Below, in pieces: positions 1 through 64,000 of a DNA stretch of 64,000 nucleotides. The translations under genes were made by a program, and so were the position numbers. Numbering within the stretch: the first letter of the stretch is position 1; each line of letters opens with the position of its first letter. The stretch comes from Cyanidioschyzon merolae (lineage: Eukaryota), in assembly GCA_000091205.1 (NCBI GenBank), contig AP006494.2. The stretch is one strand, 5' to 3'. The notes below the pieces were generated by a model. That model was not told the origin of the DNA. It did not search any database and saw nothing but the letters and a program-made list of their open reading frames with translations.

Positions 1-691
1 GCGCCAGCGAGACCGCAGAAAACACAGAGCGAGCTCGTCGACCACGACCGAACGGTTGAGCACCCTGCTCGCCCGCAGCGCCGCCACCGTTGCTGGAACG
101 CGAGCCGCGGCCTCGCTGCTGGTAGTCCAGAAGGCGCTGTGCAACTCGTGCAGCCTCTTCAGGATCCCGGAACTGTACCAGCCAACGAGCGCGATCCGAG
201 TTACGCCGATTTGATCCTCGAAAGATCTGCGCTACTGCAGCCTTTTGCCAAACGTCCCCATAGCGCTTGAGGACGTACTCCACGTCAGATCGAAGCGCGT
301 ACTTTGCCAGTTCCAGTAGAAGCACGGGGCGGGCGCCGACTGTCGTCATCTTATGCTCACAACCGACAGTTTTAAAGTTGACGACGAGCTAGGTGAAGCC
401 GTTCGAGAAGCGTCCGCGAAGGCTCGGAGGCAGCAAGCTCGAGTACTCGAGGTTTAGGTCCCGCGGCCTGAATATTTTTCAGGTAGTAACACGACGTCGA
501 TCACAGTGCGGACGGCATGCGACGACGGACCTCGGTTATGAACGTTGAGTTCTAAAATATGCATTAAAGTTCGATAGGTACATTTTAATATCATATCCAT
601 CCACTCTTGCCGCGCATAGGCACCTCTGCGCGCCCTGTAACCCTCATCGAAAGGTGTAGACGGCCCGCGGAGCTTCGGCTCCGTCTTTCTC

Positions 692-1771
692 ATGACCGAG
701 GACGGCAGACCAGTTGTGATCGATTCCGGAGCACTTTACACACGTGTAGATTTCGCTGGTAATGATGTGCCAAGTGTAACAGTGCGAACGGCGTCTGAAA
801 CGCCTGTAAACGGCGTCAGCGTGGAGACCGATCCCGGTCGCAGCGCCGGTGCGATTCCGGACTGGGAGAGGCTCGCTGGTTTCTGGGACTCGGTTCTGAC
901 GGAGAGTCTTGGGACCAGGGCAGAGAATCAGCCACTCTTGGTCGTTGATTGGGCAGAGTCAACGAAGTTCTCCAGGGAGCTTCTGGCACAAGTCGCTTTC
1001 GAAACACTGGGCGTGCCGGCGCTTTACCTCGCAGCACCTGCAGTTCTCGCACTATACGCTGTCAACCGAACAACGGGCTTATCTATTGACGTAGGGCATA
1101 CGAGTTTGCGGATCGCGCCTGTGTACGAGGGTTTCCAGTTTGGATACGCGACGACCACGCTGCCGATCGGTGGAATCGATATCGAAGCAAGGCTCAGAAC
1201 GCTCGTTCTTGAAACGCACATCGGGGATGCGACCACGACACGAGCGTTAGACACGCTTGACTGGCGCGTACTAAAAGAGGCCGTTTCAGAAGTCCGGCCG
1301 AAGCAAGGCGTAGACGGCGAAACGTCAACGTTCACTGCCAAGCAATATGCAGTGGTCGAGGGGCGCAGCATCCTCGTCACCCCGGACCAGTACCTCGGCT
1401 GCACCGAGATGCTTTTCACGCCGGCGACCTCTCCCGATGGGAAAAACAGGAGCACATTCACGGAGAGGGTTCATCTAGCGCTTATGCAATGCGAGCCGGA
1501 TATTCGGCGAGAACTTGCCGCGAATATAATGTTATATGGAGGTGGCGCTGCGCTCAAAGGACTCGCAGAACGTCTTCGTAGTGAGCTCGTTGACGTATTG
1601 CCGTCGTCTATGCATCCGAATGTCGCTGTTGCGCATGACCCTTCGACCGTCGCTTGGCGTGGGGGATCGATTCTTGCCTCCATAACGATGTTTCAGCAGT
1701 TGTGGGTCACGAAGCAAGATTATAACGAACATGGGCCGCTCTGCATTCTGCGAAAAGATACGATGCGATGA
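692..1771 (+). CDS. Actin-related protein (divergent actin-fold ATPase)
   Basis: The translation shows actin-family motifs: VVIDSGALYTRVDFAGNDVPS (actin N-terminal phosphate-1 loop), NIMLYGGGAALKGLAERLRSEL, and a C-terminus WRGGSILASITMFQQLWVTKQDYNEHGP (compare actin [28 protein letters not shown]). Length of 359 aa is close to actin's 375 aa. Confidence 0.8.
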   Translation: MTEDGRPVVIDSGALYTRVDFAGNDVPSVTVRTASETPVNGVSVETDPGRSAGAIPDWERLAGFWDSVLTESLGTRAENQPLLVVDWAESTKFSRELLAQVAFETLGVPALYLAAPAVLALYAVNRTTGLSIDVGHTSLRIAPVYEGFQFGYATTTLPIGGIDIEARLRTLVLETHIGDATTTRALDTLDWRVLKEAVSEVRPKQGVDGETSTFTAKQYAVVEGRSILVTPDQYLGCTEMLFTPATSPDGKNRSTFTERVHLALMQCEPDIRRELAANIMLYGGGAALKGLAERLRSELVDVLPSSMHPNVAVAHDPSTVAWRGGSILASITMFQQLWVTKQDYNEHGPLCILRKDTMR

Positions 1772-2389
1772 GTTCGAGTACGTGGCAGCTACAGAGAAAC
1801 GCACCCACGTGACGTAGAGGATCTGCACGTGATCCATGAAAGCTCTTTCATGGGTCCACAGTTTTCTTGTTGTAGTGGATCATGGGTGACGTGAGCTGTG
1901 CCTTGAATAAGGACGACGAAAATTTGAACGCGCTGCATGATGATTCCATCCATGGAATAGGAGATCGCTTCCGGTCCTAGTTCCTGAAACGGGGAAGTCA
2001 ACGCGGCAATTCAGAAAGAGGTATCTCGGTATATAAGGAGGCGACGTTTCCTCAAGGTGGAAACGCGGGCCGCGAGCGCTCTGGTCTAGAATTTTTATGC
2101 AACCCATGAGCATGGGCAATTTTTTAAACCTGCCTAGAAGAATGAAGCGGATCTCGCCGCTTCCACGTGCGCCATTGCAGAGTTTGAGCAGACGAAACCA
2201 CGAGCCGAGAACGAATACGTGTGAATTTTTTGCTTTCTCCAAAACATACGCATTTCACAAACTCCTTAGCTGTTTCTGGTACGAGCCAGTCCACTGTACA
2301 GGTGCACGCTAGTTCCTGCGTTCTGCCTTGTAATCCAGACACGATGAAAGTCACTCGCGGGCAGGTGCGATGTGCACTACACACGTATT

Positions 2390-3070
2390 AGATTAAAACG
2401 GAACACCGAACGAGTCGCGCTGCTCCTGCCTTGCGATCCTTTTTCCGAATTTGTTGCGATGAACTGCCTTGACATTCGACATGCAGTAATGAGAATTCGT
2501 GGATGCGTATGTAGACTTTGGATGCTAGGTCGTCGTTTTGGAGTGACTCGAATGACGCTATGCCGCTGGAATGCGCGCCGTCACCAGCATCCCGATGATT
2601 CCCGACGCAAGCGAACAAAAGCGCTTAGAAGAACTGGTGTCGTTTTCCAGCGCTTACGTGCAAGCCTCCAGTGCTCCCCTTTTCGTATACGTAGCATGTT
2701 CGAATCCCGCATTGTACCAGTTTTCGATCGTTCTGCTTCAAGGCAATGCTTGGACGCAGCGATTCGTGCCACTGGATCGGGGACGAAAACTTCTGGAAGT
2801 CGATGCTGGACAGCTTCTTCATAGGCTCATGAGGAATGTTCACTAGATATCTTACTTGCAATGATCGGTTCCGTTCGGATCCTAAATCATCCTCACTTGG
2901 AAGCTATTCACGGAACTACATTCGACAGCACCCTGATCCGTATCACCGTGAATACTCCAAGATACTCACGTCTCGTTTGTTGGCATGGAAGATGATCTTG
3001 GACTCGGGCCGCAGTCATCGCAGGGATCGCGAACAAGAAAGCGTGCGTCACCGCTTAGCACGAAGGGAGC
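2390..3070. repeat. Dispersed noncoding repeat, copy A (681 bp). It is ~98% identical to the inverted copy at 43769-44449 and carries a tRNA-like B-box motif GTTCGAATCC at 2698-2707.
   Basis: The six-frame ORFs inside it are near-identical but reverse-complemented relative to those at 43769-44449 (for example MQVRYLVNIPHEPMKKLSSIDFQKFSSPIQWHESLRPSIALKQNDRKLVQCGIRTCYVYEK occurs on - here and on + there). DNA boundaries fall where the alignment breaks, at agattaRaacggaac on one side and cacgaagggagc on the other. Confidence 0.8.
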
Positions 3071-3371
3071 ATATACGGGCCTAAATTTCCCGGCTTGCAC
3101 TCTAGCCGAGACTTTCCATCCGGTATTTTTTCCATCCCAGACATCATAGCGTTCCACAAAACCTGTATTAAATGAAACAGCGTGCGTTTGCGTCTGCTGC
3201 GGACAGAGCACTCGCCGTGGGGATTGTGTCGAAGAAGCCCGCGATCCTAGGTCGCCACACTGGGCCCAGAAACCGAGGTAGGCGTCGCCTTGAGCATTCG
3301 TTACTCGTTACAGGTATAATTCGTGAGCAATAAGGCATGTGTTTGGATAACAAAGGGAGGTCTCGGAGGGC

Positions 3372-3398
3372 GGTGTCTGTGGGTGTGTGTGTGTGTGT
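3372..3398. repeat. (GT)n microsatellite (ggtgtctgtgggtgtgtgtgtgtgtgt)
   Basis: Direct read of the sequence at 3371-3398. Confidence 0.7.
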
Positions 3399-5361
3399 TT
3401 GGTAGACATATGGGAAAACCCGCCCACTGCCAAGTGTCTCACAGCCGCGACAAACGCCCCAAGGCCATGTACAATAAACATGGAAAAGGCAAGTGAAGGG
3501 TAGATCGGAATTTCCAAAATTGCATGAAATGCGAAGAGCTAATCCGAAGAGAGCGAAATCGGAACTTGAACGCTGCCATCGACATCCCTCGACACCTGAA
3601 GACTGAGCTGGAGGAACAGGAACAACCGGCATATATAGAGCCGGGGATATGCGAGAGGAAAAGGAACCATTCGCAGAAGAAGCCCGCTAATGCTGGTACT
3701 GATAGTGACGGGGAGGAATCCAAAGGTTTGCACGAATGTCCGGTTTCGATAAGTGGACCCATTCCATCGTATACTGGCATTTGTGTATCCGGCACCAAAT
3801 GTATGTTCAGTTGAGCAGAAACGCTCTGCGAACATAGGGTAAATGAATACCCACTCGCGCATGCCTCCCAACCTTTTTCGACTGGCCCCTTGCAATCTGT
3901 TTCAGCTTCTCCTTGCTCACCACGACACTGAGAGTTTGCCCCAGAAATTTGGATCGCGTCAGCTCCTCGGATATCGTCTTCAGCACCGCACATCTCCTGA
4001 TATTAATGGCGGCATTAGAGTCTCGGTTCACGAACTCCTTACGTGACCTGCCGCTTGTCGAACTTGCCGATGCAAGGCGTCCCCGAACTCGTGCCCTCAG
4101 TTCTACTTGGTGCTCTGTCAATTCTCAGCGCTTTTCTTTCGACGAAGTGCTCCGCTGCCTTCTCTCCATCTCAACCTTCCGAACTGTACATTCCAACTCT
4201 TTTCTTATATTTTGGAAAAACGAACGCACTTGCTTATGCGCTTACGAGAGGACCTTCCCAGCGGGAAAAAACTTGCCCGAGAACGATGACATGTGCGCCG
4301 GTGTGTCATCTTGCTGAATACTCCAGCGATCCGCTCAATGGAGCGATCATTGCGTATCACGATAGAAAACATTCCCCCGATGCGGTTGAGCCACGGAGTA
4401 TGCGGAGGAATGAAAAACAGCTCTACTCCCCGACAGAATCTGCACAAACTCGGACATATCGGGAACGGTGAAATACCACGTTTCCCAATAGAAGGACATC
4501 GCCAGAGGTCTGGGCAAAGTCGTCCACGCTTCGACAAAGTGATTGGTCCTTTTGAATGTAAATTCTCTACTTGCGAAACTGAGACCGCGAGATGAATCCA
4601 CTGCAGCTGGAAACGATGATGATGATGTCTTAGTTTTCTTCGTGTTCAATTGTACATACAATGGGCCCCCTCTGCGCGAATATCCATTTACGCTCTGAAA
4701 ATTTCGTCCGAAGCAAGTCTCATCGACTGAGAAAAACAAATCGACGCCACTCTGCTTCATACCGATCGCAACGGTCCAGTAACTTTGTTGCAGTCGCGAT
4801 TTCTGTCGCGGATGGCCGTGCCTGCATTAGGACTCTGCTGCGATTGGTCCCCAGTGTTTCCAGGGCCATACGAACAAGCTGGTGATAAACAGAAACGCCC
4901 GTGGCGTGTCTTATCGGCGCTATTGCTTCCCATACGGTGATCCATGGATCACATTCTACAGTTGACCGCGAGCACACGCTGTGAGAGTACCAGTTTTTGA
5001 TGCGGAGCGCCTGTGCTTGTTCTTTAATCTTCCTCAGCCATCTGCGTTCTATGGTATGACCGACCGGAAGGAGGCATGCAGCCCTACTTGCACTGTTCAG
5101 TAAAGAATGCATATCCCACGAGCAATTCGTCTACAGTCTGTACTGTGCACTCCAGCATGATTTCGATCAGCTGCTGTACACCGCAGCAGGCGTGTAAAAA
5201 AATCGAGTTGAAAGACTGGAACACGGGCGTAAGTGCACCTGCAGCGGATCGCTTCGAAACGCGCACATACGCGGCAGGTATCCGAGGTTCTGCTCGGTGA
5301 AGCGTCTTCGTTCATTCGCGAACGCCTCACTGGACACTATTAACACAGATCTTGGGAGGTA

Positions 5362-7023
5362 ATGGATCCACCTCCCGAGTCACTGCGTTCTGTGTGGTGT
5401 GCGATTCTCTTCCGAGCGCTAAAGGCACTCGAGCAGGCCAACTCGAACAGGAGTTCTTTTACTGCGAGGGAAATCATCGACTACGTCGACGCACACTGGG
5501 ATCAAGTTGCACAGGGTGCAGAGTTCCGTCGCAAGTTCAGTGTGGAACTCACAAGAAGACTTCAACCAGACAGTGCTCTCGTCGAGTTGGACAGGAACCC
5601 AAGTGCGCTTGACGCTGAGCAGACGCACGAGGCATATTGGAAGCTTCGGCTGGGTGTGGACTCCTATGACTGGAGCCTGATAACCGAGGAACATGCAAGC
5701 CGCCTCGCCGATGATCTGGACCTAGAGCCTGCGCCCAAGCGGGCTCGCTCTACGTCCGCGGAAACGAAGAGCACCGCTTCACTGCTGTTAGCGCCAGCAC
5801 CTGGAACAACTGCATCGGGGTCGCCAGAAACCCCAACTGAACCACAACGCGTCGCGACTTTGGCAGACATCGAATCATCCACTGGTCGCACTTCTGCTGT
5901 GTCGAATCGAGCAGAAGAGAGGTCTGCGTCTGGTCCGGCGGGCGTGCCGCGCACCGAAGGAAACACCAGAACACGACACGGGGGGCATTCGGCCCGCTCC
6001 GCTGCAACCGATGGTGGACAACGTACCATTCGACGAGGTGGACTTGTCGCCCAGTTCAGTGAATCTGTGCTGGCTCGTTTAAAAGCCGGTGTGCCCGTAG
6101 AGGAAATCGATCCCTTAGAGCTCATCGATGATGCCGCAATTCTGGAATGGAGGAAACCGCCGCGTGGGGTGCCCTACACCCTAAGCGAGCACCAGCGAGA
6201 TCCAAAGCTTCAGTTATCGTCGGACCTCTTAACGGTGACTGGAGAGCGCGGCTTCCGCAGTATACGCGGTATTCATGGCGTTGCGACTGGTGACTGGTTC
6301 TTTGAGATCCAGGTGCTGGCAGGGGAACCGCCACCGCTGCCCTGCCACGAGAGCGTCGTCGATCGCGATGGAGTCCAGCCTCATATAAGAGTCGGGTTCG
6401 GCTCCTGCCGGGCTGAGGTATCCTTCCCGGTCGGTTGGGAAGTTCACGGCTATGCGTATCGGGATAAGACTGGCGACAAGGTTCACGACTGCATCCCGGA
6501 GGCATACGGTTCCTGTTGGGGCCAGCTCGGTGACGTGATCGGTTGTCGAATCTGCCTGCCACCGAGTCTTGACGCTCGCGAAGAGGCTCTTATTCGACGA
6601 CTCGATGATGCCTGGTTTGATTTCAAAGGCATGAACATGGGTCTCGGGAGCAAACCGAAAATGCCACCGCCAACAGAGCTCCTCTATACCACGGACAGAG
6701 AGTCAAGCCATGTCGCCACTGGTACCTATATTGAATTTTTCAAGAACGGTGTCTCGCAGGGTATCGCATTCCGGAACCTAATACCTGCTGTATACTATCC
6801 GATGATTTCTCTGTACATGGGAGCCAGATGTCGAGCCAACTTTGGAGCGGAACCTTTCCGCACGAGCATTCCCCCAGGCTGTCGAGGTTTTTGCGAGTCA
6901 ACGCCGCCACCGTGGACGTTGACCCCGGAAGCAAACGCGGACTCTGCGACATTTAGGTCTGACGACGGTCACACTGGTCCGTATGTCCCGGGAATCAGCA
7001 CAATAGAGACACTAGAAGCGTAG
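5362..7023 (+). CDS. ASH2: ASH2-like protein (Set1/COMPASS histone methyltransferase complex subunit) with SPRY domain
   Basis: The SPRY domain region GFRSIRGIHGVATGDWFFEIQVL ... HGYAYRDKTGDKVHDCIPEAYG ... YIEFFKNGVSQGIAFRNLIPAVYYPMISLYMGARCRANFGAEPF aligns closely to human ASH2L ([44 protein letters not shown]). The N-terminal REIIDYVDAHWDQV resembles the ASH2 winged-helix region. Confidence 0.85.
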   Translation: MDPPPESLRSVWCAILFRALKALEQANSNRSSFTAREIIDYVDAHWDQVAQGAEFRRKFSVELTRRLQPDSALVELDRNPSALDAEQTHEAYWKLRLGVDSYDWSLITEEHASRLADDLDLEPAPKRARSTSAETKSTASLLLAPAPGTTASGSPETPTEPQRVATLADIESSTGRTSAVSNRAEERSASGPAGVPRTEGNTRTRHGGHSARSAATDGGQRTIRRGGLVAQFSESVLARLKAGVPVEEIDPLELIDDAAILEWRKPPRGVPYTLSEHQRDPKLQLSSDLLTVTGERGFRSIRGIHGVATGDWFFEIQVLAGEPPPLPCHESVVDRDGVQPHIRVGFGSCRAEVSFPVGWEVHGYAYRDKTGDKVHDCIPEAYGSCWGQLGDVIGCRICLPPSLDAREEALIRRLDDAWFDFKGMNMGLGSKPKMPPPTELLYTTDRESSHVATGTYIEFFKNGVSQGIAFRNLIPAVYYPMISLYMGARCRANFGAEPFRTSIPPGCRGFCESTPPPWTLTPEANADSATFRSDDGHTGPYVPGISTIETLEA

Positions 7024-7769
7024 CAGGGAGGCACAGCGCATTGGCAGCTTAGACTGGACGTTTTCTGGGCCAAGACCTCTCACAGCGAGTACCCTACTTT
7101 ACGTTCTAGGATACATGGCTGTAGCGCTGTGCAGCGAACAGAAAAGAACAAACTATACACGACCAGAAGACGAGAGCAATCCCGCTTCTTCGTCCAGATA
7201 CGATCTACAGGATGTTGTGCGCACGATGGCCATGGAAATCATCGAAAACGTGACCTCCCACGACAGGTCGCAGCTTTGCTTGCAATGTGCTTCTGGTACG
7301 AATAGCTAGTCTCTACTCTGTGAAAGTAACGCAACGATTCATGTCGAGAACAGGACATCGAGCTTTGATTCTGTCTGGAACGGTGAGCTCTGTTCGTTTA
7401 GTATGATTCGAGCTCTGCGTTGAAGGCATGCAGCGTCCTCAGCACTGCGGCAAAAGAAAGCGCAATTGGCGCGCTTTATTGAGGTAGATCTTTATGAAGC
7501 AGCGTCTGAGGAAGCACTGCGCTGCGCGAACTCTATTGAGCAACGCTCTTGTTACTGAAGCGCCAGTCACAACACAATGCCCCTGTCTGTGAACCGCATC
7601 AACCGGAATGGAGTGCTGTTGTCAACAATGCGCCAGACATGAAACGATACTAACAGTCGGAAAGCATGTCAAACGAAAGAGGAGAGCTTTCATCACTGAG
7701 ACGCCAGAAACGAAACAATACTGATAATCGAAAACCGAGTCAAGCGGGAATGGATACCCTATTGATTGT

Positions 7770-7811
7770 CGTTGTTGCTCAGGGTCTGATTTCAGACCCT
7801 GAGCAACAACG
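7770..7811. repeat. Perfect 42-bp palindrome (20-bp arms, 2-nt loop): cgttgttgctcagggtctga tt tcagaccctgagcaacaacg
   Basis: Read directly from the sequence. The mirrored peptides VVAQGLISDPEQQR (+) and VVAQGLKSDPEQQR (-) in the ORF track confirm the symmetry. Confidence 0.75.
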
Positions 7812-8593
7812 AAATGGACTGTCTCATACAGTGCACGCGTGTTGGATTTTCTCGCAGAGCAGACCAGAACAGAACAAGTGCATGCGTCAATGCACCATGC
7901 CTGCAAGTGGCGCACCAACCCGTCAAATAGACTCGGACGAGGCTTGTGCTCGGCAACATTCGAGAGCATCTGATTCCTGGAGGGCGCCGATCCAAAGGTC
8001 CATGGTAGGTGCTCTGGAAGCGGTTGCTTCGGCAGCGGCCCCGGAGGCGCTAGACGCACGACACCAGATCCCAGACAGCAGTCTATCCGGTGTCTTTCCG
8101 TTTGAATGATGTTGCTCTCTGAATAGCAACATATCCAATACACCAGTCGTCTAAGAAGTCTCTTTTTCAACGAAAGTAGCTGCTTTGCGGGCAACGTACG
8201 GACGGCACGTGTTTCATTTCGACAGCGAAACGCGCTCTTGAGTATCCATCGAGCATGCGAAATACAAGATCCGCTTCAGTCTCTTTGCGCGAGGATTCGA
8301 ATCCCATCGGAAATGCCGACTCTCAGCGCCGTCATCGATCTGATACAATTTGCGCTGCAACTTTTTACCGCATTTAAACTAACTTGACTGTATGATGGGT
8401 TTCTCCGGCGAATTCCGACGAGCGACGTGGATGACCTGTGAACAGCACCGACCTCGCACCAGGCAAGTTTGCGTCAGGCGCAATCACCAGGCGATCGTTA
8501 CGCGACGCGTCGAGTATCCTCACAATCCTGGATGCTCGTGCCGGAATGTCCCCACAGCTGCCGCGAATACCGGTGTGCACTGCGCTCCAGGCA

Positions 8594-9217
8594 TCACTTT
8601 GGGGAGCAGTCGCAAGGACTCGCCGGCTCGGCACCTCGTTCGTGCTCCAGACGGGCCCTGCGTTCCCGCAGTTCCTCCTCTAGGCTCGCCCGCTTCGCTA
8701 CAAGCTCCGCGAGTTCAACATGAGGTGGCCGATACCCCGGTCTCACCGGTTGAATAGGTAGCCACTCGGGCCACTGGAAGCTTTCAGTCTCGTTACGCAC
8801 AGCTGCTGAACTTGACGCGGGCGTTCGCTGCCGCCAGTGCCCCACCGTGGACAAGGACCAGTGCACAGCACCGCAGAGTGCAGCCAAAGTGAGCGCACTC
8901 TGAGGACATCGCCCTGGACCACTAATACCGAGGCCAACGAACCACCCAACAAAAGCTCCAGCGAGCACCGAGTTCCACGGATCTTGAACGCCCTGCCGCC
9001 GTTCCTGGAACACGCGTTGCAAGGCAAAAAACGGCACTCCCGCTAGTACAAATCCAGCACTGCCGATGACGGCAGCTGTTGATACACGGTACCCTCGAAC
9101 CGCTGCAGTTACGAGTCCAGAGACGGCACCCGCACCCGCACAGAGGGCTCCGCGCTCTGCGAGCTCCTCTTGAACACCCGGTTGTTGCAGGGTACGAATA
9201 ACAAAGAGCTTGTCCAT
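8594..9217 (-). CDS. Tim17/Tim22/Tim23-family (PRAT) mitochondrial inner-membrane translocase-like protein with a C-terminal coiled-coil extension
   Basis: It has glycine-zipper transmembrane segments (GAGAVSGLVTAAVRG, AAVIGSAGFVLAGVPF). The family-typical motif QDPWNSVLAGAFVGWFVG matches Tim17/Tim22/Tim23 (KEDPWNSITSGALTG). The C-terminal ELAELVAKRASLEEELRERRARLEHER is predicted helical. Confidence 0.5.
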   Translation of the reverse strand: MDKLFVIRTLQQPGVQEELAERGALCAGAGAVSGLVTAAVRGYRVSTAAVIGSAGFVLAGVPFFALQRVFQERRQGVQDPWNSVLAGAFVGWFVGLGISGPGRCPQSALTLAALCGAVHWSLSTVGHWRQRTPASSSAAVRNETESFQWPEWLPIQPVRPGYRPPHVELAELVAKRASLEEELRERRARLEHERGAEPASPCDCSPK

Positions 9218-9682
9218 ACGCTGCGTGCTTAACAGTATCCCTCTCCCTATTATAGACGAAATCTTTCTTACATTACAGCAACAGGCACGACATACTCGAA
9301 CGGACCTAGGTCTCCGGAAACCGCTTGCCCGGCACAGCGAGCAGCAAAGCGCATGCTGCCGTGTTATGCGGAGCAGAGGGTGGCGTCTTGCGGGTCACCG
9401 GAGCTCCGCACCCGAAGGTTGCACGTTTTTTGGAATAGGTGGAACGTGTGCGCCTCTTTGGCAAGCTACGTATTTGCACTTGCGGACCCGTAGCACGTTC
9501 AGAGCCGGAGGCTTCTTTCTACCAGCTTCAACCCTGACTCACAAGAACACTTGCCCGCGTTGGGAAGCTGCAGCGCTGCCGACCTTGACGTCCCAGGCGC
9601 AGCGCCACCGCCAACAAAAGCAGCAACCTTCTGAACCCATAGACGCCTTTGGTGCCACCATATACTGACACGTCTAGTCTCA

Positions 9683-10882
9683 ATGGACACAACGATGCGC
9701 AGGGTGTGCTCGCGGTGGCAGCTGCTGGAGCACTGGCGGTACCTGCGAGGTCTCGGCGAGCGCGCTGCTGCGCCTCGTGACTGGCAACCGGGCCGAAACC
9801 AGTTCAGGTACCTCATTCGGGGACAGTCGCCTAATCATTTTAGTCCAAATCGGGTATACTGCACAAAACAAGCGGGAAACTCGGAGAATCATCTGCGACG
9901 GATAACCATACGCGACATTCAGAGAATGCATGAGGAGCGCGTCCCTATCTGCATGGTGACGGCATACAGCTATCCACAGGCACTGCATGCGGATCTCGCG
10001 GCGGTGGACATCGTTCTGGTCGGTGACTCTTTAGCCATGGTCGAACTGGGACATGATACGACTCAGTTTGTGACCCTGGACGACATGCTGCACCACTGTC
10101 GAGCGGTTGCGCGAGGATGCCGACGGGCGCTTCTCCTCGCGGATATGCCTTTTGGAACCTGTGAGACGTCCACTGCGGATGCACTCCGCAACGTTACCAG
10201 AATGATTCAAGAAGGACACGCGCACGGGGTAAAAATAGAAGGAGGTAAGCGCATGGCACCCGTCATTGAGGCCTGTGTGCATTCACTAGGTGTTGCGGTA
10301 ATGGGTCACGTTGGGCTGCGGCCGCAGAGCTACAGCGCTCGGGGTGGATTTCGAGCCTTTGGTACGAACGCTAGCGAAGCAGCGGAGCTTCTGGAAGATG
10401 CACTGGCATTGCAGGAAGCAGGCGCTTTTGCCCTGGTGCTGGAGTGCGTGCCTGCGCGTCTCGCGACTGCAGTAACAACGGCGTTGCGTATTCCAACCAT
10501 TGGCATTGGCGCAGGTGGCGGTACCAGTGGCCAAGTTTTGGTGTATCATGATTTATGTGGGATGATGACCCACCCACATCATGCCAAAGTAACGCCCAAG
10601 TTTTGCAAACGCTTCGCGGAAGCTGGTGCGGAGATTCATCGTGGGTTAGTCGACTATCGAACAGCGGTGAAGCAGCGTCGTTTTCCAACTGCTTCGTACG
10701 CGCCTTATCAGCTTCCTGATGCAGAATGGGAGCGTTTCGGACGATTATTTGAGCAACTCACAGGGCAGGGTCTGCAGTCGATAAGTGCGCCGGAAGATGC
10801 ACAGACGGAGCGGCTTGACCCGAAGCATCCGTTAAGCAAAGATACCTCCACAGACGAAACAGAATATCTCTATCGTAGCTGA
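9683..10882 (+). CDS. panB: 3-methyl-2-oxobutanoate hydroxymethyltransferase (ketopantoate hydroxymethyltransferase, PanB), probably with an N-terminal mitochondrial presequence
   Basis: ICMVTAYSYPQA...LVGDSLAMVELGHDTTQFVTLDDMLHH...LLLADMPFGT...VKIEGG...GHVGLRPQS...ALVLECVP...IPTIGIGAG...GQVLVYHDL matches PanB nearly motif for motif (E. coli ITAYDYSFA...[21 protein letters not shown]...LLLADLPFMAY...VKIEGG...GHLGLTPQS...LLVLECVP...IPVIGIGAG). Confidence 0.9.
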   Translation: MDTTMRRVCSRWQLLEHWRYLRGLGERAAAPRDWQPGRNQFRYLIRGQSPNHFSPNRVYCTKQAGNSENHLRRITIRDIQRMHEERVPICMVTAYSYPQALHADLAAVDIVLVGDSLAMVELGHDTTQFVTLDDMLHHCRAVARGCRRALLLADMPFGTCETSTADALRNVTRMIQEGHAHGVKIEGGKRMAPVIEACVHSLGVAVMGHVGLRPQSYSARGGFRAFGTNASEAAELLEDALALQEAGAFALVLECVPARLATAVTTALRIPTIGIGAGGGTSGQVLVYHDLCGMMTHPHHAKVTPKFCKRFAEAGAEIHRGLVDYRTAVKQRRFPTASYAPYQLPDAEWERFGRLFEQLTGQGLQSISAPEDAQTERLDPKHPLSKDTSTDETEYLYRS

Positions 10883-12116
10883 AAAATGGTTGAAAGCACT
10901 CGAGGCGCCGCCTTCGTCAGTGCAAACGGATCATCTCGATGAGCAGTTGGCGCAAACCATTCCCGCATGGATTGAATTCACGTTTAGGCCTCATCTGGAC
11001 CGGGCTGTAGCGACATGTCCATGGATCCTCGCTATTCCGTCCCAGAGGCTGCAGTATGCGGCCATGGACCGTGTCCTTCCCGAAACGAAGACACGCACTG
11101 TGTGTTTCCCACACGAGCAGAGAAATCCCTGGCGATGGCGGGTCCCGGCTTGGAATCGTACACGAACGTTGACGTGAATGATATCAGTGAAGGAAATCGT
11201 GTGACGTCAGAGGCCATGTGACCGCTGCATCGTTCGTATTTGCCGACGTTCGACGCTTGCTGCGGCTCCGGTCAAGGCATACTGAGAGCAATGAAACCAA
11301 CCGCTATCTCGGCGACGCCCGAGCAACTGCAGCCTGCAGTTCATCCTGGGCGATACCCTAGTCGCGCACCAGGCATCACCGTTTACCTGGTTCCTTCCCG
11401 ACAACAGCTCATGGTGTGCAGCTTCTAGAAATACGGTATTTCGGATGGGCTGCCTCGATAACGTCAAGATGAACAGAATCTGTGTGCTGTAAAGTTCGTA
11501 GATTCACGTCAGTCTTTTGGACGGAACACTATGATGGATATTTCCCTGATGGATGGTTCCTGACTCCCATTCGCAGCTACAGCAGCAGCAGATGCACGGA
11601 GAAGAGTGCTCGCTTGGGGGATACTTTGGATGTTGACAGCCAGCCAGTCAGCGTTCCGTGCCTCTGGACACAACCAAACGCTATGGATATTGTTAACTGT
11701 GACTCTGAGGTACTGCTTGCATGACCAGGTTTCAGGCACGCACGAGGCACCTATTGCATCCTTTCGGTTGCGAGAAGCACGCCGAGAAGAAGCGAACGCT
11801 CTTCGACGACCTGCCGAAGGCCGCTGCCTCATATCCGAAGCTCGCCTCGTCGCTGTGCGCTTGAAAAACGGCGTATGGACTTTTGACGCAGCAGTTTACG
11901 CGGCCGCTCGTTCCGAAACAAAGACTTTTGTTCGTTTGCGTGCTTTATCTGAGGGTAAGCTGGAGCAAGTACAGACGCGAGAGCAACTCCAAGCAGAACG
12001 ACTGTTCAGGGTCGGAAGCCCACAAGTCGGCTAGACGCCGACTCGCCCCAAGTCAGTTGGCGAGTTCGAGGCTCTTGCCCAAAGCACTAGCAGCACGTCG
12101 CCCAATTGTCTAGAGA

Positions 12117-13250
12117 ATGTCTGCACCGACGATGGAACGCGATGTGCCTGACGTGTGCGGAGAGTGCGGAAGTACGGATCTCGTCGAGGACACCAAGAAC
12201 GGGGACCTCGTCTGCGCCCAGTGCGGTGTTGTCGCTGCCGAGCTGCTCATCGACCTGGGCCACGAGTGGCGAACTTTCGAAAACGACGATTCGGCATACG
12301 ATCCGAATCGAGTCGGTGGGAGCATAAATCCCCTGCTAGACAGTGGCCTCGCCACCTCAATCTCACAAGGACCGGCCGGTGCCAATGCCCTGAACGAGCG
12401 TCTAGCTCGAGCGCAGTCACGAAACGTGCTTGATGCGAACGACCGCTATGTCACGGAGTGTTATAACCGAATCTCTTACCTGTGCGAGCGCTCTGGCCTA
12501 CCGCAGCTCGTGAAGGATCGTGCTTGCGAGCTCCTCAGACTCTACTACGATCACCTGACGTTAGGTGCAGACGGGGTGCGAGCTCGTGCTCGTTTTCGTG
12601 AGGACGAAACCGCCTCAATTATCTCTGCAGCACTGTTTATCGCCTGTCGCAATGAAGGCTTTCCACGCACCTTCAATGAAATCTCGGTCATCGTATCTGT
12701 CGCCAAGTCTCGCGTTGCGGCATACGTGAAGGCAATGGAGATGTCGATTGGCGAGGCAGCCAAAATCAGTCGGATTCGCACCACAGACGACTTTGTCTCC
12801 CGTTTCTGCTCCTATTTAGAGATCCCGAACATCGTGCGCTCCCTCGTGAATCAGGTCGCACGGGCAGCAGCTGAAAAAGATGGCATTCATGGTCGAACAC
12901 TGGTATCGATTGCGGCTGGTGCCATCTATTTCGTCCTGTTGTTATGGCGGGAGACGTGCCCACAGAGCATTCCAGCAACGTTGCGAGTGAGCGATGAAGC
13001 GCTCGTGAACCGAATCGCTGAAGTTTCAGGTATAACAGAGGGTGTTGTGAAGACGGTTGCGAGTCGAATTCGGCAGTACCGGGATCGGGGTCTGCTGCCC
13101 CCGGACTGGGTCCGTCGCTTCCCGTCGAGGCTTGAGCCAGAGCTTCCGACGTCTTCGTCTGAGCGACAAGATCCCACGGGGAACGAGCTAATTCATGAAC
13201 AGTCGGCACCAACGGTGTCATCGAAACGTCCACGTCAGGGAAGCCACTGA
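12117..13250 (+). CDS. TFIIB: Transcription initiation factor IIB (TFIIB)
   Basis: It has the N-terminal zinc ribbon CGECGSTDLVEDTKNGDLVCAQCGVVAAELLIDLGHEWRTF (human [41 protein letters not shown]). The B-linker DPNRVGGSINPLL and the cyclin-fold residues ALFIACRNEGFPRTFNEI, TDDFVSRFCSYL and SIAAGAIY are also present. Confidence 0.9.
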   Translation: MSAPTMERDVPDVCGECGSTDLVEDTKNGDLVCAQCGVVAAELLIDLGHEWRTFENDDSAYDPNRVGGSINPLLDSGLATSISQGPAGANALNERLARAQSRNVLDANDRYVTECYNRISYLCERSGLPQLVKDRACELLRLYYDHLTLGADGVRARARFREDETASIISAALFIACRNEGFPRTFNEISVIVSVAKSRVAAYVKAMEMSIGEAAKISRIRTTDDFVSRFCSYLEIPNIVRSLVNQVARAAAEKDGIHGRTLVSIAAGAIYFVLLLWRETCPQSIPATLRVSDEALVNRIAEVSGITEGVVKTVASRIRQYRDRGLLPPDWVRRFPSRLEPELPTSSSERQDPTGNELIHEQSAPTVSSKRPRQGSH

Positions 13251-16200
13251 TTCTGTGCGGAAACGCACCAGGTCATCGGAGGTCCGTCGAGCATCTCACG
13301 ATCGACTGCGTTGCTTCGTGGTACTGGATGCAACCCCGATTCAGCGCGAAGCGTGCTTTTCTGCGAGTCTATGGCACTATGAACTGGTCTTTGTTCGCGC
13401 CTGACTCGAATGGTTTTATGTGCCGAGCGTTGCGTGATTCGAAGGAATCCACGGATGCGGAGACTGTCTGCTTGGACCCGGTGATCGAGGCGGATCAGCC
13501 TCGCACGCTCGGAACAAAACCTATGCAGCTGCAAAAGGTCGCGATTCCGTTTCCAAACCTATTTGGGACCAGTGAATCTTTTGGGAACAGGAACTTGGAG
13601 CCAAACCGCTCCGACCACGAAGCAATTGGTCCGCATGTATCCGTATGGAATACAACGGAAACATTGATTCGAAATTCACGTGGATTTTCCTCGCGCGGCT
13701 ACGGCGGCGAGCACAAGGTACCAGCGCTGGCGATGACACAATCGAGTTTTGAATCGAGATCTGCCTCGATCATATAGAGCGTATGTTCCTGGGACTAGAA
13801 CTACAGCTTGAGACCAAGCGGGGCTTTTTTCTGCGTTGCTGATGCGCCCTTCAACGTTTGTTTTCGATTGACAAGAGCGGTGGTGGAGGGATTGATGCAG
13901 GGCAGCCTCGGGCACGACCATGAAGCTCAGATTTTGCAACCGCCAAAATATGCGATGGTTTCCCTCTCTATGCATTGAGGTCGTCTGCAACGCCGCTTAG
14001 TACCTGATGCTATGGAGGATGTGGATAATGAAGCGATGATCAGTAGCAGCTACTGCTTTGGAATCATTTCCCTGAGTGGGCGAAACAATGTAGCTGCTTT
14101 GAACATCAAGCAGCAGATATAGAGAGCATTTTTTGTTCTCTGCAACTATACGTCCTAAACGACGTGCATACCGAATGCGCACAACGATGTCTTGCCAAGC
14201 GAGGTAAGCTTTGCTGCGTGCATCTCGAAAGACGATCTGACATTGCTCCGTCCGGAAAGTTCACCGGAGCGTTCGCGCGAGTCGCTCCCGTCCTCCAGCA
14301 TGCTATTGTGCGCATCCAACTCTCGCAATAAAAACGATCCAACACAAACTGCTGAATAAGCAGGCATCCGTTTTCATCCTGAGCATGGCCGAGAAACAAC
14401 ACGGATCTGTAGTCACGCCGCGGAGGCCGAGCATGCCACGAGTTCGTCTCCAGCGAGGAGCAAACACACAATGCTCGGCGATATCAACGCTTCGCATGTG
14501 ACAATTCCTTCAAACAAAATTGCCATATAACAGCACCATCCCCTGTAGAGCAGACCGCTGTACTCCGTATTTCGCCACGTCAGCCGACAAAGCTGTCTAC
14601 CCCAAAGAGCAGGGCAAGAGTTCCGTACTGGTGCGAGCCATATGTTCCGACACACAGAGCCGACCTTGGTCAGGGGAGCGCAGCGTCCGAACACGTACGT
14701 TATCTGGTCCAGTTTTGAACAAGCTGGGAAGCGAGGTTCTTGGCTGCTCAGGAGCAACTATGTCGCTCTGACTTGTTTACACCCAGAGACGCGTTCGCCC
14801 CTATGACGGGCAGCCTAGGTGGCGTCAACACTCATGAGCGTCCCGACGTCAAGGCAGACGAGGCCAGCAACCGCAACACGACCCCGACTCGAAGTCTGCA
14901 AAAGATCTTGGATTGTATCCCCGGATGATATACCCCCGAAGCTCGTTTTCTGGTCACTAGCATGTCCGGCAATACCCGGAGCTGTGAGTCCCGAACAAGT
15001 GCACCAACACGCCTTTTTTGCTTTCCGTATATTTCTCTCGTCAGTACTCGATAACAGGAATGTTTTCTGTAGACTGGAGAAAGCTTGGGGAAAGGCTTTG
15101 TGCCGGCACTTGTATCTGGCGAAATGAACTATCTTCCAAGTACAGCGCAATCTCATTCGACAGTGAGCGAGCGGGGATGAACTAGCGTTCTCCCAGTCCG
15201 TCTGACGACCGTCGTGCACTAAGAACTGAACTTCATCAAACGCCATCCGCTCAACCGTCTGCTTGTCAATGCATTGCACTGCATATTATCTCGAAGAAAT
15301 GCTGTCGTGGGATGCATAGGATGAAAAGTCTTCGTACTGTTGATATCAGCGGCAGTGAAGCGAGACGCACGGACAAAGAAACCGGTATGCACGTATGGAG
15401 AACCGACTCGGATTGAACTCCTTACAATCGATTTCGTACAGAAACGCGAACGCCTACTTCAAAAGCGACGGGTGTTCTTCGCACTCGATGAGACCGAATT
15501 CGGGCGGCATGGTCGACCTGAATACTGGTCATCAAGAGTAGGCAAGATTCTGTCTAGAAAGAAGAGAAACATGCCCGAATCACGAGTACATCAGCGCTGG
15601 CGGCGACGCAATCTCGTGGTCGCCCAAACATCGCCAAAACAGTACGGGATCCTTCAACAACCCATGCTTCATCAAACCACTTCAAGTGACCTCCTTCTCC
15701 TACTCCTGTCTCCTGCTCTTACATAACATCACTTTCCATCGCTCGACAGAGGTCAAGGAGCACGAAGCTGCGACTGAAGCTGAGCAGCTCTTCGGACGAA
15801 CCCATTCTGCCATGTTCATTCCAGTCTCAGGCGTCTTCTCTGTTGTCAAACACCATGTTTACGCTCACAAATCCATAGACGAGTCATTCGCATCCGTGCC
15901 ACCGAAACATGCGAAACACCATGAGGGATCATGAAGCTTCTCTCTGGAAACAAAAGTCTCGACCAGCCTCTCCCGCGATGTCGCACCTCGTCCAGCAACT
16001 GTTCGTAAGACGTCCATAGGAACGCTGTCAGCTGTCAAGATTTTTCATGAATTTTTATCAAGCAAACGGTCATACGATAACACAGCCGATGCTCGGGACA
16101 GAAGATGCGATACGACCGGATTACTGGATCCGAGACTTGCACATACGCTTCCCAGCGTATTTTGACACGTCGCCTCGCCACTTCAGCGATCGGATGATAT

Positions 16201-18177
16201 CCAGCACAGGTGCCAGAACGCATGAAACGAACCGCAGAACCCGAGTTCCTGTGCAGGTCAATGTCGAACACGTCAATGAATGCACGCTGTTGGCGTTGCG
16301 CCCTAATCTCACTGGCCCAGAAAAGTGCGGTCCGCTCGTGGTGATTCTCGGGGCGTCCATGGAGGTAAACGACGACGACCTGTCTGCAGAAGACATCGAG
16401 GCGGCAGCGAGTTCGGAGGCGCGTTAGCCGCCACGAAAGCAGGACGGCACTTCAGATCATCCGAGCACAGGGTGTTGCCGGCAACCGAGGAACTCTGAGC
16501 ACTGCATCCAGAGGATGGTGGAAATCTGATGCCTGCCTTGCTTGCATGTTGTATCCATGCGGTTACCCAGAACAGTGCCTTCCAGGGCAAAGCAGACACC
16601 CTCGTTGAATCTGAGCGCCGCGAGCCTCGTCAGCGGCCTAGGCAATGTGATCTCCATATCATGCCTCAAGGCCTGGTTTATCACGATAGACACGTCTGTA
16701 CTGCACTGAACCGCTTCCTAAATGATACACGGCTGGTCTCTGCGAGCAATTGTGGACCATTCGAAGAACTCTGCACAGAGCATTGGCGGCGCTTTTTCAA
16801 GCTTTCTCGCTTCCAGAGGAAAATTGAAAGCAGGTTAGAGCATTCATGGAGACGGGCGCTATATCCATCGGCATACACCTCGTGAAACCTCGCTCTGAGT
16901 CGAGCAATGAGACTCATTGTGAACCGTGCAAGGTAGATGACGAAAAGGACAGCGTGGCGGTCCGTCGATCCTGGGCTGAAGAATATCGCGACCGTCGCCG
17001 TGCCCCGAGAGCAAGTGGACTCTATCAAAAGGCCTGAACCGAACGCGGATGAAGATGTTCAGCTTTTCCCAGCGCTCGAGTATCATGGATAGACGAGCGT
17101 GATAAACGCCCGGAGGCATGCTAGCAACGAAAATTCTGGTGTCATGACCCATTTCGACGCTCTGAGAAACGTATCGACCAGAGGGAATGCAATGTACGCT
17201 TCATTCCGAGCGCACATGTGCGTCCAAATGGCTCATGCAGACGATCCTTGGCACAAGTACATGAGACAGCGCTGGCGCTGCCGATGCTTTCCACTGCACC
17301 GAAGCAAGAAGCATGCTTTCGCCATCTTCAATGCGTTTTGGAAAGAAATGACTGACAAGCGGCGTTATTTGGCGGCGGTCCGTGGTGCTGACCGATATTT
17401 AGGGCGCCGAGGCCGCATTTCTGCTTCCTAGACGAGAGCGTGGAACGACTGCGGGAATCGATTCTGCCAGATTCCTATCGATGCGTTCAGCACGACATGA
17501 ACGCAACACCAGCACGGGTGCACACTGAAACTGGTAGAGGAGAAGCCGGTGAAACCGACCTGCATGCACAAGATGGTGTACAAGAAGCTGAATGAACGTA
17601 CGATCGCGAGGCAATGAAACCTGGGATTCTCCGCACGGTGCGATGCCACCTGCAATACCGCGAGCAAGCACTTCCTACAAAAGAGACCTGAACACCTTGA
17701 CGAATATTTGGAAGTAGCTCGTACTTCAGAAGCATCCAGTGGTTTTCTACCGAGCGAAATTTCGAAGGAATGTCTTGTACTAAGTGTGAGCACTGTGGTG
17801 AAATGCTGAAGACTTTCGCTGAAAGAAACGCCGTGGCCTGGAGACGTGGGATCGGATTCTCGACTCGAGCAAGGAACTCATATGGTGCAGTGCAGCAACC
17901 ATGAAAAGCTGGATTGCCGTGAATATCCCCCGGGAACGTTTCTTCTGCGCAATACGTGGACAATCACTATGTTCGATTATTCCATCATTCCGAGTATGCA
18001 TTGGAAGCGTTTCTGACAAGTAGAGGCGGCGCTGCAGCGCAGCAGATCGCTGCATGTGTTGCGCTCAGTGCAATGCGATGCTACAACACCGCAGCGTATC
18101 CGGCACCCGTGAAACGCGGTGGTGCATAGACGGGATCACTTGCTTAAATTCACTCACGAACGAAAGCAAAGTCTTTT

Positions 18178-19434
18178 TTGTTTGTAGAGAAGGCTTCCCT
18201 GCACATAACGATGCCGGGCTCCGATTCAGTGTCAGCCACTTTGTACGGCTTGGGCGGCAGCTCGACGATCCAGCTGTCGAAAGGTCACCCGAACCCGCGC
18301 CTTTTGCCACTGAGCGCTGTATACGAGGCGTTTGGTCAGTCTCGCGTACGGCCAGACGCTGAAGTGAGCCATCTTCAGTACGGTGCCCCGCAGGGTCCGC
18401 TCGCACTGCGTGAGCAGATCGCTCTCCTGCTGCACAGCGAGACAGGCTCGAGCACCGCTACCCCGGAGAACCTGATGATCACCAACGGCAGCGGACAGGC
18501 TCTCGATATGGTCTGCTCCGTGCTTTTATCACCGGGAGATTTGGTCGTTGTCGAAGACCCGTCCTACTTTTTGGCGTTCTATACGTTCCGGGACTACCGT
18601 CTGAACGTTGTCGGCATTCCGGTGGATGCATTCGGCATGCAAGTCGCTTTACTGGAGCAGCGACTGTCGGAAGATCCCACGTTTCGACCAGCGCTCGTAT
18701 ACACGATACCTATCTGTCAGAATCCCACCGGCATGACCATGTCCAGAGACCGAATGCGGCGCCTGGTGGAGCTCTCGCGTCAGTATTGCTTCAAGATCGC
18801 TAGCGATGAAGTGTATCTGCTCCTCAGCTTTAATAGCGACGAACAGCCGCTATCTCTGCGCGCTTTTGACGATGCAAACCAACCCACTGTGATCGCCATG
18901 AACTCGTTCAGCAAAATACTGGGACCTGGCGTGCGCCTTGGATGGATCGACGCTCATCCACGGTATATAGAGCGGTTTCTGCAAACCGGTCTGTTGCTGA
19001 GCGGTGGTGGACTCAACCCCTTCATGTCTGCGATCGCCACGGAGTTGTTACGATCGGGGTTCCAACGAGAGCACATCCATCGTCTGCGAGCAGCTTATGC
19101 TGCAGCGTGCAAACAGCTCTGCGACAGTCTTGATGATCATCTGGCAAAGCATCCGAAGTTGAGAATCAAGTACCAGCGACCCAGGGGTGGTTTCTTTGTC
19201 TGGATAGAGCTGCCATCCGAAATTGACGCAGCTGCGTTCCTCGAGTATTGTGTTCATGAGCACGGCGTGAGTTTCTTTGAGGGCATACGTTTCACCACGG
19301 ACACGAGCCATCATCGCAGTGCCTTACGCCTGAGCTTCTCCTGGCTGGAGCCACATGAGTTGGCCGAGGGTGCAAAACGCCTCGTAGAGGCACTCGCTGC
19401 GTATTCGCAAAGACGCCACGGTCCAGCGATCTGA
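18178..19434 (+). CDS. PLP-dependent aminotransferase, class I/II (AAT-fold)
   Basis: Class I/II aminotransferase motifs are present: NPTGMTMSRDRMRRLVELSRQYCFKIASDEVY and the lysine-containing motif NSFSKILGPGVRLGWI. Overall length is 418 aa. Confidence 0.8.
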   Translation: MFVEKASLHITMPGSDSVSATLYGLGGSSTIQLSKGHPNPRLLPLSAVYEAFGQSRVRPDAEVSHLQYGAPQGPLALREQIALLLHSETGSSTATPENLMITNGSGQALDMVCSVLLSPGDLVVVEDPSYFLAFYTFRDYRLNVVGIPVDAFGMQVALLEQRLSEDPTFRPALVYTIPICQNPTGMTMSRDRMRRLVELSRQYCFKIASDEVYLLLSFNSDEQPLSLRAFDDANQPTVIAMNSFSKILGPGVRLGWIDAHPRYIERFLQTGLLLSGGGLNPFMSAIATELLRSGFQREHIHRLRAAYAAACKQLCDSLDDHLAKHPKLRIKYQRPRGGFFVWIELPSEIDAAAFLEYCVHEHGVSFFEGIRFTTDTSHHRSALRLSFSWLEPHELAEGAKRLVEALAAYSQRRHGPAI

Positions 19435-22209
19435 ACAGTAATGCGTCAAGCAACAGAGTCGTTGGCATGTGCGGCGCCAGGGCAACTTTTCAGGAAGACT
19501 GGAGTTTGCTCGAGGCGTCTGATGCTTTGGTCATGGGTCATCGGCATGGATGTAGGGGACTTGCGGAGTTGATGTATGCTCCAGTATGTCACAGAGATAT
19601 CGTGCCTGAGCTGCTGTATCGAGGCGTTTTGTTTGGGGGCCTGGCGGACGCCATCACCGAATCTCGTCGATCAGGCGCTGCTCTGACGGGGAGTCCTTGA
19701 GCAAAAGACGCTGGGGTTCCCCGCAAAGCCCCGATCCAAATCCATGTGGTTCCGCTTGGATTGGCGCACGGACTGGAGCTTCACGCTTGCATCGGAAAAG
19801 GACACTAGCTGAGGTATCGGATACACTGGCCTTGGTTCCGGCTGATGACCAATATGTGAATGCGTTTGATGGATCCAGTCGTTGCTGTGCGTGATCGTCG
19901 CACCGGACTGGGTGCTGGACGGCTCAAATTTGGAACAGTGGACGCGGTAACGCCGAGCGCCCTCAGTGGCGGCTTGTACCAGGTGCATCGTACGCAAAAG
20001 AACGGTCACAGTCGCACATGGGTACATTGCCGACGGCAGCGTCGTGAGATGGACACTGGGTCGGACGCTGCACCGACAACCGAGCGTCGAGTGCTTGCGA
20101 CTAGCGTCGCGAACAAGCCACTAGGGCCGAACCATAGACGAATGAAAGTACAGCACTTGTCCCGCAAGCGACGCATCTTGTTCGGAGTGTAGAAATGCTG
20201 GACCAAGGAGGACTGGCAGGACTGAACGGGTATCCGTTCTGGGCCATAGATATCGCGCCGTCGCGCACTAGCTTGGATGCGGGGAACAATAAAGATGTCG
20301 TTGTTCTAATACTCTACGCATTGAGCGGGACTTGAGTGCATGTGCGGATTTGATTTTTTGCCATAGTATCAAATTGCATACAATGGTACTCTCGGAGGCA
20401 ACACCAAGTCGTCAGACAATCGCGTCCGATGCAAGAAACACATGAGCTTGTTTGCATCCGCGTTCAGGATTGAGCAAGAATCCTTCGGAAATGCCAGCGA
20501 TGCGGTGTTTTCTCTGCCGGTTCTTGCCCATGCGTCGGAGAGCAAAGCATGCGTCGTATCCGTCAATGCCGATGGGTATCCTCACTGAAGCTCGGTTCTG
20601 ACCAAGCGCACACCTTGAGCATTCGTCCGCGTGCATCGAAGAGACCTCATCCCTGACATGGTTCTACGATACTCGTTTCTATGCCCGTGTGTGGGCTCGT
20701 TCACGTTACGGTATACTTGATATGCACAACGCGCAATCGTAACGCGAGTTGCATCCTCAGACCAGCACAGAGACCATGCGTTTTCTCCAGTTTGCGTTTT
20801 TCTGCGAAGAATGCAGACAGAGCGTAGGCTTAGCTTCCCGCAATCGAACGTACCGTGTCAGACGCAGCCATTATGGGTATATATCCGAGTACCTGCGAGC
20901 TGGCACACATCCCATCCCGCATTCCAGAGCACGTGGTCAACGCTGTGGCGGGCGTTTTTTTTTCAAACGCTAATCTCGCAATGGAGCCTTGCTGAAGCGT
21001 CGCCCTGGACGCACCGCACCCCAGGGGTTGCGTGATGTCGCCATAGGGCCTGCGAATGGACCATGAACTCCGTGGAAGGGGTGGGCGTTGTTGGTTTGCT
21101 CGGAACTGAACGTGATCATGCAATACGACGGATGCTCGCTTCAGTGCCGATCTGCATCACGCAACCGGGTATCGCTGGTCAGTGCTGATGATCCGTCGAT
21201 CGGAAAAACGGCTGGATAACTTTTTGCACACGCACCTGCGCTTTAGCACCGCGCTGCGACTGACGTGAACCAGGTCGTTATATACGCTGGCTACAGAGTG
21301 TACGTTTCTGCGCGTTTGCCCGGCACCATGACTTGCCGGGAAAATCCTCAACTGCTCTCGAGGACGCATCGCATGCGCCCTTACGGTTTCGCACTCACTT
21401 CGACATGCCGCGCAGAACTGCATCTTCTGGAGCAAGTCAAGCTCGAGTAGATACCTCACATGCGCATTCGTATCATCGGGAAAGCGCGATGCTCGCACCG
21501 CCTCCCTGACTAGCGAAGGCGCACGAGCACCGACTCCCTGCGACATCGTCCGCCGTACCACAGACGTGATGCGAACGATGAAGCGAAGCATATATCCAGC
21601 AGTCAGCTATTGCTCGAGCCGACGCCCTCCGCTGTATCGCAAAGCTCATGCGTCTCGGAACTGCGTCAGCACCAACGCAACAGGTGCTATCGCAGACGCT
21701 CACAGCAGGTACAGTGCACGACAGAGCACGGGCAATGGCCTGTATCTCCGATGGAAAATATGGATAGTGGAACTTGGACGTAACGCCTGCAACGATGGAC
21801 GCTTTCCCGAATGCCGATATCCATCGCACAAAAAACAAGAGTATGCCTATCAGGCGAAACGTTCTGTCAAGCGAAAAAAGAAACAGCCAGCTGTGGCGCG
21901 CAATCTCGCGACCTGCGTGCGCGTGCGCGACTCCGAGATGTGCACGGGAGGGTGCAGTGTATGCTTCAGCGCACCCGCCTCCGGTCAACGTTTCCGGGCG
22001 ACGCACTGGATGAGCTGCTTCACTACGAATCGGCAGCTCTCAAGCTGAACGGAATAGCACACCGTCGATACAGCAGCGCGTGCTGGTCAAGCGACGTATA
22101 CGGCTGCCTGAGAGCGGTGCTTGGAGTTTTGCACGCCTGCATCCTCCTCTAGCACAATAGACTTGAACCTTGAGCGTATCCAGCACCAGTCCGGCACTAG
22201 ACACGGCCG

Positions 22210-23571
22210 TTGCCAGCTATGCTTCGGGTATTTAGACTGAGACTTTTCGGGTGGGGGCATTTTCAGCGGAGACTGGACCGAAGCGTGCCGCGTTACTCTG
22301 TGGAAGTCTACGGGCAAACTCGCTCGCTTGCGACGCCTGCCGGAGTCGCGGGGGCTCAAACCGCGGCGCACTTGTCTGTGCTCCAGGCGACAGTCGCGCG
22401 GTTTGCCCGAGAGCAAATCGCACCGGCGATTTTCTCTCGAGAGCAGCAGGGGTGCATTGAACCTAGTCTTTGGCGAGCTCTTTTTGAGCAAGGGCTCATG
22501 GGCATGGAAATTCCGTCCGACTTTGGCGGTAGTGGACTCAGCTTTGTCGAAACCTGCGCCTCCATCGAGCAGCTATCGAAGGTCGATCCCGCTGTTGCGC
22601 TCGTTGTCGATATCCAGAACACGTTGCTGAATCGTGCCGTGCTGCACTTTGGCACCCGCGAACAGCAGGCACTGTGGTTGCCGCGTCTCGCACGAGATAC
22701 AGTGGGTTCGTTCGCACTGAGTGAACCAGAAGCAGGCTCCGACGCGTTTTCTTTGCGCACACATGCCGACCTAGAGCAAGCTACATCAACAACATCCAGA
22801 CGGTACGTTATCAGCGGCTCAAAATTGTGGATCAGCAGCGCAGCAGAAGCACAATGGATGCTGGTTTTCGCCACAGTAGATCCAGCTCAGAAGCACCGAG
22901 GCATCACTGCGTTTGTGATCGACAACGTAGACGAAGCCAAGGCTCTGGGCCAGCTCCAGATCGGCCCCAAAGAAGACAAACTCGGTATCCGCGCGACCTC
23001 CTGTTGTCCGGTGCACTTTCACCGGTGCGTCATCGATGCCGATCGCCAAGTCCTCGGTGGACTAGGCCAAGGCTATCGGGTCGCAATGCGAGCGCTCAAC
23101 GAAGGACGCATCGGCATCGCGGCCCAGATGATCGGCCTCGCCCAAGGTGCTCTGGACGCTACGCTTCCGTATCTGGAGACACGTTGCCAGTTTGGCCGTC
23201 CGCTGATCGATAATCAGGGCCTGCAGTTCCAGATCGCACAGGCGGCAGCAGAGCTTGAAGCCGTTCGCGCCCTAACATTTCAGGCTGCTCGACTCGTTGA
23301 TGAGCACCAGGGTACATCGGCAGCTGCACATCTCGCTGAGATAGCTCGTCAGGCGGCATCGGCAAAACTCCTGGCTGCGCAGACTGCCTGCCGGTTGACG
23401 CGGCGTTGTATCGAGTGGATGGGCGGCATGGGTTTTATTCGGCAAACGCTTCCTGAAAAGTTCTATCGGGATGCAGTCATCGGCAAAATTTACGAAGGAA
23501 CGGAAAACATGCAATTAGCAACGATTTTCCGATTCCTTTCCGCAACGCACCACACCCGTCATGATTCATAG
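22210..23571 (+). CDS. Acyl-CoA dehydrogenase (short/branched-chain type), mitochondrial
   Basis: FAREQIAP...MGMEIPSDFGGSGLSFVETCASIEQLSKVDPAVALVVDIQNTL...ALSEPEAGSDAFSL...YEGTENMQLATIFRFL matches the ACAD family end to end. The N-terminal R-rich stretch is consistent with a mitochondrial presequence. Confidence 0.9.
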   Translation: MPAMLRVFRLRLFGWGHFQRRLDRSVPRYSVEVYGQTRSLATPAGVAGAQTAAHLSVLQATVARFAREQIAPAIFSREQQGCIEPSLWRALFEQGLMGMEIPSDFGGSGLSFVETCASIEQLSKVDPAVALVVDIQNTLLNRAVLHFGTREQQALWLPRLARDTVGSFALSEPEAGSDAFSLRTHADLEQATSTTSRRYVISGSKLWISSAAEAQWMLVFATVDPAQKHRGITAFVIDNVDEAKALGQLQIGPKEDKLGIRATSCCPVHFHRCVIDADRQVLGGLGQGYRVAMRALNEGRIGIAAQMIGLAQGALDATLPYLETRCQFGRPLIDNQGLQFQIAQAAAELEAVRALTFQAARLVDEHQGTSAAAHLAEIARQAASAKLLAAQTACRLTRRCIEWMGGMGFIRQTLPEKFYRDAVIGKIYEGTENMQLATIFRFLSATHHTRHDS

Positions 23572-24526
23572 CAATCGACGATGCAAGAGACCTCGAGCGT
23601 CTGCGACCAAAGTTGCATGGCCGCAGTTCTTCTACGATGAACGAACTTCTGCAGATCATGCCGGAGGCACACGAGGTTTGCATCGAGAAAATACGCATAC
23701 GAGGGAACCATTTCATCAAGAACTACGCGCACGACGGTCTAGTTATGCCGCTTGGGCCAATCGAAACATCGGTTGTGCGCTGGTCAAAGCGTCCGATGTT
23801 GACCAGTTCCTCTGGTCAATGCTAACGCAAACACAACGTCCTCGTCCGGCAGTCGCACAGCAACCGTGAGTAAACCTGTTTATAGCTTTTCTCTGCAAAA
23901 TAACCAAAGTCGACTTCTTTCGATGCTTCGCCAGAGTCGCGCAGCGAGTCGCCAGCCCGGTGTGCCTTTTCAGCGAGAGCCGCCAACAGCGTCTGCGTGG
24001 GTACCTCGACGAGCACCTAAGCGCTCACTCGCCGTCTCGTGGCTCGGATTCCACATACTCCAAATCAAAACGATTGGACTATGAACAACGGGAACCTCGC
24101 CACTGGGAGCGATATCCGCTTCCGTTGAGGCAACCGGCACTGCAACGCCTTCGTGCAACGCGCGCTCTTTCGAACGCGCGCTTCTGTAGCCACCGTTTCC
24201 AGGCAAGCGTTTCTCCAACGTTTTCGCTAGGGTGGTATTTTACGTTGCGTTTTCCGCTCCGCTGGTGACGTCACTTGCAAGTGCGCGCATCCACGACCAG
24301 CAGTGGTCACTCACGGGGTAGTGCAAAGTCGCAGACGCTCCTGGGCAGGCAAGGTGTCGTTTCGCGTCACGAGCACCCTGCCGTTGGACGTGCAGCGCGG
24401 AAACGGAACCTTCAGGGTCTGGCGGCTTCGAGCGCGACACAGGCACACCGCTAGTGTTGCTTGTGCGCCTGACTCGAGTCCGAGCGGTGGATGCACCAGG
24501 AGACTCTTCCGAGCTGGCCAACTTGA

Positions 24527-27500
24527 ATGAGCGCGTTCGCGAGTGAGCCCAGGTGCACGTCACCGTCGCAGACACTTCCAGAAGTTGCGCTCTACGCTGA
24601 TGGGCAAGGCTCAGCTCCGCTCTCGGAACAGGAACTCGTCCACGGAGCAGAAGACTGGGCGCATATTGCTGCTTTTTATAGGCTTTTAGAAGAGAGACGA
24701 CGTCGCAACAAGTACCTTTTGCAGCGCTCTGTACACGCGGGTCTGCACCGCTGGGCACGACACCTGGTGGCTCCTCAAGAGCGGTCCCGAAAACGGACGC
24801 AAAAACGACGGGATGAACCTGGTCATCCAGGTCGCCTGCTAGAGCGGATTCTGCGCGGAAAATTACTATGCTCCTTGGGATTGTGGAGACCGGATTCTAC
24901 TCGAGACCGACAACTCACCGGAGCAGATCGTACCTGTTGGCCGAACCTCACCGAGGATGCGTTCATTGAGCGTCTGAAACTGGCTTTTCGAAGTGAGTCT
25001 GAGGAGCTCGTACTCCACCTAGGGCCAGTATTCGTTGATCCCAGTGCGAACAAGTTCTCAGCGCTGACAACGAACGGCATCGCAGCGCGTATGCCCAGAA
25101 GCGCCCTGATGCGAGTTACCGTGGGTATGGGCATGATCGCACTCAATCAGGAAACTATGCTCGATTTTGAAACTTCGGTTCCTCCAGCGGACTTGAAATC
25201 ACACAAGGGTATCACAACCGAGATGGCTCGGATGCGAACGATCGTGCAGCGATCGTTTCGTGTGCCCGTGGAGCCCAGAGCTCCGCTGCATCCGGAACAC
25301 TGGCCCGCTGCAATTAGCATACCGGAGTGCTCGTTTGTAACACTCTGTTTCGACTTACGGAGCGAGCTTCTAGGCCTTTTGGGAGCGATAACTCCCACGG
25401 AATATCCGATTTTAGAAATACGGGCGGAATTGCCGCTTCTAATTCCGGAGCGAGATGCTTATTCAACGAATGGGTTACCCGACGGGTTGGCAGCTACGTC
25501 GTCGGATGTGCCCTGTGGGCAGGTGTGGCGAAAAGCACTAAAACTGTGTGATCCTGCAACAGGGCATTGGATGCCGAACCAAATATACTTGCTGGAGCTC
25601 CAGGCCGATGCCTCTGGTGCAGTATGGGTTCCAGGGCACGCGCCTCAACTCGCGTTGGGAATCGAGTGGCGGCCCCATCGAGAACAGCATCCCGGGTATG
25701 GAGCGGCGTGGAGCACGGGCACGAACCAGCGCCTTAAGATACCAAAACGCGCCGAGATGCTGCAAGCACCCGCCGTTCGCGAGCTCCCCATGCGTCCCTG
25801 GGAATCCGACAAGGTCCAGGCGAAGTACAATGGATGGCAGTCGAACTCCGCTGACACGAACGGGCTCGTGGAGCCAGCAAAGGCGGCTCCTCTGCTGCGC
25901 TACCGTATTTGGCGCTCGCCACCCGCGCACTGTACAGGAGTCTCGATGCGGAACGGCTACAAAGGCGCACGATCCCATCAGGCATTGATCACAGTTGACC
26001 GCTCCACCCTGACGTGCATTTGGTGCGGGATTCGAGTCCGGCACCTGCTGGCACTTATGCTACACACCTGGAAGCGTCACATGACTTGGCGATATACTGG
26101 CCATCGTTTGAAGATCTGGTACCCCCGCTCTCAGCAGAGAATGACGAGGCATCAGAATCCCGTCACCCAGGGATCAATCTAACGCTATTCACGGGTGGCT
26201 CAGAATCGAGCGATACCCAGTATCCCGCATCCATCATCCATGTGGCTCCAGCGCCTGCTCCAGATCGCCAAACGCAGCACGCAATGCGCTGCCTCGCAGA
26301 CGCCGTGCAAACAATGGCGCGCAGGTGCCCGCGACGCGCGCCCACGCACGTATGGATGCGTGCGATGCGCGTGCACTGCGCATCAGACGCGCTGCGAGTC
26401 GAGGACAGCAGCGCTGCCGTCGCCGTACGGCATCCAGGGGTAGATCGCGCACACCGCAAGGTGCGCGGTGGTCGCGTCTGCAAGCGCACGGATGCCGCGG
26501 ATGCACTGGCATGGACGCCGCCGGAGCGAGCACCCGCCGTAGGTTGTGCGTGCGCGGGAAAGCGGGGCGCGTGCACGCATCGCGATCCGCACCGGCACGC
26601 CGCTGCACGGACCAGCGATGATGCCCATGCCTCCGCCCGGCCAGCGCTGCAGAGCGATCTGCGCGAAGGTGCGCAGCAGTTGCCCGGCGACGGTGGACGG
26701 CGCTGCTACCTGCGCGCACTCTCTACGTTATGGGATCGGGATGATTCATCGGATGTGCGTCGCCAGTGCTGGCTGTTTCTCAGCGAACAACTCACTCGCG
26801 CGAGCGGAAACCTGCTGCGTAGAGACCAGCCGGTGCGGGCGGCTCGCGGACAGCGCAGCACGAGTGGTCGCTTGACGGCGTCGGAGGAGCACGTGGCGAG
26901 CTCGGGGGGATTCGATGCAGGCGGGACAAACTTGGACAAGCATCAAACGGACGTTCCTGCAGGCCCTGCAACGAGGAAACGGCGTGCGGCAAGAGCAGCA
27001 CCTGAAACGAAAGCGAATCCAGAGACGCTTCGGACGACGCGCATCCTGGCCTCCACGGATCGCTATGCTGGCAGTGTAAGCGTTCAACGTCAGCAACGCC
27101 CGCTCCTGGACACGTATGGAACGAAGCGCGAACGACCGATGAGGGGCTCTTCACGAGCATCCAGAGCTAGCGGACGTTCTGCGCATGATTTCGCTGGGGC
27201 GACAACCACCGCCGCTGGCACCGGCGCAAAGCTTATTTCCAGGTCGAGAATATCCGTTGTGGCTGCTTCGCCTGGCCAAGGCGCCGTATATGCGAACCTG
27301 CCGGACGTGCAGCCATGTGATCGATCGACGCGAGGCCGGCGTCAAGGCAACGCGACAGACAGGCGCCAGAAGAGAACGCGGTCGGCGCCAGCTCTGCGCC
27401 AAGCGCGAACGCTCCACTCCGGACGCCTGCGACAACGATGCGCCTGGAGAACGTCTACAAGCGAGACAGTACCGATGACCGCCGCTGCGAACGGTGCCAC

Positions 27501-28185
27501 AGCGCCTGCTTCCAGAGAAACGCCAAGAGAGCGGCCCGGAAAAGCTGCAGCAAGTAGCGATTCGCGTCTGTTTGATCGTACGTACTACCATTCGTTCACG
27601 TTTGCGCCAATGAGTCCGGATGAGGTGCTCGCCGCCTACGACTCTGAGCTGGAAGAAGTCGACGACGCGTGGCTTGTTCAGCTCTCGGATCACCGCATTG
27701 ACCAGTTTCTTGATGTGCTACCCGTCGAAAAGGTGTTGATGAAAGCCTGGAATGCATTTTTGAAAGAGGTATACCCAATCTTAGGTGACCGTTCCGTGCG
27801 GGACGCTGTCAGGCGTTTCGCACCGTGGTTTGTAGCGCGGCTGCGGGTGAACGCCTCCAGCTCGGCTTGTCATCCGTACGAGGCGCTTCGCACCGCGTTT
27901 CTCATGCATTTACGCGCTCTCTGGCAATTTCATTTACTCGGTTCTGAACAGGTTGCGGAAGCGATGATTGCGTTCGATCGTGCGTGGCTGAACGGTCAAG
28001 GGCCGGTCTTCGCAGCTGCGGCTGATTTGCAGCCGCGCCTTGGTGAAGGCTCCACCAATCACACCCATGCAGGCCTATCTCCAAACTCCCTGCCCAGGTC
28101 TGATCACGCAAACGGAATAGATGGTGATGCGGAGCTGGATCCAGAGAATCCTTTATGCGCTTGTGCGTCCGTGCAGGCTTGTTAG
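24527..28185 (+). CDS. SUZ12: Su(z)12/EMF2-like Polycomb Repressive Complex 2 subunit with C2H2 zinc finger and VEFS-box. The gene is interrupted: the frame shifts between about 26081 and 26182, separating ORFs 24527-26182 and 26014-28185. This could be a short intron, a frameshift or a pseudogene.
   Basis: ORF1 ends with the C2H2 pattern CIWCGIRVRHLLALMLHTWKRH (C-x2-C-x12-H-x4-H). The ORF2 C-terminus SELEEVDDAWLVQLSDHRIDQFLDVLPVEKVLMKAWNAFLKEV...RTAFLMHLRALWQFHLL aligns to the SUZ12 VEFS box ([44 protein letters not shown]...RNFMLHLVSMHDFNLI). The zinc-finger-then-VEFS order matches Su(z)12 architecture. The linker between them is R/A-rich and low-complexity. Confidence 0.65.
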
Positions 28186-29083
28186 CATCCGTTCGGAACC
28201 AGGGTCGATTTGTCCCAGGTTTCAGACCGGAATGCACGAGCGAGACAAGATGCGGATGATACTTAGTTGCGTCGCCAACGATGTTATTAGCGGAAATGAC
28301 CTTCAGGCACCATAGCCAGTGCGCCAGCTAACCCGTTGCCATTTCTTGTTCCACGCAGTGATGAACGAGCCCCTGAAAGCGCACAGAACCTCGGTCTCTG
28401 GCAAGGTATGATGAGCGCTGTGGTAACGCTGCTGCTCCATCGCGTGCGTCCTGTCGCTGCTGCCTGCTGCTTTTCTTAACGTTGTCGGGGAACAGGAATG
28501 GACGGCGGTACAGGGAACGGGTTGTGCAAAGCCCCGGAACGCTCGTGGCGTTTCGTACACGCCTCTCGTGCCGACTCGAGCGCTAGACTCGTAGCAGTAA
28601 ACAAGATAACGTAACATTTTGTGAACATGTTGGCAGATGTCACGCAGGTTGGGAGCAGTCACGTTTGTTATCTCTGCGCGTTTCGAGATAACGCGCCCGT
28701 GGACGACCCTGTGCTCAGCACGGGGCGTGCTACTTGACACCATCTATACTTGCATCCACAGGTCGAGAACGTCGCACGCAGTCACTGCGTCTACATCAGT
28801 CGGTTTCCAGTCAGCGTACCCGAATCCGGCCCATGTGCTCCGTTTCGGAAGCGTGGCATTCCCATAAACGCTGCACGGTGCGCTGCACTGGGCAGAACGC
28901 TGAACAAGCGTGCACGCAAAAAGACGATCACGATGACTTGTTCCTCGTCAGTGCAGTCTGCGTACCTGCATTCCCGTCAACAAACCGCCACAAACGGAAC
29001 AGGGTGCCTCAGGTGCAGAGGCTGGAGCGTCGCGGCAGTACGCATCCGTCTCCCCGACTAGTCGCATGCAGGTACTGGAGCGC

Positions 29084-29313
29084 ATCGCCCATGACGCATC
29101 CATTCCGAATGCTAGGATCTATGGTCAATCTACACGTTTCGTCCTCTGAAAAAGAATCGCCCATGACGCATCCATTCCGAATGCTAGGATCTATGGTCAA
29201 TCTACACGTTTCGTGCTCTGAAAAAGAATCGCCCATGACGCATACATTCCGAATGCTAGGATCTATGGTCTATCTACACGTCTCGTGCTCTGAAAAAGAA
29301 TCGCCCATGACGC
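29084..29313. repeat. 72-bp tandem repeat, 3.2 copies (unit atcgcccatgacgcatccattccgaatgctaggatctatggtcaatctacacgtttcgtcctctgaaaaaga), about 110 bp upstream of the SDR gene
   Basis: Unit starts are at 29084, 29156, 29228 and 29300, with 1 to 3 substitutions per copy. The overlapping ORF 28734-29387 translates the repeat as ESPMTHPFRMLGSMVNLHVSSSEK x3. Confidence 0.85.
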
Positions 29314-29420
29314 TGCGGCGAGCCAGCAGCGGTTTTTTACGAGGCATTTTTGCTGTTTGGGGTTTGCGCTGCTTAGAGACTTTTTGAAGTTTTCGGCTAC
29401 AGTGTCCGCAGCTGGTTTCC

Positions 29421-30200
29421 ATGGACTTTCGTAGTGACGCTCTACAGGGAAAAGTGGCAGTGATAACTGGTGCGAGCCGCGGCATCGGTGCCGCCATCGC
29501 CGAGTGCTTCCTCGAGGCCGGTGTCCAGGGTTTGGCGCTCATTAGTCGTACGCCAAGCGAGTTTGTGACTCAGTTGCGGAAACGAGCGGAATCTCGCGGC
29601 ACAAAAGTGGGTTTCTATTCACTGAACCTGGCCGACACGGAAGCCGTGGAGCGAACAGCGCGACAGATCGTACAGGACTGGGAACACGTTGACATTCTTG
29701 TGAACAACGCGGGGATAGCGCTCCTGAACCCCTTGACAGAGCTGAGCACCGTGGACTGGGATCTCACCATGACCGTGAATGTGCGTGCGCCTTTTCTGCT
29801 CTCGCGGATATTCGTTCGGGAGTCAATGATCCCGCGAGGCGCAGGAGGCAAGATCATCCATATCAGTTCGGTAGCGGCATTCGGCGGTGTACCAGAGCAC
29901 GCGGCCTATTGTGCATCCAAGGCAGCGCTCAACTCGCTGACAAAGACCATGGCCGTAGAATGGGGTCCATACGGAATTCAATGCAATGTCGTATGCCCGT
30001 CAATCATTATGACGGACATGGGACGCCAAGTTTGGGAAGATCCCGAGAAACACGGCCCGGTACTGGCGCGGGTACCGATCGGACGTTTTGCCAACCCGCC
30101 AGAAATTGCTCGGGTGGTGCTCTTTCTCGCCAGTCCTGAAAACTGTGTGGTGAACGGGCAGTGTATTGCTCCGGATGGTGGGTACACCGCTGGCCTCTGA
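29421..30200 (+). CDS. Short-chain dehydrogenase/reductase (SDR) family NAD(P)-dependent oxidoreductase
   Basis: It has the Rossmann motif KVAVITGASRGIGAAIA, the NNAG motif LVNNAGIA, and the catalytic YxxxK in YCASKAALNSLTKTMAVEW. Length of 259 aa is typical for a classical SDR. Confidence 0.9.
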   Translation: MDFRSDALQGKVAVITGASRGIGAAIAECFLEAGVQGLALISRTPSEFVTQLRKRAESRGTKVGFYSLNLADTEAVERTARQIVQDWEHVDILVNNAGIALLNPLTELSTVDWDLTMTVNVRAPFLLSRIFVRESMIPRGAGGKIIHISSVAAFGGVPEHAAYCASKAALNSLTKTMAVEWGPYGIQCNVVCPSIIMTDMGRQVWEDPEKHGPVLARVPIGRFANPPEIARVVLFLASPENCVVNGQCIAPDGGYTAGL

Positions 30201-32299
30201 GTCGTGGAAACTGCATACCAGCGGAGAGGCTGTGGCTTTCGCTCGGGCGCACTGCATGACACAGTTATTTGATTCCAAAACCGCGTCTCGATCTGGGCAG
30301 TACTCCGTGCTGTACGGGTCGTGACCGTTGGGAGTATGCCCCACGGATATTGCGTATTATCCGCAGCCGACGACCGTCTGCACCGCCATGACCCACACGG
30401 ACAGCGGTTTCCAAAACTCGCCTCCATACGCTGTACGGTACTGGATACGCTGATAGCGTTACCGGTGAGCGCGGGCGATGCGTCTGCTCACGGAGACAAG
30501 GAATGACTGCGGATAAGCGCGAGCGAACTCCGAGGCGCCACTGGGCACACCAGGGCGCAGGTCGCGGCTCCAGAGCCATGAATCTCGACAAGGCCGACAC
30601 CGAGTCGTCGCCGGCACCCAGGCTGCCCAGCGATGCCGTTCCCACTCATGGTGGTGCTCTTGTTCCGAACTTGAGTGGGATGGCGTTACGTGCGCAACGA
30701 TGCCCTCAGGGTGGCAGTATCGCTCATGGTGGAGCGTGTGCCCACACCAGTTGTGGAACAATGCAATGCAGAGACGCATGTTGGCCAAGGCGCTCAGCAT
30801 GCGCACCTGGATCATCCAGATTGGCATATCCACCCGAAAGCACTGAAAAAGCATTTTGGATCAAGTCGGCGCAGATCTGGTTCAAGAGGTTCCTTGGTGC
30901 CGCTACACACCAAGTGTTCTCCAGGAACGGGCACGGCTTCGGACACCTCCAAAGCGTAGTTCAGGAGAAAGCGTCGACTGGTCACCGAAGCAACCGTCGA
31001 GTGTCCACGTTAGCTCGTCACCATGTAGGGAATGCAACCTATCATTCACATTCGAATACTAGTGGGAGATTGTAAGGTCCCCGGCGTTCACGTGCGGCAC
31101 CCGCTGGCACGGTAAAGCGCTTGTTCGCGAACTGCGGTGAAAACCTGACCCTGGTTCGTATCAGAACACGAGCTGCTCACTGTGAATCACACTGCAGTCA
31201 TTGTGGCGACGCAGTTCCCGGAATCCCGATACACCTACTCTCTCAGCGTCCAAGTGGAGAACAGGTCTGTGGCTGCCTCTTTGCGGTAGAGCAGCTGCCT
31301 GAGGAACTGGAGTTGATGGGAGGCGATCGCTCGCATGGAGCACAGCGCTGGCGCCTGGTGACCCTGTATCTGTGCAACATCCCAGGCTCGTGGTCACCAG
31401 ACGCACATGCTAGCGTGTAGGCGAAAGGCCCAGCGAACCGAAGGAGCCGTCTAACACACCGAATCCTGTACCTGCCCGCTGGTGAATGCCGAGCAAATGC
31501 CCGTGTCGATGACCCGCGGCGCGTTCCACACACAAGTGTGAAGCAGAAACTCGTTACCCGGGATTCATTCTACCGGCCAGTTTTCTTCAACGCGTCGTGC
31601 TGCAGACACAGGCAGGCCTGCATACGCAGACTATCCGAGCCCAACGTGTAGACGAGACCACCCGACACGCTCTGGCGACGCGTGCAACACGCCTCGAAGC
31701 GACGACCGTCGCTCTATGGCAAAGTTGTTCTGCCTGCGTACTGCGTCTGCACCGTCGCTAGCGACGCTACTGCGGACGCGCTCAACAGACTCGACGCACG
31801 ATGGAGCATATGACATGATCAGCATGCTCCAGGGAATGTCCCAACAGTGGCTAATCGTCAATGCACGCAGGGCATGGAATGGTGGACGCTTCCCCGATTG
31901 CTGGGACCGATCGTGTAACCAAGGATCCCTGGTTTACGTCAACGTTGTATCAAACATAAAGTAACTGTTGCTGTGCGCAGACTTGCCGATCCGAACGAAC
32001 AGCCGCTTTTGTAGAGGCGCCTTGCGGCACGCGTTACCATATCGGGAGCAAACTGGAAAGTTCCGACGAAAACGCAACACTGAACTGCTCGCGCACTTGC
32101 TACAATGATCTATTTCTTCCAAAACTATTTAGATGTACAGCGTCAACATTTGAAGTGCAGCCGTAGGTGCTTTCGGATGCATAGGTGGTTGTGGGATGCT
32201 CGGCTGGCGTGCCTTATGTCGCCGGGATCAAGATGATTCGCGACGCCCCCTGAACAAGGATTCGACAAACAGCCCGTATGATGATCCAGTTCAGACGTA

Positions 32300-32480
32300 C
32301 AAGCTTGCACGCTGCCCTTTTCGGTACGTGAAGCACATTCGATTCACACATACTTCAAGTTTTCGATCATTGTGTTTCAACGTAAGTAGCGGGCGCAGCA
32401 AGTCGCGCCACAGGCCAACCGCGAACAACAACTCGACGTCGCACCTCGCCGACTCGTTCACAAGTTCATGCCCAAACTGC
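32300..32480. repeat. Degenerate third copy of the 681-bp dispersed repeat family, about 75% similar over the core (cccttttcgGtacgtGAagcaCattcgaTtc...ttcaagttttcgatcaTtGtg)
   Basis: ORF 32291-32494 (-), LLRPLLTLKHNDRKLEVCVNRMCFTYRKGQ, parallels ESLRPSIALKQNDRKLVQCGIRTCYVYEKG of the intact copies. DNA similarity is visible on manual alignment. Confidence 0.45.
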
Positions 32481-33516
32481 ACTGAAATCGTCATGTACAG
32501 TGATCGATTCCGTGTGGAAGAGAACTCCTCATCGCTGTGTGACTAGCAACGAAGCGAAATGCCACACCAGCGTGACACGTCTTCCGGGGTATGCTCCCCG
32601 ATGTCCTTGCCTCTTCTGTTCGAAGGGAGAGGTCACGGGCTCGGACTTGAGTCCTCACAACGATCGCTTCCAATGCGAGCGAACGCAGACGGATCAGAAT
32701 CTCTCGACTCGATCTCCAGCCTAGAGCTCTCGTACGGTACATGTTGCACCGAGCGTCAGCGTCGTGTTCCACACATCCCTTGTCGAGTGGAACAGCATGC
32801 GCTCGCACGTGCAGCGGACAGCGTACTCGCACATTGCATCCCCTGCGATGATGCCCCTTAGCATAGAGTAGCGGAAACGGAGGAAGGCATCGACGGGAGC
32901 ATTCTGGACTCGTCACGAGCATGTACCGAGCAATGAAACAAGCGCTCACGCACTACAGAACACCACTCAGAATACGAGTCGTAGAGTGTACATGGAGTCT
33001 TTCATCTTAAAGGTGTCTCAATTCCAGGTGCGCGTATTCGGTTACGCTTCTCGCGTTTAGTAGCACATCCATTCGGAGTGCGTTCATTTCCAAACATGCT
33101 CAGTCCAGGGGAAAACTGTGAACATGGAAGTAGGGGATCCTGGAGGCCCGTCACCGCCGGGTGCCGAGTCAACGGAAGCAATCCTCTTCTCGCCGACCTT
33201 TTAGCGAAGAAAAACACCGGAATAGACGGGAAGAGGTGTTTACCCGACCGAACGATGACGATAGTGCAGTCGTACTCAGGGCACGAGTTCGAGGCCAAGT
33301 TGAATTGCTGAGTTCAATCAGAGGCAATAAACACAAGGCGCTTGTCATCCGACACTTGAACGCTGCTCTCTATACCAGACGATATACGCTGATCAAGACG
33401 AGACCTACAGCGTTGAGGCGATCTACCGCAATAGGGCAGCCTCTAACGCTCCAACACCAGAAGCAGAAGCCAAAACCTTCACCCTAACACGTCGACATAC
33501 AAACCAGACAAGCGTT

Positions 33517-33595
33517 TATCTATCTATCTATCTATCTATCTATCGGTGTACACATTCGCACCCGCACTCGCACCCGCACTCGCACCCGCACACCC
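33517..33595. repeat. Compound simple repeat: (TATC)7 at 33517-33544, followed by (GCACCCGCACTC)x3 at 33557-33595
   Basis: Read directly from the sequence. Confidence 0.8.
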
Positions 33596-33802
33596 TCTAC
33601 CGTGATCATCGATCGACGTCGATCGGGCATCCGTTGCGTTCGCGTCCAGTGCCGAAGCCGATCACTCGATTCGTCGCCCGATCTGGAGGCAAAGCCACAT
33701 CGCGGTGTCGCGCGGTCGAGACACGCGCACACCTACCGCTACAACGCGAAACGTCCGCGATCCGTTATCGTGCAAACGCGCCGCTCCAGGGCGCCTCCAT
33801 CA

Positions 33803-35155
33803 ATGCAAGGCGCTGCTAGAGACCTGGAGAATGTTTCTTCAACGATTTGGGGTGTAGTGAGCGCTGCTCTATCCCTGCAAGGGCAGCATCTTCGGAAGGC
33901 TACCATTTTAGGTTTCCTTTTACGCGTGCTGCTGACAACTGAACTCGTGAGAGGTGGTCTCTCGCACGCGGTAACAGGCTGGGCAAACGCCAAAGGTAGA
34001 CAATTGCGTAGTGCGTTCCGGAGGGAGCACTGGCGTCGGAAAATGCTCAACGTACCCGCACCTCCCGCTACTACCGCTGTGTACTCAGTGCGTCTTGCGA
34101 CTTGCGTTGTAGGAATTATTAGTTCGCTTCTGGTGTACGCGTACTTGCAAGAACGCATCATGGCGTTGCCGTTGACCACGGACGCCGCCGGCCAGCCGGT
34201 GTTCTTTAGGGACTCGTTGTTCTTGGTACTGCAGAACCGTCTCTACGCTGCACTAGCAGCGGTCTTTGTGCTTTTGTGGCAGGGCGACCGCAGTGGCATG
34301 CGGCCGCAAGCGCCCCTCTACAAATACGCCTCTGTCTCGTTGAGCAACGTGGTTGCGACCTGGGCCCAGTACTCTGCGCTGGCTTGGGTGTCGATGCCTA
34401 CACAGACGCTGGGCAAGTGCGCGAAAATGATTCCAGTACTCGTTTGGGGCTCTATAATGAGCGGGAAACGGTATACGCTGAGCGACTACGGGGTCGCAGC
34501 AGCAGTCGCTGCGGGATGCACGCTTTTTCTACTGGCTGGAAACATTCAAGCGAAATACAGTGCAGAGCAGAACTCGCTCTATGGGCTAGTGCTTATGGTT
34601 GTGTACTTGGCGTTTGACGGGTTCACGTCGACGTTTCAGGAGAAACTTTTCAGGGGGTACCCTATGTCGACGTATAACCAGATGCTGTTCGTCAACTTAA
34701 CCTCTGCCTGCATTAGTTTTTTGGGTGTTGCAAGCAGTGGCCGACTCGCTGCGGACCTGCAGCTCTGCTGGCAGTATCCACGACTGTTCATCGATGCAAG
34801 CGTTTTGAGTGCAGCAGCAGTCATTGCTCAGTTTTTCATCACCTACACGATCAAAGAATTCGGTGCCCTGGTCTACGCGACCGTCATGACGACCCGACAA
34901 ATCTTGACCATCCTCCTAAGCAACCTATTTTTTGCGCACGGACTTACTGTTCAGCAGTGGTGCGGAGCTGCGATCGTGTTCAGTGCTCTATACCTGAAGA
35001 GTTACACACAGCAGATGTCGCGACGAGCGACGAAACCTGCTGCAGCACCCCTCGATAACGATAACGGACCCGCGAGCGAGGAAAGTAAGGCCTTCCACGT
35101 TGCCGCGGTTGCTCTACCCCAGACTGCGCAAGAGTGCAGAGCACTAGCACATTAG
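33803..35155 (+). CDS. SLC35B-type nucleotide-sugar / PAPS transporter (UAA family). The start codon is uncertain: the ORF is open from 33602, and candidate start Mets are at 33803 and 34043.
   Basis: SMPTQTLGKCAKMIPVLVWGSIMSGKRYTLSDYGVAAAVAAGCTLFLL aligns to the SLC35B core ([47 protein letters not shown]). The C-terminal segment FGALVYATVMTTRQILTILLSNLFFAHGLTVQQWCGAAIVFSALYLKSY matches the family's last TM pair. There are multiple hydrophobic TM segments. Confidence 0.75.
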   Translation: MQGAARDLENVSSTIWGVVSAALSLQGQHLRKATILGFLLRVLLTTELVRGGLSHAVTGWANAKGRQLRSAFRREHWRRKMLNVPAPPATTAVYSVRLATCVVGIISSLLVYAYLQERIMALPLTTDAAGQPVFFRDSLFLVLQNRLYAALAAVFVLLWQGDRSGMRPQAPLYKYASVSLSNVVATWAQYSALAWVSMPTQTLGKCAKMIPVLVWGSIMSGKRYTLSDYGVAAAVAAGCTLFLLAGNIQAKYSAEQNSLYGLVLMVVYLAFDGFTSTFQEKLFRGYPMSTYNQMLFVNLTSACISFLGVASSGRLAADLQLCWQYPRLFIDASVLSAAAVIAQFFITYTIKEFGALVYATVMTTRQILTILLSNLFFAHGLTVQQWCGAAIVFSALYLKSYTQQMSRRATKPAAAPLDNDNGPASEESKAFHVAAVALPQTAQECRALAH

Positions 35156-35978
35156 TCCAACGAATGCGCATTTCGAGTCGTCGCAGGCGGTGGCGGTGGC
35201 GATGGCGGTGGATCAGCAGCTGAGGAACGTCGGGGATCGAGTAACCCGCTGTGCCACCAGAGGCGTTGTCGACAACGTGAATGTGCTCTTCGATATCTGG
35301 ACTCGATCTAGGCGCCCAAACAGTTCAAGTTGATGTGTTTAAAATGGATAACCAGTGCTTTCGCTGCACCGGGCACTGGATCCGCACTGCAATGCACAGG
35401 CGCTTGCTCGTGAATCGCGCTCCAGTCGATGCAACGCCGAGAGCGCACTGCACATTCGCCTTCAAACGTTCAGGTCCCTGAGGTGACCATCTCGTTATGA
35501 GCCGTGTTTGGTGCTTCCATGGGCGTTGTGATCGTTGCGTATGTGCAACAAAGTGCGCATCGTGCATCATTTTCGACCCGACAGCAGCGCTGCGTCATTG
35601 TTTTACGGGTGGTGTATGCACGAATGCGCAGACGCACTGCGCGACAGGCTGTGCCTCGAAGAGGGCTCGCGACCTGCGCTGCGGTTGTCGATCATGAAAC
35701 GCAGTCTCTACACGATATCGCAAGCTCGCAGCCTCTCTATCCCGTATAGGAGCGCGCATTTCCGGTACCAGCAGTCGCACGAATCCGGCAGCAGAGGTGC
35801 CCGCGAGCACCGCTGCGCCCGGCAAGGTAATCGGATGGAGTACGTCGACCCGGTTCGTTGAACGGACCTGGCGATCCAGGTGGCTGCAGCGGGCGTTCGC
35901 ATCCCAGCACTCGCACCAGCAGCATCGAGCGTGAAATACCTCATGATGCTGGTCCGAGCGCGCGGGGCACGGTGTCGT

Positions 35979-38276
35979 TTAGCGCCCAAAGAGACGATTC
36001 AGGAGGCCGCGGCGAGCATCTCGCCGCTCGGGAAGCTCTGGATACTTAATCTGCTGGAACGCCAAGTCCAGCACAAATGGTTTGCATACCATCGCTCGGA
36101 ACGCTGGCGGCATTCTGGCGATCTCATCTGGCGTTAGCAAGTCGATCGGGTGTTCCTCCAGGTAGCATCGCGATGATAACGGTTTTTCCGCTATCGTTGT
36201 GCGCTCGAGACGCTCTGCGATGCCTGCCTCCGCCAGCGAATAGAACACACTCGCCCGGACTTTGAGCGCCCGAGCCTTCGTATCCGTCTCGGTAAGCGCG
36301 TTATCATCGAGAGCGACCGCGCTCAACAGCTCGCGTCGCTCACGTGATGGCGCTGGTGCAGTCACTGCAACACGCGCCCGCAGCTCGGCTACCAGGCCCA
36401 GTAGCTGCACAGCGAGACCGTAAACTTGAACCAGGCCTTGTTGTGCGCCTGTATCGCCTTGCAGCTGACTTGAACTTGCTTCCCATTCGCTCCAGCAGCG
36501 TTCCATTTGGTGCTGCTTCTGGGCTAGTTGCAGGAAAGCGGCAGCAACCTGCGTCGCCTCAAGCAATTGCTCATCGATCCCAAAGAGATCGCTGATTTCC
36601 TGAACCCAGACGAGCGCCTTGTCATATTGCTGTCGTCGATAGCATCTCTTCAGCAGCAAGAGCGCCTTTCGGTATCGCCAGAATGCGGTCACGAGTCGCA
36701 GTTCGTCATCTGTTGGACGCTCCGCCACCAGCGACTCGAGGTGCCGTTGCACACTTTCGAGCAGGCGCACCGCCTTTTGTGTCCGTTTCGCTTCGTAATG
36801 CTCCGCCTTGGCCAACAGCTCCAGAAGCGAGACTGCCTGCTGCTTCGATGTCGAAGTAGGTATCGCCCCGGTCGTGGCAACGGACGCGGACCCGGAGGTG
36901 CCGTCCCCGGTCAAGGTGCGCTGCGCTGGTCGGCCGCTTTCGAGCCACGCCAGGGTGAGGTGCGGAACGCGTACCTGGTGCCCGCACCAGTCGACTGTTT
37001 GCGTCGGCATCGGCAGTAGTGTTGTCGTCTCTCCTGCCGACAGCGTCGATATCGAATACCTTTCGTGGACGAGTTCCGGCGGCATGTTTTCCAGTTTCGT
37101 TCTCGTAGACAGGAGCTGTGCCTGGAGCCGCTGAACCAGCGCGATATCAGGCCAGGCGTGTGGGTGCGGCACGTTTTCGCTGTCCACTCTGGTTTCGCAG
37201 GCTCGTGCGGTCCTTTCCAGTTCCTGGGCGCGTTGTCGGTACACCTGCTGGATCCGTTGGGTCAACGGCGCCGAAAGCGTCGCCTCGATACCAGCCATGC
37301 AATCGTAAAGCGTCCGATACAGTTGCGCTGCAGTCCCGATCCGGTGGAGTGCCCCCGGCCCCAGACGATGCCGCTCACCATAGAAGAGACTCCATAACCA
37401 GCAAGCATATGCAACGAGCTCCGTCAGTGTCCAGCTCGAGAGCTGACTTCGCGCAGCAACAGCAGCATAGGCAAGACGTTCAGCCAACAGCGCTGCTCGT
37501 CGAAGGCGACGTCGATAGTAGCGCCGAAGTCGCTGTGCTCGACGCTGCTTGGTATCCACCAAGGACGGCAGCTCCGTTGCAATAGGGCGATTGGTGTCAG
37601 CAGCGGTATCTAAACGCGACACCATGGCAAGCAGCTGCTCTTTCGCATCCATGGCTTGTGCCCAGGCACGTTCCGCTTCCAAAACGCCTATCTCTATGAA
37701 CCGCCGATCGTTACCCGCATAGTCGCGAATGATGTTTACGTCGATACGCGCTTGTGCGTACTGTGACGAACGACGAGAGAGTGAGCAGGTATATGCCAAG
37801 CGTACGCGGAGGCTTCGCAGTCGCCTCGTGCAGTACTGGGCGTAACCGCAATAGTCGCTCAGCTCGCCGCCGTGCCGTTCTTGTACCCGGTGCAGGTACC
37901 ACAGGATCGCCCAGGCGCCTTGCAGACCTCTCCCGTGCTCTGGCTGCTGACTCGCTCCCACGAGATCTTTGTTTTTCCGCAGCGCGGGCACTGGAGCAAC
38001 TCGCTTGACACCACTCCGCGCGGTCTGCTGACGTTTCCGCTCCGAGCTGCCGCTCCCGCGTAGACGACGAGACTTGGTCTCCGGTAGTGGTCCAGTCTCG
38101 GACTGCATGATCGTTTTCCCTTCAGTACGAGAAGGTGCACTTGTTGCCTGCTGAGGAGCAACGCATACACAGCAGCAGTAGCAGCAGCGTTCTCCGCAGA
38201 GGCGCTCCGGTCGCAACGCCGCGGCCATGGAGACGAGTTGCCAGGTCGCAGCGCCTGCGATCATCGCGCTCTGCAA
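35979..38276 (-). CDS. SRP68: Signal recognition particle 68 kDa subunit (SRP68). The true start may be the internal Met near 38111.
   Basis: HGGELSDYCGYAQYCTRRLRSLRVRL...FIEIGVLEAERAWAQAMDAKEQ aligns to human SRP68 (HGLRHGDFQRYRGYCSRRQRRLRKTL...LLLVLMDAERAWSYAMQLKQE). It is a long helical-repeat protein of appropriate size. Confidence 0.8.
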   Translation of the reverse strand: MQSAMIAGAATWQLVSMAAALRPERLCGERCCYCCCVCVAPQQATSAPSRTEGKTIMQSETGPLPETKSRRLRGSGSSERKRQQTARSGVKRVAPVPALRKNKDLVGASQQPEHGRGLQGAWAILWYLHRVQERHGGELSDYCGYAQYCTRRLRSLRVRLAYTCSLSRRSSQYAQARIDVNIIRDYAGNDRRFIEIGVLEAERAWAQAMDAKEQLLAMVSRLDTAADTNRPIATELPSLVDTKQRRAQRLRRYYRRRLRRAALLAERLAYAAVAARSQLSSWTLTELVAYACWLWSLFYGERHRLGPGALHRIGTAAQLYRTLYDCMAGIEATLSAPLTQRIQQVYRQRAQELERTARACETRVDSENVPHPHAWPDIALVQRLQAQLLSTRTKLENMPPELVHERYSISTLSAGETTTLLPMPTQTVDWCGHQVRVPHLTLAWLESGRPAQRTLTGDGTSGSASVATTGAIPTSTSKQQAVSLLELLAKAEHYEAKRTQKAVRLLESVQRHLESLVAERPTDDELRLVTAFWRYRKALLLLKRCYRRQQYDKALVWVQEISDLFGIDEQLLEATQVAAAFLQLAQKQHQMERCWSEWEASSSQLQGDTGAQQGLVQVYGLAVQLLGLVAELRARVAVTAPAPSRERRELLSAVALDDNALTETDTKARALKVRASVFYSLAEAGIAERLERTTIAEKPLSSRCYLEEHPIDLLTPDEIARMPPAFRAMVCKPFVLDLAFQQIKYPELPERRDARRGLLNRLFGR

Positions 38277-39503
38277 CCTGAACGTATGCTTTCGAATGAA
38301 TACCAGTACAATTTGGAGTTTTTCCAGTATAAGCTACATGCAACTGGCGTACAGGCCATATGCCGTGACGTTTACGGTGGCCAGGACTATCTCCCTACGC
38401 TTCTAGCGGAAAGATATGGCTCGGAAGGCTCGTCTGTCGCAAGCAACGACCCATGTGTGGAGCGGTACTACGTGTTGTGCAGGTCGAAACCGAGCGCCGT
38501 CCACAGAGAGGCTGTTGCCGACGCTGAAGACACCATTGATCGAGTCGATGCACCTCTTGTTGCAGCGGTAGGTGGGTACTTTCTGCTCTCTCCTGGACAC
38601 TACTGGATCCAAGGCGTTCGCGTTGCAGCGGCGCAGCGGGGCAAGGGACTCGGTCTGGGGATCACGTCGGCTGTGGTGCGAGCACTGGAACAACTTGGCA
38701 AGAACTCGCAACAGACGCTACACCTCTGGTCCTGTACGATAACGGACAACAAGCCGATGCGTCGCATCTTTCGAAAACTTGGTTTTGTCGAGTTCCAGAG
38801 GTGTTGGCTGTGGCCGAGTCCCACGTTCATGCAAATCCTCCGGAGGATCGATGAACGCATCGCCTCAGCACCGAACCATGTTCGTGAGACGTTTGCAACA
38901 ATGCTGAAGGCTACCCGCTGGGAAACGCCTGCAGAGGAATCCTCTGAACCCTGCATCATCGACGCATCCACAGATCAGAGGGTCTCTATGCAACCCGAGT
39001 CGTTCTGGGAAACGGTACCCAGTCCGGCCAGTGCCTTTGAGGCGCTCACCCGACACCGGCTCTGTGTTCCACTTTACTACTGGTGCTTACCGCCCGAAGC
39101 ACTCGAGAAGGGTGCGATCTCTGTGGACTGGCTCTGGATAGGCCAATACAAAGGCGAGGACCGTGCTCTCGGTTGGATCTTTGTGTATCGGGAGCCGCTG
39201 ATCCAAACGAGCGATCCAACAGTGGCGGGAGTGATTGCCTCTTCTTGCAAGGTACTGCTGTCAGCTGTACAACATCTGAACCGCATGTTTCCTCGGTTCC
39301 GAACGGTCATGGATACGAGCTTGTTCCCGTCTAATGAGTGCCGTATACCTGAAGGCTTTCGTCGCTGGTCAGCGGCATCCCAAATGGTAAATGTGTATCG
39401 AAAACTAGAGCTGAAAAACGCGGAATCGGAAGCGAGGAGCGATTGCGTCGGGCAACGCCCTGGGGCGTTCGCATGCCTGACACCTCAGTGTGCCGCAGAG
39501 TGA
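38238..39503 (+). CDS. GNAT-family N-acetyltransferase domain protein
   Basis: The acetyl-CoA-binding motif A of the GNAT fold is present: IQGVRVAAAQRGKGLGLGITSAVVRALEQ ... RRIFRKLGFVEFQ. The rest has no recognisable homology. The N-terminal 38 bp overlap the SRP68 ORF on the opposite strand. Confidence 0.55.
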   Translation: MPGRSACDHRALQPERMLSNEYQYNLEFFQYKLHATGVQAICRDVYGGQDYLPTLLAERYGSEGSSVASNDPCVERYYVLCRSKPSAVHREAVADAEDTIDRVDAPLVAAVGGYFLLSPGHYWIQGVRVAAAQRGKGLGLGITSAVVRALEQLGKNSQQTLHLWSCTITDNKPMRRIFRKLGFVEFQRCWLWPSPTFMQILRRIDERIASAPNHVRETFATMLKATRWETPAEESSEPCIIDASTDQRVSMQPESFWETVPSPASAFEALTRHRLCVPLYYWCLPPEALEKGAISVDWLWIGQYKGEDRALGWIFVYREPLIQTSDPTVAGVIASSCKVLLSAVQHLNRMFPRFRTVMDTSLFPSNECRIPEGFRRWSAASQMVNVYRKLELKNAESEARSDCVGQRPGAFACLTPQCAAE

Positions 39504-39545
39504 CGCTGCGGAGCGTACGAGCGTCAAGGTACGCGTCGCCTCGAA

Positions 39546-40090
39546 GGGTATCGAATCGTTACCGACTGGTTCCTGCCGGATATCAAAACCGCTCTAGTAT
39601 GCAGATTCGATCAAGGGTATCGAATCGTTACCGACTGGTTCCTGTCGGATATCAAACCGCTCTAGTATGCAGATTCGATCAAGGGTATCGAATCGTTACC
39701 GACTGGTTCCTGTCGGATATCAAAACCCTCTAGTATGCAGATTCGATCAAGGGTATCGAATCGTTACCGACTGGTTCCTGTCGGATATCAAAACCCTCTA
39801 GTATGCAGATTCGATCAAGGGTATCGAATCGTTACCGACTGGTTCCTGTCGGCTATCAAAACCCTCTAGTATGAAGATTCGATCAAGGGTATCGAATCGT
39901 TACCGAATGGTTCCTGCCGGATATCAAACCGCTCTAGTATGAAGATTCGATCAAGGGTATCGAATCGTTACCGAATGGTTCCTGCCGGATATCAAACCGC
40001 TCTAGTATGCAGATTCGATCAAGGGTATCGAATCGTTACCGACTGGTTCATGGCGGATATCAAACCGCTCTAGTATGCAGATTCGATCCG
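39546..40090. repeat. 68-69-bp minisatellite, 8 copies (unit gggtatcgaatcgttaccgactggttcctgccggatatcaaaaccgctctagtatgcagattcgatcaa). Each unit junction carries a 7-bp inverted repeat, attcgat...atcgaat.
   Basis: Unit starts are at 39546, 39615, 39683, 39751, 39819, 39887, 39955 and 40023. Copies differ by small indels (aaacc versus aacc) and substitutions (gactgg versus gaatgg, gcag versus gaag). Confidence 0.9.
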
Positions 40091-40901
40091 GGGTGCGCAG
40101 CGAGGCATCCATCGCCAGGACAAGTATGCAATCGCTCCGAATTCGTACCAGCTGGGTACCAATTGCTCTAGTGAGAGGATTTTTGAAGCTCTAGAACGGA
40201 ATCGGAGACGAAGACTCGACGCAAGCAACACGACTTTTACCAAGTGGCGTTGATGCGTTTCTGCTTTCAATATCGGAATCGAATGGTGCCCGTGCGAATG
40301 CCGGTGGCTTTGCTGATTCGAGGAAGCATGCCGCCAGTTTTCCTTAGCTCTCAGGCGAGTTCATCAGGTAAAACCCTCGACAGCTGGACGTCCAACAAAT
40401 ACCATCCCCGGAGACGCCCTTGAGAAAGCGTCGCGGAATCCTCGACAAACACAGGATTGCATACGAGCGCAGGCTCACCAGTTTTCGGCACAACATGCAG
40501 GCCGAGTCGTTCGAGCTGGAACCAAGTTGCTGGTGCCCGTAGAGTACCCCTTTTCCGCGACGCAGTCCAACGTTTGCGCTGCTTTCCGCGAGCCCTATCG
40601 AACAGAATTTCCTGCGCGCATTGCCGGTTAACGCAGGAGTTTGCAGCAACCTCGAACGATCATGAATGACGGACAGCGGTCGACGCAAGCGCAGCCGCTT
40701 GATGAAAAGTGATGCTCTCCCGAACCAACACGCTGTTTTGAAAGCTCAACGTCAGAATGCCCAATGTCGTACAATGGATTGCATCAGTTCACGGTGTACC
40801 TTTTCACAATCGTTTAGTGTGCTCATTAGACATCGACGAGCGACAAGTGATGATCCGTTTGTTGCGCAAACTGCCCAAATCGTAAACGCCAGCAACGCTT
40901 C

Positions 40902-41858
40902 CTACGTCGACGGCGATACATTTTTCACGACACCGACTTCGGCAGGCCGAAGCACCCGATCATGAATGCGATAGCCGGCTTTGAGCACATGCAAAATGGC
41001 CCCGTCGGGTAGCGACGGTGACGGTTTCGCCGCTCCAGACTGCTCTGAGGTAGCGGAATCAGCTACCGGGGCAGGTGCCTCGAACACCGCTTGGTGAACC
41101 TCGGGATTGAAGGGCTCACCAATTTCACCGTACCGCTCAATACCAAATTTTTGCAGGGTTCTCTGCAATTCCCGTTCTGTCGCCGATACTCCCTCATACA
41201 AAGCTGTAAGAAGACTCGCTAATTTCGCTGATTCTGCTGCCGAAACCGCACCGCCTGCGCCAGTGCTATTCGATGATGAACTCACTTCCAACTGCTGCCG
41301 CGGGACCGCTGCCAATGCTCGATTCAAGTTATCCGCAACATCCAGTAGCTCTTTCGCAAACGAAGAGATACTGTATTTCCGGGCTGCTTCGACGTCCCGC
41401 CGAGCAATCATACGCACGTTCTCCATCTCGGCGAGCAGCCGAATCGCACGATCCCGTAGTGTCGCAATCTCCTGTTCCTTCTCCTGTAACAGACCTTCGA
41501 GTCTCTGCACTCGTTCTTGTGCATCGGGAGTTCCAGTGCTTTGTTGCGTGTTTTGATCTCCGGAAGCGCCAGGGGTCGGCTTTGCCGTCGCCGGGCCCTG
41601 CGACCCGGTGTCAGCACCGTTCGTGCCGGCTGCTGATCCGCCTTTTGCCGTTTCATCGTAACCGAAAACTTGATCCGCAGTGGATTTACGAGAATCCGAA
41701 CAAATCCTCCGCCAATGAACAGTACCAGAACGGTGCTCGAACCCTAGTGCCGAGCCACGCCGCGTTCGCACGCTGCCGAGGCGCCCGATGAGCGCCACAG
41801 CGAACCTCGAACGCTGTCCAAGCATCCTCCGCGAAACGCACCAAACTCCGAAAGCCAC
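40902..41858 (-). CDS. GRPE: GrpE nucleotide-exchange factor for Hsp70 (mitochondrial Mge1-type)
   Basis: RLLAEMENVRMIARRDVEAARKYSISSFAKELLDVADNLNRAL ... LQKFGIERYGEIGEPFNPEVHQAVFE ... GAILHVLKAGYRIHDRVLRPAEVGVVK matches the canonical GrpE motifs (ENLRRR..DVE.A.KFA...FAKDLL.V.DNLERAL ... G....D..H.A ... G.V..V.Q.GY...DRVLRPA.V.V.K). The N-terminal extension is presequence-like. Confidence 0.85.
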   Translation of the reverse strand: MAFGVWCVSRRMLGQRSRFAVALIGRLGSVRTRRGSALGFEHRSGTVHWRRICSDSRKSTADQVFGYDETAKGGSAAGTNGADTGSQGPATAKPTPGASGDQNTQQSTGTPDAQERVQRLEGLLQEKEQEIATLRDRAIRLLAEMENVRMIARRDVEAARKYSISSFAKELLDVADNLNRALAAVPRQQLEVSSSSNSTGAGGAVSAAESAKLASLLTALYEGVSATERELQRTLQKFGIERYGEIGEPFNPEVHQAVFEAPAPVADSATSEQSGAAKPSPSLPDGAILHVLKAGYRIHDRVLRPAEVGVVKNVSPST

Positions 41859-42027
41859 GAGTCAAGCCGCACAGTTTAGACTTCCAGTTCTCTGGTATGC
41901 TCTTCGAGGTCAGTTTTCAGCACACCGTAGCAGAGGATCACCTGGCTTTACGAGACGCTTTCGATGCGCTTCGACTATAAAGGAGGCGATCCGGACGCCG
42001 CGGCCGCTCCTCGCGACGGTCACCAGC

Positions 42028-42051
42028 GCTGCTGCTGCTGTTGCTGCTGCT

Positions 42052-42086
<35 letters not shown>
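42028..42086. repeat. (GCT)n/(GTT) trinucleotide tract, about 20 units, i.e. CAG/CAA on the minus strand. It lies about 170 bp upstream of the GrpE start.
   Basis: Read directly from the sequence. Spurious ORFs translate it as poly-Cys or poly-Ala. Confidence 0.85.
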
Positions 42087-43768
42087 CGAGGCGTCTCGCT
42101 GGTATCCGGTCAGAGCAGGGAGGTGAGCGCTACTCGGACGGGCATATCATGCCGTATATGGCAGTTTAGACCTTAGCGCTGCTGAAGAAACACTGCAGTG
42201 CGGAGCAGTAAGCGGACAAGGACATGAGCGACGTTCTATGACTTTTTTCGCCGCGGCTCCGATGACGACGACTGCAGCGGTGCGTCCCGGATGAAGCGGC
42301 AGGCATAGAGGGCGATTGCTGAAAAATGTGCGTCACAAAGAGTTCTCCAGTTGGAATCGTTGTGATATGTACAGATCGCGGGCAGTGGTGCCAGGAGTAA
42401 CGATGGATCGCGTTGGAAGCATTTTGGAGTCGAAGAGGCGATGGCAGATTTGGATCAACGTTACGAGAAATTTGGAGTTTTGTCGCAAGGCAAAGTTTGA
42501 CACCATGCAGGTTGTTTGTGGCATCTAGAGTTGCCACATATATAGATGAAAGACGCATGCTTTAGCCAGAGTGCTTGAAAGCACTTGAAACTGTTCCACT
42601 GGCACGCACGACGATGAAGGTTCACTGTTGTTCTGTTGGTTGGTGTCCGTCGCTCAAGAGCTGCGTGCAATGGACTCACTTGTAAACACATCCGTTCAGG
42701 AGCAAGCATCTATTGTGTGAATAGGTGCATCACGATGCTATCTGCCGGGTTGCACTGTACTTGCGCCTCTGAGGGCTCTGCGACCGTTTGCGCTGTTCAG
42801 GCGCTTTCATGTTGACGCAGTTTCACTTCGCCGAGACGCCTGAATGGTTTTGTATGCTACGTGCACCATTCATCAAACTACATGGTCCAAATATGCGTAT
42901 ACCGTACGATTTGTCGAGTCGTAGACAAGCACCAGTCTTGCTGGGCAACCCGATATGTGCTTATGCGCTCGCGGATATGGCGGGCGTCCGCTTTCTCTCT
43001 CGCTCTCGCTCAGTCATGCGGTTGTCGTACAGGGATTGATACGACAAGTGCGTGGAGCACGCTTTGACATCGATGATCCGACAGTTGTATCGCAGGAAAT
43101 CAGCCTTCAAGCTCATGAATCGCCCTGACGCCTGCAGTCGTGGCCGATGTGACCAGTACCTGCGAGCGTACATGGCCCGCTGCATGAATCCATGAAAGGT
43201 GCGCTTCGAGTCACTGACGAATACAGGAGCAGCGTACCCGGCAGTCGCTGACTCCTGCGTACATCGCGCATTGTCTTGTAGAGCACTTCGTCTACTGGGA
43301 ACGCGATGTCACTGTGCCGGGACGCAGAAAGTCCAGCCTGCAAAAGTTGGTACCTGGACACGGTCGAGGCCTCCGCCGAAATCTCCCATATCTTCAAGAT
43401 TTTGCGGGGCACAAGCTCGCGAGTCCAGTCTCTACGCCAGGCTGCCCACGAGCAGGAGAAACCGAAACAAAGCATCCCCAGCGCTTCGTCACATTGTGCA
43501 TTAAACGGAGGCTGGCAGGTTATCGCTCACCAGCGGATGCCCGCGAGTGACGGTCCCGTGCACCCGGTGGCAGATCCCGGAGCAATACTCCTCAGAGCGT
43601 CGAGCGAAACCGGTATCCGAATCAAATAGAACGCGTCTTCGAACTCGGTGTACAAGTTGCTGTTCTTGTCGATAGAGAATTTGCGGAACCCGATGTTGCC
43701 TCTGATAAAACGAGTAACCGATAAAAAATCCAGTCAGGACAGCAACGCAAGATAATTGATTCGTCTAC

Positions 43769-44449
43769 GCTCCCTTCGTGCTAAGCGGTGACGCACGCTT
43801 TCTTGTTCGCGATCCCTGCGATGACTGCGGCCCGAGTCCAAATTCATCTTCCATGTCAACGAATGAGACGTGAGTATCTTGGAGTATTCACGGTGATACG
43901 GATCAGGGTGCTGTCGAATGTAGTTCCGTGAATAGCTTCCAAGTGAGGATGATTTAGGATCCGAACGGAACCGATCATTGCAAGTAAGATATCTAGTGAA
44001 CATTCCTCATGAGCCTATGAAGAAGCTGTCCAGCATCGACTTCCAGAAGTTTTCGTCCCCGATCCAGTGGCACGAATCGCTGCGTCCAAGCATTGCCTTG
44101 AAGCAGAACGATCGAAAACTGGTACAATGCGGGATTCGAACATGCTACGTATACGAAAAGGGGAGCACTGGAGGCTTGCACGTAAGCGCTGGAAAACGAC
44201 ACCAGTTCTTCTAAGCGCTTTTGTTCGCTTGCGTCGGGAATCATCTGGATGCCGGTGACGGCGCGCATTCCAGCGGCATAGCGTCATTCGAGTCACTCCA
44301 AAACGACGACCTAGCATCCAAAGTCTACATACGCATCCACGAATTCTCATTACTGCATGTCGAATGTCAAGGCAGTTCATCGCAACAAATTCGGAAAAAG
44401 GATCGCAAGGCAGGAGCAGCGCGACTCGTTCGGTGTTCCGTTCTAATCT
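43769..44449. repeat. Dispersed noncoding repeat, copy B (681 bp). It is inverted relative to copy A at 2390-3070, and its end lies about 210 bp upstream of the DegP gene start.
   Basis: See copy A. The ORF-track peptides differ at only a few residues between copies (RHQHPDD versus RHRHPDD; SRLLAWKMILD versus SHSLTWKMNLD), implying about 97-98% nucleotide identity. Confidence 0.8.
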
Positions 44450-44661
44450 GACGCAGGCATTATAGTGCGCTTGGGGTTCAAGAGCTCCTGGTGTGCAGCG
44501 CTCACGACGCTTTCGCTGGGACTGGAGCGTTCCATTCACAGTCTGCACGTTTCGTGCACGCGGAGCAAGACGGAGTTCAGTTCACTGTAGACGCTACTTT
44601 GGCGATTGGGACGGTGTGAAACTGCCTGCACCCGTGTTTCTGCCTCCGAAGCTTCCCACTG

Positions 44662-46218
44662 GTGAAAATGCAAGCAGCGGCCGCTCTGAGCTCCAGCCAG
44701 AACGGTCCCACGGAAGCGCAAGGGGTTCTCGTCGGGCACCCTGTGCTCCAGGAGGCGCCCATTGAGGCGTCTGTGGAGAGTCAGCTGGAGCAGCTAGCAA
44801 AACGGGAAGATGTCACTGCAAGCCGCGTCTACTACGCTGCGAGAAGCGCAGTGGTGCACATCAGTTCCATGGAGTCGTTGCGAGCAGCGGCTCGTCGAGG
44901 ATTCCGGAAACTATGGCCACCGTTTCCCTACGGCCCCGAGTCACCGGACGACGAGGACGATACCGAGGACGAGGATGCGTCGGCAGCACGTGCTGCCGAA
45001 CCCTCTGAACCTGAGCCAAAGCGTGGACTCCCAGAGCCGCCTCTCGCTAGTCCACACGAACGTCCGGAGGAGGAATGGATCCTTCGGGGAACTGGAACAG
45101 GGTTCTGTTTCGACGCTGACCTCCACATCGTCACCAATGCGCACGTCGTTGCGGGCGCCTCACGGTACTGGGTACGGTTCATCAGCGGTGATCAGGTTCC
45201 AGCACAGGTGCTGGGCCTCGACTCAGAGCATGATATTGCGGTTTTGCAACCGCGCTGGGAGGGCGCATCCAGCGACCAGAGTGCCCCACTCCGTGAGCTA
45301 GCGGCGCTACCATCCGATGCACCACGAACGCTTTCCAACGCGGTGGCTAGCCGCTGGTCGCAGGGTGCGAACCTTACAGTGCGCAAGCGCCTCCTCGAAA
45401 CCATTCAACCGCTCCGTTTCGGTGACTCTACCAAGTTACTCGTGGGTCAGCGCGTATTCGCGATCGGAAACCCGTTTTCCCTAGAACACACGCTGACTGC
45501 CGGCATCTTGTCGGGTGTCGGTCGTGAGGTTGCCTCCCGCCGATCTGGAGGTATTCCCATGTTTGGACTCTTGCAGACCGATGCTGCGCTCAATGCCGGT
45601 AACTCGGGTGGTCCACTGCTCGACTCAAATGGCTGTGTCATTGGGATGAACTGTGCGATTGCGAGTCCTAGTGGAGCCTTTGCGGGTGTCGGGTTCGCGA
45701 TACCGATTCATACCGTTCGACGAGTTGCAGAGGAGATCCTGACGCGTGGCCGCGCTTCTCGCCCGGGTCTGGGCGTCACTTTCGCGCCGACTGCACTCAC
45801 GCGTCGACTGGGTATTCGTCGCGGTGTGCTCATTTTAAACGTGCTCCCAGATGGACCAGCTGCAAGGGCGGGGCTGCGGCCCACCAGGCGGCTAGAGCGA
45901 CTCTATCTCGGTGATGTGATTCTCAGCGTCGATAACCATCCGGTGAACGACGCCGTTGATGTGATGCGCATCCTGCAACAGAAACGCGTTGGTGACACAG
46001 TGAAACTCGCTGTGGCGAATGCATCTGAGATACTCGCGCTGCAGGGCGGTACCCAAGCATGGTCAGACAAGTTGCCACCGGCAATGAACCGAGCGCATCC
46101 ATCGCCTTCGGAGGAAGAGGCCATTCGGGAAAAGTGGAAAGGGCTTCGGGTTCGTGAGGTTACCGTCCAGCTCGCAGACATTCCGAGAAGAGCGTGGCGT
46201 ATCGCTTCGAAACTCTGA
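44662..46218 (+). CDS. DegP/HtrA-type trypsin-like serine protease with C-terminal PDZ domain (Deg protease)
   Basis: The catalytic triad context is clear: His in HIVTNAHVV, Asp in DIAVLQ, Ser in LNAGNSGGPLLD. IGNPFSLEHTLTAGILSG and GFAIPI are typical of HtrA. The C-terminal LGV...ILNVLPDGPAARAGLR...GDVILSVDNHPV is a PDZ domain. Confidence 0.85.
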   Translation: MKMQAAAALSSSQNGPTEAQGVLVGHPVLQEAPIEASVESQLEQLAKREDVTASRVYYAARSAVVHISSMESLRAAARRGFRKLWPPFPYGPESPDDEDDTEDEDASAARAAEPSEPEPKRGLPEPPLASPHERPEEEWILRGTGTGFCFDADLHIVTNAHVVAGASRYWVRFISGDQVPAQVLGLDSEHDIAVLQPRWEGASSDQSAPLRELAALPSDAPRTLSNAVASRWSQGANLTVRKRLLETIQPLRFGDSTKLLVGQRVFAIGNPFSLEHTLTAGILSGVGREVASRRSGGIPMFGLLQTDAALNAGNSGGPLLDSNGCVIGMNCAIASPSGAFAGVGFAIPIHTVRRVAEEILTRGRASRPGLGVTFAPTALTRRLGIRRGVLILNVLPDGPAARAGLRPTRRLERLYLGDVILSVDNHPVNDAVDVMRILQQKRVGDTVKLAVANASEILALQGGTQAWSDKLPPAMNRAHPSPSEEEAIREKWKGLRVREVTVQLADIPRRAWRIASKL

Positions 46219-46894
46219 AATGTCCGTGAGTCGCCGCTTGTACGGCATGCCTCCATGGGGTCCAGCGGCACCAGTTGCGGGCCCTGGTTACGTGAACGTA
46301 CCGAGAGGCTTTTTTGTCAGACACGGGAGGGTCACTATGCGAACGATACGTTACTCATGAATATGTTCATAAACCCCTGGTCCAGTTGTATGCGATTGCA
46401 GGGTACGTTCGTATTCGGATGAGGCCAACGAGCGACTCCAGCAGGCGACATCGTGCGCTGCGCACCCGGTGTTGTCGTCGACTCGGTCGGTGAGGATTCG
46501 CTGCTGAGGCCCCGCGGTATCGCGCTCTCAACAACCAGCACAAGCTTCGCACGCTGAGCGACAAAAGCGCAGTGCCTCAGCTCTAGAACCTAGATCCTAT
46601 GTGCTCTGTTTCAGTACTGCGTTTCGTGAAAGATGCGTTGAAGAGACGTACCTGAAGGCTCCACCTGGTTTCCACAAAAAAAAAGCGACGCTGGTCCCGG
46701 AAACGCCCTGAATACTGCTGCTGTACGATTCCATCGAACAGGTGCTGGTTGCTCGCCTTGAGCATCGAATGCAGAGGACGCAGGAACACTCGAGGAGTCG
46801 CTCGTGAAAGCGTTCTCTAGGGAGAGCGCTCCGACGCCACGACCAAAATAGACGTTACAGTCAGTGCACCGAATAAAACAGGAAACCGTATTCG

Positions 46895-47254
46895 TTGAAC
46901 CGAAGGCTGCCACTTGCACGCAAGATGCCTCGTGGTGTCGATAAGGAACACTTACCCACCAAAGTCTGCGAGGTGTGTGGACGTCCGTTTACGTGGCGAA
47001 AAAAGTGGGCTCGATGCTGGAACCAGGTTTCGGTGTGCTCCAAGCGTTGTCAACAAGAGCGACGACACCAGAAACGACAAGAAAAAGCGTCAGACGCGGA
47101 TGGAAGCGTTTCCACGTTTTCGAGTGTCGCTTCGCAGGGTGCACGAGCACTGGCGCTTGCTGCACTGCGGTTTGCGATCGTGGTGGGGTGTCGACAAGGG
47201 TCCAGCGCTGGGCGAACACTTGGCTGGTGTCCTTGGCGACTGGGCATTCATTGA
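46895..47254 (+). CDS. Small zinc-ribbon protein with a DUF2256-like motif
   Basis: [31 protein letters not shown] matches the DUF2256 signature (K.C..C.RPF.WRKKW...W..V.YCS.RC). The start may be the second Met (MPRGV). The C-terminal half is low-complexity. Confidence 0.5.
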
Positions 47255-47407
47255 GAAGGTGCAGGGGAGACACACACGTTGTGACGGAAAACGTTTTGCG
47301 TCTGCTAAAAAGTTTTAGCGTTCGGGAAACCGGGCGCATCGTGATCGAGTGCAGCGAGAACACCGAACAACCCGCAAACCCTTGCATATGCGAATCTGTC
47401 TTAGCGT

Positions 47408-50011
47408 TCAGGAACTGGTCTCCGCATCCGTCGGTTCGGTATCCGTCGAGTCGGGCGTTGGCTGTCGTTGGACAAGCGCAACTTTCGTGGTGGAACCTGC
47501 CGATTCAGGTGCCAGGTTCTGGTCGCCACTCGGGGGGTTTGTAGCCTCCTCGTGCGAAATTGTGCGACTCTTTTTCTCCGAGAGAATGATCAAGCGCTTA
47601 TTGCGCTCAATGGTGTTCTCGATCGGACATTTTTCCAAACTGATTTTGGGAAGCGATCGATTCGTCTCCACAGGTTCGTTCGATGCTGTTACAGTTACCT
47701 GAACGGCTGGTGTGCCTCGTGGCTGACCGGTCTCCAGGCGGTAAGCACCTGCTATAGCTTGTGGCCCTGTTGATGGCTGCTGCACCGTCGCTGCAACCGA
47801 CAGCGACGGTGCCCATGAAGCATCAGCAGCAGTTGTAGCAGCAGCCAAGGTGTCCGCATCGGCAATGCCCTCTCGACGGTCCAGCCCGGCTGCGGATCGC
47901 AGCAGAGGATTCACCTGGTTCGGAGGCCCGGGATCTTTGGTCATTAGTTTCGAGGCTACGCTTGGCAACTGATGAGCCCGTGACATTCCTGCACTGATCT
48001 GCTCAGTGCCGGGGACTGCTGCTTCCGCAGATCCTCCTCCTCCTCCTCCTCCAGCATCTAATCGGTGCAATGTTTCTGCCCACGGTTCAGGTTGCGTCGG
48101 CACCATGCCCATTACGCCCGGAGCCTGCCCCGAAAAGGCACGCTCACCAAGAGTACGTGTTTCAGGGTAGGCTGCGTCTCGTCGCGACGTCACCTGCGCA
48201 GGTATCTGAGCATGAGCCGGATACGTGCGATGCAGCGGCGGGAAAGTATCCTGACGGCGGCTATCCGGTGGATAAGACAGGCCTTGCGCAGCCGGCGCTG
48301 ACGGCAGTATCGCCTGGCCGGTTGTTTTGGGAGCGCTCCGCCCGGGGGCACTGGTGACTGCCTCACCAGCCTGAAGCGTTGAACACATAGCCCGATATCG
48401 TTCCAGGTAGCTGATATTATGGGGATTCAGACTCATGGCGCGATGGTAAGCACTGCACGCATCAGCAAATTGTCCATAGTTCTCGTAGAGGATGCCGAGG
48501 TCAAACCAGACCTCCGCAAGTCCAGGATTCAAGCGAATAGCCCGCATATACGCATCAGCAGCATCCGAATACTGTTGAGCCTGGTAGTAGAGCACACCAA
48601 TTGAGCACCAGTAACTTGCGTTATTCGGCTCCCGTAATACTGCTTGCTGGTACGCGTTGCAGGCCTCTAAATGCTGCTCACTGAGGGCATAGGCGCGACC
48701 CAACAAATACCAACTATGTGCCCGATTCGGATCGAGTTGAACGCAGCGCCGAAGATGCTCAAGCGCAATGGGTACCTCATTCAGCAAGATGAGCGTCCAA
48801 GAGAGCTGCTGCAGTGCATCGACATCTCCGGGGTCTGCGATGAGCGCATTTTCGAAGGCCTTACGCGCTTCTGCTAAATTTTGGCAAAGCATGTATACGT
48901 GGCCAATCTCGCACCAGGTTCGCCCATCTGATAACGCGGATAGTTCTTCGTCGAGAACCAGGTCGAGGAGCGCGCGGCGAGCGCGGAAGAGGCGCTGTCT
49001 CTCCAGGGTTTCGTACTCTTTCTGAGCCATTCCGAGCACCATTTTTGTGGCAGCAGATTCACGCTGTCGCCCATTGTTTGACCCTGATGGTAGCAGCGGT
49101 CCATTGCCACGAGCTGCGCTCGTATCCGTAGTGAAGGAAGTTGCTCGTCGATTGGCAGTGCTCAGTGGTGCGGTCTCGTTGCCGATACGCAGTGTACTCG
49201 GTTGATCATTTTCGACAGCGTTGCCACTGTGCCGAGTTTTCTTCGTCATAAGAAGCGCTGCGCTACGTTCTTCGACGCGGTATTCAAGAGCCTGTGTGAA
49301 CAGGGCCAAGGCTGCATCATAATCTCGAGCCGCACATTTCAAGGTCGCCAGGTAGAATAAAGCAACATCTCGGAATTCGTCATTAACGGGCAAAAGTCTT
49401 TGGGTGACTTTGTATGCCTCAGCGGCTTCTTCGAGCTGCCCGTATAGCTGATACAGAATGCCTATGCCAGTCCACACGAGGGGATCCTTGGCGCTTTCGG
49501 GATCAAGCTCCATGCAGCGTTGGTAGGCCGCAAATGCACCCGGAATCTTGTGGCGCAGAAGGAGCGCTTTTGCGAGAGCCAACCAGCCCAGACGAAAGCG
49601 TGGGCAGGTTTCCAGGAGGAGCTCTAGTCGTTGCTGGGTTTCCTCCAGATGACCGCGCCGGTAATCAATGAGACAGAGACGAACCAGGGCAAGCTGGGCC
49701 CCAATGTCGGTTTCCAGCATTCTCAGTCGTTCTGGAGACGTGCCCGAAAGGATCGGCTTCGCGATCTGACTGTACATTACTCGAGCTTTCTCAAAATCAC
49801 CAAGGCATTCGAAAAGCAACCCTGTATCCAAGAAAACAAACTGGTTGTTTTCAAGCCGCGACGGATAACAGGACCTGTTCCAGAAATTCCGGCCTGTGGC
49901 AGCGGTACCAGTGCTCGTGGGCTCCCGTTCACTCGCGCTCCCCAGTTCCGGAGATACCCTGTTCAGAGACGGAATCGTATTCGACCACTCTCCCGGCTTA
50001 GGTGCGTCCAT
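47408..50011 (-). CDS. CYC8: Ssn6/Cyc8-like TPR-repeat transcriptional corepressor
   Basis: The tandem TPRs AHSWYLLGRAYALSEQHLEACNAYQQAVLREPNNASYWCSIGVLYYQAQQYSDAADAYMRAIRLNPGLAEVWFDLGILYENYGQFADACSAYHRAMSLNP align to Cyc8/Ssn6 (and the UTX TPR) block for block (AWYLLGRCYM....AYEAYQQAVYRD..NPTFWCSIGVLYYQI.QY.DALDAY.RAIRLNP...EVWYDLGTLYE). It has at least 10 TPRs in total, plus a Gly7 tract from (TCC)7 at 48035-48058. Confidence 0.8.
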   Translation of the reverse strand: MDAPKPGEWSNTIPSLNRVSPELGSASEREPTSTGTAATGRNFWNRSCYPSRLENNQFVFLDTGLLFECLGDFEKARVMYSQIAKPILSGTSPERLRMLETDIGAQLALVRLCLIDYRRGHLEETQQRLELLLETCPRFRLGWLALAKALLLRHKIPGAFAAYQRCMELDPESAKDPLVWTGIGILYQLYGQLEEAAEAYKVTQRLLPVNDEFRDVALFYLATLKCAARDYDAALALFTQALEYRVEERSAALLMTKKTRHSGNAVENDQPSTLRIGNETAPLSTANRRATSFTTDTSAARGNGPLLPSGSNNGRQRESAATKMVLGMAQKEYETLERQRLFRARRALLDLVLDEELSALSDGRTWCEIGHVYMLCQNLAEARKAFENALIADPGDVDALQQLSWTLILLNEVPIALEHLRRCVQLDPNRAHSWYLLGRAYALSEQHLEACNAYQQAVLREPNNASYWCSIGVLYYQAQQYSDAADAYMRAIRLNPGLAEVWFDLGILYENYGQFADACSAYHRAMSLNPHNISYLERYRAMCSTLQAGEAVTSAPGRSAPKTTGQAILPSAPAAQGLSYPPDSRRQDTFPPLHRTYPAHAQIPAQVTSRRDAAYPETRTLGERAFSGQAPGVMGMVPTQPEPWAETLHRLDAGGGGGGGSAEAAVPGTEQISAGMSRAHQLPSVASKLMTKDPGPPNQVNPLLRSAAGLDRREGIADADTLAAATTAADASWAPSLSVAATVQQPSTGPQAIAGAYRLETGQPRGTPAVQVTVTASNEPVETNRSLPKISLEKCPIENTIERNKRLIILSEKKSRTISHEEATNPPSGDQNLAPESAGSTTKVALVQRQPTPDSTDTEPTDAETSS

Positions 50012-52965
50012 GTTCAGTCGCTGGAATGCTGGAATCGTTCCGCACCAAAAGCACCTCTACGAAACCCGATGGAACCCTCCGAAACACCGAGCGCTGTCGC
50101 TACAACGGCCCTGCAGCCAAGCTGATGCAACAAAGCTCCCACAATATGCGCTCTGGCAGCGCACGCAACCCAGAAGTGACAAAAGTATACAGCTCCTTCG
50201 AGTCGAGTCGCCAGATAAAGTCTCCAACTTCGAGTCGCGAAAACTTCACAGATTCTTTTTCAGAGACAAGGAACAGTCAAGTCTATGAGCATAAAACCGT
50301 CTTCGCAACTTTTTGTGAAGAATTTCAAAAGCGGTATAATCACAGCGCTTCAACAGAGTGCTGCGAGTGCAAACACGTTGCAGCACGCAAGCAACCTGCA
50401 CCGGTGCTCCCAGTCCGCAAACGCTCCCAGGCGAAGATGACCTCCTGCTCCCCTCAGCTGTCGATTTCCTACCAAAACAAAGAGAGCAAACACGCTCTGC
50501 GTGCTGCCGTCCCCAAAACCTGGCGCACACGCTCGCAAACTTCCGGGTACGCACCGCGCGCAAAACAGTGCACGCCAGCGTCCGCTTCAAGAACGCTCCG
50601 TTTCCACACCTCTACTGTACGAATAGAAGTTAAGCCACTGCTCCAGTGTAAAGTCAAACCTCAGCACCACTGTCGGTATCAATATAGATGATACAGAACA
50701 ACAAGCGCTTTTCGTTGTACGTCCCAAAAAGGACCTTTCCCAAAAGTCTCCAGTGAGCAACGCTTCAACTGTTACATGCGAGCTGGATACACATGGAACG
50801 CAGCGCTCGATTCACCGCGAGGCGAACGCTGCCGCGCGGCGCGCAATCTTCGCACCCGCGATGCCTTGACGCGCGCCATCTTACGAGAGCGTCGAAATCG
50901 CCCTTCAAAAACGTGACCATTTGGATGAGACGTGACATCTACGGTGATCCCGCGGATACATCGATCTGTAACGATGCACACGGCGGCAGCGTCGATGACG
51001 GCAACGTCGATAACGACGGCGATGACGGCAACGTCGATGTTGGATGCCAGCGGCGTACGCGTTCTCGACATTCACGCTAAAATATGGGAAGTAGGCGCCA
51101 CAAAGCAAATTTTTCTGGTTGCGCATAGGCTACTGGAATCAGCGGAGAGCACTGTGTTTATGTTCGGGCGCTTCCAGATTCTCTCATACTTAGAGAATCG
51201 ATAACCTTTGGAACAGAGGAACTTGTGGATCGAGAGAGAGCATCCCTGCTGCAGAGCGCAGTGTGCACAACGCGGACGTGTCGAGAGAGACCGCCGCATC
51301 GGTAGTCCCCGCAGCCGCAACTGAGTATAGACGTGTGAGTCCTGTGGCAGGTGATCGCGCCCGTTCGTAATGCTTACCATTGTGATACCCTTCTGGAGAC
51401 TGTGGCGAGCGTCGGATGACCGCTTGGTTCCCAGGCTTGGCGCAGTGCGGCGACATGGAGTTTCGCTCTGGGATCATTCGGGGCATAGTCCATCTTCTCG
51501 GTAAGCGCTACGTGAGACCGAAATAGGATGCAACGTTTGGACAGGCGAGGGAGCTTCGAGGTTCTTGATCATGAACCTTTGACGCGAGCATGAACGCAGT
51601 GTTTCTGGTCTGGCCGTCGTGCGTTCACGTGCACAATATGGCCGGTTCGCTATTTTGTTCATTATATGCGCTGTTCCCCGCCGATTTACCTAGTGGACGT
51701 AACGCGCGACTTGTTCATTATCTTTTTTATTTTACCGCCGGTCCTCTGCGCGCTTTCGACTGTGCAGATTGAGCACCGTCCCGAATGGCGACGACTGCGT
51801 TCATCCTGCGCCTTTCCAAACTAGCTACCATACGCGATGCGGCATTGCTCGCTAGACACAGCTCTCCCTGCAGCTGAATGCCCCGATACCACGTGATTCG
51901 TATTTTGTCTTCCAGTCTACATCAAATAGACTCTTTTCGAGCTTGGAGCGACCGCCGTCCTCCTTGAGCACCAACGATATACCCATTGGCGAATATGCAG
52001 CACCGGCAGCGGGTGCCGGGCACTGCCGAGCACCCAGCTGCGGCACAACGCGACTCTGCAACCAATCAGTACAGAGATGCCTCGCTGATTTCACATGCCT
52101 CCGCTTCTACTTCGAGACACTGCACTTGTGTATGAATGCCCGGTGCTTCCAGGCATTCGAGATTCTTCTAGATTCCAGGGCACCAATCTGCATCTTGATG
52201 AATCTGAATGGACACTTTCATCCGGTGCTGCACGCATGCACGAATGGACACGTGTCCATGCGTGCACAGACAGCACGCATGGACAGCACGCATCCGCATG
52301 CTGCAGTGCCGCTTATGAACTGCGTTGAGCTTGTAGCACCTGGGTATGCTCTTTTACGTTAGGAGCTGCTCGCTTAGAGAAACTCTACCAAGGTAACCAT
52401 TCTGGGCATCTGGGTTTTTTTATGTCGCTTCGAGAGACGGTTTTATGCTCTGGCCAAGTACGACATGACGAATGCTTGGTGTTCCATCGAGTGGGAAGCG
52501 CGCTTTGTGCAGCGTGTACAGCAACGGCGCGCTTCTTCGTCGTAGTTTCGGCGCTCGTCAAGCATGACGAACGTCCGCACACTCTAACGTACCGTTTGCG
52601 CGCATCTGCCGCGTATAGCTATAAACCGTGTGCTGACGACGAAATAGTCCCGCTGGTGGCAGCGACTCGGCAGCGACCTCTGCAGCGTGCGCCGCACTGC
52701 CCGTGCGGAGCCTGCGTTCGCGCCCCGCCGCTGGGATTGCTGTTCAGTGCGTAGTCAGCAAGCAAGAAATAGACGGCCTCGCACGTCCACACTTGCCGGA
52801 CGTTTGCGAGCTACTGGGCCTGCAGCTTGCTAAAAACACTCTGATGGTCGGTTTGAGTGACTTTTGATCTCGTACCAAAGGCACATCCATTGCCTAGAGC
52901 TTTGGGGTGCGTTCCGGCCCCGATAAGCGCCAAGGCGTTTACAGCGAGCGGGACGCGGCAAGCGG

Positions 52966-54573
52966 GTGTGCTCAATGACCTCTGCAGGTTCCCGAGCTAG
53001 CACCGATGAGGATGTAGGTTTGGAGCGACTCCTGGGACCGGTGCAACGTACCTGTTACGACGCATGGCTGTCCAAATGCCTTGCTGCGCGGTGCGGCTTC
53101 TTCGAGGACGCCTACATCGCGCTACTGGATCCGATCCAGAGGCTGGCAGCTGATTCGGCAACATCGTGCCCGCAACGGCGTGGAGAGCGGCAGCGGTTGC
53201 CGTGTCAGCACGGCGGTTTGTCAGCAGCGATTTCGGACGGCAGCCAGCGGCACGCATCGATACCCACTGTCGACCGAGGTGGCAAGCCAAGCGGAAGCAG
53301 CGCGCCGCACCCAGGCCGTGGCAAGGCGTTCCGAGAAGCTGCTGGCCCAGATTTCGCGTCATCGTCATATTCAGCGTGCGGCGATGTAGACGACGGCGAG
53401 GGCACGCATTTGAATGCCGCGGGGCATCAAACGCTGGTAGGAGGCCAGCGAAACGGGCATAACGGCGCTGGGACTGCGCAACTGCTGAGCCTAGGCCAAC
53501 GAGTACCGCGGTCGTTGCGTGTAAATAGCAGTGGCTTGGACGCGGTGCTCCTGCACGGCACGTACGCTCGGGTCATGGCGCTGCGTCACATCATGGACAC
53601 AGTCCTCGAGCGCCTGCGGTTGAAAGCGGGCGCGAGCCACCAGCCACCGATGCTGCAGTTGCTCTCGCTCGGCGCTGGACTCGATAGTATGCCATTCTGG
53701 TTACTAGAGCGGTCGCGTCAGGCAAGCGTGGCGGCGTCTTCATCACACCGAGAAGTGCCGCTGCCGCAGGTTCGCTACCATGAACTGGATACCGAGCAGG
53801 TGGCGTCGCTCAAGGCGTTGTGCATTCGACGGCAGGCAGCGCTCGCTCGCGCCATCCAAGCACCTGTCGCCGACGTGCAGGCACGCGGTGCGGGAAGCGC
53901 GGACGCATACGCGGGAGTCGCCGTCGCTGGCGCGCAGGCACCCGATGTTGCATCCAAGGTGCAGGTGGTGCTCGAAACCCCGGTGTATGCGCTGATCGCG
54001 GCGGACCTCTGCAGCGGCCGCTCCGTTCTCGGTGCTGCTCTCGAGCGCCTGCAGCGACATGGAGGCATGCGGCGCGAACCGAGCTTCACGCTCATTCTCC
54101 TGGAGTGCGTTCTGGCGTACCTGTCGCCGGCGGATACCGTGAATGTCCTAGAGGCATTGCGCGAGCAGTTCGCGAACCACCCGGCACTGCTGGTGTGCTA
54201 CGATCCGATCGGCCTGGACGACGCGTTCGGTCGCCACATGCAACAACGCCTAGAAGAACGCGGTGCTCCGCTGCAAGGTCTGAATTGCCGCGCGACCCTG
54301 GATGAGGCTGTTCGCAACCTTGAGTCGTTGTTTGCACCTGGAGCGGCATCGAAGCATCCGGGCCGCGGCATGGATATGATGGAGGTCTACCAGCGACTCC
54401 GGGACGACGCTTGCGAACGGAGCAGGATCGAGCGCATCGTTGCACTCGATGAAGTCGAAGAGCTGCGCCTCTTGATGCGTCACTATGGACTGATTTGGGT
54501 GAGTAATGAGCATGCAGAAGTATTTGACTTTTTCAAACCTAGCAGATTCCAAGGCTCAGCGGTCGACGCCTAG
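52966..54573 (+). CDS. Leucine carboxyl methyltransferase family protein (PP2A methyltransferase LCMT1/Ppm1-like), with a ~130-aa low-complexity insertion in the N-terminal region
   Basis: VQRTCYDAWLSKCLAARCGFFEDAYIALL aligns to LCMT1 [29 protein letters not shown], and GTYARVMALRHIM to GYFARVHGVSQLI. The SAM motif I is LSLGAGLDSMPFWLL (LCMT NLGAGMDTTFWRL), and the motif ILLECVLAYLSP (LCMT SECVLIYM) is also present. Confidence 0.75.
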   Translation: MCSMTSAGSRASTDEDVGLERLLGPVQRTCYDAWLSKCLAARCGFFEDAYIALLDPIQRLAADSATSCPQRRGERQRLPCQHGGLSAAISDGSQRHASIPTVDRGGKPSGSSAPHPGRGKAFREAAGPDFASSSYSACGDVDDGEGTHLNAAGHQTLVGGQRNGHNGAGTAQLLSLGQRVPRSLRVNSSGLDAVLLHGTYARVMALRHIMDTVLERLRLKAGASHQPPMLQLLSLGAGLDSMPFWLLERSRQASVAASSSHREVPLPQVRYHELDTEQVASLKALCIRRQAALARAIQAPVADVQARGAGSADAYAGVAVAGAQAPDVASKVQVVLETPVYALIAADLCSGRSVLGAALERLQRHGGMRREPSFTLILLECVLAYLSPADTVNVLEALREQFANHPALLVCYDPIGLDDAFGRHMQQRLEERGAPLQGLNCRATLDEAVRNLESLFAPGAASKHPGRGMDMMEVYQRLRDDACERSRIERIVALDEVEELRLLMRHYGLIWVSNEHAEVFDFFKPSRFQGSAVDA

Positions 54574-54660
54574 CCGGCAACAGCGGTATTCACAAGCGGC
54601 AGCTGCGGCTCGACACCGTGGACTACGCGCAAGCGGCCTTGTGCGGGCAATGCTCTACCC

Positions 54661-54686
54661 ACAGCAGTAGCAGCAGCAGTAGCAGC

Positions 54687-54745
<59 letters not shown>
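54661..54745. repeat. (CAG/TAG)n trinucleotide tract, about 28 units, about 90 bp downstream of the LCMT stop
   Basis: Read directly from the sequence. Spurious ORFs translate it as poly-Leu, poly-Cys or poly-Ser. Confidence 0.85.
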
Positions 54746-54747
<2 letters not shown>

Positions 54748-56346
54748 TCCGATCGTAGACGACATGTCTAGCGATCTCAAGCCGTCCTCCGTGGTGAGGC
54801 GGAAGCAGCGATGCAGGCCTGCGCCTCGCAAAGACTCCGGTAATGACCATGCTGCACAGCATCCTGGATACCTGGTGACGCAGAGGCGGTCGCTGCTGCT
54901 CCGGGAATGCACCATAGCGAACACGCGCACAGCCGTTCGCAGCGGCGCTGGTCGAATACAACGCCCACCTGCACGGAAATAACACGCTGGAGAAGCACCA
55001 GATGGAGTTACCAACAGGCTGCGAATTCGCGGTATCCGTTGTCGTCGTCGCACCTGAGACGTGTTCTGCTCATTGGCATGCCCGAACGGAAGCATCCGGA
55101 CTCGATTTCGTTTCTCCAGTGCACACCGCAGCTGTGAGATCGTTCCCAGCAGTCCATGAAGCTCGTCAGTCTTCGCATCCGCAGCAGTGCTTTAGGCTAG
55201 CAGGTCTCAGCGCAAAAGGCGCTGCGCGTTATGCTCCACTCGGCGTCGTTCTAGGCTGCGCGTTGGCGTCAACTGTCGTCGATGTCGGTGCATCGTGCGG
55301 CGTCGCGATGTCAGCCTGTGGCACCCGCCTTGCACCCGTTAGCTTCATTCGAATTCACGCGTGTCTGGGACACAGCTTTGTAGGCAGCGGCGACGAGTCC
55401 GGTGGCGCTTCGGCACTGCCAGCAGCAAGCTGCGGTGCCGATGCCATTCCTCCCCATGGCGCCAGACGCATCGCTCGTGAGTGCGAGCTTGCACCAGACC
55501 GGGTTGGGGACTGCTTTTCCTTCTGCCTGCTGTTTTGCTCTATGCATTTTCCGCGTTATTCACTGAGCAAGACTAGAAACCTCAAGCTCAGCACTCAACG
55601 TCGCGGGCATAAACTTTCGCGTCCAGAGCCCATGGAACTATGCTTGTTGCGGGGAGCGCGCATTGGCCTTCCGCGCGGCGCTCACGTCCTCCAAAACCAG
55701 AACCTCTTTCCGTAACTCGCTTCTTCGCAAGAAAGGTTGCAAGCATGGTGAACTTTCAAGTACAAGTCAAACAGGCCCGTACTGCTCCATGGAATTCGTG
55801 CGATTCCACAATCTCAACGTGTCGGCAGCTGCGGTTCACCCCAGGTGCTCTCACGGTAACTTGGAAAGACCCAGCGCTGTGCAACGTTGAGCTTCACTTC
55901 GACGCTAGACGCAAGGCCAGCAAGAACTCGCGTTCCGCGAACTCACTTGTCTACCTAGCTGCGTGTCGCTGGTTCCGCGAGGCTAGAAACACTTTCTCAT
56001 TCTCGAACTTGAGCTGCGAACGTTTTGCGTTACCCAGTTTAGCGCTTGTCCGCGCGGAGCTCAACGCGGTTACACAAGAGCCCCGTGACGCCCAAGTCCT
56101 TTCAAAGTGTGCTCCGATTGAGGCTTCCTAGCGATCCGAGAAATGACACATAATCTTCCAGCGCATATCTGCAGAAACGGTGCAGCAGTTGCAGACGGTG
56201 GGTGTCGCCACGAGTGCAGCGCTGTTGTAACTAGACATTATGAGACAGAAAGACATATCCACCTCGTACGCCACTTCACACAGGCCTCTGCGCTTTTCAC
56301 CAAGTTTTCGTAGATCCGTTTAACCCAGTTCGAACTTCGATTTACC

Positions 56347-59300
56347 ATGACCAGCGGTCAGGGCGGGGGCGGTTCAGCTACACCGGAAGAGTCTTCGGTT
56401 GTCGGAACGCTGCAAACCGCATCGAACGATGCGGTTCAGAGAACGCTGGATCGAGCAACAAAGCGAACTCGTAGGACGGACGCCGCAAACGCCGCTGCAG
56501 CACCGCAAGCACCCACTCGCATAGTGCGGGAAGCTCGTCGTGCAGCACTGGAAGCTCTGAAGCGATTGAACGTGGCGGATGTTGAGGTCGCTGAAGAAAG
56601 CCCAGACACGAAGCCTCCGCGTCGCACTGTTCCAACCACAGCCCTGCAGGAGAATCCGCGCGCACTCTCGCCCGCAGCGGACCTCGAGAAGGATATAGAG
56701 TGGGAGTCTGCTTGGACAGAGGGTGCGGCAGAGCAGCCATCTCCTGTGCAAACAAAAGACCAGCTAGAAGTTGTTCTCGAGCTCGACGAAGAGGGTACAG
56801 ATAGCGCGAGCGGGGTGTCCCGTTCGCAAGCTGACTCCACTGGCTCAGACGCTGATCATAGGGCTGCGAAGCGCCGGCGAGGATCACTTGCAACCAAGCG
56901 AAAAATGACCAAGACATTTTCCGCTGCAGAGCGTGCCAATGCTTTACGCATACATCGCATACATCTTCTATGTATGCTGGCGTCGTCGCTCACTTTCGAT
57001 CGACTTTCCAGTGCGGCAACTATCCAGGCCCGCGCACTCTCCCTAGTTCCATGCGAGGTAATCGAGCGTTTTGACCGAATCCCTGAAGATGCCCTTAGGG
57101 AGACTTCGTCTAGTCTTGCAGAGGCTTTGACGTATTTTGTGGTCTGGTTTGCGTCGAACTACCGGCAGTCATCGTTCCCCTGTGAGGTATGCTGCCCCGA
57201 CGAATCAGGATATTCAGTGCCAGTTCCACGCACACCACATACCCGTCTAGAGCACGCTATGCTGCATGGCTTGGGTGGTGAACAAGAGCTGGTTGCTCTT
57301 GCATGCGCCATGCTACGAGCGTTGCTCGGTCGTTTGAACTTTCAGTCGCAAGCGCGGCCTGAGGGCAAGCGCGTGCAGTCCGCCCCAGTTCCCGATGGCA
57401 GCACTGTGCTGCTGAAGAGATACGGACTCGTGCGATTCGTTGCAGGCCCAAATATAATTGGCCGCAAACCCGAGCACTTGGAACTTGTCGATCAGGGATC
57501 TGGTTTACCGACTTGGCAAGCACGACTTTCGGCCATCCTGGAGCATTGGTTTCCTCCAGCTCCAGCCGATGTGCCTCCATCGAAAAAGCAATGTCCATTG
57601 GAACCACCACTCAATCGGAAACGACCCGGTAAGCCACTGCGGAACTCTCGATCGTCGCACGGTCTACAGCAGAAGCATGCGATGCAGGCACATGGAGTCG
57701 AAGCGCAGCCGCCCGCGGTACACTCGAAGGCGTCGACTTTGGATGCAGACACTGGAGAAGCCTCGTTGCCGCGACGCGCCCTTGAATCGCCGCAAGTGCG
57801 GCAACGTGACGTTCATCATCAGCAGCAGCAAGCTGGACGCGGCCTCTCGACAAGCAAAACCCAAAGAACGCGCCAGAACTGGCTTACGCGCGACAGCAAA
57901 CGTACCGCAAGTGCGCTCGAGTCCGCTGAGCGCTACTCCAATCCAAGAGGCAATACGCGTTCGACATACTTATGGGCGTATCAGATTCAATCGGCTTTTC
58001 TCGCGCCGTGGAGAGTGGGCGTGAACATATCTCCGCAGGTTGCCCATCGTCGCACAGCCGAGTCGAGCGATCGGAGCTCGCAGGCCAGAAAGACGGGTAG
58101 ATTATGGTCCTTGTCTGTTCCTGGTCGATGGAATCTCACGAACGCGGATCCTTACCGAGTGCCGCAATACTGGCTGGAGGTATGGGATCCGACTCAACAG
58201 CACTGGATCCATCTCGATCCGATGCGATGCTTGGTCGACGACCCGCTAGCCGTCACGGTGCTGCCTTGGTGGACCCGTACGACGCGGCCTCTGCCCCGGT
58301 CCGCGGCAACTGGCCAGCGGGATCGGCACCTGAATCCGTCTAAGACAAGATCCCTGAAAGGAGACGTTTCCAACGAACCACGGGAAGAAGACGACGGTGA
58401 CGGTAATCGTATCCAACGACCGAAGCGACGCTCATCAAGGCTGCGTCCCGATGCAACATACAATGAGATGGATGGGCGCAGTGGAGATCGCTCACAGAGC
58501 GAGAGCGACACGGCGTCGAGCGAGCTCGAGACTCCCGAGCTCCCCACGAATCGATGGAAACGGGAGCGTGCCGAACGAGTTGTCCCGTATATCTTCGCGC
58601 TGGAGCATGGATTTGGACGTGACGTCACCCGCCGCTACACAACCCGGTTCCAACCTGTACTCGAGGCTCGCAGTCTTGACGGTCATCGCTACTGGACCGA
58701 GGAGGTGCTCCCAATGCTGAGCCCCTTTCAGCCACGCACACACCTGATTGAAACAGAGCACGACGCTATCGACGACGACGCGTTCAGGGAACGCAGCACG
58801 CTCTGGAATGCACTGGACAATTTGGAGCAAAATGAATTTTGGGGATTACATGAAGCGGAACCCATTCCTCGATCCATTTCTGCGCTGAAAAATCACCCCG
58901 CTTTTGTGCTTGAGGAACATTTGAAAAAGTATGAGGCGATTCATCCGAAGCTTGCCATCGGAAACATCCAACGCATCCAGCCAAACGGACGGATTCAAAC
59001 TATACCTGTCTACCGTCGACGAGATGTTCACCTGTTGCATACCCGGGAGCGCTGGTTTCGTGAATGCCGAATCGTTCGGGAGAGCGAGCTGCCCTACAAA
59101 ATCGTGCAATCGTTCATGTCCCGTTTTCGACAACGTCGTGAAGAACGACGTAGAGAACGGCGCCAGCAAGCACCTGAAGAGCTCGAGGATTCGTCGACTG
59201 CCACCGCAGGTCCGACGGAACTATTCGGTATTTGGCAGACGGACCCCATGCCGCGACCTCGAGCTGAAAATGGTATTGTCCCTCGATGTGGCCTGCGGGG

Positions 59301-59889
59301 CAATATCGAGCTCTGGACGCCGAATCACCTGCCTCTGGGAACAACGCATGTCGACTTGCCTTTCGCTGCCATGTTTGCGCGCCGTCTCGGCTTTGACTTC
59401 GTACCAGCGATGGTCGGTTTTGAGGTACGAGCATGCGGCTTCGTTCCAGCTATTCGCGGTGTCGTCGTCTGCACCGAAAACGCTGCAGCGCTTACGGATG
59501 CATGTGAAGCAGAGATCAAGCGGCGACGAGAACGAGCCGAAAAAAGGATGCGAGAGGACGCGCTGCGACGCTGGCGACAACTCATTCGGACTATTGTAGC
59601 GAAAGAGCGTTTGAGGAAACGATATGGCGGATTTCAGGTCCAGGACACGAATGCAACGTTCTCCAGTCGCAAAGCGGGCAAGCAGACGTCTTCATCGTCT
59701 GCCGCGGAACCCGCGAAACGAGAACGCGTGCCTGCCGCAACCGCTGCAGGAGCAGACGACGACGCTGATCAGCGTGCCGCCCATGAACACGAGTGGGTCT
59801 TTGTGGGCGCTTCGAATTCCCAGGATGCTCTCGGGCGCAAGCAGTGTGCACTCTGTGGTCTCTGCGTCACCTACGAGTCTCTGTTGTGA
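56347..59889 (+). CDS. RAD4: XPC/Rad4 DNA damage-recognition protein (nucleotide excision repair)
   Basis: The transglutaminase-like domain YWLEVWDPTQQHWIHLDPMRCLVDDP matches XPC ([24 protein letters not shown]). The BHD region NHPAFVLEEHLKKYEAIHPK...VYRRRDVHLLHTRERWFRECRIVRESELPYKIV matches XPC (HPLYALKRHLLKYEAIYPE...[33 protein letters not shown]). IVPRCGLRGNIELWTPNHLPLG is BHD3-like. The N-terminal ~250 aa are acidic and disordered. Confidence 0.85.
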   Translation: MTSGQGGGGSATPEESSVVGTLQTASNDAVQRTLDRATKRTRRTDAANAAAAPQAPTRIVREARRAALEALKRLNVADVEVAEESPDTKPPRRTVPTTALQENPRALSPAADLEKDIEWESAWTEGAAEQPSPVQTKDQLEVVLELDEEGTDSASGVSRSQADSTGSDADHRAAKRRRGSLATKRKMTKTFSAAERANALRIHRIHLLCMLASSLTFDRLSSAATIQARALSLVPCEVIERFDRIPEDALRETSSSLAEALTYFVVWFASNYRQSSFPCEVCCPDESGYSVPVPRTPHTRLEHAMLHGLGGEQELVALACAMLRALLGRLNFQSQARPEGKRVQSAPVPDGSTVLLKRYGLVRFVAGPNIIGRKPEHLELVDQGSGLPTWQARLSAILEHWFPPAPADVPPSKKQCPLEPPLNRKRPGKPLRNSRSSHGLQQKHAMQAHGVEAQPPAVHSKASTLDADTGEASLPRRALESPQVRQRDVHHQQQQAGRGLSTSKTQRTRQNWLTRDSKRTASALESAERYSNPRGNTRSTYLWAYQIQSAFLAPWRVGVNISPQVAHRRTAESSDRSSQARKTGRLWSLSVPGRWNLTNADPYRVPQYWLEVWDPTQQHWIHLDPMRCLVDDPLAVTVLPWWTRTTRPLPRSAATGQRDRHLNPSKTRSLKGDVSNEPREEDDGDGNRIQRPKRRSSRLRPDATYNEMDGRSGDRSQSESDTASSELETPELPTNRWKRERAERVVPYIFALEHGFGRDVTRRYTTRFQPVLEARSLDGHRYWTEEVLPMLSPFQPRTHLIETEHDAIDDDAFRERSTLWNALDNLEQNEFWGLHEAEPIPRSISALKNHPAFVLEEHLKKYEAIHPKLAIGNIQRIQPNGRIQTIPVYRRRDVHLLHTRERWFRECRIVRESELPYKIVQSFMSRFRQRREERRRERRQQAPEELEDSSTATAGPTELFGIWQTDPMPRPRAENGIVPRCGLRGNIELWTPNHLPLGTTHVDLPFAAMFARRLGFDFVPAMVGFEVRACGFVPAIRGVVVCTENAAALTDACEAEIKRRRERAEKRMREDALRRWRQLIRTIVAKERLRKRYGGFQVQDTNATFSSRKAGKQTSSSSAAEPAKRERVPAATAAGADDDADQRAAHEHEWVFVGASNSQDALGRKQCALCGLCVTYESLL

Positions 59890-61872
59890 TCATTGGGATC
59901 GTTCGAAACGGAGCGGCGTTTGCGGAACGCACGGTTTGTCGAGCGTCCGGTTCACGACAGATGCCAGGAACGCGTGCGTCGCAAGGCGTACGCGAGAAAC
60001 GTGCTTTCCGGCCAGAAGGGTTCGAGTTTTTTATGCTGTACGATGGATGCATTGAGCGTAAGAGTTTCTGTACCATGGGTTTTGTGAATGGCCCTGGCCC
60101 AAGTTAGTCAGCATCAAATAGAACGTGAACGCTCATTTTGGTGCACATGCTATTGTTCCCAGTGCCAGCAAAAGCATCCTCTGCAGGCTGATTTTTTTGC
60201 GTATGCTTCCGTTCTCTTCTCGATAGTCTTCGGATTTGAATACGTGAGTCTCTCCTTTGTTTCAAGCTGCTTTGCAAACAGAAATTGGATGTGCATAGCA
60301 ATGTAAATGATCCGATTCCACAATTAAGCTATTCTCGAGGCATTTCATGGAGATGCAAAACTTGCGATCGACGCCTCGTTTGCCATAGTCATCAGGTGTG
60401 TAGAGAACCTCGGTGCGACCTCCGCACCAGCAGTGACACTTGATTGTGGTCAGGCGTTTGCATCTATGTAGTCCGAGCCTCCTGTTCCGAGCGCTGCTCT
60501 GCGGCACGCGAGCGTTTGCTTCAACGCTTGGTACATGCCCTCGACGGGTGCAGCGAGCTCCCGTCCATGCCCTAGCTCAACGCCGCGCCCACTACCGTTT
60601 TATAAAGATGTCGGGCATGTTATGGACGTTCCACGTGACACATACGCGGACGAAAGCACACGCAAGCGAAAGCAGTCCCGTTCGCCAGCGGATTTGTGAA
60701 CCGCCAGAGCATCGATGGAGTATTCAGGCTCGAGATCAAGTCGAGACAAATTTCGATCAGCCAACGCTCTTTTCCTATAAAGTTTTGACGCAAGCTACCC
60801 TCATAGCAGTTGCCACGACAAGTGAATTCCGAGTCCAAAACGCTCTTCCATCCAAACAGAAGAGACGGACGCTCGTGATACCATATCGTATGAAGGGGTC
60901 TCATGCTGGTCCTATCGAATGCTGCTTCGTCGACGGATACAAACTGAGGACGACTTGCGTTTCGAATGTCACTGATTCCTTGAATTTACATATTCAGGGA
61001 ACATTCGGCGTGCGCTTGTTAACAGGTCATCCGGAGACGACGATCAACTTTTCTTCGTCGTCAGTCCGGCGGTGCAAATCGGGAAGCCCACTTGTCACCC
61101 TGAAATACACAGATCAAAAACATGACGAATGCGTGATGTGCGCACGCTGCATGTGAGGAAACGAGAGGCGTGGGTGCTTGTCATCGACTGTCGCGGCTGG
61201 GCATCCCGGGAAACGTTGCAAGAACTGAAAATCAGGACCAAATCGCGTATTTCCGTATTCCATTTTCGTCGGATACTCGTGTAGGCGGATGCAATGTTCC
61301 TTGCGAATTCACAATGCAAGCACATAACCACGTAAGCAAACCGCCACACTTGTATGCATAAAGGCCCGTATGCTAGCATGCAAAGGTGACGCTAAGTTCG
61401 GCACAACTGCCGGTCAGTGCGCCTGCAGCGTACCCCCGGAGGATGTCCACGAAGCGCGTTGACGAGTGCTGTTCACTACGCGCATGCTTCGCAACCTCAC
61501 AGATATGAATATTTACCGTTCGCGGCTTGGTTTCGCGCAAAACAGCTTTAGGCAGACGAACATTGCGGTTTACTGACAGAGACATATCGATTGGAAAGCG
61601 TCTAGTGAGTCCTGATGATCGCGCTCACCATCGGTCTGGAGCCGCTGAATCAGAGCACGTGCTCTCATCAACGGGAATCCGTTGCTTTTCCTGGTGCTTG
61701 CGCGCCATGCGTCCACCGTTCAGTAGCGCGTCTGGCCGGGCGTGTTGCCTGCCGGCTTTCGTAGACGAAAACGCATACTGGGCGTGCACCAAAATCCACA
61801 GCAGGTACGGACATACGAATCCATACAAGAGACCTGGGCGCCTGTCCTCGCGAGCGTATGGTGCATGCCATT

Positions 61873-62502
61873 TTACGTCACTTGTTTAAGCGTAAATACC
61901 TGTTCGCAAAGTGGGCAAACTGCGGGTTGATCTTTCCGCACTTCGAGCCAGTAGAGGTCGTGATCATTGGGTGCAGCGGGACCCGTGCAACCCACGATAC
62001 GGCTGTTGTAGGCGCTCTCGACCATAACCGGAGCATCCATGGTCCCGAAAGGCCCGCGGATAACTTCGTTGTGTTTGAAAAGGTCGGGGTACTCCAGCTC
62101 CAAACGCTCCAGTCCGGTTGCTTGATCCTCCGCGGTGGGCATCGCTCCAGGCGGCGCTCCCCGAACCGGCGGCTGCAAGTCCGTGGCTTCATCATTTGAT
62201 GTGTCCATAGCTGCCGAGGCACGCGGCGGCGACAGCGAGGCACTCGAACCGCTGGCTTTGGTCGCGATGCTCGCGCAGCAGGGCACGCTCGGCTGTAGCG
62301 CTGACCGCCTCGTACGCCCACCAGGAACTAAAAGTCCACTGCTACGCCACCAGAACCAATACCCTTGCGGAAATGTCTTATCCTTATGTACGGGTACGTC
62401 AAGGATCTCAAGGTTGCGCCAACGCGTGCTCGTGCTCGTTGCGCGCGCTAATGTGCGCCTTAAGAGCGCATCCAAGCCACCGCACACCAAGAACCGTTGC
62501 AT
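61873..62502 (-). CDS. COX5B: Cytochrome c oxidase subunit 5b (zinc-binding, COX5B/yeast Cox4 type) with N-terminal extension or presequence. The true start may be an internal Met.
   Basis: MPTAEDQATGLERLELEYPDLF...IVGCTGPAAPNDHDLYWLEVRKDQPAVCPLCEQVFTLKQV aligns to COX5B (PTDEEQATGLEREV...[36 protein letters not shown]), including the C-x20-C-x2-C zinc site. Confidence 0.75.
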   Translation of the reverse strand: MQRFLVCGGLDALLRRTLARATSTSTRWRNLEILDVPVHKDKTFPQGYWFWWRSSGLLVPGGRTRRSALQPSVPCCASIATKASGSSASLSPPRASAAMDTSNDEATDLQPPVRGAPPGAMPTAEDQATGLERLELEYPDLFKHNEVIRGPFGTMDAPVMVESAYNSRIVGCTGPAAPNDHDLYWLEVRKDQPAVCPLCEQVFTLKQVT

Positions 62503-62730
62503 GCTGGCGTGTCCTCTATTCGAAACAGCTTACCACTGCGAACAGCACCGTTGAAAGCCCACGACGTCGGAACAGCTTACAAGGTTTCGTCGCAGTCCGT
62601 GCTGGTCTACCAAAGTCTCAGGGGGTGCTCTGTGTATCTATGTGGAATGCTCACGACTGACGTTCGAGCGAACATTGCCCTGCCGTCGCGATGGCGATCG
62701 GGCGGAGGAACGGCACGGCGGCGGCGCAGC

Positions 62731-63010
62731 ATGCGACGCGTCTATGCACGTATGCGATGCATCTATGCACGTATGTGTGTGCGTCTATGCATGCGTGCTG
62801 TGCATCTATGCACGTATGCGATGCATCTATGCACGTATGTGTGTGCTTCTATGCACGTATGCGGCGCGTCTATGCATGCGTGCGATGCATCTATGCACGT
62901 GCGTGCTGTGCATCTATGCACGTATGCGATGCATCTAGGCACGTATGCGACGCGTCTATGCACGTATGTGTGTACATCTATGCGTGCGTGCTGTGCGTGT
63001 GCGTGTGTGG
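62731..63010. repeat. 21-bp minisatellite, about 13 imperfect copies (unit tctatgcacgtatgcgatgca), about 230 bp upstream of the COX5B start on the minus strand
   Basis: Read directly from the sequence. The ORF track translates it as MHLCTYVCASMHVC-type repeats on both strands. Confidence 0.85.
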
Positions 63011-64000
63011 GCGTTCCAGACTATGCGGTGCGTTTGCTGGTCGATATCGCGAGTGAATGGGGCGCTCGTGATCGCCCCTGTGCTGTGTGCAGTCGTGGAG
63101 GTTGTGCAGAGAGCGACGTAAGCGCAACAACTGGGAGCAGGTAGTCAACGGTGATGATAAACAAGATGAACAAGAAGAAGATAATGATGACGACCATCAT
63201 CATCTACGACCGCGTGCTTTCTTTTGCATCATTTCTCGTCAGCGTCGATGCTGGCTGCTTGGCTTTTCTCGCGAACTATTGTGTGTTACGATGAGGCAAA
63301 GTCGTGCTGTCCTGGTGCGGCGCTAGCAGCATCGTTGCGTCGATCAGGCCTCGATACCTCTGTGGAGCGCATTGTTCTGCGTTTGGTGGAATCTGGACAT
63401 GTATGCGTGTGCGCAGGGAGGCTCTGGACTTTGGATGAAAAACTCCGTGACCACGAGAGGCGGAATGAGATTCTCGCCTGGAGCACCGTACTAGTACTGA
63501 ACGGTTCAGCATTGCTGCAAAGCTGGTGCGCCACATATTGATGTATATTGGAAACGGTCATCGTGGCCGCTCAGTGGCTGATAACCATGTACCATTATTC
63601 GATAGTACTGCGTTTAAAAGAAACGTTTAGTAAATGAGTCTTTTTTTCGATAAACGGTGTCCCTCAAAAGTCGATTGCGTTCCCGAGAGCGTCCAGCTTG
63701 AATCCCTGGACAAGGCCAGCGATCGTCTCCGCGGTATCCAGGTTCACGAGGTACGCGCTGTGCGCCTGCATCATCAGGAGACCACGTTGGGCCTCCTTGG
63801 TTCATCTACATGCCCATATAGCGCTTCAAGAATCCCATCTCCATACGACATCATTGTGTTCGTTTCAAACCTTGTACTTGGGGTAGTTGGCAGCTGCGCG
63901 CGCAAATCGTTCATAGTAACGAGCTGTTCTCCCGAGGCGATCAGCACTTGAACGAGTACTTGTTAACGTCTGTGCTTTTGATGCGGTGCGGTGATTTCGT

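Follow-up and report, generated by a model that had tools for sequence, protein, structure and literature searches.

Gene conversion between separate loci is established for the arms of sex-chromosome palindromes, duplicated globin genes and yeast Ty elements. Among the repeats described from the alga Cyanidioschyzon merolae, a 3.2-kb interspersed 'WSV repeat' was reported in 253 copies, with an ORF resembling WSV486 of WSSV (Nozaki et al. 2007, PMC1955436). CMe-1A was described as a Fanzor1 element of 3169 bp, present in ~150 copies and without terminal inverted repeats (Bao & Jurka 2013, PMC3627910). These two appear to be the same family, since their sizes agree and the latter work also lists a Fanzor1 in WSSV. 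The same authors described TE-N2_CMe as a separate element, 95% identical to positions 1-635 of CMe-1A (PMC3627910). LTR retrotransposons were not reported in the C. merolae genome, and the genome of strain 10D was published as complete (PMC1955436). The alga is known for gene targeting based on homologous recombination (PMC3764038), a fact of background rather than a test of what follows. No relevant literature was found on gene conversion in Cyanidioschyzon or on TE-N1/N2/N3_CMe.

The window analysed here is a stretch of 64,000 nt from contig AP006494.2 (assembly GCA_000091205.1) of C. merolae strain 10D, with an actin-related protein (BAM80692.1) and a 3-methyl-2-oxobutanoate hydroxymethyltransferase (BAM80695.1) as flanking proteins. 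A sequence-only reading of this window had proposed a near-identical inverted pair 40.7 kb apart, and the pair was recovered by repeat finder, BLASTN and pairwise alignment. Copy A (2390-3077, plus strand) and copy B (43762-44449, minus strand) are 688 nt long, 99% complementary and separated by 40,684 nt according to the repeat finder, and 98.55% identical over 688 nt without gaps according to BLASTN, with 10 sites in the window distinguishing one from the other. The limits first given, enclosing 681 bp, were found again, but similarity runs 7 nt further to a total of 688 nt, and the identity of '97-98%' had been set slightly too low, there being 8 mismatches in 681 nt (98.8%). Pairwise alignment gave the edge motifs AGATTA[A/G]AACGGAAC and CACGAAGGGAGC. 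The claim that no other intergenic similarity in the window is as high stands for non-tandem pairs, but two tandem arrays, at 29084-29313 and 39518-40162, are of comparable similarity. Apart from the pair, long inverted matches in the window are limited to CTG/CAG runs interrupted by CTGTTG/CAGTAG units, at 42027-42088 and 54650-54760, which lie in opposite orientation 12.6 kb apart.

The pair had been taken for a stand-alone element of 681 bp. This description was not upheld, as the near-identical tract occupies only the first 688 positions of a family unit of about 985 bp, two further and diverged copies of which, missed by that reading, lie in the same window. The copies are as follows.

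2390..3077, plus strand: homogenised tract of copy A, family positions ~1-688, 98.5% identical to copy B.
3078..3370, plus strand: old, non-homogenised right part of copy A, ~57% identical to B and 59-70% to C and D.
43762..44449, minus strand: homogenised tract of copy B, reverse complement of A.
43479..43761, minus strand: old, non-homogenised right part of copy B, its limit at 43479 taken from a profile that includes B.
32064..32974, plus strand: copy C, diverged and full-length, ~60% identical to A, detected by BLASTN, alignment and nhmmer.
60484..61363, minus strand: copy D, diverged and without the first ~85 family positions, detected by alignment and nhmmer.
Contig L001 8524-8724, ~590-790 bp to the left of the window, minus strand: fifth copy, partial (right-hand 200 nt), E = 2e-22.

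Comparison of the window with itself by sensitive BLASTN gave the first sign of a third region, at 32218-32414, which shares 69-72% identity with the central part of the unit. BLASTN also matched C with D (73% over 93 nt) and the segments 3151-3215 and 3269-3311 of A with copy C. By nucleotide profile the full extents are 2390-3370 (plus) for A and 44449-43479 (minus) for B, and C and D align to A and B along their whole length at ~55-65% identity with few indels. The fifth copy, on a hot-spring metagenome contig (designated L with a number here and below), was detected by a profile built without that copy, and the 7 kb that follow the right end of the window contained no family copy. The unit begins AGATTA... 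and ends ...GGGAGC in the case of the tract or ...GGAGG in the case of the family, and a (GT)n run follows copy A only. The family is old, unclassified and noncoding, and dispersed in the nuclear genome of C. merolae. Antisense to copy D lies an ORF of 238 aa (60440-61156, plus strand), which is also open, at 236 aa, in many hot-spring strains (cluster P0028-P0040); it had no Pfam match, a homologue search found its own cluster alone, and the members of that cluster are absent from NCBI.

The two edges of the near-identical tract differ in kind. To the left of 2390, no homology was detected among the flanks of A, B and C (local score z <= 1.8), and alignment places the left-end terminus of the family at the same point in all three copies. 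The left edge is thus the terminus of the family and the end of all homology between A and B. On the right, homology between the flanks of A and B is significant (z = 10.1 for the local score, relative to shuffled sequences) and continues in register beyond the edge at ~57% identity, the two 60-column blocks that come next having 34/59 and 33/58 positions identical. A profile made from C and D only aligns A without a break from 2392 to 3337, passing through the right edge, and profiles built without A or B align copy B through the identity edge to ~43658. The 'sharp equal-length boundaries' of the sequence-only reading are visible as described, but the left one coincides with the end of all homology whilst the right one falls within homology of ~57% and is interpreted here as the end of a conversion tract. 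Were the 688 bp newly inserted, old family sequence would not be expected to follow in register, and to do so at each of two independent loci. It is directly explained if one old copy has in part been replaced by the other.

Under recent transposition, A and B would each have received its own insertion of a young, non-autonomous element ~688 bp long and comparable to TE-N2_CMe. The left edge matches the family terminus exactly in A, B and C, as such an element would have it, and there is a precedent in C. merolae, where a 635-bp element without terminal inverted repeats shares 95% identity with the 5' end of a longer one (PMC3627910). We regard this explanation as unlikely, however, given the old family sequence in register past the right edge of both copies and the lack of any match of the family to the CMe-1A consensus. 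Target-site duplications were not found, no flank word longer than 6 nt being common to both sides, and no tract-bearing contig was found at a third locus. Furthermore, the shared polymorphism and zero fixed differences described below would require exchange after insertion in any case. Other classes of element were compared in the same way. Features of a solo LTR were absent (no 5'-TG...CA-3' ends and no target-site duplication of 4-6 bp). The lack of terminal inverted repeats and of a poly-A tail, already remarked upon in the sequence-only reading, was confirmed in the sequences of A and B: the longest inverted pairs measure only 10-13 nt and lie internally, and poly-A is absent at either end of the unit. 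The loss of ~85 left-hand nt from D and the restriction of the fifth copy to the right-hand 200 nt could fit 5' truncation of the SINE type, as seen in few copies.

To look for further near-identical loci, JGI metagenome contigs were scanned with the left-end motif common to A, B and C. This motif is not conserved beyond those three copies and the scan yields no family-wide copy number. Of 13 loci obtained, seven were unrelated chance matches and six were C. merolae-like, with L007 and L009 at A, L015 at B, L013 and L016 at C, and L008 joining A and B. An ORF of 91 aa called inside the tract belongs to a cluster of nine variants, and the seven that were looked up all lie at A or B (L025 and L030 at A; L020-L024 and L026 at B). 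No third locus with the tract was present among the JGI metagenome contigs, the copy number being that known from these contigs. Recent mobility, one of two options left by the sequence-only reading, is not supported, in view of the absence of target-site duplications and of the mapping of all tract-bearing metagenome contigs to A or B, or in the case of L008 to a join of both.

A TnpB-like relic beside copy A and the description of TE-N2_CMe in PMC3627910 first pointed to that element as the identity of the unit, and the 3169-bp CMe-1A consensus was taken from the supplement of PMC3627910 and compared with the window. BLASTN matches were obtained at 3923-4199, 21609-21831, 29098-29214, 31692-31822 and 33048-33416, and the remnants are listed below.

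3852-4595, minus strand: CMe-1 Fanzor1 relic, 37% identity over aa 500-728, E = 5e-31.
16089-17614, plus strand: CMe-1 Fanzor1 relic, from comparison with CMe-1A.
33278-33469, plus strand: CMe-1 Fanzor1 relic, from comparison with CMe-1A.
33048-33166, plus strand: CMe-1A match, from comparison with the CMe-1A consensus.
21609-21831 and 31692-31822, minus strand: CMe-1A 5' fragments, from comparison with the CMe-1A consensus.

The Fanzor1 (TnpB-like) relics are pseudogenised and contain stop codons, but the RuvC-III motif RDSNAAINIRR is kept at ~4020, within a TnpB-like relic beside copy A (3807-4121, minus strand) for which a homologue search found nothing. A relic of a DDE_3 (Tc1/IS630) transposase at 4205-4537 (minus strand) was considered on the strength of a sub-threshold Pfam match (E = 0.0028; 18 bits, the cutoff being 28.6) and a 'FIPPHTPWLNRI' motif like that of Tc1/IS630 transposases; this match is probably spurious and was treated as such because 4205-4537 aligns with the C-terminal third of the CMe-1 Fanzor1. 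In the tandem array at 29084-29313 (72-bp period, units 95-99% identical) each unit contains the first ~50 nt of CMe-1A (positions 2-50, ~80% identity, minus strand), and a transposon terminus seems to have been amplified there into a minisatellite. Microsatellites at 33518-33590, (CTAT)7 followed by (CGCACC/CGCACT)n, come directly after a CMe-1A relic and just before an ORF starting at 33602. The second tandem array, at 39518-40162, has a 68-bp period and ~9.5 units; the BLAST alignments flanking it overlap by ~280 nt in L013 and L016, suggesting a copy-number polymorphism in which those strains have about four units fewer.

The A/B family resembles the TE-N2_CMe/CMe-1A relationship in several respects. 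It occurs in the same genome, is of similar length (688 against 635 bp), lacks terminal inverted repeats or determinable target-site duplications, and has a short 5' portion that is far more similar between copies than the rest. It differs in that the A/B/C/D family has no detectable sequence similarity to CMe-1A and its termini are unlike those of CMe-1A. The consensus left A, B, C and D unmatched in the window with BLASTN at word size 7, the family profile gave no match to it with nhmmer (--max, E <= 100), and CMe-1A positions 1-70 compared with the left ends of A, B and C gave z = -0.4 to -0.6. Identity of the unit with TE-N2_CMe or the CMe-1A 5' end was rejected on this absence of similarity to the CMe-1A consensus (blastn, nhmmer and termini), the comparison with TE-N2_CMe itself being by description only. 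The family was also considered as an alternative 5' module of a CMe-1 subfamily. CMe-1 Fanzor1 relics adjoin copies A and C, but C alone has a CMe-1A relic of matching orientation after it, with CMe-1A 841-954 and 2841-2982, and no such continuation was found after A, B or D (z = 3.3, -0.9 and 1.5, respectively), so that this candidate was likewise dropped. The family is thus, by these sequence comparisons, distinct from CMe-1A, the CMe-1 relics merely sharing the same intergenic spaces. A closer connection would have the 985-bp family as an undescribed non-autonomous mobile element that travels with CMe-1A or is acted on by it, the A/B tract arising from an RNA-guided Fanzor cut in one copy and its homing-like repair from the other. 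We consider this very unlikely; if true, repair triggered by Fanzor would explain how exchange started between copies only ~60% identical.

Near-identity of the two copies could also reflect function, the 688 bp being a duplicated RNA gene or promoter block held by purifying selection. The left end of B lies 212 bp from the first start codon of a trypsin/PDZ-domain protease ORF (44662) and may overlap its promoter or 5' UTR, and repeats of this genome were reported to be transcribed (PMC1955436). Against this, the homologous region of C and D is only ~60% identical, indicating that the family is not constrained, and selection leaves the polymorphism common to both loci unexplained. In agreement with the absence of any recognisable structural RNA noted in the sequence-only reading, Rfam gave no match on the whole window at the gathering threshold and none on 2300-3450 at E <= 1, and ARAGORN found no tRNA-like genes. 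Folding energy was ordinary (MFE z-scores of -0.54 for the plus strand and +0.57 for the minus strand) and the RNAalifold consensus fold was weak (-56 kcal/mol over 1015 columns with a covariation term of -4.9, from four sequences and hence with limited power). A functional explanation is accordingly rated as highly improbable, and no function of the sequence is necessary to explain the pattern. The statement that the copies contain 'no long ORFs' needs amending, as ORFs of 150 aa (2372-2824, plus strand) and 177 aa (44015-44548, minus strand) are called mechanically over A and B, but it holds in that these have no Pfam match or coding signature. Mismatches by codon position show no period-3 pattern (0.37/0.45/0.40 for A vs C; 0.44/0.43/0.47 for A vs D), the six reading frames score alike with none preferred, and neither the ORFs nor the consensus ORFs match Pfam, all of which bears out the earlier description of the pair as noncoding. 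Coding potential had been suspected from peptide-like stretches on the minus strand (e.g. LRPxxxLKxNDRKL) and was rejected for want of period-3 or a preferred frame, the consensus restoring no ORF.

To characterize variation at the two loci, the tract and its flanks were aligned between 10D and about 15-16 hot-spring metagenome contigs, which are 99.1-99.5% identical to the window; the placement of three further contigs, L025, L026 and L030, rests on BLASTN. The tract is present in all strain contigs that extend to locus A or B. Fixed differences between the loci occur on the left at 2386, 2387 and 2389 and on the right at 3071, 3074 and 3078-3080 onward, with none at all from 2397 to 3070. 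All differences within 2396-3051 segregate at both loci, and at least 12 sites have both alleles at both loci (2396, 2479, 2586, 2593, 2631, 2662, 2686, 2975, 2978, 2983, 2996 and 2997). Each of three haplotypes over 2975-2997 likewise occurs linked to the flanks of either locus: GTGTC is the locus A haplotype in 10D and is seen at B in L015, L016, L021 and L023; ACAAT is the locus B haplotype in 10D, L020 and L024 and is seen at A in L001; and GTGAT occurs at A in L019 and at B in L022. These haplotypes sit 74-96 nt from the first locus-specific site, and their phasing is credible as that distance fits within a single read or a 141-mer. Sites more than ~150 nt from a flank (2586-2686) may be mis-phased by short-read assemblers and carry less weight, and the strongest evidence of polymorphism comes from the seven sites near the tract edges. 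A pattern in which two loci share their polymorphism and no fixed difference separates them is the classical mark of interlocus exchange that is still going on. Where the sequence-only reading had left open an element either 'recently mobile or concertedly evolving', the second part is upheld by this shared polymorphism, the absence of fixed differences in the tract and the in-register homology past its right edge, but the first is not.

The same contigs bear on the reference assembly. Were the pair an artefact, a collapsed or duplicated segment, the copies would not be expected to differ at 10 sites, and independent contigs from different samples span both loci with unique flanks, including L015 and L020-L024, which cross copy B with B-specific flanks. 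Of the first four contigs retrieved for locus A, three break off within the repeat, as a true repeat would lead one to expect. Misassembly or collapse, which the sequence-only reading had itself named as the finding that would count against it, is excluded by the contigs spanning each copy, and the probability left to such an artefact is negligible.

Exchange by crossover was also considered, whereby repeated reciprocal recombination would flip the 40.7-kb segment to and fro and swap the distal parts of the copies, giving rise to shared polymorphism. The inverted orientation makes crossovers survivable, and one contig, L008 (JGI20133J14441_1014795, 2426 bp), joins the left flank of A, the tract and the right flank of B. 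It connects window 1335-3077 to 43761-43079, the junction expected after inversion of the 40.7-kb segment, and in itself suggests a real inversion polymorphism in hot-spring populations. Eight contigs carry the reference junctions, however (L001 at A; L015, L020-L024 and L026 at B), and the reciprocal junction was not found among the contigs. Assemblies break inside the repeat in L002-L004, L007, L009, L016, L018 and L019, making a mis-join likely. At shared variable sites the left part of L008 matches the locus A contigs L003 and L009 from sample Ga0080006, in which the assembler stopped inside the repeat, and its right part matches the locus B contig L016 from that same sample; a chimeric join is the simpler reading of L008 than a true inversion. 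The locus is comparable with inversions mediated by inverted repeats (NAHR) in that a 688-bp inverted pair of 98.5% identity flanks ~40 kb and a contig has the predicted junction, but unlike them it has no reciprocal junction and the other spanning contigs have the reference arrangement. In addition, L001 has an internal patch, B-type at 2975-2997 with A-type flanks on both sides, and patches of this kind look like non-crossover conversion. Crossover as the main route of exchange is therefore held to be improbable.

These data are best explained if A and B are two old family members and ectopic homologous recombination, mainly non-crossover gene conversion, has kept homogenising their first 688 bases up to the present, and we hold this to be the probable history of the pair with good confidence. 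A break or gap in one copy would be repaired with the other copy as template. On the left, exchange would halt where A/B homology ends at the family terminus, and on the right it would halt inside the old repeat, leaving the remaining sequence ~57% identical. We infer break repair or synthesis-dependent strand annealing as the pathway, and an origin for the first exchange between possibly strongly diverged copies can be put forward only on the same footing. Conversion between sequences of ~60% identity is normally strongly suppressed. This mismatch barrier makes the first 688-bp exchange hard to account for if A and B were already ~60% identical; a third donor copy or a break-induced event may lie behind it. 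GC-biased conversion was considered and set aside, as the G+C content of the tract (0.504) is not raised over that of neighbouring and homologous family segments (0.516-0.562).

Exchange between A and B shows ectopic homologous recombination at work on dispersed repeats of C. merolae in nature, in an alga used as a minimal model eukaryote whose gene targeting depends on efficient homologous recombination. The ~1-kb family differs from the 3.2-kb 'WSV'/CMe-1A Fanzor1 element, the one repeat so far described as abundant in this genome. Its four to five copies in ~80 kb make it probable that the published inventory of repeats is incomplete, a suspicion already voiced by Mikulski et al. (2017, PMC5405695). 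For annotation, the pair is to be labelled as repeat copies with a conversion tract rather than as a young transposon or an RNA gene. No general principle is altered by the finding.

In common with known cases of interlocus conversion, the locus has a tract of high identity within older homology of lower identity, polymorphism common to both loci, no fixed differences in the tract, sharp edges and no signature of insertion. It differs from them in that the partners are noncoding relics of an unclassified repeat in a compact algal genome of 16.5 Mb, in that the surrounding homology is unusually low (~57%), and in that exchange is seen in natural hot-spring populations through metagenome contigs rather than in pedigrees. 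The phenomenon is of a well-known kind, here affecting an unannotated repeat family of a model alga.

What the first reader, a model, noticed from the sequence alone, without database searches (positions are those of the whole stretch)
24527..28185. Split Su(z)12/EMF2-like PRC2 gene: C2H2 zinc finger in one ORF, VEFS-box in the next, with a frame change between them
Two long overlapping ORFs (24527-26182 in frame 2 and 26014-28185 in frame 1) together have the Su(z)12 domain order. There is a C2H2 finger (CIWCGIRVRHLLALMLHTWKRH, about 26015-26081). Then comes a 500-aa R/A-rich low-complexity linker. Last is an unmistakable VEFS-box (EEVDDAWLVQLSDHRIDQFLDVLPVEKVLMKAWNAFLKEV...FLMHLRALWQFHLL, about 27640-27960). 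The zinc finger and VEFS-box are in different frames, so the frame change must lie between 26082 and 26182. Possible explanations are an unusually short or noncanonical intron, a real or assembly frameshift, or an inactivated Polycomb gene. I tested one GT donor candidate (gt at 26119-26120, intron ending at the ag at 26154-26155). It would be 37 nt, which does not restore the frame, so I cannot resolve this from the sequence alone. A PRC2 core subunit in a GC-rich, intron-poor protist-like genome is of evolutionary interest, as is the chance that it is a pseudogene. The N-terminal 480 aa have no recognisable motifs and may be lineage-specific.
Basis: partly seen in the sequence, partly recalled or inferred. 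Interest (0 to 1): 0.7.

Follow-up and report, generated by a model that had tools for sequence, protein, structure and literature searches.

The report
Frameshifted Su(z)12 gene in red alga
The two overlapping reading frames are one Polycomb Su(z)12 gene of the red alga Cyanidioschyzon merolae 10D, cut in two in this reference sequence by a two-base insertion inside its zinc finger that no wild relative carries, so it is a gene-model or sequence problem in a known gene, not a new kind of gene.

Summary
ORFs 24527-26182 and 26014-28185 exist. The second carries a VEFS-box (Pfam E=3.4e-21) and the first ends in a SUZ12-type zinc finger.

The window is C. merolae 10D chromosome 12. The ORFs are annotated as CML081C (551 aa) and CML082C (348 aa), and CML082C is already published as CmSu(z)12.

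Fourteen distinct, about 99.3% identical metagenome and SRA contigs carry one uninterrupted 1217-aa ORF here. The Cyanidiococcus orthologue (1112-1165 aa, "Polycomb protein suz12") is also a single ORF.

The split comes from an AC insertion at 26062-26063 (ctACACACct versus ctACACct). It lies between the third and fourth zinc ligands, not in 26082-26182. Removing it gives CIWCGIRVRHLLALMLHLEASH (Cx2Cx12Hx4H), which aligns with human SUZ12.

I rejected an intron and programmed frameshifting. Two further window-only indels (+1 at 26546, +2 at 26564-65) together keep the frame.

I could not decide whether the insertion is a local error in the deposited sequence (my lean, about 55%) or a real mutation of the laboratory strain (about 38%). 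No independent 10D sequence was reachable.

PRC2 is active in 10D according to the literature. Novelty is low; the practical value is a corrected gene model.

The parts
24527..26061 (+). 5' part of the Su(z)12 gene in frame 2: the N-terminal region (aa 1-485, conserved only with Cyanidiococcus) and the first three zinc ligands. It is annotated together with the shifted tail as CML081C.
   Evidence: Exact match to BAM80699.1 CML081C. Colinear with aa 1-511 of the 1217-aa ORF of the relatives. 33% identical to Cyanidiococcus KAK4531265.1 with E=1.6e-47.
26015..26082 (+). SUZ12-type C2H2 zinc finger. Cys codons are at 26015 and 26024, the first His is at 26063-65 (frame 2) or 26065-67 (frame 1), and the authentic last His is at 26080-82 in frame 1.
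   Evidence: With AC removed it reads CIWCGIRVRHLLALMLHLEASH. This aligns with human SUZ12 [22 protein letters not shown] and with Cyanidiococcus CLWCPMRFRDALELILHLEATH. Zn_SUZ12 E=9e-5 in the intact form.
26062..26063 (+). AC insertion (ctACACACct versus ctACACct) that moves the reading frame from frame 2 to frame 1. It is the cause of the split.
   Evidence: Absent from all 14 distinct related contigs and present only in the window.
26064..26182 (+). Out-of-frame tail of CML081C (TWKRHMTWRY...QGSI, stop TAA at 26180-26182). The same bases in frame 1 encode the conserved HLEASHDLAIYWPSFEDLVP.
   Evidence: Conservation of the frame-1 reading in Cyanidiococcus.
26064..28185 (+). 3' part of the gene in frame 1: the end of the finger, an Arg/Ala-rich linker of about 480 aa, the VEFS-box, the C-terminal tail and the stop.
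   Evidence: Open for 707 codons. Colinear with aa 512-1217 of the relatives.
26546..26565 (+). Two more window-only insertions, G at 26546 and GG at 26564-65. Together they add 3 nt and change GLRARESGA to GCACAGKRGA in the linker.
26761..26790 (+). Short conserved block RQCWLFLSEQ inside the linker.
   Evidence: Identical in Cyanidiococcus. Coordinates.
27139..28185 (+). Reference annotation CML082C (348 aa), published as CmSu(z)12. It is the tail of the same ORF, read from an internal ATG.
   Evidence: Exact match to BAM80700.1. Mikulski 2017.
27556..27966 (+). VEFS-box, the domain that in SUZ12 binds EZH2 and EED.
   Evidence: PF09733 E=3.4e-21. phmmer to the human SUZ12 VEFS in PDB entries 6c23, 5hyn and others, E=1e-6 to 1e-8.

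Best explanation
This is one gene, the single Su(z)12 (SUZ12/EMF2-type) subunit of PRC2 of Cyanidioschyzon merolae. Its native product is about 1217 aa. It has an N-terminal region found only in Cyanidioschyzon and Cyanidiococcus, a SUZ12-type C2H2 finger, a long basic linker and a VEFS-box.

By analogy with SUZ12, the VEFS-box would hold E(z) and ESC in the active conformation, and the N-terminal half would carry the p55 and accessory contacts. This functional part is inferred, not shown here.

In the deposited 10D sequence, a 2-nt AC insertion at 26062-63 inside the finger shifts the frame. Annotators therefore called two genes, CML081C and CML082C. No intron, recoding or gene fission in the lineage is involved.

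My lean is that the insertion, together with the two other private indels 480-500 nt downstream, is a local flaw in the deposited sequence. On this view it is not a property of the living strain, and 10D makes the full-length protein.
For: Identity of the organism and the annotations.

Single 1217-aa ORF in the relatives. All 14 distinct contigs are intact at both indel sites. The Cyanidiococcus orthologue is a single ORF named suz12. The frame-1 reading directly after the insertion is conserved.

VEFS and zinc-finger homology.

Signs of a local sequence flaw:
- Over 22.4 kb compared with 3 to 11 other haplotypes, the window has 28 private substitutions but only 4 private indel events.
- Three of those events fall within 504 bp of this gene, in the most G+C-rich part of the window. 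The fourth is a TATC microsatellite.
- Five of the gene's six private differences lie in 26062-26565.

Signs that the gene is functional in the 10D lineage:
- The three private substitutions are all synonymous.
- pN/pS is about 0.4.
- 10D has E(z)-dependent H3K27me3. In organisms that possess SUZ12, this mark needs the VEFS domain (established knowledge).
Against: No independent 10D read or contig could be reached:
- The Logan contigs that encode the same C-terminus differ from 10D at 6-10 positions and stop short of the site.
- The 'corrected' 10D proteins are not in the collection.

The reference is a finished Sanger genome, in which three indel errors within 500 bp would be unusual. All three are insertions, two of them of 2 nt, which is not the commonest Sanger error type.

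The 2026 reannotation of 10D still lists both genes. E(z) knockouts are viable, so a PRC2 lesion could persist in a laboratory clone.
Confidence: 0.55

Rival explanations
1. The AC insertion is real in strain 10D, a haploid clone kept in culture for decades. Su(z)12 is then truncated after aa 511 plus a 40-aa shifted tail. Any VEFS-containing product must start at an internal codon such as the CML082C ATG at 27139. That would leave PRC2 with a VEFS-only catalytic lobe, uncoupled from the N-terminal half, or show that Su(z)12 is partly dispensable.
For: The sequence as deposited has the insertion. ACAC to ACACAC is a plausible replication-slippage product. The +1/+2 pair at 26546-26565 preserves the frame, as real variants in a selected ORF do. 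PRC2 is not essential in culture. Some lineages with H3K27 methylation lack Su(z)12 altogether. The reannotation that used 10D RNA-seq kept two genes.
Against: Three private indels against three private substitutions in one gene is far from the ratio in the flanks, which is 1 to 25. The private substitutions are all synonymous, so any inactivation must be very recent. The allele was seen in none of 14 other contigs. Robust E(z)-dependent H3K27me3 in 10D is more simply explained by an intact Su(z)12.
Confidence: 0.38
2. The frame is restored during expression, by a short or non-canonical intron, by programmed -1 ribosomal frameshifting, or by transcript slippage or editing.
For: Only the fact that two overlapping ORFs in frames 2 and 1 need a -1/+2 shift.
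Against: Relatives need no such event, because the ORF is continuous. There is no X_XXY_YYZ slippery site in the overlap. All 38 frame-restoring GT..AG candidates delete conserved finger or post-finger residues, and none has a GTAAGT-like donor. Conservation with Cyanidiococcus resumes immediately after 26063, so only removal of exactly 2 nt there fits. C. merolae has only about 35 introns.
Confidence: 0.02
3. CML081C and CML082C are two independent genes, and the resemblance to a single Su(z)12 is coincidental or reflects an old fission.
For: The reference annotation lists two genes.
Against: The ORFs overlap by 169 nt. The region between the CML081C stop and the CML082C start stays open in frame 1. 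All relatives and the sister genus have one ORF. The two genes fall into one orthogroup with single genes of Cyanidium and Cyanidiococcus.
Confidence: 0.02

Closest known systems
Cyanidiococcus yangmingshanensis Su(z)12 (KAF6003605.1 'Polycomb protein suz12', 1165 aa; KAK4531265.1, 1112 aa)
   Same: Same order of parts in one ORF: N-terminal region (33% identity), finger CLWC...HLEATH, linker with RQCWLFLSEQ, and VEFS-box. Same neighbours, acyl-CoA dehydrogenase upstream and SDR downstream.
   Different: It has no frameshift. Its linker is shorter and diverged, and it lacks the 60-aa C-terminal tail.
C. merolae CML082C, published as CmSu(z)12 (Mikulski et al. 2017, PMC5405695)
   Same: It is the last 348 codons of this same ORF.
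   Different: The published model lacks the finger and the whole N-terminal half, which sit in CML081C. CML081C appears in no paper of the searched library.
Human SUZ12 / Drosophila Su(z)12
   Same: VEFS-box (E about 1e-6 to 1e-8 against PDB SUZ12 chains) and a Cx2Cx12Hx4H finger with matching hydrophobic positions, in the same order.
   Different: The finger-to-VEFS spacing is about 490 aa, against about 90 aa in human SUZ12 by the aligned chain numbering. The N-terminal ZnB/WDB/C2 regions are not detectable by sequence. The fold could not be modelled (pLDDT 36).
Plant EMF2 / VRN2 / FIS2
   Same: Same family: C2H2 finger plus VEFS. They are placed in one tree with CML082C.
   Different: The plant genes are a multigene family with developmental specialisation, whereas here there is a single gene.

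Membership tests
Su(z)12 / SUZ12 / EMF2 (PRC2 core subunit) | VEFS-box domain above the curated threshold | tested here: met
   PF09733 scores 76 bits against a cut-off of 23, E=3.4e-21, at nt 27556-27966. Matches to the VEFS of solved human SUZ12 chains.
Su(z)12 / SUZ12 / EMF2 (PRC2 core subunit) | SUZ12-type C2H2 zinc finger N-terminal to the VEFS-box | tested here: inconclusive
   The Cx2Cx12Hx4H motif is present once the AC is removed. It aligns with the human SUZ12 finger and is conserved in Cyanidiococcus. However, PF23320 reaches only 22.6 bits against a cut-off of 28 in the intact relatives, and 12.5 bits in the window frame.
Su(z)12 / SUZ12 / EMF2 (PRC2 core subunit) | Finger and VEFS-box on one polypeptide | tested here: not met
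   Not met in the window as deposited, where the frameshift at 26062-63 separates them. Met in all 14 related contigs and in Cyanidiococcus.
Su(z)12 / SUZ12 / EMF2 (PRC2 core subunit) | N-terminal region with the SUZ12 fold (ZnB, WD-binding, C2) that binds p55/RBBP4 and accessory subunits | tested here: inconclusive
   No Pfam or PDB sequence match for aa 1-485. The AlphaFold2 model from 5 sequences had pLDDT 35.9, so no fold search was run.
Su(z)12 / SUZ12 / EMF2 (PRC2 core subunit) | Partner subunits E(z) and ESC in the same genome, and H3K27me3 present | not testable with these tools
   They lie outside the window. From the literature: CMQ156C is E(z) and CMK173C is ESC. E(z) knockout gives near-complete loss of H3K27me3 in 10D derivatives.
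Su(z)12 / SUZ12 / EMF2 (PRC2 core subunit) | Physical association with E(z)/ESC and requirement for methyltransferase activity | not testable with these tools
   Needs co-immunoprecipitation or a knockout of CML081C/082C.
Programmed -1 ribosomal frameshift site | Slippery heptamer X_XXY_YYZ in the zero frame within the ORF overlap, conserved in relatives | tested here: not met
   No heptamer in 26014-26182. Relatives have no frame change.
Spliceosomal intron | GT..AG interval of length 3n+2 whose removal keeps the conserved residues | tested here: not met
   All 38 candidates remove conserved finger or post-finger residues and have poor donor sites. Orthologues are colinear.

The most novel reading that the evidence does not exclude
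The model strain C. merolae 10D really carries the frameshift. It would then run PRC2 with a Su(z)12 split into a finger-damaged N-terminal fragment and a separately initiated VEFS fragment, or with no VEFS at all. In that case the published H3K27me3 maps and E(z) phenotypes of 10D describe a natural separation-of-function mutant, not the wild type. Wild Yellowstone strains with the intact 1217-aa gene would be the proper reference. This would make the role of the SUZ12 N-terminal half in targeting testable in a very simple eukaryote.
Probability: 0.35. Interest if true: 0.55.

Novelty: already known. Interest (0 to 1): 0.3.

Why it matters
C. merolae 10D is the reference red alga for work on the origin of Polycomb silencing. 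Its Su(z)12 has been analysed only as the 348-aa VEFS fragment CML082C. The zinc finger and the whole N-terminal half sit unrecognised in the 'hypothetical protein' CML081C.

Joining the two corrects the gene model, the domain comparisons and the phylogenies.

If the frameshift turns out to be real in the strain, the H3K27me3 data from 10D would have to be read as coming from a Su(z)12 mutant. Either way, one read-mapping check settles it.

Tried and rejected
1. Intron or recoding. I enumerated all frame-restoring GT..AG pairs and slippery heptamers. None is compatible with the conserved sequence.

2. Independent 10D sequence. None of these routes gave a 10D-identical contig across the site:
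- Exact-protein look-ups of the C-terminal 236 aa (an earlier try, used a wrong coordinate).
- The acyl-CoA dehydrogenase.
- The 102-aa ORF upstream.
- Eight alternative products plus two 'corrected' full-length proteins.

3. Metagenome scan for both alleles. Four contigs were found, all intact.

4. Full-length homology search. It was swamped by low-complexity words and found only its own cluster. The VEFS-only search found one 221-aa relative.

5. Fold of the N-terminal 511 aa. The AlphaFold2 model had pLDDT 36, so no fold search was run.

6. Wider sampling of the window for private indels. Two look-ups (55002-55715 and 9683-10882) found no record. The baseline therefore covers only 16870-39540.

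7. Literature. No paper mentions CML081C. No supplement is held for the Ribo-seq paper. A search for resequencing of 10D found nothing useful.
Full report
**What is in the sequence.**
They overlap by 169 nt.

- The second ORF carries a VEFS-box. Pfam PF09733 gives E=3.4e-21 and 76 bits against a cut-off of 23, at aa 515-651, which is nt 27556-27966.
- The end of the first ORF gives a weak match to the SUZ12 zinc domain PF23320 (E=0.13) over the CIWC... finger, which starts at 26015.
- The region is the most G+C-rich of the window, 61.8% in 26001-28000.

**Which organism and which genes.**
Exact-sequence look-ups identify the window as chromosome 12 (859,119 bp) of Cyanidioschyzon merolae strain 10D.

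- ORF1 is the annotated hypothetical protein CML081C (BAM80699.1).
- The last 348 codons of ORF2, from the ATG at 27139, are CML082C (BAM80700.1).
- The downstream gene is the SDR CML083C.
- CML082C is the protein used in the literature as CmSu(z)12, with E(z) = CMQ156C and ESC = CMK173C (Mikulski et al. 2017).
- CML081C is mentioned in no main text of the searched library.
- In the supplement of a 2026 reannotation paper, 'CML081C, CML082C' sit together in one orthogroup with single genes of Cyanidium and Cyanidiococcus (PMC13353863).

**What relatives look like.**
Look-ups through neighbouring genes returned contigs from JGI and ENA metagenomes and one SRA assembly. They are 99.2-99.5% identical to the window and have the same gene order.

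In every one of them the locus is a single 1217-aa ORF with a VEFS-box. Counting duplicates once, 14 distinct contigs cover the critical sites and all are uninterrupted.

A library-wide HMMER search with the N-terminal 511 aa found only this cluster and one more distant protein (33% identity, E=1.6e-47). That protein is Cyanidiococcus yangmingshanensis KAK4531265.1 (1112 aa). A second assembly of it, KAF6003605.1 (1165 aa), is named 'Polycomb protein suz12'.

It has the same layout in one ORF: N-terminal region, finger CLWCPMRFRDALELILHLEATHDLAMYWPS, a long linker containing RQCWLFLSEQ, and the VEFS-box.

**Where and what the frame change is.**
Alignment of the window with the relatives shows three insertions found only in the window:

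- AC at 26062-26063 (ctACACACct versus ctACACct).
- G at 26546.
- GG at 26564-26565.

The first insertion moves the reading from frame 2 to frame 1.

Without it the protein reads CIWCGIRVRHLLALMLHLEASHDLAIYWPSFEDLVP, a Cx2Cx12Hx4H finger.

- HMMER aligns it with human SUZ12 [24 protein letters not shown].
- The post-finger residues are nearly identical in Cyanidiococcus.
- The Pfam Zn_SUZ12 score rises from 12.5 to 22.6 bits in the intact form.

The other two insertions add 3 nt in total and only change nine linker residues, GLRARESGA to GCACAGKRGA.

**Explanations excluded.**
The overlap contains no X_XXY_YYZ slippery site. All 38 GT..AG intervals that would restore the frame remove conserved finger or post-finger residues and have poor donors. 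Relatives need no splicing or recoding, and the species has only about 35 introns. An intron or a programmed frameshift is therefore rejected.

An old pseudogene is also unlikely:

- Frame 1 remains open for 707 codons.
- pN/pS among six haplotypes is about 0.39, and 0 nonsynonymous against 4 synonymous changes in the finger region.
- The three substitutions private to the window in this gene are all synonymous.

**Error or real mutation?**
This is the one point I could not settle.

The window is not an outgroup to the other haplotypes. It shows 14-23 differences from them, against 15-27 among them, with a mosaic pattern. The intact state is therefore ancestral.

Over 22.4 kb (16870-29083 and 29314-39540), compared with 3 to 11 haplotypes, the window has 28 private substitutions and only four private indel events. 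Three of these fall in this gene within 504 bp. The fourth is one unit of a TATC microsatellite at 33517-33520.

Five of the six private differences in the gene lie between 26062 and 26565. This pattern fits a patch of poor sequence better than ordinary divergence: it is rich in indels, tightly clustered and in the most G+C-rich stretch, and the accompanying substitutions are synonymous.

In addition, 10D clearly has working PRC2. H3K27me3 is mapped in it, and knockout of E(z) in 10D derivatives nearly abolishes the mark. In organisms that have SUZ12, the VEFS domain is required for that activity (established knowledge).

Against an error:

- The reference is a finished Sanger genome.
- All three changes are insertions, two of them of 2 nt.
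- AC duplication is a plausible slippage product.
- The +1/+2 pair preserves the frame, as real variants do.
- PRC2 loss is tolerated in culture.

No 10D-identical independent contig exists in the collections I could query. I put about 55% on a flaw in the deposited sequence and about 38% on a real allele of the laboratory clone.

**How it most likely works.**
Shown here:

- One ancestral ORF with a SUZ12-type finger and a VEFS-box.
- Conserved synteny with the sister genera.
- Purifying selection.

Inferred from the family:

- The VEFS-box binds E(z) and ESC to form the catalytic lobe.
- The N-terminal half, whose fold I could not model (pLDDT 36), would bind p55 and any accessory or targeting factors.

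The linker of about 490 aa between finger and VEFS is much longer than in animal SUZ12. It is poorly conserved apart from the RQCWLFLSEQ block.

**Novelty and score.**
A Su(z)12 homologue in C. merolae, and PRC2 function there, are already published. The sister-genus orthologue is already named suz12. What appears not to be in the literature I could search is that CML081C is the missing N-terminal half and that a 2-nt insertion in the finger causes the split. That is a useful correction, not a discovery of a new kind.

I rate it 'already known', with interest about 0.3. The only reading that would raise it is a real split in the model strain (probability about 0.35).

Noticed in passing
window 29084-29313: A 72-bp tandem repeat (3.2 copies, 97% matches) lies between Su(z)12 and the SDR gene. 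It lies inside a 217-aa ORF (28734-29387) with repeated SPMTHPFRMLGSMVNLHVS units. BLAST hits shifted by one or more repeat units against the related contigs suggest that the copy number may vary.
   Followed up: partly
window 39544-40088: A 68-bp tandem repeat has 8 copies (96% matches). In several related contigs (for example L005, L008, L012) the alignment jumps from 39612 to 40021, which suggests fewer copies there.
   Followed up: partly
window 33457-33574: The intergenic stretch upstream of the UDP-galactose-transporter-like ORF is an indel hotspot among haplotypes. It holds a TATC microsatellite (33517-33532), a 6-nt CAGAAG indel and a 12-nt CGCAC-type indel.
   Followed up: no
window 16870-40692 versus loci L005-L036: Hot-spring metagenome populations (JGI 3300005573, 3300005861, 3300009503, 33000503xx; ENA ERZ2724xxxx) are only 0.5-0.8% diverged from the Italian strain 10D. 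Their SNP patterns are mosaic, which suggests recombination. This fits the recently reported mating between 10D and a Yellowstone strain.
   Followed up: partly
window 23561-23869: A 102-aa ORF overlapping the end of the acyl-CoA dehydrogenase gene is called as a 'hypothetical protein' on more than 20 contigs. It has no Pfam match and is probably a spurious call, but it is conserved at the protein level across haplotypes.
   Followed up: no
window 31441-31450 and 33555-33586: There are small clusters of substitutions private to the window (three within 10 nt, and three within 32 nt). Private differences are therefore clumped elsewhere too, though there they come without indels.
   Followed up: no
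window 1-35000: Nearly all long ORFs in the first 35 kb are on the + strand, with short intergenic spacers and no sign of introns. This is typical of the compact C. merolae genome.
   Followed up: no
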